A program made the position numbers and the translations under genes. The notes under the pieces were generated by a model that did no database searches, was not told where the DNA came from, and was given only the letters and a program-made list of their open reading frames with translations. This document shows, one piece after another, positions 1 through 32,000 of a stretch of 32,000 bases of DNA. Within the stretch, counting starts at the first letter, position 1. Each line of letters starts with the position of its first letter. This DNA comes from an uncultured archaeon (GTDB taxonomy: Archaea > Iainarchaeota > Iainarchaeia > Iainarchaeales > CSSED10-239), in the NCBI GenBank assembly GCA_964591795.1, contig CAZQEL010000004.1:1-32000 (forward strand). Direction: 5' to 3'.

Positions 1-555
1 AAATTTGCAAAAGATTTAATTAAATATTCAAAAAATAAAAAAGAACTTGCTTTTGGAATTGGTTTTTTATCACATTTTATATTAGATATGCAAATACATA
101 ATTATTTAAGAAAAATAAAACAATTACAAAATATTAACCACCTAGTTATTGAACATTTTTTAGATTCTAAATTTAAAGGATATATGCCTTTAATTAAATT
201 TCCTAAAAAATTAATGAGAAAAATTTTAAAAAAAGAACATCCCAAATTTTATCATCAATATATGAATCAACTTAATTTTACAATATTTACTCCTTATTTA
301 TACAAAATATATAATTTTATAAATCATTTTATAATTACAAGAAAATATAAATCAAGATGGAATACAAAAAAATTAATGATTTGGGATCCAATATTATGGC
401 TAGCTTATTATAAACCAGTTAAAAGAATTGGTTTTAAAAATTTAAACAAACTAGTATATCCAGATTATAATCTTAAAGAAAAATACATTTCTAAAATCGA
501 AATAGAAATTAAAAAAGCAAGAAAAAAGTTTATAAAAGAAATTAAAATGATTTAA
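1..555 (+). CDS. 3' part of a CDS entering from the left edge; hypothetical protein with a His/Asp patch reminiscent of zinc-dependent phospholipase C-like hydrolases
   Basis: Frame 1 is open from base 1 (KFAKDLIKYSKNKKELAFGIGFLSHFILDMQIHNYL...), so the ATG at 88 is internal. Stop at 553-555. GFLSHFILDxxxH resembles the metal-binding patch of the Zn-PLC-like family (from memory, weak). Confidence 0.35.
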   Translation, partial: KFAKDLIKYSKNKKELAFGIGFLSHFILDMQIHNYLRKIKQLQNINHLVIEHFLDSKFKGYMPLIKFPKKLMRKILKKEHPKFYHQYMNQLNFTIFTPYLYKIYNFINHFIITRKYKSRWNTKKLMIWDPILWLAYYKPVKRIGFKNLNKLVYPDYNLKEKYISKIEIEIKKARKKFIKEIKMI

Positions 556-663
556 TTACAAAAAAATATTTAATTATTAAATTTTTTATTTTATTTTATT
601 TTTTATTGAAATATATTAAATAAAACAAAGATTAATAAAATGCATTATTTATAAAGATATTAT

Positions 664-1410
664 ATGAGTAAAATAAAAAGAGTTTTTTTTAAAAAAGATC
701 TAACACAAATAATTAAACAAAAACACAAATTAATTTATAATAATAAAGATTTCTTTAAACCTATTAGTATTGCAATTCAAGGTAATAACTATTGTAGTCT
801 TGGAACTTGTGTAGCATGTGGAATTTCAGCAACAAATAATAAAAACAAAGCAAAACAATTACCAAAACCCATAATTTTAGATTTATTAAAACAAGCTTAT
901 AAACAAGGTATTTTCTTATATTACACTAACTTTACTGGTGAAATTACAGATGATTTAAACTTTTTAAAAAAAATAATATACGAAAATCCTAAAATGGATG
1001 CATATAAAATAAACACAAATTGTTTCAAATTTACAACTTTAAAAAAATCAGAAGAAATATTTAAAAAACTTAAAAAAATTGGCTGGACAAAAACAAATTA
1101 TGTAATTCCAATTTGTGCATTAAGCATAGGTATGCAAGAACATAAAGTACCACTAATTAATGTAGTCTATGCTATTAAAGCTTTTAAAAATATTTTTAAT
1201 CCAAAAGAAGCTAAATTACGTATAAGTCATTATTACACAAATAACTTATACAAAAATACATTCAAAAGATTACAAAAATTATACAAAGAAACATATGGTA
1301 AAAGTATAAATCAATCAATCTTAAAAAGTGACCCAATAACTTATTATGGACGTGCTAAAAAACTTCCCATAAATAATTTTAAAAAACAAAAATTTAAAAA
1401 TCACAAATAA
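664..1410 (+). CDS. Hypothetical protein, radical-SAM-like N-terminus with non-canonical Cys spacing
   Basis: 248-aa ORF with ATG at 664. ISIAIQGNNYCSLGTCVACGIS gives C-x4-C-x2-C rather than C-x3-C-x2-C. A later FTGEITDD resembles the GGE SAM-binding motif. No other recognisable domain. Confidence 0.4.
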   Translation: MSKIKRVFFKKDLTQIIKQKHKLIYNNKDFFKPISIAIQGNNYCSLGTCVACGISATNNKNKAKQLPKPIILDLLKQAYKQGIFLYYTNFTGEITDDLNFLKKIIYENPKMDAYKINTNCFKFTTLKKSEEIFKKLKKIGWTKTNYVIPICALSIGMQEHKVPLINVVYAIKAFKNIFNPKEAKLRISHYYTNNLYKNTFKRLQKLYKETYGKSINQSILKSDPITYYGRAKKLPINNFKKQKFKNHK

Positions 1411-1669
1411 ACATGAAGCATGTCAAATATTAGGTGAATATTATAAAAAAATAAAAAAATTAAGCTAAATCAACTTATTTTTATAAATTCATAATCTTAA
1501 ATTTAAAAGATGTCCTCTTTAATACATCTAATAATACTATTATTACTCATTAATAAACAATTTAAAAAAAATTAATAATTCAATTCTATATTCTGTTTCT
1601 TGTAATATTTAAATTATAAAATCCATTATAAATTTATAAGATCTAACCAATAATAAATAATTTAAAAAA

Positions 1670-1933
1670 TCATTTAAATTTATAACCACAAGTATCTTTA
1701 GTAATAAACTCATATTTGGTTCTAGGATAAACTCTACAATTTAATGGTCTAATTTCATATATAGAACAATAAGAAGTACCATCAGATCTATATTTTAAAA
1801 AATAGCACACATTTGGTAATTTACAACAAGCACCGCAATTATTACACTTACCAGTTCTATTTTTAGATATTGGTAAAATAGAAGTGAAAGTTCTTTTTAA
1901 TTTTGCTAACCAATTATCCTTTGTTTTACACAT
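1670..1933 (-). CDS. YkgJ/UPF0153-family Cys-cluster (zinc/iron-chelating) protein
   Basis: 87 aa. CNNCGACC (CxxCxxCC) followed by CSIYEIRPLNCRVYP, which matches the family signature as I remember it. Confidence 0.65.
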   Translation of the reverse strand: MCKTKDNWLAKLKRTFTSILPISKNRTGKCNNCGACCKLPNVCYFLKYRSDGTSYCSIYEIRPLNCRVYPRTKYEFITKDTCGYKFK

Positions 1934-2146
1934 AATTTATAATTTTAAAATAATTCTATATATTTATTATTAATAAAAACCTTAAAATATATTTAATATT
2001 AAAAATAAGTGTAGATAGAAATATAAAGGTAATTATATATTCAAAAATTTAATTTTTAATATTCTTAAGTAATGAATAAATTGATTTTGAAATATGAATA
2101 TTAAATATTACTTTTGCAAAATAATCAGAAATATCAATAGATTTAA

Positions 2147-2374
2147 ACCAAGTGTTTTGTTCTAAAATATAGATATAAGGTTTTTGAAAACTAATATCAT
2201 AAGATGTTGTTTGAAAATGTTTTAAACAATCTTGCGAAAAGTAAAAATATGTTTTTTTATGCAATGGAAGTTATATCGGACCATATACATATGTTTATAG
2301 AAGTGCTAAAAAATCTAACTATTGATTATGTAATAAGATATTTAAAATCTCAAACAGAAGTGATTTTGTATTAA
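2147..2374 (+). pseudogene. tnpA: Decayed IS200/IS605-family tnpA (Y1/HUH transposase) relic
   Basis: One frame reads TKCFVLKYRYKVFEN*YHKMLFENVLNNLAKSKNMFFYAMEVISDHIHMFIEVLKNLTIDYVIRYLKSQTEVILY*. KYRYKVF matches KYRRKVL and EVISDHIHMFIE matches the EVMPDHVHLL HUH motif. In-frame TAA at 2192-2194. The C-terminal catalytic Tyr region is missing and the 3' end abuts the phosphomannomutase stop. Confidence 0.6.
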
Positions 2375-3705
2375 TTAACTATTATCTTACTAATCTCTTT
2401 TAGTTTCTTTTTCATTAGATCTTTAGTTCTTCCCTCTAAATTTAATCTTAAGAAAGATTCAGTATGACTTAATCTAAGATTAAACCACCAATCCTTGAAT
2501 TCAATCTTTACACCATCAATTTCTGTTATTTTTCCTCTGTAATATTTTTTCTTAAGTTTTAAAATAATTTTGTTTGAATTTTTTATATTAAAATTAATCT
2601 CTTGTGTTTTAAAATATCTTTTAAATGGTTTAATTAGTTCTGAAAGTTTATTTTTTTCTAAAAGATTAAAAATTAAAATACATGCGAATATAGGTGCTTC
2701 AGAATAAAAAAAATCAGAAAAAAAATAATGCCCACTAGTCTCCCCACCAAAAGGTGCATTAATTTTATGCATTTTTCTTTTAATAAATGAATGCCCTACT
2801 CTATGCTCTATAGGTATACCATTATTTTCTTTAATTACTTCTTTAATTACCCAACTACTTGTTAAAGTATAAAATATTTTAGAATTTGGTTTCTCTTTTA
2901 AAATATTTTTTATAAGTAAAGCGGTTATCAAATCTATAGGCACAATTTCCCCTTTTTCATCAACAAATCCAACTCTGTCAGCATCACCATCAAATGCAAT
3001 TCCTATATCTGCTTTTTTTTTAATTACTTTTTTTTGTAAATCTTTTAATGTATTTATATCTAATGGATTAGCAATATGGTTTGGATAAGTTTGATCTATT
3101 TTTTTGTAAAGATATGTTGTACTTAATGGAAGTTTACAGAATACTTTTGGAGTTATTAAGCTTCCCATTCCATTCCCGCTATCAACAACTACTTTTAATT
3201 TTTTAGATAATTTAGAATAAGATAATATTTTTTTAATATATTTTTTAGAAACATCTTTTTTATAAATTTTACCTTTTTTATTTTTTTGTTTAAATTTTTT
3301 ATTTTCAATAATTTTTTTAATTTTTTGAATATCTTTAGAAACAAAAGGAATAGCTAAATGTTTAGCTAATTTAAATCCATTATATTCTGCAGGATTGTGG
3401 GATGCAGTAATCATCACTCCACCATTTACTTTTAATGTCCCTACAGAAAAATAAAATAAAGGAGTTGTACTTAATCCAATATCAATTACATCACAACCCA
3501 TAGATGTAATTCCTTTAATTAGATATTTGAAAAGAGAAGGAGATGATTTTCTTTTATCTCTACCAACTACTACCTTCTTTGATTTTGTTAGATAAACAAA
3601 AGCCTGACCTATTTTGTAAGCTACCTTTTCATTAATCTCAGAATCACAAACTCCTCTAATATCATATGCTTTAAAAATACAATTATTAAAACTATTTTCT
3701 TCCAT
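2371..3705 (-). CDS. Phosphomannomutase/phosphoglucomutase (alpha-D-phosphohexomutase family)
   Basis: 444 aa. Active-site Ser loop TASHNPAEYNGFK, Mg site FDGDADR, sugar loop GGETSGH. Start overlaps the upstream cupin gene by 14 nt. Confidence 0.9.
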   Translation of the reverse strand: MEENSFNNCIFKAYDIRGVCDSEINEKVAYKIGQAFVYLTKSKKVVVGRDKRKSSPSLFKYLIKGITSMGCDVIDIGLSTTPLFYFSVGTLKVNGGVMITASHNPAEYNGFKLAKHLAIPFVSKDIQKIKKIIENKKFKQKNKKGKIYKKDVSKKYIKKILSYSKLSKKLKVVVDSGNGMGSLITPKVFCKLPLSTTYLYKKIDQTYPNHIANPLDINTLKDLQKKVIKKKADIGIAFDGDADRVGFVDEKGEIVPIDLITALLIKNILKEKPNSKIFYTLTSSWVIKEVIKENNGIPIEHRVGHSFIKRKMHKINAPFGGETSGHYFFSDFFYSEAPIFACILIFNLLEKNKLSELIKPFKRYFKTQEINFNIKNSNKIILKLKKKYYRGKITEIDGVKIEFKDWWFNLRLSHTESFLRLNLEGRTKDLMKKKLKEISKIIVN

Positions 3706-4024
3706 ACTTATCTTCTAATTTAATTTCATCTTTTTCATCAAATGTGCCAAATGATATTTCTAAAATACTAACTTTATTTTTTTCTGCAATAATTCTATGC
3801 TCTTGATTTTTTTTAATAACTATTTCAGTTCCTACTTTTACTTTTTTTTTTGATTTACCAATCTGAACTACAGCATTATCAAAAAAGTACCAGTGTTCTT
3901 CTCTTTTTTTATGTTTCTGTAAGCTAAGCTCTTGTTTAGGTTTTATTTCTAAAATTTTAACAGTACATTTTTTATTTAATACAAATGTTTTAAACAAACC
4001 CCAAGGTCTTCTTATTTTTTCCAT
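3692..4024 (-). CDS. Stand-alone cupin resembling the type II mannose-6-phosphate isomerase C-terminal domain
   Basis: 110 aa. RRPWGLF...SLQKHKKREEHWYF...EHRI...LEISFG...EDKYGRK follows the RPWG/SLQ-H-x-R-EHW/D-YGR pattern of the ManC-type PMI domain. Overlaps both neighbours. Confidence 0.65.
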   Translation of the reverse strand: MEKIRRPWGLFKTFVLNKKCTVKILEIKPKQELSLQKHKKREEHWYFFDNAVVQIGKSKKKVKVGTEIVIKKNQEHRIIAEKNKVSILEISFGTFDEKDEIKLEDKYGRK

Positions 4025-5922
4025 TTAGAACACCTACAAGCATAAAGCTTTTTTAATAATTCATTTATCTTAATTGTTGCAACTCCTATTACCTTATCTG
4101 CTGCTCCATAATAAATAAATATTTTATCTTTAATCCCAACTGCACCACACGGAAACACAACATTTCTAGTCACACCCTCTTTTTCATAACTCTCTTCAGG
4201 AACAAAAATAGGTTTATCAGTTTTTGCAATTATTTTAAATGGATCTTTTAAATCTAAAAGAACAGCACCTACATTATAACTATGATTTTTAGAGATTCCA
4301 TGATATAATAAAATCCAACCTTTCTTTGTCTTAATAGGTGGTGCTGCAACACCAACTTTTTCACAGTCCCACCATCCTTTTCTTGGTTCCATCCAATTAT
4401 TTTCTTCTAAGTAGTTTAATATATTAAAACTTAGTTTAGATCTAGCAGATAGATCAATTCCATTTTCAATTCTATGAAGAATATAGTATTTTCCATTTAT
4501 TTTTTCAGGAAATAAACATGCATCTTTATCATCTATGTTTGCTGGTGATATTAGTTTAGATTTTGACCATTTCCATTTTTTATTAATAAAATCTTCTTCC
4601 TTAATATTTGTTAATGCAATTCTTGGAAAATTAATACCATCATATGCAGTATAAAGCATATATATTTTATTTCCGATCTTAGTAATTCTAGGGTCCTCAC
4701 AACCTACTTTCTCAAAGTTTTCTCTTGGAGAATAAATGGGTTTTTTATCTCTATAATCTATTTTAATTCCATCCTTAGTTGTTGCATAACCTAAATATGA
4801 TTTATTATCTTCAGATGTAGTTCTATAAATAATATGTACTTTTTCATTAAGATAGATTGCTGCTGGATTAAATACTGCTTTTTTCTCCCATTTATTATTA
4901 GTTGACTCTAGTAATGGTTTTTTAAGAGGTCTTTTAAATGATAGTTCATCTAATTTTCCTTGTAACATCTCATCTAGTAATGAAGAAAGATCAATAAATG
5001 CTAATGAACAAACAGTGTCTGCTGCGCCATAATAAAGATGAATTTTATTATCTTTTAATAATGCACCTGATGGAAAAACAATATTTGGTACAATTCCTAT
5101 TTTTTCATAATATTCTGCAGGAATCATAATAGGCCCTTTTGTTCTTCCAATTACTTTTAGTGGATTTTTAAGATCTAGAAGAACAGCCTCAATTCCAAAT
5201 AAAGGTGTATGTGTAAAATAATTCTGTATATAAGAGTATAGTAAAAGCCACCCCTTTTTAGTTTTTATTGGTGCTGCTCCAATTTCAACATGATCCTTGT
5301 CATTTCTTTGAAGTGATAAAGAAAACTTATTACTATTCTTTTCCCAGTTTTCCCAGTATTCTTTAGACCAAATATCCTTTTCTTTATCAAAACTAGCAAA
5401 ACATATTTTTGTTGGCGGTTGATCTGTGTTATAACTAAACAAAACCCATAGTTTATTATTTATTTTTTCTGGGAAAAGAGTCATTGCTTTTGCATTAAAT
5501 GTAGTAACAATATGTTTTTCATTAATCTTTTTAAGATCTTTACTAATTGCTACTGCAACTTTAATTCCTTCTGCTGAAAAAGGAAAAGTAGATAGTGCTG
5601 TATAAAAAATATAATACTTATCTTCAATCTTAGTAATCCTAGGGTCCTCACAACCAAATTTTTCCCAATCATTCTCTGGATAAATAAATTGTTTTCTTTT
5701 ACTAAAATTAATTCCGTCTTTACTTTCAGTAATTCCAATTATTGATTGTTCCATTGTTTTATCTGCAAAATTATGATAAAAATTAGAAGATATTGCCCTA
5801 TAAACTAAATAAATTTTATTATCTTTTTTAACTGGTGAACAATTAAAAACAGCTGTTGTTTCCCAATATTTCTTAATATTTGGTTTTAATATTGGATTTT
5901 TCTTATATCTTTCAACTATCAT
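4012..5922 (-). CDS. Tandem GH130-GH130 fusion protein (beta-mannoside phosphorylase/glycosidase family, two complete modules)
   Basis: Module 1: AVFNCSPV...GCEDPRITKIEDKYYIFYTA...YYGAADTV. Module 2: AVFNPAAI...GCEDPRITKIGNKIYMLYTAY...YYGAADKV. I place the start at ATG 5922; the ORF-track start at 5931 is GTG. Approximate module borders are 4972-5922 and 4015-4896. Confidence 0.8.
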   Translation of the reverse strand: MIVERYKKNPILKPNIKKYWETTAVFNCSPVKKDNKIYLVYRAISSNFYHNFADKTMEQSIIGITESKDGINFSKRKQFIYPENDWEKFGCEDPRITKIEDKYYIFYTALSTFPFSAEGIKVAVAISKDLKKINEKHIVTTFNAKAMTLFPEKINNKLWVLFSYNTDQPPTKICFASFDKEKDIWSKEYWENWEKNSNKFSLSLQRNDKDHVEIGAAPIKTKKGWLLLYSYIQNYFTHTPLFGIEAVLLDLKNPLKVIGRTKGPIMIPAEYYEKIGIVPNIVFPSGALLKDNKIHLYYGAADTVCSLAFIDLSSLLDEMLQGKLDELSFKRPLKKPLLESTNNKWEKKAVFNPAAIYLNEKVHIIYRTTSEDNKSYLGYATTKDGIKIDYRDKKPIYSPRENFEKVGCEDPRITKIGNKIYMLYTAYDGINFPRIALTNIKEEDFINKKWKWSKSKLISPANIDDKDACLFPEKINGKYYILHRIENGIDLSARSKLSFNILNYLEENNWMEPRKGWWDCEKVGVAAPPIKTKKGWILLYHGISKNHSYNVGAVLLDLKDPFKIIAKTDKPIFVPEESYEKEGVTRNVVFPCGAVGIKDKIFIYYGAADKVIGVATIKINELLKKLYACRCSKWKK

Positions 5923-5927
5923 ATTAT

Positions 5928-7031
5928 TCACTTAACTTTTCTTTTTAAAATCTCTGTTTTAAGTTTCTTCTTTTTTCCTTCTTTTAATGCTTTTAAAAAT
6001 TTATTTAGATTGGTGTGTGCTACACAAACATAGTTGTCAGCTCCACCATAGTATATAATTAATCTACCATCTTTGACTATGGCACCAGAGGCATAAACAA
6101 TACCAGGTTTACTACCATACATTTCATAGTCACCCTCAGGTTCAAGTATTGGTTGCTTTGATCTACAGATTACTTTCTCTGGGTTCTTAATATCTAAAAG
6201 CATAGCTCCTACCTTGTACTTCCAGTTTTCTCTATAGTCATTAGCATGATAAAGAACTAACCAACCATCTTTTGTTTTAATTGGTGGTGGACCAGAACCT
6301 CTTAGATTTGAATCCCATCTTCTTTTATTTGTTTTTCCTATAAATTTACTATTAATATACTCTCCTTTCTTAAAATCTAAACTATCAACATAAGCAATTA
6401 ATATTTTTGGATTTATACTATGAAGAATTGCATATTTATTATTTATTTTTTCAGGAAATATTACCCAGTTTTTATGAACTTCATTTGGGGGAGATATTAG
6501 TCTTGCTTTTGACCAATTCCATCTCTCATTAAGAAAATCATTTAGTTTTATTGATGAAATACCCATTCTTAATCCACTATCACATGCAGTATAAGTTAAA
6601 TATAATTTATTTTCATTACCAACACGCACTATTCTTGGATCCTCACAACCACCCCAGCTTCCGCCAGATGCAAATGAATAGTATTTATAAGGTTCAGATA
6701 CTGTTAAGTGTTGATAGACAGCATAAGGTAGTCTTCTATTTATTTTAAAGCCATCATAAGAATTAGCATAACCAAGACTAGATAACCAGTTATCTCCAAT
6801 TGCTCTGTAAAGAAAATGAATTTTATTTTTAATAAGAATAGCAGCCGGATTAAAGGTCTGCCATGCTTCCCAACTATTTTCTGGATTGGGTGATATAATT
6901 AGTTTATCAATTGATCTCTTTAAACATAATTCTGGTTTTCTAATATCTTTTAATATAGTTTTTGATTTTTTAGAAATAGATTTTTTTGTAGTACCTCTAA
7001 TAACTGTTTTAGACTTACTATTAGGAATCAT
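5928..7031 (-). CDS. GH130 family protein (single module) with basic N-terminal extension
   Basis: QTFNPAAI...GCEDPRIVRVG...LYLTYTA...YYGGADNYV. ATG at 7031 is preceded by GGAGGT 7 nt upstream; the ORF-track start at 7046 is TTG inside that SD region. No signal peptide or TM segment. Confidence 0.8.
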   Translation of the reverse strand: MIPNSKSKTVIRGTTKKSISKKSKTILKDIRKPELCLKRSIDKLIISPNPENSWEAWQTFNPAAILIKNKIHFLYRAIGDNWLSSLGYANSYDGFKINRRLPYAVYQHLTVSEPYKYYSFASGGSWGGCEDPRIVRVGNENKLYLTYTACDSGLRMGISSIKLNDFLNERWNWSKARLISPPNEVHKNWVIFPEKINNKYAILHSINPKILIAYVDSLDFKKGEYINSKFIGKTNKRRWDSNLRGSGPPPIKTKDGWLVLYHANDYRENWKYKVGAMLLDIKNPEKVICRSKQPILEPEGDYEMYGSKPGIVYASGAIVKDGRLIIYYGGADNYVCVAHTNLNKFLKALKEGKKKKLKTEILKRKVK

Positions 7032-7112
7032 ATTAATTACCTCCAAAACTCCTTATATATTATTAAAAATATAGTTATATAATATATCAAAACATTTTTA
7101 TATAATTGTTTA

Positions 7113-7673
7113 TTATTCAAGATTTGCATGTTTTTTGCCTAAATCCTTCTCTTTTATGTTTAGTTTATTCATTAGCATTATAATTAGAGAATCAAGATAA
7201 ACAAGACTTGATTGCTCAAATAAGGTTCCAAGAGGTTCAATGGATTTTTTATTATATTCTTTTTTAGTTTTTGCATTAATCTCAATAAATAAATCAATAT
7301 ATTTAAATTCTTCTTTTTCTTTTTGTGTTTTCTTACTAGTAATTAATACTATTTTTCCACCATTCTTCTTTGCTTTTTTAATTAGTATATTTGTAATTTT
7401 TGTTTTTCCTGAACCAGATATTGCAATTAGTAGATTCCCTTTTGAGATTGATGGTGTTATACTATCACCTATATGGTATGTTTCAATACCTAATTGCATA
7501 AGTCTCATTGCAAAGCTTTCTGATATTAGACCACTTCTTCCTTGTCCAGTTACAAACAAAGTTTTTGATTTGATTAATAGATTAATAAATAATTCTGTCT
7601 TTTTTTGGTTTATTGTTTTAAAAGAATCTTTTAGTTCTTTTAGTATTTTTTTAATAATATTATCTATTTTCAT
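7113..7673 (-). CDS. phi: 6-phospho-3-hexuloisomerase (SIS domain)
   Basis: 186 aa. FVTGQGRSGLISESFAMRLMQLG...AISGSGKT is a typical PHI/SIS pattern. Overlaps the hps 3' end by 14 nt. Confidence 0.8.
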   Translation of the reverse strand: MKIDNIIKKILKELKDSFKTINQKKTELFINLLIKSKTLFVTGQGRSGLISESFAMRLMQLGIETYHIGDSITPSISKGNLLIAISGSGKTKITNILIKKAKKNGGKIVLITSKKTQKEKEEFKYIDLFIEINAKTKKEYNKKSIEPLGTLFEQSSLVYLDSLIIMLMNKLNIKEKDLGKKHANLE

Positions 7674-8298
7674 ATTTTTTCATAATTCTTTTTAATTCTT
7701 TAACAACTTTAAGAGGATTTTTTGCTTTTGTTATTGCTCCTCCAACAATTATAATTCCTGGTTTATATTTAGCAATATCTTCTATTGTTTCGATATTTAT
7801 ACCACCAGCAACTGCAATTTTTTTACTATCAATAACTTTTGATAGTTCTTTAAGTGTTTTTAAAGGTTTAATACCTTTCATCTGCATATCAATTCCTGAA
7901 TGTATTGCTATATAATTTGGTTTTTCTTTAATAATCTGTAATGCAGCTTTTTTGACATCCTTTCTCCCAATTAAATCAACAACTGATTTTTTTTTATAAT
8001 CTTTTGCAGCTTTTATAGTTCCTTTAATTGTACCTTCATAAGATGTAGCACAAACAGTACTATAATCAGCTCCAAACTTAAAAGCTAATTCTGCTTCAAA
8101 ATATCCTGTGTCCATTGTTTTTAAATCTGTAAGAATTGGTATTTTAAATTTTTTAAAATCTTTAATTAATTCTTTCATTCCAAATATCTTAATAAATGGT
8201 GTTCCTAGTTCAATAATATCAATATAATATTTTATTTTTTCACATAGCTCTAAAGCTTTTTTCTTATCTGTAACATCTAAGGCTAGTTGTAATTTCAT
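7660..8298 (-). CDS. hps: 3-hexulose-6-phosphate synthase (OMP-decarboxylase-fold family)
   Basis: 212 aa. MKLQLALD...IDIIELGTPFIK...DLKTMDTGYFE...VAGGI...IIVGGAIT follows the HPS consensus throughout. Confidence 0.85.
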   Translation of the reverse strand: MKLQLALDVTDKKKALELCEKIKYYIDIIELGTPFIKIFGMKELIKDFKKFKIPILTDLKTMDTGYFEAELAFKFGADYSTVCATSYEGTIKGTIKAAKDYKKKSVVDLIGRKDVKKAALQIIKEKPNYIAIHSGIDMQMKGIKPLKTLKELSKVIDSKKIAVAGGINIETIEDIAKYKPGIIIVGGAITKAKNPLKVVKELKRIMKKYENR

Positions 8299-8305
8299 AA
8301 ATTTA

Positions 8306-8746
8306 TCACCAATCTAATTTTTCTATTCTTCTTATATATTTTTTTTTCTTAATCTGTTTACAATCTATCCATACTTTAATTAATTCTTTTGCTTGATTGT
8401 AAATTAATGATTTTCCTGGAAGCGTAATGATGTTTGCATTTAAATGCTTTTTAGCATGTTGTGCAGTTGCTTTATTCCAGCATAGTACAGCTCTAATTCC
8501 TTTATATCTATTTGCTTGTACACTCATTCCCTGTCCAGTTCCACAAATAAGAATACCTTTATTGTTTTTATTTTTTTTTATTTTTGTAACTACTTTCTTT
8601 GCATAATCATTGTAATCATCATTTTTTTCATATTTATAAGGTCCAATATCCTCAAACTCTAGTTTTTGCTGTAAAAAGTATTTTTTAATTTTTTCTTTAA
8701 GATCAAATCCTGCATGGTCACTTCCAATAATAAAAAATTTTTTCAT
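8306..8746 (-). CDS. rpiB: Ribose-5-phosphate isomerase B (RpiB/LacAB family)
   Basis: 146 aa. IGSDHAGFDLKEKI...GILICGTGQGMSVQANRYKGIRA. ATGA start/stop overlap with prs at 8743-8746. Confidence 0.85.
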   Translation of the reverse strand: MKKFFIIGSDHAGFDLKEKIKKYFLQQKLEFEDIGPYKYEKNDDYNDYAKKVVTKIKKNKNNKGILICGTGQGMSVQANRYKGIRAVLCWNKATAQHAKKHLNANIITLPGKSLIYNQAKELIKVWIDCKQIKKKKYIRRIEKLDW

Positions 8747-9633
8747 ATTTTACACTTTATAGTTTTTACAAGTTCATCAGTAATATCTATTTTTTCTGCT
8801 TTGTTTTCTAATGTATTTGTTGAAATTATTTTGCCATACTTCTTAAGCTTATTTAGTGATCCTTCAGCAAACACACCGTGTATTCCAATTATATATGTTT
8901 TATGTGGTTTATATTTTTGTAATTGTTTTAGATTTTCTATCATTGTGTGTCCTGTGCTTATAATATCATCTATGATTATTAGATCTTTTCCTTTAATGTT
9001 TACATTTTTTGGTAAACTAATAGATACTTTTCTTGCGCTCTGTCTTTCTTTTAAAGCAATTACTGGTTTTTTCTTAAATGCTTTTGCTACATTTACTACC
9101 CATTGTAGACTTTCCATATCTGGGCCTACAAATATTGGATCTTTTAATTTTTGTTTTTTAAGATATTTGATAATTGATTGATCTAATGTAATATTTACTC
9201 CATTTCTTAAAGCATTTTTTATATTTTTAATTCTATGAAGATGAGGATCTACACAAAATATTTTATCACACTCTTTAAATAATTCATTCATTACTTTTAT
9301 TGAAACACACTCTCTTTTTCTAAATCTTTTATCAGATCTAAAATATGGAAAATATGGTGCAATAAGATATATTTTTTTTGCTTTAAGATCTTTTGCTGTA
9401 TAAATAGAAAATAAAGTTTCAATAATTTTATCATTTAATGTTAATTCTTTTGTATTTTGAAAGTTTTGAACTAAAAATACAATTTTGTTTTTAATACTGT
9501 TTGTAAATTGAATATCAAACTCACCATCTGGAAATTTAATTGATTTTAATTTTGAAAAAGGTTGTTTCATTTTTTTTGCTATTTTTTTACCTATCTTTTC
9601 AGATCCAAAACAAGCTATAATTATACTTATCAC
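8743..9633 (-). CDS. prs: Ribose-phosphate pyrophosphokinase (PRPP synthase)
   Basis: 296 aa. FPDGEFDIQF near the N-terminus and the PRPP loop DLIIIDDIISTGHT. The start codon at 9633 is GTG, with no nearby in-frame ATG. Confidence 0.85.
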   Translation of the reverse strand: MISIIIACFGSEKIGKKIAKKMKQPFSKLKSIKFPDGEFDIQFTNSIKNKIVFLVQNFQNTKELTLNDKIIETLFSIYTAKDLKAKKIYLIAPYFPYFRSDKRFRKRECVSIKVMNELFKECDKIFCVDPHLHRIKNIKNALRNGVNITLDQSIIKYLKKQKLKDPIFVGPDMESLQWVVNVAKAFKKKPVIALKERQSARKVSISLPKNVNIKGKDLIIIDDIISTGHTMIENLKQLQKYKPHKTYIIGIHGVFAEGSLNKLKKYGKIISTNTLENKAEKIDITDELVKTIKCKI

Positions 9634-10111
9634 CTTTTATAATGTATATTATTTTATACCCTTATATACTACCAAAGGTTTTTTAAAATATTGTATAGTA
9701 AGTCACAATTTATAAGATATATAGAATAAATTAGATTAAAAAATAATATATTTGATGTCTATAAATCAATTTTAAATATAAAAATATTTTAATAGAAGTT
9801 AAATATAATTAAAAATTTAAATATAAGCAAAAAGAACTGTTTGATTCCTTAAAAATTAAATAATTACTAATAGTATAATTTTTTTAAGTTAAATGAGTAT
9901 TTTTTACTTTTGATTCAACTCCCCAAAAGCTTATAAAAAATAATAAAAAGAAGAAAAGAAAATAGAACTAATAGAAGAAGATATATTAAATCAAATACAT
10001 TTTACTTTATTATAAGATTTACAAAAAATGATTAATGAACTTAATTTTAAAAATAAAATAAAAGAAGATTGGATTAATGCATTTAATAGAGTGGGTTTTA
10101 TAACAAATAAT

Positions 10112-10636
10112 CTAAATTTTGTTTGAGGTTAACTTTGTATTTATAATTCCATCATTAAGTCTTTTTATGTTTCTTAAAATATCTTTCTGAAATGTTTTAT
10201 AAAGTGAGTTTGTTCTAATAAGATACTTCATATACTCTTTAAGTCTATCAGTTTGAATTAAAAATACATTTTTAGAAGATATAAATGCTAATTTTACTTT
10301 TAAAATATCTTTTTTGAATTGAAGTTAATTTAATTTAGAGTAACTTGGAATTAGTTTATCTCCATAAAATCTGAAAAAATTATAAACTAAACAAGAGCTT
10401 ACTTTTAAAATTTGCTTGTTAATTTCAAAAATAAATGCAGGGGTTATATAAGAATTTCTTTTTAGGATTATTTTTAAATAATTAAAAGAATTAAGACTTT
10501 TTCTTTTTTAAACAAAAAATAAGTTTGTGCAAGAGCAACTTTTTCTTTAGTTGTGTTTATTAATAAATTATGTGAATATAAATCTTTTACTGAAGATAAC
10601 TTTTTTTTAATAATATTGATTTTTGATTTAAACATA
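10112..10636 (-). pseudogene. Decayed ORF of unknown function (one frameshift in an A-run plus one in-frame TAA)
   Basis: ATG at 10636 gives MFKSKINIIKKKLSSVKDLYSHNLLINTTKEKVALAQTYFLFKKEK, then stops. A 1-nt shift in the TTTAAAAAAGAAAAAG run continues as SLNSFNYLKIILKRNSYITPAFIFEINKQILKVSSCLVYNFFRFYGDKLIPSYSKLN*LQFKKDILKVKLAFISSKNVFLIQTDRLKEYMKYLIRTNSLYKTFQKDILRNIKRLNDGIINTKLTSNKI*. Confidence 0.4.
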
Positions 10637-10674
10637 CGTGCTCAAATATCTAATATTTAAACTTATTTAAAAAG

Positions 10675-12063
10675 TTAACCAATCACTACTATTACTGGTT
10701 TTAATCTAGCTACTTTTTTAACTAATTTTGCAGTTTTCATAGAATTAACAACTTTAATTGAATTCTTATAAGCAGCTGGTTGTTCTTCACGAGCTAAATT
10801 TTCAGAAACGTTTTCTAAAATAATATTGTTTTTTTCCATTAAAATTTTTAAATCTTTAAAAGAAATTCTCTTTTTAGCATCAGTTCTAGATATATTCCTT
10901 CCAGAACCATGTGCAACAGACATAAATGTTTCTTTAACTCCTTTATCAGGAATTAACACATAACTATAGTCTAACATTGATCCAGGTAAAATTATTGGAG
11001 CACCTGTTTTTTTAAAAGGATTTTTAGAAGATAAATCTTCTGGTAAAAATACTCTTGTAGCCCCTTTTCTTGTAATTAAATATTCTTTATTAAAATGTTT
11101 TTCAATAGTTGCAAGATTATGAGTTAAATCATATAATAATGAAAATTTAATTCGTGAAGTTAAGCCTAAAACTTTATTAAACGCTTCTTGTATTTTATAA
11201 GTTAAGACCGTTCTGTTTACAAAAGCAAAATTTGCAGCTGCAAGCATAGCTTTATAATAATCAGAGCCCACTTTAGATGAAATCAAAGAGTAACCTAATC
11301 CATGGGTTTTTTTTAATAATTTATAATAATCAGATGCAATTTGATGCCCTAGCCCACGAGATCCAGAATGCATTAAAATTACAAGTTGACCTTTTTCTAA
11401 TCCAAAATAATTTGCAACTTCTAAATTAAAAATAGAATCAACTGATAACACATCAATAAAATGATTTCCTTGACCTAGAGTGCCTACTTGTAGTTTTCCT
11501 CTTTTTAAAGCTTCTTTTGATATTTTTGAAACAATAGCATTTTTAAAAAAACCATTATTATACATATGCCTTAAATCTGATTTTGAACAATATTTTTTGG
11601 ACACACACCAATTAGCTCCTGTTGTTAATATTAAATTATAATCTTGATTAGTTATTTTTATACCTTCATTTGAAAGACCCAAAGGTAAATTTTTTAATTC
11701 CTTTGAAAGTAATTGTAAATTTTGTTTAGATATATCTTTAATATTAAGATTAGTTTTTATTAATCTAATTCCACAATTTATATCATAACCAACAGCATCG
11801 GAACTAATAATTCCTTTTTTTGAATCTGTTGCAAAAACAGATCCTATAGGTACACCAAATCCTACATGAATATCAGGCATTGCTAAAATTGGTGATATTA
11901 CTTCTGGAATTTCTGAAATTGACAGTAATTGTTCAAAAGCGTTGTTATGAATATTAAAAAAAAGAGATTTATTCGAAACTATTTTAATTTCTTTATTATT
12001 TTTTAAAATTGTAAAAAAACCTTTTTTAAAAATAAAACTATTATGCATACAAAATATATACAT
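10675..12063 (-). CDS. rtcB: RtcB-family RNA 3'-phosphate ligase (tRNA-splicing ligase)
   Basis: MPDIHVGFGVPIG, GYDINCG, GQGNHFID, HSGSRGLGHQ, HGSGR, C-terminal KPVIVVIG. The start could be ATG 12063 or ATG 12048. Confidence 0.9.
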   Translation of the reverse strand: MYIFCMHNSFIFKKGFFTILKNNKEIKIVSNKSLFFNIHNNAFEQLLSISEIPEVISPILAMPDIHVGFGVPIGSVFATDSKKGIISSDAVGYDINCGIRLIKTNLNIKDISKQNLQLLSKELKNLPLGLSNEGIKITNQDYNLILTTGANWCVSKKYCSKSDLRHMYNNGFFKNAIVSKISKEALKRGKLQVGTLGQGNHFIDVLSVDSIFNLEVANYFGLEKGQLVILMHSGSRGLGHQIASDYYKLLKKTHGLGYSLISSKVGSDYYKAMLAAANFAFVNRTVLTYKIQEAFNKVLGLTSRIKFSLLYDLTHNLATIEKHFNKEYLITRKGATRVFLPEDLSSKNPFKKTGAPIILPGSMLDYSYVLIPDKGVKETFMSVAHGSGRNISRTDAKKRISFKDLKILMEKNNIILENVSENLAREEQPAAYKNSIKVVNSMKTAKLVKKVARLKPVIVVIG

Positions 12064-12159
12064 GTAATAGTTTATAAATTATTTTTTTGATAAAAATTAA
12101 AAAAATTGATTGTTAAATTAAATTAAATAATAAAATTATAAAATTATAGGTTATAAGGC

Positions 12160-13296
12160 TTATAATTCAATAAATTCATTTTTTTCTTTTGAAAGACTTT
12201 TTTGTAATGACTCTCTTTCAAGAGAATTTATATCTTTAATTTTTTTCTTAAGATCGCTGTTTAATTTTTCTGGAACATAAGCAGAAACTTTAACAAAAAG
12301 ATCTCCATAGGCATATCTTCTATTAATTACAGGTACACCATGATCTTTTAATTTAAAAGTAGTGTTATTTTTTGTTCCAGATGGAATTTTTAATTTAATT
12401 TTTTCTTTAAATCTATTTATTTTAATACTTGTACCTAACACTAAATCAGAATATGCTATTGATACTTCACAATAAAGATCAAAACCTTTTCTTTTAAAAA
12501 AACTATGCTCCTTTACTGAAATATTTAAAAATAAATCTCCTTTATGTGGTGTATGGTTATGCCCTTGTTCTCTTAATCTAATTACATCCCCATTATTAAC
12601 ACCTTGAGGTATTTCTACATTCAATGTTTTTTTACCCTTAACATATCCTTTAGCAGAACATTTTTGACAAGGATCTTTTATAACATATCCTTTTCCTCTA
12701 CAGGTAGAACATAAGTTTTCAACAGCAAACATTCCAAAAGGAGTTCTTTTTGTACTAGTTGTTCTCCCACGTCCATTACAGGTAGAACAAATATCTTTTT
12801 GCATATTAATAGAACCTGTTCCTGCACAATGACTACATTCAATATCTTTATAAAATTCAATTTTTTCTTTACCACCAAGTACGGCCATATCTAATGGAAT
12901 TTCTAAATTATAAACAAGATTTAAATCTTCTTGAGATTCTCTTCTTTGTCCTCTACCTCTTCCAGAAAACTGAGAAAAGAAACCACCACCATCATCATCA
13001 TCTGAAAACGAATTAAAAATATCTGAAAAGTCAAAACCTCCAAAACCCGAAAATCCACCTTGTCCAGCTCCACCAGAAAAAGCATCGTGGCCATAGGAAT
13101 CATATTGTTTTCTTTTATCAGAATCAGATAGTATTGAATAAGCGTTACTTATTTCTTTAAACTTTTCTGCATCAGCAGATGCTCCCGCTAAATCTGGATG
13201 ATGTTTTTTAGCAAGTTGTTTATATGCTTTTTTTATATCACCAATAGATGCATCCTTTGATACACCTAGAATTGAATAGTAATCTTTATCTTTCAT
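12160..13296 (-). CDS. dnaJ: Chaperone DnaJ (Hsp40, type I)
   Basis: J domain DYYSILGV...HHPD, G/F-rich linker, and a zinc-finger region with four CxxC-type motifs (CSHCAGTG, CSTCNGRG, CSTCRGKG, CQKCSAKG). Confidence 0.95.
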   Translation of the reverse strand: MKDKDYYSILGVSKDASIGDIKKAYKQLAKKHHPDLAGASADAEKFKEISNAYSILSDSDKRKQYDSYGHDAFSGGAGQGGFSGFGGFDFSDIFNSFSDDDDGGGFFSQFSGRGRGQRRESQEDLNLVYNLEIPLDMAVLGGKEKIEFYKDIECSHCAGTGSINMQKDICSTCNGRGRTTSTKRTPFGMFAVENLCSTCRGKGYVIKDPCQKCSAKGYVKGKKTLNVEIPQGVNNGDVIRLREQGHNHTPHKGDLFLNISVKEHSFFKRKGFDLYCEVSIAYSDLVLGTSIKINRFKEKIKLKIPSGTKNNTTFKLKDHGVPVINRRYAYGDLFVKVSAYVPEKLNSDLKKKIKDINSLERESLQKSLSKEKNEFIEL

Positions 13297-13330
13297 AAAT
13301 ATTCACAAAAAAAGAAAAAAAAAGAAAAAA

Positions 13331-15205
13331 TCATTTCTTTTCTTCAGTCTTATTATCTTTTTCTTCTGAAAAATCAGCATCAACAGTTTTAGTACCATCT
13401 TCATTTTCAGTAGTTTCTTTTTTTTGAGCAGCTTTTTCTGAAGATGCTTTTTCTGAAGATGCTTTTTCTGAAGATGCTTTTTTATAAACCTTTGATGAAA
13501 TATCATAAAGTTTCTTTTGTAAGGTTTCAGTCTTTTCAGAAAGATCACTTGCTTTTTCATCAATTGATTTTTGAAGATTTTCTTTTAAGGTTTCAAGTTC
13601 TTTTAAGTCAGCAGCATCAAGCTTATCTTTATTTTCCTTAATTAAACTTTCAACACTATAAATTAATGTTTCAGCCTTATTTTTTACTTCAATACCTTCT
13701 TTTACTTTTTTATCTTCTTCAGCATTATCTTTTGCTTCTTTTCTCATTCTTTCAATATCTGCTTCTGAAAGATTTGTTGTTGCAGTAATTTTAATTTCTT
13801 GTTTTTTACCAGTTCCAAGATCTTTAGCTGAAACATTTAAAATTCCATTTGCATCTATATCAAAAGCAACTTCAATTTGTGGAACTCCTCTTGCAGCAGG
13901 CAAAATACCAATAAGTTGGAATCTACCAAGTGGATTATTATCCTTTGCAAGTGGTCTTTCACCTTGTAAAATATTAATATCAACTGCAGTTTGATTATCT
14001 GCTGCTGTTGAAAAAATTTGTGCTTTTTTAGTAGGGATTGTTGTATTTTTTTCAATTAATTTTGTAAACACACCACCAAGGGTTTCAATACCTAAAGATA
14101 ATGGAGTAACATCTAAAAGTAAAATATCCTTAACATCACCAGCTAAAACACCACCTTGTATTGCAGCACCCATAGCTACAACTTCATCAGGATTAATAGA
14201 TTTATTAGCTTTTTTATTTGTTAATTTTTCAACAATATCAACTATTTTTGGAATTCTAGTTGAACCACCAACTAATATTAATTCATCTATCTTAGATATA
14301 TCTAATTTTGAATCTGCAATTGCATTTTTAACAGGAGTTTCAACTCTTTTAAAAAGATCTACACATAATTCTTCAAACTTAGCTCTTGTAAGCTCTGTGT
14401 TTAGATGTTTAGGGCCTACATTAGTTGCAGTTATATATGGAATATTAATTGTTGTTTTAACTGTTTGAGATAATTCTATTTTTGCTTTTTCAGCTTCGTC
14501 TTTAAGTCTTTGTAAAGCCATTTTATCAGAGGTTAAATCAATACCTTCTTTTTGTTTAAAATCCTTTACTAAATAATCAATTATTTTTTGATCAAAGTCA
14601 TCTCCACCTAAATGATTATCACCACTAGTAGATTTAACTTCAAAAATACCATCATCAAGTTCAAGGATAGAAACATCAAAAGTACCTCCACCAAGATCAA
14701 ATACTAAAACTGTATGTGCATGTTTCTTTTCAAGACCATAGGCTAAAGCAGCTGCTGTAGGTTCATTAATTATTCTTAAAACTTCTAAACCTGCAATTTT
14801 ACCTGCATCCTTAGTTGCTTTTCTTTGTGCATCTGTAAAATATGCTGGAACTGTTATAACTGCCTTAGATACTTTTTGACCAATTGCATCTTCTGCATCT
14901 TTTTTTAATTTTTGTAAAATCATTGCAGAAATTTCTTCAGGAGTATATTGTTTATCACCTAAAGTTACTTTATCAGAAGTACCCATTTTTCTTTTAATTG
15001 AATAAATTGTATTTAAGTGATTTGCAACCGCTTGTCTTTTTGCTAAAGAACCAACAATTATTTGATCATTAGCTAAAGCTACAACTGAGGGTGTTGTTCT
15101 TCCACCTTCTGAGTTAATTAAAATTTCTGGTTTACCTGCTTCCATTATTGAAACAGCAGAGTTTGTAGTTCCTAAATCAATTCCGATTATTTTTTCTTGT
15201 GCCAT
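13331..15205 (-). CDS. dnaK: Chaperone DnaK (Hsp70)
   Basis: [28 protein letters not shown] and the rest of the Hsp70 consensus. GGAGG lies 8 nt upstream of the ATG, inside the grpE 3' end. Confidence 0.97.
13431..13475. repeat. Perfect 3 x 15-bp tandem repeat inside the dnaK 3' end (encodes ASSEK x3)
   Basis: gctttttctgaagat occurs three times back to back, followed by a partial fourth unit. It translates on the minus strand to [17 protein letters not shown]. Confidence 0.9.
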
Positions 15206-15208
15206 AAA

Positions 15209-15766
15209 TTATTCCTCCAAAATACCAATTATTACTTTTCCTGGCTTTATTATTTTATCATTATATGTATATGTATTTTCTAAAACATTTAATATTTTAT
15301 TATGTTTTTTTTTTTCATTAACTTTTATTGTTTGAGTACATTCTGCTAAGTTAAAATCAAACTCAGTATCTTTTAAGTTTATTTTTTTAATATTAAGCCT
15401 TGCTAAAATATTTGAATAGTTATCATTAAGAACAATTAAATTATTCTTAGCTGATTTATTTTCTTCATGATTAATTGCTTTTTCTAAAACATCTTTAAAA
15501 TTTAAAAATTCTAAAATTATTTTTGAACTTTTTTGAAATACAGTATTTTCAGTATCCTTAATAATTCTCTGTTTTGAATTAATGAAATCTGCAACTGTTC
15601 TTTTTAGTTGATCCTCTAAATTATTAATTTTATCTAAAAGTTCTTTTTCATTAGGAGTATCACTTACATCTGATTTTTCATCAATATCAGACACATTAGT
15701 ATCAATTGAATCTAAATTATCTAAACCAGTGACCTCATCTATATTTTCTGTGTTGTTTAATGCCAT
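15209..15766 (-). CDS. grpE: Nucleotide exchange factor GrpE
   Basis: 185 aa with an acidic N-terminus, a coiled-coil-like middle and a C-terminal beta region. It sits immediately upstream of dnaK-dnaJ, with a 3-nt gap to dnaK. GAGGT is 5 nt upstream of the ATG. The sequence match itself is weak. Confidence 0.7.
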   Translation of the reverse strand: MALNNTENIDEVTGLDNLDSIDTNVSDIDEKSDVSDTPNEKELLDKINNLEDQLKRTVADFINSKQRIIKDTENTVFQKSSKIILEFLNFKDVLEKAINHEENKSAKNNLIVLNDNYSNILARLNIKKINLKDTEFDFNLAECTQTIKVNEKKKHNKILNVLENTYTYNDKIIKPGKVIIGILEE

Positions 15767-15793
15767 AAAATTACCTCTTTTTTTAAAAATCAG

Positions 15794-15812
15794 GTGAAAA
15801 ATATTATTTCAC
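15794..15812. promoter_or_regulatory. Inverted repeat GTGAAA-N7-TTTCAC in the grpE-dnaK-dnaJ upstream region (candidate operator)
   Basis: gtgaaaaatattatttcac sits 28-46 nt upstream of the grpE ATG, downstream of TATA-like AT boxes on the minus strand. Confidence 0.3.
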
Positions 15813-15871
15813 AACTAAAATAATTAATGTTACAAAAGGTTTAAGTTTTTTGTGTCACAAGATTTATAAAA

Positions 15872-16252
15872 TTATGTTTTTTTTCTTGAAATTGGCTCTA
15901 AAATCATTAATTTTCCATCTGAATTGTAAGCCTTAAAATTAATTAAATCAAATGGAAAATATACAATTATATTTACATCCTTTGATTGGAAAAAAGAAAT
16001 ATCTGCATTAGATGCTCCTCCGTTACCAGATGGATGTGAGTGAACAGAACCTTTTATATTAAATGACATGGGAACCATATCAAGTCTTATTACTGCAGAA
16101 TTAGTATTACTTTTAGTCAAAGGAATAATATATATATCAGAAACAATATTACCTCTTAAAAATAACATTCCAGAAAACTCATTAGGATAACTACTTTTTG
16201 AAAATTCCATAATACTTTCTAAAACATCAATATATATAAACCATTTTGCCAT
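15872..16252 (-). CDS. Minimal JAMM/MPN+ metalloprotease
   Basis: 126 aa. Upstream Glu in YPNEFSGML, then HSHPSGNGGASNAD, a complete H-x-H-x7-S-x2-D JAMM motif. Confidence 0.8.
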   Translation of the reverse strand: MAKWFIYIDVLESIMEFSKSSYPNEFSGMLFLRGNIVSDIYIIPLTKSNTNSAVIRLDMVPMSFNIKGSVHSHPSGNGGASNADISFFQSKDVNIIVYFPFDLINFKAYNSDGKLMILEPISRKKT

Positions 16253-16393
16253 ATTATAATATACATCATTAAAGTATATATAAATTGTTAAAATTTAGTT
16301 ATTATAAATAAACTTGCTATTATTACTAAGGCAGCAAATGGGCTCAGAAAAAAATTTACTTATGCTAAATAAAAATAGAATATAATTATTTTT

Positions 16394-17578
16394 TTATAGA
16401 TAAAATAAAAGTGTTGGAAGCATAATATAGCCCATAAGCAAGACTCTAGATTTATTATATTGCAAAGGAATAGATCCTATAATATAGCTTAATAATAAAA
16501 AAGGAATAGCAGACAATCCAGAAATAAATATTACAAGCAGAACACAAAAAATGAATATTATTATATTAAATAAGTTTAAATTTAAATAACTAAAAAAATA
16601 AACAGTATTTTCTAAAATAGAACTTAAAATAAAAATAGTAATTCCCACTGATAAAATTATTGCAACCACATACAAAATTAAATCTATTTTTAAAATAATT
16701 TGATTTTTAGTTAAAAGTACAGCAATATACCCTAATCTTGGCTTGTTAAAAAATATTGCTAAAAAATAAGAATAAATTAATGCACTTATAGATATACTTG
16801 AAAATAAAATTAAATAAATATTAGACGATAAATTTGACTTAAATCTAGATACAATTGTACTTGCTTGAGAAGATGAAAATGAAGGTACTAAAATAATAAA
16901 AAGGGAAGATATAGAACCTATAAAAGACCACCAAAGAGATTTATTTAAAGGATAATTAAAATTGGCATTAATGACTTGTTTTGAAATTACTGGTTTTTCA
17001 AAAATGCTTTTTAATAATAAAGGCAATGAAAACAAACCAATAACACAAACAAACAAAGGCTCTTTTAATCCAAAATTATATTTTAAAGTAAATATACCTA
17101 AAGCTCCAGAAGATAATAAAATAAAAAATACAATTAACCTATCAAACATGGTTTTTTCAAAATACAAAAAACTTAAAAAAACAAAAATAATTGCAAAAGA
17201 AACAAAATAGTTAAACCCAATTAATGAAGAAAATAATAAATACAAAAAAGGAAGTAATAAAATTGCAAATATTGCTCCAAAAAAAGAACCTATAAAAGTT
17301 AATAAAAGAGCATTAAATGCTTTTCCTTTTAAATATAATCTATGTAATGGAAATAAATGCATTATATTTTCAACATTAGGAACTGAAAAAAAAGTTTGAG
17401 GTAAATAACTAGTTATTAATTGAGAAATTGATATGGATAAAAAAAAATAAAACCTATCAGGAAAAATAGTAAACAAACCAAAATATAGAAACAAATAGGC
17501 TACAAAATTAATGTGAAGCGCAGGAATTAATCCGAAAAGAACACCAGCACAAACACCTACAATTATATCAATTAGCAT
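16394..17578 (-). CDS. Polytopic membrane protein (roughly 11-12 predicted TM helices), possibly TctA/DUF112-like
   Basis: 394 aa, almost entirely hydrophobic. N-terminal GVCAGVLFGLIPALHINF resembles the G-x-x-PG-x-H-x-N start of archaeal DUF112 proteins as I recall it (weak). Overlaps the upstream gene by 11 nt. Confidence 0.45.
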   Translation of the reverse strand: MLIDIIVGVCAGVLFGLIPALHINFVAYLFLYFGLFTIFPDRFYFFLSISISQLITSYLPQTFFSVPNVENIMHLFPLHRLYLKGKAFNALLLTFIGSFFGAIFAILLLPFLYLLFSSLIGFNYFVSFAIIFVFLSFLYFEKTMFDRLIVFFILLSSGALGIFTLKYNFGLKEPLFVCVIGLFSLPLLLKSIFEKPVISKQVINANFNYPLNKSLWWSFIGSISSLFIILVPSFSSSQASTIVSRFKSNLSSNIYLILFSSISISALIYSYFLAIFFNKPRLGYIAVLLTKNQIILKIDLILYVVAIILSVGITIFILSSILENTVYFFSYLNLNLFNIIIFIFCVLLVIFISGLSAIPFLLLSYIIGSIPLQYNKSRVLLMGYIMLPTLLFYL

Positions 17579-17945
17579 TCATTACCTCAAACTTATAAAC
17601 AATTAATTCAAGTTTAGTATCATATTCAGTTAATTTTCCTGTAAAAACTAAGAATGCGTTATTTTGATATAATGTATATAATTTGTTTTTATTAAATTCA
17701 GAAGAATTAAAATATACTGCAGGCAGGCATTTAGATAAATCACATATTTTAAAAAATAAATTATTTTCAGAATCAGAAATAAACTTAATATTTCCAGATA
17801 CCGAAACTACGTGCCCAATATATTCAAAATTATCTTGAGTTAAAAATATATTTGTAGGTTGATATGTAAAAGTATAAATACCCAAAACTAAAAATCCTAC
17901 AACAATTAACAACACACTACTTAATTTTAATTGTTTTACATCCAT
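17568..17945 (-). CDS. Membrane-anchored small protein with beta-rich (possibly OB-like) ectodomain
   Basis: 125 aa with one N-terminal TM segment (SSVLLIVVGFLVLGIYTF). The remaining roughly 90 aa alternate hydrophobic and polar residues (GHVVSVSGNIKFISD...FLVFTGKLTEYDTKLELIVYKFEV). The fold call is a guess. Confidence 0.4.
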   Translation of the reverse strand: MDVKQLKLSSVLLIVVGFLVLGIYTFTYQPTNIFLTQDNFEYIGHVVSVSGNIKFISDSENNLFFKICDLSKCLPAVYFNSSEFNKNKLYTLYQNNAFLVFTGKLTEYDTKLELIVYKFEVMNAN

Positions 17946-17948
17946 AAA

Positions 17949-18446
17949 CTATTTTTCAATAATGATTTGTTTTACACTAATTGGTTTTTTATCAACAAAA
18001 CTTTTTGAAAGATTTAGTATGATAATTGAATTTAATTTTGGTTTTTTAAAACATTTTAATATATATTCTTTTTTTGTTTTGAAAAAAGGATCTGTTATTT
18101 TAACTGTAATTGTTGTAGCTAAACTTTTAATAACTACTCCAAAAGTTGTGTTAAATAAAACCTTATACAAATAAAGGTATAATATCACAGCACACATAAA
18201 GAACACTAAAAAATATATATGTGTAATATATTGTGCTAAAATAAACAAAAATAAAATACTAGTAAATCCAATACCCACATACTTATATTTTGCACGATTG
18301 TAAGTAAAAGCATCTAGTTCTTTTATAAAAAATAAGAAAGTAAGTAATAAAAATAATATTTTTAAAGTTAGCATATCAGGGACAAATAAGTTTAAAATAA
18401 CCGCTACTAAAAAAATTAATTCTAAGTAAATTAAATGTTTATTCAT
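17949..18446 (-). CDS. Membrane protein (3-4 TM helices) with small C-terminal soluble domain, unknown function
   Basis: ATG at 18446 (the ORF-track start at 18455 is TTG), 10 nt after the preceding pilin-like gene. C-terminal TTFGVVIKSLATTITVKITDPFF... looks like a small beta domain. Confidence 0.4.
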   Translation of the reverse strand: MNKHLIYLELIFLVAVILNLFVPDMLTLKILFLLLTFLFFIKELDAFTYNRAKYKYVGIGFTSILFLFILAQYITHIYFLVFFMCAVILYLYLYKVLFNTTFGVVIKSLATTITVKITDPFFKTKKEYILKCFKKPKLNSIIILNLSKSFVDKKPISVKQIIIEK

Positions 18447-18456
18447 AATTATCAAA

Positions 18457-18813
18457 TTAAATACATTTCAATAAAATAGACACATCTGTAAATTTAGTTT
18501 TATTTTCAAGTAAACTTTCAAGTCTACTATAATTATAATCTGTAGCTAACGGGCAAGTAGAATATGCAACTTTTTGGAAAGTAACAGTTACAATTAAGGT
18601 TGTTGCTGTAAGATTGTAAGTAATATTATTAATTGTAATTAAATCTTGATTTGTAGTAATAAAATTTAAAGACTGGTTTTTAGTTTCATAAATCGCATAA
18701 TTTACATCAAACGTAGCGGTTAAAAATAAAGTTACAGCTGCAGCAAGAAGTATTAAAACCATAACAATAGTTAAAAATTCTAAACTAGTTTGTCCATTAT
18801 GGTCTTGAAACAT
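18457..18813 (-). CDS. Class III signal-peptide (type IV pilin-like) protein, minor-pilin candidate
   Basis: MFQDHNG|QTSLEFLTIVMVLILLAAAV has the G|Q-x-S-L-E-F motif plus a hydrophobic helix. The pre-cleavage segment is unusually short and lacks Lys/Arg. 17-nt overlap with the upstream gene. Confidence 0.6.
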   Translation of the reverse strand: MFQDHNGQTSLEFLTIVMVLILLAAAVTLFLTATFDVNYAIYETKNQSLNFITTNQDLITINNITYNLTATTLIVTVTFQKVAYSTCPLATDYNYSRLESLLENKTKFTDVSILLKCI

Positions 18814-19273
18814 CTAAATCCCCTGTATTAGATTTTATGATTTGTAAATATCCATTAAATCCAGGTCCTATTGCTTCACAGGTTATATCTGCATCTGAAA
18901 CAAATAATGGTAAATTAAAAGTACATAAGTTAGTATTACGATCACACGCAGAAATATTTGGTTTAGGTTCTTGATTTGAAATTAAAATTGTATATTTTAA
19001 TTTTTTAGTAATATTATCACACTCAACTATTTGTGCAGTATCTGGTAAATATAAGTAAATTGTTCTAGCTCCGTATCCAGGAGTACTTGCAAAGGTTGAA
19101 ACATCATTAACAAATTTATCCATACTTTGCTTTGTCTGAGTAATTCCATAAACATCTTTAAGCACATTTTCTGAAAAATTAATATTTGGATATACTATGG
19201 CTTGAAAAAATAATAATAATATAGCTAAAAATAAAATATATTCAATTGCAATTTGTCCTTTAATATTTATCAT
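18797..19273 (-). CDS. Class III signal-peptide (type IV pilin-like) protein with 4 Cys
   Basis: MINIKG|QIAIEYILFLAILLLFF. 158 aa. Cys residues in VECDN, ISACDRNTNLCTF and ITCEA. Confidence 0.65.
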   Translation of the reverse strand: MINIKGQIAIEYILFLAILLLFFQAIVYPNINFSENVLKDVYGITQTKQSMDKFVNDVSTFASTPGYGARTIYLYLPDTAQIVECDNITKKLKYTILISNQEPKPNISACDRNTNLCTFNLPLFVSDADITCEAIGPGFNGYLQIIKSNTGDLDVSRP

Positions 19274-19289
19274 TTAATCACATCTTTAT

Positions 19290-20411
19290 TTAAAATAACA
19301 ACCATATAAAATCCCCTAAAATATTTAAAAGGATATATGCACACAAAACAGAAGGTGTAAATGGAATTGTCTTTTTTAAAATGATTTCTGTTTCTAAATT
19401 ATGGTTGTAAGAACTCTTTAAAAAGGTTATGTCTTTTAAAGAAAGTCCTCCAATTTTCCTAGAATCCACTATGAGATTAGTGTGATAGGTATTATTTATT
19501 ATCATTTTTAGATAGGTTATAAAAGAAATTTTTTTAACAACTAATTTAGAATTAACTAAATAATAACAATTTACAGGAACATCTCCGTCTTTTAATTGAG
19601 CTAATGTTTTGGTGGTAGCTAAAATTTTAGTAGATATAATTTGATACATAGTAATTGCTAAAAACAAAATAATAATTGTTAACAATATAGAAATAAAATC
19701 TTTTAAATAAAATATTTGAGCAGTAACAAAGAATGAAATTATTAATAAAAACACATAAAACAAACTTATTAAATAGTAATAATATCTCAAACTATATTTT
19801 TCAACTTGTTTAAAAAATAATATAAATAAAATGGATAATATGAAATACAATACCAGTGGTACGTTTAAAGAAAAAATATTAAAGAAAGAACTTATTAAAT
19901 ATAAAACCAAAATAGAACTAATTAACGATAAAATAGTATTTTTGGTTTTTAATAAATTCCATAAAATAAGATAATGCTTTTTAAATATAAACAAATAAAA
20001 AGAATTAATTAATAAAACTGGAGCAGTTGCTAAAACACTTACAAGGATTAATGTGATTCCAAATATTGGTGCCTTAATAGTTCCAAAAGTAAATATCCAG
20101 TTTATAAAATTAATATTTACTGGATTTAACATAGATATTGCAGCAAATAATTTTAAGTCGCCACCAGCAAAAAAACCTACTTCCCAAAATATATAAGAAA
20201 CTACCAAAGTAATTACAAAACCTAACAAAGCATTTAAAAAAATACTACTCTGATGTAAGATGATTGCTTCTAAAACTTTAGTAATTAAACCAATTATAAA
20301 TAATAAAAGAACTAATTTATTTGGAATAATTCTTTTTTTAATATCAAAAAAACTAGCAAAAATTAAAAATAAGATTGTTATTAAAAATATAAAAAGAGTA
20401 AAATTAAACAT
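19290..20411 (-). CDS. Archaeal A24-family prepilin/preflagellin peptidase, enlarged (EppA/FlaK-like)
   Basis: First catalytic Asp in FFDIKKRIIPN and second in FAGGDLKLF (GxGD-type). The family C-terminal motif TIPFTPSV lies about 260 aa further on, after extra TM helices and a soluble segment of about 85 aa. Confidence 0.8.
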   Translation of the reverse strand: MFNFTLFIFLITILFLIFASFFDIKKRIIPNKLVLLLFIIGLITKVLEAIILHQSSIFLNALLGFVITLVVSYIFWEVGFFAGGDLKLFAAISMLNPVNINFINWIFTFGTIKAPIFGITLILVSVLATAPVLLINSFYLFIFKKHYLILWNLLKTKNTILSLISSILVLYLISSFFNIFSLNVPLVLYFILSILFILFFKQVEKYSLRYYYYLISLFYVFLLIISFFVTAQIFYLKDFISILLTIIILFLAITMYQIISTKILATTKTLAQLKDGDVPVNCYYLVNSKLVVKKISFITYLKMIINNTYHTNLIVDSRKIGGLSLKDITFLKSSYNHNLETEIILKKTIPFTPSVLCAYILLNILGDFIWLLF

Positions 20412-20436
20412 ATATTTTCCAGAAAAACTTATTTAA

Positions 20437-20628
20437 CTATAAAGAAGCCAAGATATTATCTCTATAGGTTAATATTTTAGATTTAGCAACTGTAATAAAA
20501 CTATTCAAATTTAAAATTACAATACCAGTTGTGATTACAAGAATCATACCAAAAACAATCATTACTAAATATTCAACAGACACTTGACCTTTTTGATCAA
20601 CAATAATTGATTGTATTTTAGATATCAT
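20437..20628 (-). CDS. Very short class III signal-peptide pilin (Flp-sized; mature about 49 aa)
   Basis: MISKIQSIIVDQKG|QVSVEYLVMIVFGMILVITTGIVIL, then a 20-aa tail. Confidence 0.65.
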   Translation of the reverse strand: MISKIQSIIVDQKGQVSVEYLVMIVFGMILVITTGIVILNLNSFITVAKSKILTYRDNILASL

Positions 20629-20652
20629 AAATAATCTTATATTTTAACAAAC

Positions 20653-21108
20653 TTATCTAGCAACACAAGAAGATGCTGGTTGAGATAATTTAGAATAATT
20701 ACTATTTTTTACAAAGGCAACTGAGACTGCGTATGTTTGCCCAACTGTAGTTACCCCTAATGCGGAAGCTGATTGAGTAATAATACCTCCAACTGCAGGT
20801 AATTCAGTAAGGTTTGGAGTTCCAGAATCAACAGCGATTCTATAATAAGCATTATGTTCAGATTCAATTAAATGAATAGTCACCAAATCATTTCCAACAT
20901 CACAATCAACTGAAACTACAATGGGTGGCACTAATGCATTATCTAATAAATTGGTTAAAGTTTTATCTTGATCAAGTGCAACTTTTCTATTTGAACTACC
21001 CATACTAGTAATTAGTACAACTACAGAAATTGCAATTATAATTGCAGCTCCAATTAATAAAAGGTACTCCATAGCACCTTGCCCTTTAATCTTTTTTAAA
21101 TTAATCAT
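20653..21108 (-). CDS. Class III signal-peptide pilin, paralog of the 21203-21748 gene
   Basis: MINLKKIKG|QGAMEYLLLIGAAIIIAISVVVLITSMGSSNR. ATG at 21108 (the ORF-track start at 21117 is TTG). Beta-rich C-terminal domain with two Cys (VDCDVG, SSCVAR). Confidence 0.75.
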   Translation of the reverse strand: MINLKKIKGQGAMEYLLLIGAAIIIAISVVVLITSMGSSNRKVALDQDKTLTNLLDNALVPPIVVSVDCDVGNDLVTIHLIESEHNAYYRIAVDSGTPNLTELPAVGGIITQSASALGVTTVGQTYAVSVAFVKNSNYSKLSQPASSCVAR

Positions 21109-21117
21109 AAATATCAA

Positions 21118-21191
21118 TTATAATTTTTTATAAATAAAAATAAAAATAAAAAAATATAATTTAAAATATAGCCGTTAAGCTATATTTTAAA
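21118..21191 (-). terminator. Hairpin plus T-rich tract just downstream of the 181-aa pilin gene
   Basis: Perfect 13-bp inverted repeat tttaaaatatagc / gctatattttaaa (21160-21172 and 21179-21191) with a 6-nt loop, 11 nt after the stop. On the minus strand it is followed by ttatatttttttatttttattttt. Confidence 0.45.
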
Positions 21192-21202
21192 ATACATTAA
21201 AC

Positions 21203-21748
21203 TTATTGTGCTGTCCAACCGTATCTATAACCTTGTGATCTTACAGTTTGGTTGTTCTTTGTTGTTTCAATGTAAAGGTAGTAAGAATCTCCACATTTAT
21301 TTGTAGTAGTATTTTGAGCAATATCAGGAATACTAATTATAAGTCCAGTTACTTCGTTTGGATTTAAATCATCAGTAGGTATAGATGTTACACCATCTGC
21401 TGCAAATATAGTAACCCCTGTAAATTCTTTATTACTTGAATCGTAAACCTTTAATGCGTTACTTCCACCGTCACCAAGAGGTCTCCATGCTAATGTTAAT
21501 TGACCTACCATAGTACCTGCAAGTGCATCATCGTTACAATCAGAATATCTTGCAACAACAGAAACAATTTGTGCTGGTTGAGGAACATCTAATGCTTGTC
21601 CTGCTTTGTCAGCTTGTGCTGCAGCAGAATCTCTTGATTGTCCACCCATACCTACAAGTAATGCAATTACAATAACAGCAATTAATACAGCACCACCGAT
21701 TAAAAGAAGATACTCAAGAGCACCTTGTCCTTTAAATTTTTTATTCAT
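21203..21748 (-). CDS. Class III signal-peptide pilin, candidate abundantly expressed structural subunit
   Basis: MNKKFKG|QGALEYLLLIGGAVLIAVIVIALLVGMGGQSR. 181 aa with its own 146-nt upstream region, GGTG 8 nt before the ATG and a downstream hairpin. Clearly higher G+C and C-ending Tyr/Asn codons than its neighbours. Confidence 0.8.
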   Translation of the reverse strand: MNKKFKGQGALEYLLLIGGAVLIAVIVIALLVGMGGQSRDSAAAQADKAGQALDVPQPAQIVSVVARYSDCNDDALAGTMVGQLTLAWRPLGDGGSNALKVYDSSNKEFTGVTIFAADGVTSIPTDDLNPNEVTGLIISIPDIAQNTTTNKCGDSYYLYIETTKNNQTVRSQGYRYGWTAQ

Positions 21749-21894
21749 TTTTTAAACACCTTTTATATTTTTTTAATACACTTTAAGTGTACAACTAATA
21801 TTTTTTTAAAAAGTATTAGTCTTATAATAAATTTAATTAAATATAAGAACAATCTGTTTATATATCTATCTTTTCTATTTATCAAACCACACTA
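21749..21894 (-). promoter_or_regulatory. Upstream region of the 181-aa pilin gene (AT boxes, small inverted repeat, SD)
   Basis: One of the largest non-coding gaps inside the locus. On the minus strand it has TTTTTAAAAAAATATT-type TATA-like boxes, tacac-N5-gtgta (21777-21791) and GGTG (21757-21760). No TSS can be called from sequence. Confidence 0.3.
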
Positions 21895-22074
21895 TTAACC
21901 TGACTCAAAAGCTTTCTGATAATCATTGGCTTTTTGAACGTTTTTAGCAGAGGCTTGTTTTAGAAAAATACCTACCGTTAATGCAACTAAAATTACAACT
22001 CCTAAAATTATTATAAATTCTAAAGAAATTTGCCCTTTATTTTCAATTAATAATCTTTTTATTTTTGAGTTCAT
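21895..22074 (-). CDS. Very short class III signal-peptide pilin (Flp-sized; mature about 45 aa)
   Basis: MNSKIKRLLIENKG|QISLEFIIILGVVILVALTVGIFL, then a 21-aa tail. ATG at 22074 lies 1 nt after the upstream stop. The alternative ATG at 22092 would overlap the upstream gene by 17 nt. Confidence 0.65.
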   Translation of the reverse strand: MNSKIKRLLIENKGQISLEFIIILGVVILVALTVGIFLKQASAKNVQKANDYQKAFESG

Positions 22075-22075
22075 T

Positions 22076-22978
22076 TTAAACCATTCCTGCAAGCATTAAA
22101 TTTAGTACAAATTGAGATATAAAGTAAACTATATAACCAATAGTTATTAAAACAGGGAAAAATAAAACAACGAAACTTAAGTCTCCTTCCCTCATAACAC
22201 TAATCATTGCAGATGCTGCAAATATTTCTAATACAATATAAATATCTAAAAGTAAGAATATTGTTCTTTGAGCTTTTAATGAAACTGCTAAAGATTCTGC
22301 AGCTGCAATACCCGAATTAATTGCAATATCTGTTAAAAAACCAGTTATTACTCTGGTCATTCCAAAAATAAAAGGAGCAACTATTGCTGATGCTGCAACA
22401 ATAAAAATTGTTTGAAGCATAGTTTTTGTTAATCTTTCTTTTTTAACCCTAAATAATTGTTTAGTGTCATTTGCAATTTCATCTAAAACATCTGCTAACT
22501 GAGCACCTGTTCTTATTGATTCTTGAATTAAAGTAATAGTTCTTCTTACAATTTTAGACTCTATTCTTAAAGAAAGATAACTTAGGGCTACATGCATAGT
22601 ATCTCCCATTTCAAGTCTTCTTATTGCTTCGTTAATTTCAAATGATAGTGGTCCAAAATCAGCAGTTGACACTTCTCTCAGTGCAAATTCAAATGATGAC
22701 CCTGCCTTCATTGTGTCTGCAATTAACTTTAATGAATCTGGCCAATATCTTTCTATATTTCTTATTTTTTTATAATAAATATACATAGGCATACCAAGAC
22801 CTAAAACTAATGCATTTACGAAAAATAAAATACCGATTTTTAAATCTATAAACTGTCCTATAAAACCTAAGGCTAGACTCGCAAAAAATATTAATAATAT
22901 CCATGCTCTTGCAGGGATTTTAATTTTTAACGCAAGTAAAAAAACTTGGTATCTATCTAATCTGGTTGATTTCAACAT
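22076..22978 (-). CDS. Type IV filament platform protein, single T2SF domain (TadC/EpdK-like)
   Basis: 300 aa. WPDSLKLIADTMKAGSSFEFALREV...EINEAIRRLEMGDTMHVAL...IRTGAQLADVLDEIA follows the T2SS-F domain pattern, flanked by TM helices. Confidence 0.75.
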   Translation of the reverse strand: MLKSTRLDRYQVFLLALKIKIPARAWILLIFFASLALGFIGQFIDLKIGILFFVNALVLGLGMPMYIYYKKIRNIERYWPDSLKLIADTMKAGSSFEFALREVSTADFGPLSFEINEAIRRLEMGDTMHVALSYLSLRIESKIVRRTITLIQESIRTGAQLADVLDEIANDTKQLFRVKKERLTKTMLQTIFIVAASAIVAPFIFGMTRVITGFLTDIAINSGIAAAESLAVSLKAQRTIFLLLDIYIVLEIFAASAMISVMREGDLSFVVLFFPVLITIGYIVYFISQFVLNLMLAGMV

Positions 22979-22981
22979 AAA

Positions 22982-24127
22982 TCACATTTTTGGTTCTATC
23001 ATTTTAATATAGTAAATTAAGAAAATAAATATTATTGGCAACGCAACTACAAAAATTATTGTTAAAGTTCCAGGAGTCATAACACCTGGAAGGAAAAGCG
23101 AACCGTCTTGTCCTAATGGAGCATTTGCAATTGCACCTAAAATGGCTGCAAAAACAGGCAAGACAATTGCCATGAAAATGAAAATAATTCCAAAAAAATT
23201 CATTTTTTCTCCGAAAGTTTTAGCTGATTCTAAAAGATCGAAAGCCACTGTATCTGCAACACCATTAATTGTATTAGCAAGATTACCACCTGTATTTAAA
23301 GTTCTAACAATGTGGAATAATGCAATATTATAATTTTTAGATTGACTTCTTAATGCAGCATGTCTTAAAGCTGTTTTAGTATCAGTTCCATTTTCAATTT
23401 CTAAAATAGTTCTATTCATTTCTTCTGATAATACACCATAATCGTTTGCAGCAACAGATTGTAATACTTTATAAAGTCCGATTCCTGCTTGTAATTCAGT
23501 TGCAATATGTCTTAGTGCAAATGGAAGTTCAATGTCAATATACACTCCACGAGATTTTGACTTTTGCATAGGTGCCACATAGGAAAATAAAAGTAAAAAT
23601 ATTAAAAATAAAATTGGAAATATAAAAACTAAGGATACTGCCCAAACAGGGTTAACTGAAATAAATATAAATAATAGTAAGAAAGTTAAAAAAGCAGTTG
23701 CCATTAATGAAAAAATAGTAGAAATTACTAAATGTTGAATTAATGATCGTTTATAATTTGCAGAAGTTAAATAAAATGAAATTTTTTTCCCAATTGGATT
23801 TTTTAAAATATACAAAACAACTTTATCAATAAGTCCTTTAAATGGTTTATAATATTTAGCAGCACTTTTTTCTAAAGTACCACCTACATTTGAAGTTAAT
23901 TTAGTTTCAGGATCTACATCTAACTGAGATAAACGACCTTGAGAAATTACATCTCTAAGTTCTTTTAAGTGACCTTCAGCTAAAGATGAGGCATCAATAT
24001 TTTCACCTTTCTTTTTCATCTTTGTAATTATATTCTGAACAGCATCAAGATCTATATCTAACTCTTTATCTTTTGGTTTAGATTGTTCCAAATCTTTTTT
24101 TAAAAGACCTAACTTTTTTGAATCCAT
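22982..24127 (-). CDS. Type IV filament platform protein, single T2SF domain (TadB/EpdJ-like) with N-terminal cytoplasmic extension
   Basis: 381 aa. LPFALRHIATELQAGIGLYKVLQSVA...ILEIENGTDTKTAL...LNTGGNLANTINGVA follows the T2SS-F pattern. 3-nt gap to the next platform gene. Confidence 0.75.
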   Translation of the reverse strand: MDSKKLGLLKKDLEQSKPKDKELDIDLDAVQNIITKMKKKGENIDASSLAEGHLKELRDVISQGRLSQLDVDPETKLTSNVGGTLEKSAAKYYKPFKGLIDKVVLYILKNPIGKKISFYLTSANYKRSLIQHLVISTIFSLMATAFLTFLLLFIFISVNPVWAVSLVFIFPILFLIFLLLFSYVAPMQKSKSRGVYIDIELPFALRHIATELQAGIGLYKVLQSVAANDYGVLSEEMNRTILEIENGTDTKTALRHAALRSQSKNYNIALFHIVRTLNTGGNLANTINGVADTVAFDLLESAKTFGEKMNFFGIIFIFMAIVLPVFAAILGAIANAPLGQDGSLFLPGVMTPGTLTIIFVVALPIIFIFLIYYIKMIEPKM

Positions 24128-24186
24128 ATTTAACTTTTATTTATTTATTTACTGTTATTATATGTGCCTAAAGTATATTTAAATAT

Positions 24187-26100
24187 TTACCTTTTTATAA
24201 TATATTCTTTTTGTATTTCTTTTGAAACATCATGAATAACTCTTATTTTTTTATCAATTAAATTTTGTAAAATTTGAGCTCTATCAGATATTTTTTTCTT
24301 AATATCAGCATCATTTAAATTTGTGTATGTTTTAATAATATCAAGATACATTATTGGATTACTTGTTCTTTCTAACATATCTGTTTGAGGATTCCATGCA
24401 AACACCATATTAATTTTTGGATCTCCATCTAAAACGCCTTTTATTTCAGCAATAGCAGTAATTCTTCTTACTTGTCCTTTTGCGGTTCTTAGTCTTTTTT
24501 GAATTATAATAAAATCAATACCAGCAAGCATTAATGGAGGTACGTTCATGGGAGGAGAAGTTAATCTTACAATAGTTTCTTTTGCAGAGTTAGCGTGCAC
24601 TGTTCCCATACAACCATCGTGACCTGTGTTCATGGCAGTGAATAAGGTAGTTGCTTCTTTGTGTCTTATTTCACCTACTATTATTCTATCTGGTCTCATT
24701 CTCAATGTATTTTTAGTTAAAATTTCTAAACTTAATTCACCTTTACCTTCAAGACCTGGAGGTCTTCCTTCAAATCTAATTACATGTTTAATAGGTAAAT
24801 TTAATTCCGCAGTGTCTTCAATTGTTAATATTCTATCTGATTCTGGAATAAAATTTGCTAAAACATTTAATGTGGTTGTTTTTCCAGATCCAGTTCCACC
24901 AGATATTAAAATATTTGATGGTTTTGCACCAAACCCTTCAACCACACACCATAAGAATGATGCAACTTCTAAATTTAAAGTTTTAAAATTAATTAAATCA
25001 ATGATAGTGTAAGGATCTTCTCTAAACTTTCTAATAGTTATTGTAGAACCATCAATTGATGCAGGTGGTACAGTTGCATTTACACGAGAACCATCAGGTA
25101 ATCTTGCATCTAAAAGAGGATTTGCAATATCAACATTTCTACCAATAGATCTTGCAATTTTATCAATAATATCATTTATCCCATCATCAGAATAAAACAT
25201 AATATTTGTTGTCATCATACCATAATCTATATGATAAACATATACTGGTTTTTTAGGACCAACAATCATTATTTCTTCAAGTTTATCATCATCAAGTAAA
25301 GGCTCAATTATTCCATATCCAGTCATTTCTTTTACAACTGCGTCAGCATAAAAAGGATATAAGTGCTTTGGAATATTAATTTCTTGAGCGGTTTCAAGAA
25401 TATCTAGAACTTTTTGATAATATATATTTTTTCTTTGTAAATGATCTTTAATTTTATAAGGATCAGATGAAACTAATCTAGTTGTTGCTTCTTTTAAAGT
25501 ATTAATAATTATTTTTTGACTAGGATTTGGTTTAGGCACAGGTACTGAATAGTGTAGTAATGATTGAGAATCAAGTCTATAAATTTTAACTTTATTATAT
25601 TTAGCAATTACAGTTGCACCTTCTATTGTTTCTTCTTGTGCTTCAATTATAGTATCATTTTTTGGTTGAAGTTCATCAGGATTAATATCCTTATTATTTT
25701 CTAAAGATTTTAATTTTGATAAAGCATCTTCTCTATTTTTAACTTGTGTATTACTTTCAAAAGCATCTGTTGGTTTGTTAAGATCCTCTATTGATGTTTT
25801 TGGTTGTGAAGAAATAATTTCTTTTTCTTTAAATACATTTTTTGGTTGTGGTGATGAAAAATCAACTATCTTATGTTTTAATAATAAATCATCTAAATTT
25901 TGAGAAGAAGGTGTTGATATGGTATTTTTTTTATGGTTATTATCTTGCACAGGAATTTTTTTTTTTTCTGTAAAAACTTTTTTAATTTCAGAAGTTGGAG
26001 AATTATTTAAAACTGGTTTTTCTATTAATTTTTCTTTACTAGAAACTTTTTTTTTATCATCACTATATTTTACAATCAATTCATCAAGATATGATGCCAT
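24187..26100 (-). CDS. Type IV filament assembly ATPase (FlaI/TadA/VirB11-GspE superfamily) with N-terminal extension of about 160 aa
   Basis: Walker A GGTGSGKTT, TIEDTAEL, Walker B/Asp box RPDRIIVGEIR, His box TGHDGCMGTVHANSA. ATG at 26100 is preceded by GGTGA, which overlaps the rfcS stop codon (TAGGTGAATTTTATG). The ORF-track start at 26109 is GTG. Confidence 0.9.
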   Translation of the reverse strand: MASYLDELIVKYSDDKKKVSSKEKLIEKPVLNNSPTSEIKKVFTEKKKIPVQDNNHKKNTISTPSSQNLDDLLLKHKIVDFSSPQPKNVFKEKEIISSQPKTSIEDLNKPTDAFESNTQVKNREDALSKLKSLENNKDINPDELQPKNDTIIEAQEETIEGATVIAKYNKVKIYRLDSQSLLHYSVPVPKPNPSQKIIINTLKEATTRLVSSDPYKIKDHLQRKNIYYQKVLDILETAQEINIPKHLYPFYADAVVKEMTGYGIIEPLLDDDKLEEIMIVGPKKPVYVYHIDYGMMTTNIMFYSDDGINDIIDKIARSIGRNVDIANPLLDARLPDGSRVNATVPPASIDGSTITIRKFREDPYTIIDLINFKTLNLEVASFLWCVVEGFGAKPSNILISGGTGSGKTTTLNVLANFIPESDRILTIEDTAELNLPIKHVIRFEGRPPGLEGKGELSLEILTKNTLRMRPDRIIVGEIRHKEATTLFTAMNTGHDGCMGTVHANSAKETIVRLTSPPMNVPPLMLAGIDFIIIQKRLRTAKGQVRRITAIAEIKGVLDGDPKINMVFAWNPQTDMLERTSNPIMYLDIIKTYTNLNDADIKKKISDRAQILQNLIDKKIRVIHDVSKEIQKEYIIKR

Positions 26101-26109
26101 AAAATTCAC

Positions 26110-27090
26110 CTATTTGTTTATACTAATTAATATTATTTGAGCAAGTAATGCTTCAAGTTGGATTCTATCATTTGCACCTTCAACTAATCTAAAGTTAATT
26201 TCTGCAATTTTATCAATTATTTTTATTTTCATTTTTATATTTATTTTTTCTTCAGGATAAGCTACTAATTTTTTATAAATTTGATTAATTATATCTTCTC
26301 CACTTAATCCCTGTTCAAAAAGTAATTTTTGCATAAAGCTTCTTGCTTTTAAAAAATCTTGGGATAAACAGGAATCTATCATATTATATATATCTTGAGG
26401 TTGAGCTGAATTTGACACTTCATAAATACTTTCTAAAGTAACTTTGTTATTTATTGAAGCTGCAGCTTGTAAATAATTAATTGCAGTCCTCATATCTCCT
26501 GCACAAACATCAAAAATTGCATCTAATGCATCAGTATCTAATTGTACTGTTTCTTTTTCAGCAATCATAGTTAAATAATCTTTAACATCTATTTTTAATA
26601 AAGGTTTAAATTTAAATAAAGAACATCTACTTTGTATTGGAGTTATTAATTTTGAAGAATAATTTGCATTAAGTATAAATCTAACAGTTCCAGTATATTT
26701 TTCCATGGTTCTTCTTAGTGCTTGTTGAGCATCTACTGTTAATGCATCAGCTTCATCTAAAAAAATTATTTTAAAATCTGCACCTAAAGGAATTGTTCTT
26801 GAAAAATCTTTAATTGCTCCTCTTACAATTCCAATACCTCTTTCATCAGAAGCATTTAATTCTAAAAAGTCTTGAGAAAATGTATTTTGAAAAATTTCTT
26901 TTGCAAGTGCTACTGCTGAACAAGTTTTTCCAATTCCTGGAGGACCTGCAAACAACATATTTGGCATACTTTTCTTTTCAACATATTTTTTAAGCCTAGG
27001 AATTATATGTTTTTGACCAACCATTTGGTCTAATGTCTTAGGTCTATATTTTTCGGTCCAAGGAAAAGAATGGTCTGATTTTACTGTCAA
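26110..27090 (-). CDS. rfcS: Replication factor C small subunit
   Basis: PWTEKYRPKTLDQMVGQ, Walker A GPPGIGKT, FLDEADALT, SRC. An in-frame TGA at 27097-27099 leaves TTG at 27090 as the only start upstream of the conserved N-terminus. GTGAT lies 5 nt upstream. Confidence 0.9.
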   Translation of the reverse strand: MTVKSDHSFPWTEKYRPKTLDQMVGQKHIIPRLKKYVEKKSMPNMLFAGPPGIGKTCSAVALAKEIFQNTFSQDFLELNASDERGIGIVRGAIKDFSRTIPLGADFKIIFLDEADALTVDAQQALRRTMEKYTGTVRFILNANYSSKLITPIQSRCSLFKFKPLLKIDVKDYLTMIAEKETVQLDTDALDAIFDVCAGDMRTAINYLQAAASINNKVTLESIYEVSNSAQPQDIYNMIDSCLSQDFLKARSFMQKLLFEQGLSGEDIINQIYKKLVAYPEEKINIKMKIKIIDKIAEINFRLVEGANDRIQLEALLAQIILISINK

Positions 27091-27301
27091 AAATAATCAC
27101 TTTATAATATATATTAATAATATTTATTGTAACCCAATAGATTTATAATACTTTTTAATACTAGTAAAATTATATCTAATTCGAACAAATGTTAACTAAA
27201 TTTTAAGATTTACAAGCAATTTTAAATTAAAAACAAAAATAAGAAAGTTATTTATAGTTTTTAGTACATAAATATAATATAAAATAAAAAGAGAATAATA
27301 T

Positions 27302-27709
27302 ATGACTAAAAAAATTAAATTTAATTTAAAAGCAATAATTTGGTTTTTAATTGCTATAATAATAACCTATGGAATGATTTACCTATTAACTCCTGGTGAT
27401 TTTTTTAAATCTCCAATGTATATGCTTTTACCATTAGTTGGATTTTTTGTAATGTTTTATATTACAGAATATATAATGAAATATATTCATTTGAAAAACA
27501 AATATATTTTTTTAGGAATATTTATTGTGCTTGGAATTATAGCCTATTACTTAGCAATATTCTTTTTTTATTGGAATATAATTACATTAAATAATATACC
27601 TGCAAAAGAACTTTTTAAATTTGTTTTTGGAAATACAAGTTTGATTTTAACAACCGCCTTTTTAGAATTTATTGTTGCAGGGGCATTTGGAATAATTGCC
27701 TCTAAATAA
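27302..27709 (+). CDS. Small membrane protein (about 4 TM helices), unknown function
   Basis: 135-aa hydrophobic ORF. No recognisable motif. Confidence 0.4.
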   Translation: MTKKIKFNLKAIIWFLIAIIITYGMIYLLTPGDFFKSPMYMLLPLVGFFVMFYITEYIMKYIHLKNKYIFLGIFIVLGIIAYYLAIFFFYWNIITLNNIPAKELFKFVFGNTSLILTTAFLEFIVAGAFGIIASK

Positions 27710-27741
27710 TTCTTTTTTTAATTTATTAAAATTTGATAAAT

Positions 27742-28977
27742 ATGTCTAAATTTTTTGTAAAAACATTTGGTTGTACTTTAAACAAAAAAGACACAGAAGA
27801 AGTAATTAATTTAAATGAGACCACCTCTGATTTACAAAAATCTGATTATATATTAATTAACACTTGTGGAGTTAAAGAACAAACTCAAACAAAAATAATT
27901 AATTATCTCAAAAAAATAAAACTTACTAACATAAAACAAAATAAAATAATTATATTTGGTTGTTTAGTAGATATAGATAAAAGTGCAATGACAAGTGTTT
28001 TACCAAATGCAAATTATTTTAAAGTAGCTGAAAAAAATAATATAAAAAAATTAATTGGGAAAGGAAAATTAAAATCAAAAAAAATAAATTTCACACAAAT
28101 TATCGTGCTATCAAATGGTTGTCTTGGAAATTGTTATTATTGTGCAGTTAAATTTGCAAGAGGAAAACTAAAAAGTAAGCCAGTAAATAAAATTGTTGAA
28201 GAAATAAAAAAAGAATTAATTGAAAAACAAGTTAAAGAAATTATTTTAACATCCCAAGATAACGCTTACTATGGACTTGACATTAATGAATCATTAATTA
28301 CACTTTTAAAAGAAATTCTGAAAATTAAGAATGATTTTAAATTAAAAATAGGTATGGGTAATCCTCAACATTTAATTAATATTTTACCCGAATTAATTGA
28401 AATTTATAAAGATCCTAGAATATATAAATTTTTACATATTCCTATTCAGTCAGGTGACAATCAAGTACTTAAAGATATGAATAGATTTTATAAAATAGAA
28501 GATGTATATAAAATAATTTCAGAATTTAAAAAAGAAATACCTGAACTTACAATTGCAACAGATATAATTGTAGGTTACCCTACAGAAACTGATGCCCAAT
28601 TTAAAAACACATTAAAATTTATTAAAGAAATAAAACCAAACTTTGTAAATATATCTAGATACGGGATTAGAAAAAATATTGAAGCAAACAAATACACAGA
28701 TTTAAAAGGAAATATAAAAAAAAAACGTTCGAGAGAATTAACTATCCTTTTTGAAAATACAATTGAAAATAAAAACAAAAAAGATATTAATAAAATAAAA
28801 GATATATTAATTACAAAAATTGGTAAAAACGGATTATATATAGGCAAAACTAATGAATATAAATCAGTTGTAATTAACCAAAAGGTGTCCCTTGGAGACA
28901 AACTAACTGTAAAAATAACAAAAACCTCAAAATACCATTTATTTGGAAAAATAACAAATCCAAAACAAATTAACTGA
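27742..28977 (+). CDS. MiaB-like tRNA methylthiotransferase, archaeal type (radical SAM plus C-terminal TRAM-like domain)
   Basis: N-terminal domain Cys residues in TFGCTLN, INTCGVKE and IFGCLV. Radical SAM motif NGCLGNCYYCAV. ATG at 27742 (the ORF-track start at 27733 is TTG). Confidence 0.85.
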   Translation: MSKFFVKTFGCTLNKKDTEEVINLNETTSDLQKSDYILINTCGVKEQTQTKIINYLKKIKLTNIKQNKIIIFGCLVDIDKSAMTSVLPNANYFKVAEKNNIKKLIGKGKLKSKKINFTQIIVLSNGCLGNCYYCAVKFARGKLKSKPVNKIVEEIKKELIEKQVKEIILTSQDNAYYGLDINESLITLLKEILKIKNDFKLKIGMGNPQHLINILPELIEIYKDPRIYKFLHIPIQSGDNQVLKDMNRFYKIEDVYKIISEFKKEIPELTIATDIIVGYPTETDAQFKNTLKFIKEIKPNFVNISRYGIRKNIEANKYTDLKGNIKKKRSRELTILFENTIENKNKKDINKIKDILITKIGKNGLYIGKTNEYKSVVINQKVSLGDKLTVKITKTSKYHLFGKITNPKQIN

Positions 28978-29043
28978 AAATGTTAGGTTTTTAAAATAAT
29001 TGACACAATATATAGTATATATTAAACTTAAAATTGATAATTT

Positions 29044-29763
29044 ATGGACGTAATATTAAGCTTTAAAAAATATTTTGAAAATTACAAACTTGCATTTTCA
29101 TATAGTGTACTATTTATTTTTTTGCTTTTTATAATTGATCCTTTCATAAGTATGTTTGGAGGTACCTTAAATTTATCCTATAACTTAGTTGATGCACCTT
29201 TTGTAAATATGGTAGTTATATTAATTACAATGCTTATTTTAAATTTTATTTATTCATTAATACAAAGTGTTTTAATTTACAAAATAGGAAAAGACTATCA
29301 CATTTCAGAAACTGTGCCTTTCAAAAAAATAAAACAAATATTTTATAAATTATTGAAATTTAATTTTAGTTTCTTTTTATTTATTTTTTTAATATCCGCA
29401 ATATTATATGACTTTAATATTTTAAATAATATCTTAATTCAATTAATTTTTTTAATTATATCAATAGCACTTTGGTTTGTACCTCAAATAATGGTACTTG
29501 AAAACGAATCTATTTCAAAATCAATATATTTAAGCATTAAATATTTTGGCAGGAATTGGTTTCATTTTATCACTTTATTTTTAAGTGCATTCATATTAAT
29601 TATAATCACAAGTTTACTTGATATTTTAATTCCTGGTGTAGGTGGATTCATTATTTCAACAGGATTTTTAGTTATTTTTGTAATTCCATTTATAGAAATT
29701 TTAAAAACAGAAATATACTTAAATAAATATAATTTATTAAAACCAAGACATCAATTAAAATAA
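29044..29763 (+). CDS. Polytopic membrane protein (about 6 TM helices), unknown function
   Basis: 239-aa hydrophobic ORF. No recognisable motif. Confidence 0.4.
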   Translation: MDVILSFKKYFENYKLAFSYSVLFIFLLFIIDPFISMFGGTLNLSYNLVDAPFVNMVVILITMLILNFIYSLIQSVLIYKIGKDYHISETVPFKKIKQIFYKLLKFNFSFFLFIFLISAILYDFNILNNILIQLIFLIISIALWFVPQIMVLENESISKSIYLSIKYFGRNWFHFITLFLSAFILIIITSLLDILIPGVGGFIISTGFLVIFVIPFIEILKTEIYLNKYNLLKPRHQLK

Positions 29764-29785
29764 TATTTAAAAAAGAGGAATAATT

Positions 29786-30256
29786 ATGCAAATCATAGAT
29801 AAAATTGACAAACACATTATTGAAAAATTAATAAATGATGGAAGAATATCATTTGCTGCTATTGCCAAAGATATTAACTTAACTGATGTTGCAATTAAAA
29901 AAAGACTTGAAAGATTAAAACAAAGAGGTATTATTAAAAATATTTTTGCAGAAATAGATTATAACATTATAGGTTATACTGAAATAATAGAAATGCTTGT
30001 TGCAGTAGATCCATCTAAAAAAAATGAAGTTGTTAAAAAATTAAAAGATAATGAAGATGTACTTAGTTTAATTGAAGTTACTGGTGAATATAATTTAATC
30101 TGTAAATTAATGGCACAAGACAAAATTGATTTAAAAATTGTGTTAGATAATATATTTAGAGTTGATGGAATAATAAAAGTAAATACATTAACAGTTTTAA
30201 AAGAACACAAAAACAGTAAAAGCCTTCCAAGTAAAATATTACAAACCACATTTTAA
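29786..30256 (+). CDS. Lrp/AsnC-family transcriptional regulator
   Basis: The N-terminal HTH region IIDKIDKHIIEKLINDGRISFAAIAKDINLTDVAIKKRLERLKQRGIIK is followed by a C-terminal alpha/beta ligand-binding domain, in a 156-aa protein. GAGG lies upstream of the ATG. Confidence 0.85.
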   Translation: MQIIDKIDKHIIEKLINDGRISFAAIAKDINLTDVAIKKRLERLKQRGIIKNIFAEIDYNIIGYTEIIEMLVAVDPSKKNEVVKKLKDNEDVLSLIEVTGEYNLICKLMAQDKIDLKIVLDNIFRVDGIIKVNTLTVLKEHKNSKSLPSKILQTTF

Positions 30257-30281
30257 ATTTTTAAAAAAGGATCTGTTATAA

Positions 30282-32000
30282 ATGAAACTAATTATTTCTG
30301 AAAAGGCAATTGCAGGAAAAAAAATTGCAAATATATTATCCAAAAATAAATTTGAAACTATTAAAGATAAAGGAATTAATACTTTTAAATTTAAAGTTGG
30401 CACTGAAGATTACCTTTTAATTCCTTTAAGAGGTCATATTAATACAGTAGATTTTGCAAATCCAGAAGGTTACTGGAGTATATTTAATTTAGATTTACTT
30501 GCAAATAAAAAATTTGAATACAAAGAAGTAGAAAAACGAATTATTACACTTTTAAAAGAAAAAAGAAAAGAATTAACAGAAATTATAATTGCAACTGATG
30601 CTGATCGTGAAGGTGAAGCAATTGGTCTAGAAGCATATAATTATATAAAAATAAAAAATGATAAAGCTACCCTTAAACGTGCTTATTTTAGTGCATTAAT
30701 TGACAAAGAAGTAAATAATGCATTTAATAAATTAAGAGAATTAGATTTTAATTATGCATATTCTGTTTTTGCAAGACAAGAAGTTGATTTATTATGGGGT
30801 GCTATTCTTACAAGATACCTATCAGTAATATCAAATAGAAAAGGAAAATTATTTTTATCTGCAGGAAGGGTACAAACACCACTTTTAAATTTTATTGTTG
30901 AAAAAGAACTTGAAAGAGATAATTTTGTTTCTGAAAAATATAGAGTTATTAGAATACTATTTGAAAAAGATAAAATTAAATTTGAAGGATTACACAAAAT
31001 AAATAAATTTTTCAACACTGAAAAAGGAGATTTAATTTTTGATAAAATTAAAGATGCTAAAGAAGGTATTGTTCAATCAGTATCCAAATCAGAAAAAATA
31101 TTAAGAAGACCAGCTCCATTTAATACAACTAGTTTTTTACGAAGTGCAAGTGCAATAGGGGTTGGTACTACAAAAGCAATGTCAACCGCAGAAAGTTTAT
31201 ACCAAAGAGGACTTATTAGTTATCCGAGAACCGATAACACAGTATATCCTTCAAGCCTTGATTTTAAAGGTATACTTTCAAAATTATCAATCATAAAGGA
31301 ATACGAATCAGATATTAAAGAAATTTTAAAGAAACCACTTAAACCATCCAGAGGAAATAAAGAAACTACTGATCATCCTCCAATATATCCTGTAGATATA
31401 TCATTAGATTTAGATGGAACTGAAAAAAAGGTTTATGATTTAATAATTAGAAGATTTTTGGCTACACTTTCAATAGATGCAAAAACAGAAAATTTATCTG
31501 TAGTAATAAATGTTTTAAAAGAACCATTTACTGTTACCGGTCAAATAATATTAGAACCAGGTTGGAAAAAAATATATATTTATTCAAAATTAAATGAAGT
31601 AATATTACCTCATTTAGAAAAGGAAAATATAGTTGCAATTAATAATAAATTTTTAGATAAAAAAGTAACTACTCCACCTCCAAGATATACAGAAGGTGGA
31701 TTAATCAAATTAATGGAAGATCAAAATTTAGGAACTAAATCTACAAGACCAGCAATCATACAAAAGTTAAAAAATAGAAATTATATTAAGCAAGAAAAAC
31801 AAATTGAACCAACTAAAATAGCTATCTCTGTATGTAGTGTTTTAAATAAACACGCAGATCTAATTGCAAAACCAAAATTAACTGCTGATATTGAAGAAAA
31901 CATGGAACAAGTAGCAACTGGAAATAAAACAAAAGAAGCTGTTGTTGATGATAGCAGAAAAATGTTACATGAAATAATTAAAATACTTTTAAAAGAAAAA
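30282..32000 (+). CDS. topA: Type IA DNA topoisomerase (archaeal TopA/Topo III-like), 5' part; runs off the right edge
   Basis: I translated roughly the first 1,000 nt (30282 to about 31260) and found no stop there. The rest of the frame to 32000 is assumed open because the ORF track lists no plus-strand ORF in this region. Motifs: MKLIISEKAIAGKKIA (Toprim start), IIATDADREGEAI, SAGRVQTPLL, active-site LISYPRTDN. Absent from the ORF track only because it has no stop in the window. Confidence 0.9.
   Translation, partial: MKLIISEKAIAGKKIANILSKNKFETIKDKGINTFKFKVGTEDYLLIPLRGHINTVDFANPEGYWSIFNLDLLANKKFEYKEVEKRIITLLKEKRKELTEIIIATDADREGEAIGLEAYNYIKIKNDKATLKRAYFSALIDKEVNNAFNKLRELDFNYAYSVFARQEVDLLWGAILTRYLSVISNRKGKLFLSAGRVQTPLLNFIVEKELERDNFVSEKYRVIRILFEKDKIKFEGLHKINKFFNTEKGDLIFDKIKDAKEGIVQSVSKSEKILRRPAPFNTTSFLRSASAIGVGTTKAMSTAESLYQRGLISYPRTDNTVYPSSLDFKGILSKLSIIKEYESDIKEILKKPLKPSRGNKETTDHPPIYPVDISLDLDGTEKKVYDLIIRRFLATLSIDAKTENLSVVINVLKEPFTVTGQIILEPGWKKIYIYSKLNEVILPHLEKENIVAINNKFLDKKVTTPPPRYTEGGLIKLMEDQNLGTKSTRPAIIQKLKNRNYIKQEKQIEPTKIAISVCSVLNKHADLIAKPKLTADIEENMEQVATGNKTKEAVVDDSRKMLHEIIKILLKEK

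Follow-up and report, generated by a model that had tools for sequence, protein, structure and literature searches.

Pentoses are made by reverse ribulose-monophosphate (RuMP) synthesis in Thermococcus kodakarensis. Archaea without an oxidative pentose phosphate pathway are described as using 3-hexulose-6-phosphate synthase (HPS) and 6-phospho-3-hexuloisomerase (PHI) to make ribulose 5-phosphate (Ru5P) from fructose 6-phosphate (Fru6P) (Soderberg 2005 and Kato, Yurimoto and Thauer 2006, as cited in PMC8407392). A 2021 survey of DPANN archaea reported HxlA/HxlB in Altiarchaeota only (PMC8407392), and the operon of the host lineage considered here thus goes beyond that picture. On the mannoside side, the beta-1,2-mannoside phosphorylases of Thermoanaerobacter have been proposed as an ATP-sparing feed to central or nucleotide-sugar metabolism (PMC4264767). 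Related chemistry is found among GT108 paralogues, which are described as transferases or phosphorylases according to how the Arg of the phosphate pocket has changed (PMC10913872). The operon form described below, with either a GH130 or a PGI-ROK feeder, was not found described in the literature searched.

The window, a 32,000-nucleotide stretch of DNA, comes from a low-GC DPANN archaeon with a small genome. Eight genes, all on the minus strand at 2371-9633, are on balance probably a composite operon in which a reverse-RuMP PRPP core is joined to a beta-1,2-mannoside feeder cassette that supplies Fru6P. Its features are:

8743-9633, minus strand: prs, ribose-phosphate diphosphokinase (ribose 5-phosphate, R5P, to PRPP); TIGR01251 206 bits against a cutoff of 113, Pribosyltran_N and Pribosyltran domains.
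8306-8746, minus strand: rpiB, ribose-5-phosphate isomerase B; PF02502 151 bits, NF004051 153 against 135.
7660-8298, minus strand: hps, HPS; TIGR03128 210 bits against a cutoff of 200.
7113-7673, minus strand: phi, PHI; TIGR03127 180 bits against a cutoff of 160.
7032-7112, minus strand: conserved spacer, candidate internal promoter or regulator site plus ribosome-binding site; alignment of five loci.
5928-7031, minus strand: GH130s, single-module GH130; PF04041 165 bits; ATG start (a TTG at 7046 would lengthen the reading frame).
4012-5922, minus strand: fused GH130-GH130; PF04041 378 bits in two stretches; ATG start (a GTG at 5931 would lengthen the reading frame).
4957-5922, minus strand: N-terminal module of the fused protein (N-module), hydrolase-like by its active-site residues.
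4036-4944, minus strand: C-terminal module of the fused protein (C-module), canonical beta-1,2-mannoside phosphorylase site by active-site residues and structure match.
3692-4024, minus strand: stand-alone cupin, type II mannose-6-phosphate isomerase-like (PMI); PF01050 61 bits against 23.6.
2371-3705, minus strand: phosphomannomutase/phosphoglucomutase (PMM/PGM, an alpha-D-phosphohexomutase; PMM); all four PGM_PMM domains.

Coordinates and profile matches agree with the preliminary description, which had listed eight minus-strand genes with their junctions and families; every enzyme family in the cluster is already known. The genes are tightly packed. prs and rpiB share a 4-nt ATGA overlap (8743-8746), rpiB and hps are separated by 7 nt, hps and phi overlap by 14 nt (7660-7673), and GH130s lies 5 nt from the fused gene, which overlaps the cupin gene by 13 nt (4012-4024); the cupin and PMM genes overlap by 14 nt (3692-3705). 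The longest internal gap, 81 nt, separates phi from GH130s. The cluster as a whole is isolated: the non-coding DNA that bounds it measures 1,041 nt on the upstream side of prs and 437 nt on the downstream side of PMM, compared with internal junctions of 81 nt or less.

HPS, PHI, RpiB (subfamily models) and Prs all exceed curated cutoffs. The prs start is a GTG inside AGGTGAT that is kept in relatives, where prs leads a conserved prs-rpi-hps-phi core. HPS is 76-79% identical to its counterparts in cluster-bearing relatives, and RpiA takes the slot of rpiB at locus L096, supporting an Rpi function for rpiB. Together these enzymes would carry Fru6P by way of 3-hexulose-6-phosphate to Ru5P, with release of formaldehyde, and on through R5P to PRPP.

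The identical eight-gene order occurs at six other loci with 56-79% amino-acid identity. They span at least three other archaeal lineages (L005/L086/L087, L007/L089, and L085), so the arrangement is more than chance; at a further locus, L006, a short contig holds the GH130 genes together with PMI and PMM. The genes that flank the cluster in the window were not found beside it in relatives, and the flanks of the window, of the L005/L007 group and of L085 are unlike one another. The cluster acts as one conserved unit in differing surroundings. Upstream flanks are common to L005/L087 and L007, indicating that part of the recurrence is common descent.

Evidence on the second half of the cluster comes from seven neighbourhoods of HPS homologues (48-62% identity) in more distant DPANN archaea. 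Five of the seven read prs-rpi-hps-phi-PGI-ROK (the P0131 locus, L093, L094, L096 and L098), one has the four-gene core alone, and one has hps-phi amid purine genes; a cupin-PGI::HPS fusion occurs in P0176. Here, the slot after phi is occupied by GH130s, GH130-GH130, cupin PMI and PMM. Since the core of the sister lineages is followed by PGI and a ROK kinase, which suggest glucose as the input, the slot is a hexose-to-Fru6P feeder position, and the pairing of the PRPP core with glucose genes makes the unit look real. The claim of one module leading from mannosides to PRPP is largely upheld, with corrections; the conserved unit and its feeder slot support it. It is weakened in that the GH130-RuMP linkage is confined to one small clade and the spacer may split transcription.

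That spacer is itself conserved. Across five loci from four lineages, the TTTTGAT and TATAT blocks are invariant and TTTGG(A/G)G precedes the ATG; the flanking proteins are just ~60% identical. The aligned spacers are 60-80 nt long and AT-rich, with TATA-like blocks and a ribosome-binding site at the end, and in the window GGAGG stands 8 nt upstream of the GH130s ATG at 7031. The 81-nt stretch is a conserved non-coding element that may act as an internal promoter, and it is quite possible that the feeder genes have a regulated transcript of their own. This prospect of separate transcription and regulation counts against reading the cluster as a single unit. One explanation of this kind is that two independent operons lie side by side with their own promoters and no special metabolic coupling, their adjacency inherited in a young clade. 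In that case prs-rpiB-hps-phi would serve pentose and PRPP supply, and GH130s-GH130x2-PMI-PMM would serve mannoside use for glycolysis or glycan synthesis. Each half does occur alone in many genomes (the trio without RuMP genes, the RuMP core without GH130), the longest internal gap falls exactly at the seam with its TATA-like blocks, and the upstream flanks common to L005/L087 and L007 fit inherited adjacency. However, the order survives considerable sequence divergence although the flanks differ, and random juxtaposition would not predict other Fru6P-producing enzymes at the same position in five of seven sister cases. Given also the shortness of the spacer and the ribosome-binding site at its end, two uncoupled operons seem distinctly unlikely.

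Part of the support for the composite-operon reading comes from the GH130 modules. The catalytic Asp is intact in all three module types, but each type shows a distinct, conserved form of the active site, and the phosphate-binding Arg/His pair is present only in the C-module, the other two having conserved alternative sites. The C-module residues are R367, E409-D410, K466, H483-R484, K522, H541 and D609. The set D, R168, H231, R59, Glu, Lys and D304 is conserved in this module at 85 of 85 loci, the R168 and H231 equivalents included, and is the signature given for beta-1,2 phosphorylases by Li et al. 2020. Its best structural match is Teth514_1788 (TM 0.90, rmsd 2.1 A, 42% identity), which is also its best sequence match (215 bits); the predicted fold model has a pLDDT of 94 and a pTM of 0.91.

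GH130s and the N-module keep the catalytic Asp and mannose-binding residues and have altered phosphate sites. GH130s, which has an N-terminal tail rich in Lys, Ser and Thr, retains E130-D131, K187, R76, D332 and H262. Its phosphate site is remodelled, with Ser205 as the R168 equivalent and Leu243, followed by Arg244, as the R242 equivalent. In the family, the R168 position is Ser in 55 of 81 members, Asn in 13 and Arg in 7, and the shifted Arg is present in 71 of 81. The N-module conserves R42, E92-D93, K145 and D302 (85/85 loci) and, like GH130 hydrolases, is without all three basic phosphate ligands: Ser163, Ser230 and His211 replace R168, H231 and R242, respectively. Glu213 is invariant in this module (85/85). 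Scored singly against the NCBIfam beta-1,2-mannobiose phosphorylase equivalog, the modules reach 274, 199 and 199 bits, all below the cutoff of 450. The earlier assignment of the GH130 proteins as phosphorylases thus holds for the C-module, with its full phosphate site, and not for the other two, which are without a canonical site family-wide. The +1-subsite Glu and Lys of all three modules predict beta-1,2- rather than beta-1,4-mannosides, making the substrates first suggested, beta-1,4-mannobiose and Man-beta-1,4-GlcNAc, unlikely.

The feeder would then operate in three steps. The C-module would phosphorolyse beta-1,2-mannooligosaccharides to alpha-mannose-1-phosphate (Man1P), the PMM/PGM-type mutase would produce mannose 6-phosphate (Man6P), and the cupin isomerase would yield Fru6P. 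GH130s and the N-module most likely act elsewhere on the same glycan, for example at a different chain length, in hydrolysis of the last disaccharide, or in transfer. A hydrolase-like module would yield free mannose, which counts against the route from mannosides to PRPP; the cluster has no kinase for free mannose. Fru6P is a hub metabolite, and mannose carbon need not end in PRPP specifically. Gene content, the conserved cluster, the exchange of feeder cassettes and the active-site residues are seen directly, whereas co-transcription, flux direction, the identity of the substrate and the tasks of GH130s and the N-module are inferred.

The mutase contains TASHNP (residue 100), DGDADR (239), GETSGH (321) and RLSHTES (411). 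Its best PDB matches are Pseudomonas aeruginosa PMM/PGM at 259 bits and archaeal PH0923 at 200, whereas GlmM scores at most 129; a GlmM-like mutase is accordingly rejected, in keeping with the phosphomannomutase assignment of the preliminary description. The cupin aligns to the C-terminal PMI domain of TIGR01479, and no characterised close relative of it was found. The earlier proposal that the genes run in exactly the opposite order to flux does not hold: that would need phi, PMI, PMM, GH130, whereas the actual order is phi, GH130, GH130x2, PMI, PMM. No cluster protein has an export signal, as already remarked for the GH130 proteins, and since hydrophobic N-termini are lacking the enzymes are taken to be cytoplasmic. 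Likewise, the reported lack of a formaldehyde-handling enzyme in the window stands, as does that of a sugar transporter in the cluster; no transporter recurs beside the GH130 pair across 83 loci. We know of no beta-1,2-mannan source for such organisms, either in the environment or in a host. These points weigh against the composite operon, as do the two non-canonical phosphate sites and the module scores below the equivalog cutoff.

The GH130 trio extends far beyond this clade: at least 588 species genomes, mainly of CPR bacteria plus DPANN archaea, carry it as a fixed unit. In essentially all of ~85 loci the fused gene has the single gene directly upstream of it, and in P0013 and P0052 all three modules are fused in order. 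Cupin PMI is the commonest neighbour of the GH130 pair (32 of 83 loci, CPR bacteria included), a mannose-phosphate link that favours the composite operon; most of the 84 trio loci lack RuMP genes within 10 kb. In CPR bacteria, a HAD-IIB protein, a putative non-orthologous PMM, sits where the alpha-phosphohexomutase PMM sits here, and its fused copy at L021 has a eukaryotic-PMM Pfam match. Beside the trio in CPR operons, this protein is preceded by or fused to a PF01467 nucleotidyltransferase closest to RfaE domain II (78 bits against a model cutoff of 181.5).

Such a fixed trio, with its one-protein fusions, would also suit an internal reserve cycle, in which the GH130 modules, together with PMI and PMM, build up and degrade a beta-1,2-mannan store inside the cell, much like Leishmania mannogen, that is drawn into PRPP here. 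One or both Arg-less modules would be mannosyltransferases using NDP-mannose or Man1P donors and the C-module the phosphorylase, so that the substrate is home-made, consistent with the lack of a recurring transporter. The module-specific variants recall the split of GT108 paralogues into transferases and phosphorylases (PMC10913872), and weak GDP-Man transferase activity is found in all characterised beta-1,2 GH130 phosphorylases (PMC12814180). A transferase role for the Arg-less modules is nevertheless putative, and the N-module, with its invariant Glu, is more hydrolase-like. The CPR nucleotidyltransferase points to NDP-sugar formation, but it scores below its model cutoff, this role is putative, and neither the window's cluster nor its archaeal relatives contain one. 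The rarity of beta-1,2-mannans except in a few eukaryotes (PMC4264767) favours a home-made substrate, yet none has been reported in CPR or DPANN. Because glucose-entry enzymes fill the slot in sister operons, suggesting an entry route and not a store, we regard the reserve cycle as rather unlikely.

A purely anabolic direction is very improbable. GH130 phosphorolysis is reversible and in vitro Teth514_1788 turns Man1P into long beta-1,2 chains, so the route could, as the preliminary description also noted, run from Fru6P through Man6P to Man1P, with reverse phosphorolysis building beta-1,2-mannosides as a compatible solute or glycan primer and the neighbouring RuMP genes as unrelated consumers of a common Fru6P pool. 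However, cellular phosphate usually far exceeds Man1P, so net synthesis would be unfavourable unless an NDP-sugar step drove it, and no such step is encoded in the cluster. Moreover, the glucose-entry enzymes that hold the slot elsewhere point to Fru6P production.

The proposed composite operon resembles several known systems in part. Like this locus, Teth514_1788/1789 of Thermoanaerobacter sp. X-514 (GH130_6; PMC4264767, PMC12814180) are neighbouring GH130 genes that carry beta-1,2 signatures and lack signal peptides, and entry into metabolism by phosphorolysis to Man1P was proposed to spare ATP (PMC4264767). The Thermoanaerobacter cluster also includes an ABC importer, GH5, ManC and GT4, and it feeds GDP-mannose; here there are PMI, PMM and RuMP/PRPP genes, no importer, and three modules (one single, two fused), two with non-canonical phosphate sites. 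The GH130_3 beta-1,2-mannosidases BT3780 and BACOVA_03624 (PMC4599007) resemble the N-module in lacking all three basic phosphate ligands, in retaining the catalytic Asp and the beta-1,2 Lys, and in having a conserved carboxylate close to where the phosphate site was. Unlike them, the N-module is nearer the phosphorylase lineage, scoring 199 bits to the phosphorylase model and 101 to that of BT3780, and has no signal peptide. The Leishmania mannogen cycle (GT108 MTP1-7; PMC10913872, and Sernee et al. 2019 as cited in it) has the same beta-1,2-mannan chemistry and five-bladed propeller fold, with GT108 structures at ranks 36-38 among the fold matches and ~15% identical; the present cluster has no NDP-mannose enzyme, and the resemblance is a lead.

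Compared with known archaeal reverse RuMP systems, hps and phi are here separate genes in an operon with rpiB, prs and a sugar feeder. The prs-rpi-hps-phi-PGI-ROK operon of other DPANN archaea differs in using a glucose kinase and PGI (SIS-type or cupin-type) at one ATP per hexose, and its gene order, unlike that here, is the exact reverse of flux. The two share the core order, tight spacing and the placement of Fru6P-producing enzymes next to the core.

The eight minus-strand genes at 2371-9633 of the window are a real and conserved gene cluster, best read as a core leading from Fru6P to PRPP joined to a beta-1,2-mannoside feeder cassette, known parts newly combined. All eight open reading frames and all junctions listed in the preliminary description are present, and its start codons are sensible, with GGAGG preceding the ATG at 7031. 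Within the cluster, neighbouring genes overlap or lie no more than 81 nt apart, compared with non-coding stretches of 1,041 nt and 437 nt at its borders. All eight family assignments are backed by Pfam and NCBIfam, and curated cutoffs are exceeded for HPS, PHI, RpiB (subfamily models) and Prs. For HPS (HxlA) and PHI (HxlB) the equivalog-domain models TIGR03128 and TIGR03127 give 210 against a cutoff of 200 and 180 against a cutoff of 160, respectively. The window has about 25% G+C. Its genes for an RFC small subunit, for RtcB, for class III signal-peptide proteins and for a type IV pilus apparatus of archaeal kind identify it as archaeal, and close relatives of its proteins, labelled "archaeon" or "Candidatus Diapherotrites archaeon", place the host in DPANN.

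Features of the window
2371-9633, minus strand: eight-gene cluster in the order prs, rpiB, hps, phi, single-module GH130, fused two-module GH130, cupin PMI, phosphomannomutase (PMM)
9634-10674: region of about 1 kb upstream of prs, 20% G+C, in which no ORF exceeds 53 aa, Rfam gives no match and TTAAAATATCTTT occurs in three loose copies at a spacing of 105-126 nt
12160-15766: bacterial-type grpE-dnaK-dnaJ chaperone operon, adjoining RtcB
17949-19273: three unannotated small ORFs just upstream of the pilus locus
19290-26109: archaeal type IV pilus locus, with a prepilin peptidase (A24), two class III signal-peptide proteins, two T2SSF-type membrane proteins and a T2SSE ATPase

No RNA genes or known RNA families were found in the window or in the 1-kb gap upstream of prs. 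A pseudogene in this gap was considered and rejected, as the 286-aa ORF found upstream in relatives has no match in the window.

The neighbourhood is conserved in relatives, within one clade. A profile of the fused GH130 protein scanned against one genome per species returned 80 loci. Searches with the eight window proteins (tblastn) recovered the full order prs-rpiB-hps-phi-GH130-fused GH130-PMI-PMM in two other archaeal MAGs (loci L005 and L007); L006, on a short contig, has the portion with the GH130 genes, PMI and PMM. A metagenome scan with HPS retrieved close relatives only, with the whole cluster on every sufficiently long contig (L085, L086, L087 and L089). Cluster proteins in these relatives are 56-79% identical to those of the window. 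None of the genes flanking the cluster in the window (RtcB, DnaJ, DnaK, GrpE and others) lies beside it in the relatives' loci. Upstream flanks are common to L005/L087 and L007, giving about three independent contexts: the window, the L005/L087-L007 group and L085. Neither a transporter nor ManC was seen adjoining the cluster in relatives. Directly upstream of prs at L085 is a transposase-like ORF (L085:77-670), and the cluster may have been mobilised in that lineage.

The proposal that the mannoside genes feed a route to PRPP draws its strongest support from a swap of feeders in other DPANN genomes. Seven neighbourhoods of HPS homologues (48-62% identity) were compared. Five carry prs-rpi-hps-phi-PGI-ROK kinase (the locus of protein P0131, L093, L094, L096 and L098), with a PGI of the SIS type at some loci and of the cupin type at others; L096 has RpiA in place of RpiB. 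One neighbourhood holds the four-gene core alone (L095), and one has hps-phi amid purine-synthesis genes (L097). This comparison indicates that prs-rpi-hps-phi is a conserved Fru6P-to-PRPP core and that the slot after phi is repeatedly filled by enzymes converting a hexose to Fru6P; in the clade of the window, the slot holds the GH130 genes, PMI and PMM. It thus shows the window cluster to be a variant of a more general design. Two attributes first ascribed to the cluster need correction. The gene order was taken as the exact reverse of metabolic flux, which fails for the last four genes, and the term "ATP-sparing" holds for residues freed by phosphorolysis and not beyond these.

Two further observations concern the glucose-type loci. 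In protein P0176 (358 aa), a cupin-type glucose-6-phosphate isomerase (PF06560) is naturally fused to HPS, uniting two enzymes of the glucose-to-PRPP route while the intervening PHI step lies outside the fusion. At L098:5601-7662, a gene for a sucrose-6-phosphate-phosphatase-like HAD protein and a GH100 (invertase family) gene are convergent to the glucose-type operon, which hints at another sugar source.

Core and feeder are separated by the 81-nt phi-GH130 spacer, which can be aligned across four lineages; the blocks TTTTGAT and TATAT are invariant in it, and it has a ribosome-binding site. Such non-coding conservation at about 60% protein identity implies function. The spacer is most simply read, from its alignment, as an internal promoter or regulator site, and it may have a promoter inside. 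A bacterial promoter scan found 69 promoter-like sites compared with 69.5 expected, a result that is uninformative because the model is for sigma-70 and the host is archaeal; the same applies to the terminator scan.

The fused GH130 protein of the feeder (636 aa) has a very large family. More than 7,000 database clusters match it at E<=1e-10, and at least 588 species genomes, mostly CPR/Patescibacteria and some DPANN, carry a relative, at about 50-65% identity. PF04041 scores 378 bits over two stretches of the fused protein and 165 bits on the single-module protein. At nearly all of some 85 loci, the single-module gene lies immediately upstream of the fused one. Proteins P0013 (1110 aa) and P0052 (996 aa) combine all three modules in one polypeptide, the upstream-type first, then the N-type and the C-type, and each module there has a distinct active-site signature. 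Together, the constant upstream gene and the three-module fusions argue that the trio is one functional unit. An AlphaFold model of the fused protein (pLDDT 94.1, pTM 0.91) has its best PDB matches in GH130 structures, with TM up to 0.90 (five-bladed beta-propeller). Solved GH130 structures each span one module only, and this high-confidence model implies a fixed arrangement of the two propellers.

Export of the GH130 enzymes was considered and rejected, as none of four proteins checked has a hydrophobic N-terminal segment. The single-module protein has a low-complexity N-terminal tail rich in Lys, Ser, Thr and Glu, which is about 35 aa in the window (6927-7031) compared with about 130-150 aa in relatives (L007:8537-8923; L085:3328-3723). 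In about a dozen CPR loci (L045, L046, L047, L049, L054, L062, L070, L071, L073, L074, L084), the upstream protein is 594-632 aa long and has an extra N-terminal domain with a weak GH130 match and without catalytic residues. In a neighbour-joining tree of the fused proteins, the archaeal ones form one cluster nested within CPR bacterial diversity. This nested position, on long branches, suggests a single inter-domain transfer.

The residues of each module were aligned to Teth514_1788, the beta-1,2-mannoside phosphorylase of Thermoanaerobacter sp. X-514, and scored by the diagnostics of Li et al. 2020 (PMC7660257) and Cuskin et al. 2015 (PMC4599007). In the GH130 beta-1,2-mannoside phosphorylase (GH130_6-like, EC 2.4.1.339/340), R168 and H231 are the phosphate-binding pair (Li et al. 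2020, PMC7660257), and beta-1,2 linkage is marked at the +1 subsite by Glu for Y103 and Lys for R150 (PMC7660257, PMC4599007). Beta-1,2-mannosidases of the BT3780 type (GH130_3) have lost the basic phosphate ligands and use the carboxylates E227 and E268 as base (PMC4599007). The catalytic proton-donor Asp (Uhgb_MP D104), within the motif EDPR, is kept in all three modules, as are the acceptor Arg and Asp in every sequence aligned.

Active-site residues of the three GH130 modules, aligned to Teth514_1788
N-module of the fused protein: proton donor D93, kept in 85/85 homologous modules; Ser163 and Ser230 in place of R168 and H231; family-wide Thr/Ser/Ala and Ser/Ala/Cys at these positions, never Arg or His among 85 homologues; His or Gln at the third basic position (R242-equivalent), with invariant Glu213 two residues on
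C-module of the fused protein: proton donor D410, kept in 85/85; R484 and H541 as the R168/H231 pair, kept in 85/85
Single-module protein: proton donor D131, kept in 81/81; Ser205 at R168, usually Ser or Asn, with Arg in only 7/81; H262 at H231, kept in 71/81; a conserved Arg shifted by one position

The phosphate-site check put forward in the preliminary description therefore comes out divided, with the expected site in the C-module and not in the N-module or the single-module protein. The N-module resembles the hydrolase pattern in its loss of all three basic ligands, and its origin, judged from sequence, is inside the phosphorylase lineage. These residues suggest that the mannoside route would be feasible through one module and that the other two do something else. 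NF052550 (the beta-1,2-mannobiose phosphorylase equivalog, cutoff 450) scores 199 bits on the N-module, 274 on the C-module and 199 on the single-module protein, all below cutoff, and reaches 464 bits on the whole fused protein only through summing two domains. NF058598, the model for the BT3780 type, gives 101 bits on the N-module against a cutoff of 550. At the +1 subsite, all three modules carry Glu and Lys, not Tyr and Arg, in every homologue aligned. This speaks against the beta-1,4 substrates named in the preliminary description and against beta-1,4-mannan or an N-glycan as the likeliest case; the substrate is likely to be beta-1,2-linked.

Downstream of the trio, the mutase has all four Pfam domains and the motifs TASHNP (catalytic Ser loop), DGDADR (metal), GETSGH (sugar) and RLSHTES (phosphate). 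A GlmM-like enzyme can be rejected, as PMM/PGM structures score 259 bits, twice the score of GlmM (at most 129), in agreement with the original assignment. As the mutase falls below NCBIfam equivalog cutoffs (420 vs 618), its substrate preference is inferred only. The cupin matches PF01050 at 61 bits vs 23.6 and can be aligned with the PMI portion of bifunctional GMP/PMI (type II). For this putative PMI, neither a stand-alone relative that has been characterised nor a solved structure came to light, and a search of the PDB gave only a spurious designed-repeat match and weak generic cupins.

A census of genes within 4 kb of the GH130 pair at 83 loci found a cupin in 32 and a PF01467 nucleotidyltransferase and/or a HAD-IIB protein in 26. 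The typical CPR operon runs co-directionally as nucleotidyltransferase, HAD, cupin, single-module GH130 and fused GH130 (L044:5367-10187; also L055, L056, L057, L065 and L082). The HAD-IIB protein of this operon is a putative PMM. In two loci (L021:12221-13498 and L028) it is fused with the nucleotidyltransferase, and the L021 copy has a eukaryotic-PMM Pfam match. The nucleotidyltransferase is nearest to RfaE domain II, under the cutoff of that model, and hints at NDP-mannose formation in CPR. In both domains the trio thus appears to have isomerase and mutase partners, supplied by non-orthologous proteins; this supports a link from Man1P through Man6P to Fru6P.

How DPANN archaea and CPR bacteria, with their tiny genomes, come by pentoses and nucleotides is a standing question. 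Reverse RuMP is established in archaea. The present comparison offers a concrete, testable wiring, a Fru6P-to-PRPP operon with an exchangeable sugar-entry cassette, for glucose elsewhere and for beta-1,2-mannosides here. Among the sugar-handling units of CPR/DPANN, the fixed GH130 trio ranks with the more widespread ones, and each module type has its own conserved active-site variant, only one of which resembles the classical phosphorylase. In the literature searched, we found no description of an operonic link of GH130-PMI-PMM to hps-phi-rpiB-prs, of the glucose form of the prs-rpi-hps-phi operon, or of the three-module GH130 unit of CPR and DPANN. A 2021 survey places HxlA/HxlB among DPANN in Altiarchaeota only (PMC8407392), and a CPR genome paper mentions two intracellular GH130 enzymes, with no comment (PMC7143001).

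A broader and rather unlikely reading is that the GH130 trio, cupin PMI and phosphomannomutase, joined in CPR bacteria by a sugar-1-phosphate nucleotidyltransferase, serve an intracellular reserve of beta-1,2-mannan. The GH130 modules without a phosphate site would then be synthase or trimming enzymes and the C-module the phosphorylase, and the archaeal clade of the window would couple its store directly to the making of PRPP. GT108 (PMC10913872) and beta-1,2 GH130 enzymes (PMC12814180) are described as acting both as phosphorylase and as transferase. If the reserve reading were true, such a store would be common among the ultra-small CPR bacteria and DPANN archaea and would be a prokaryotic counterpart of Leishmania mannogen.
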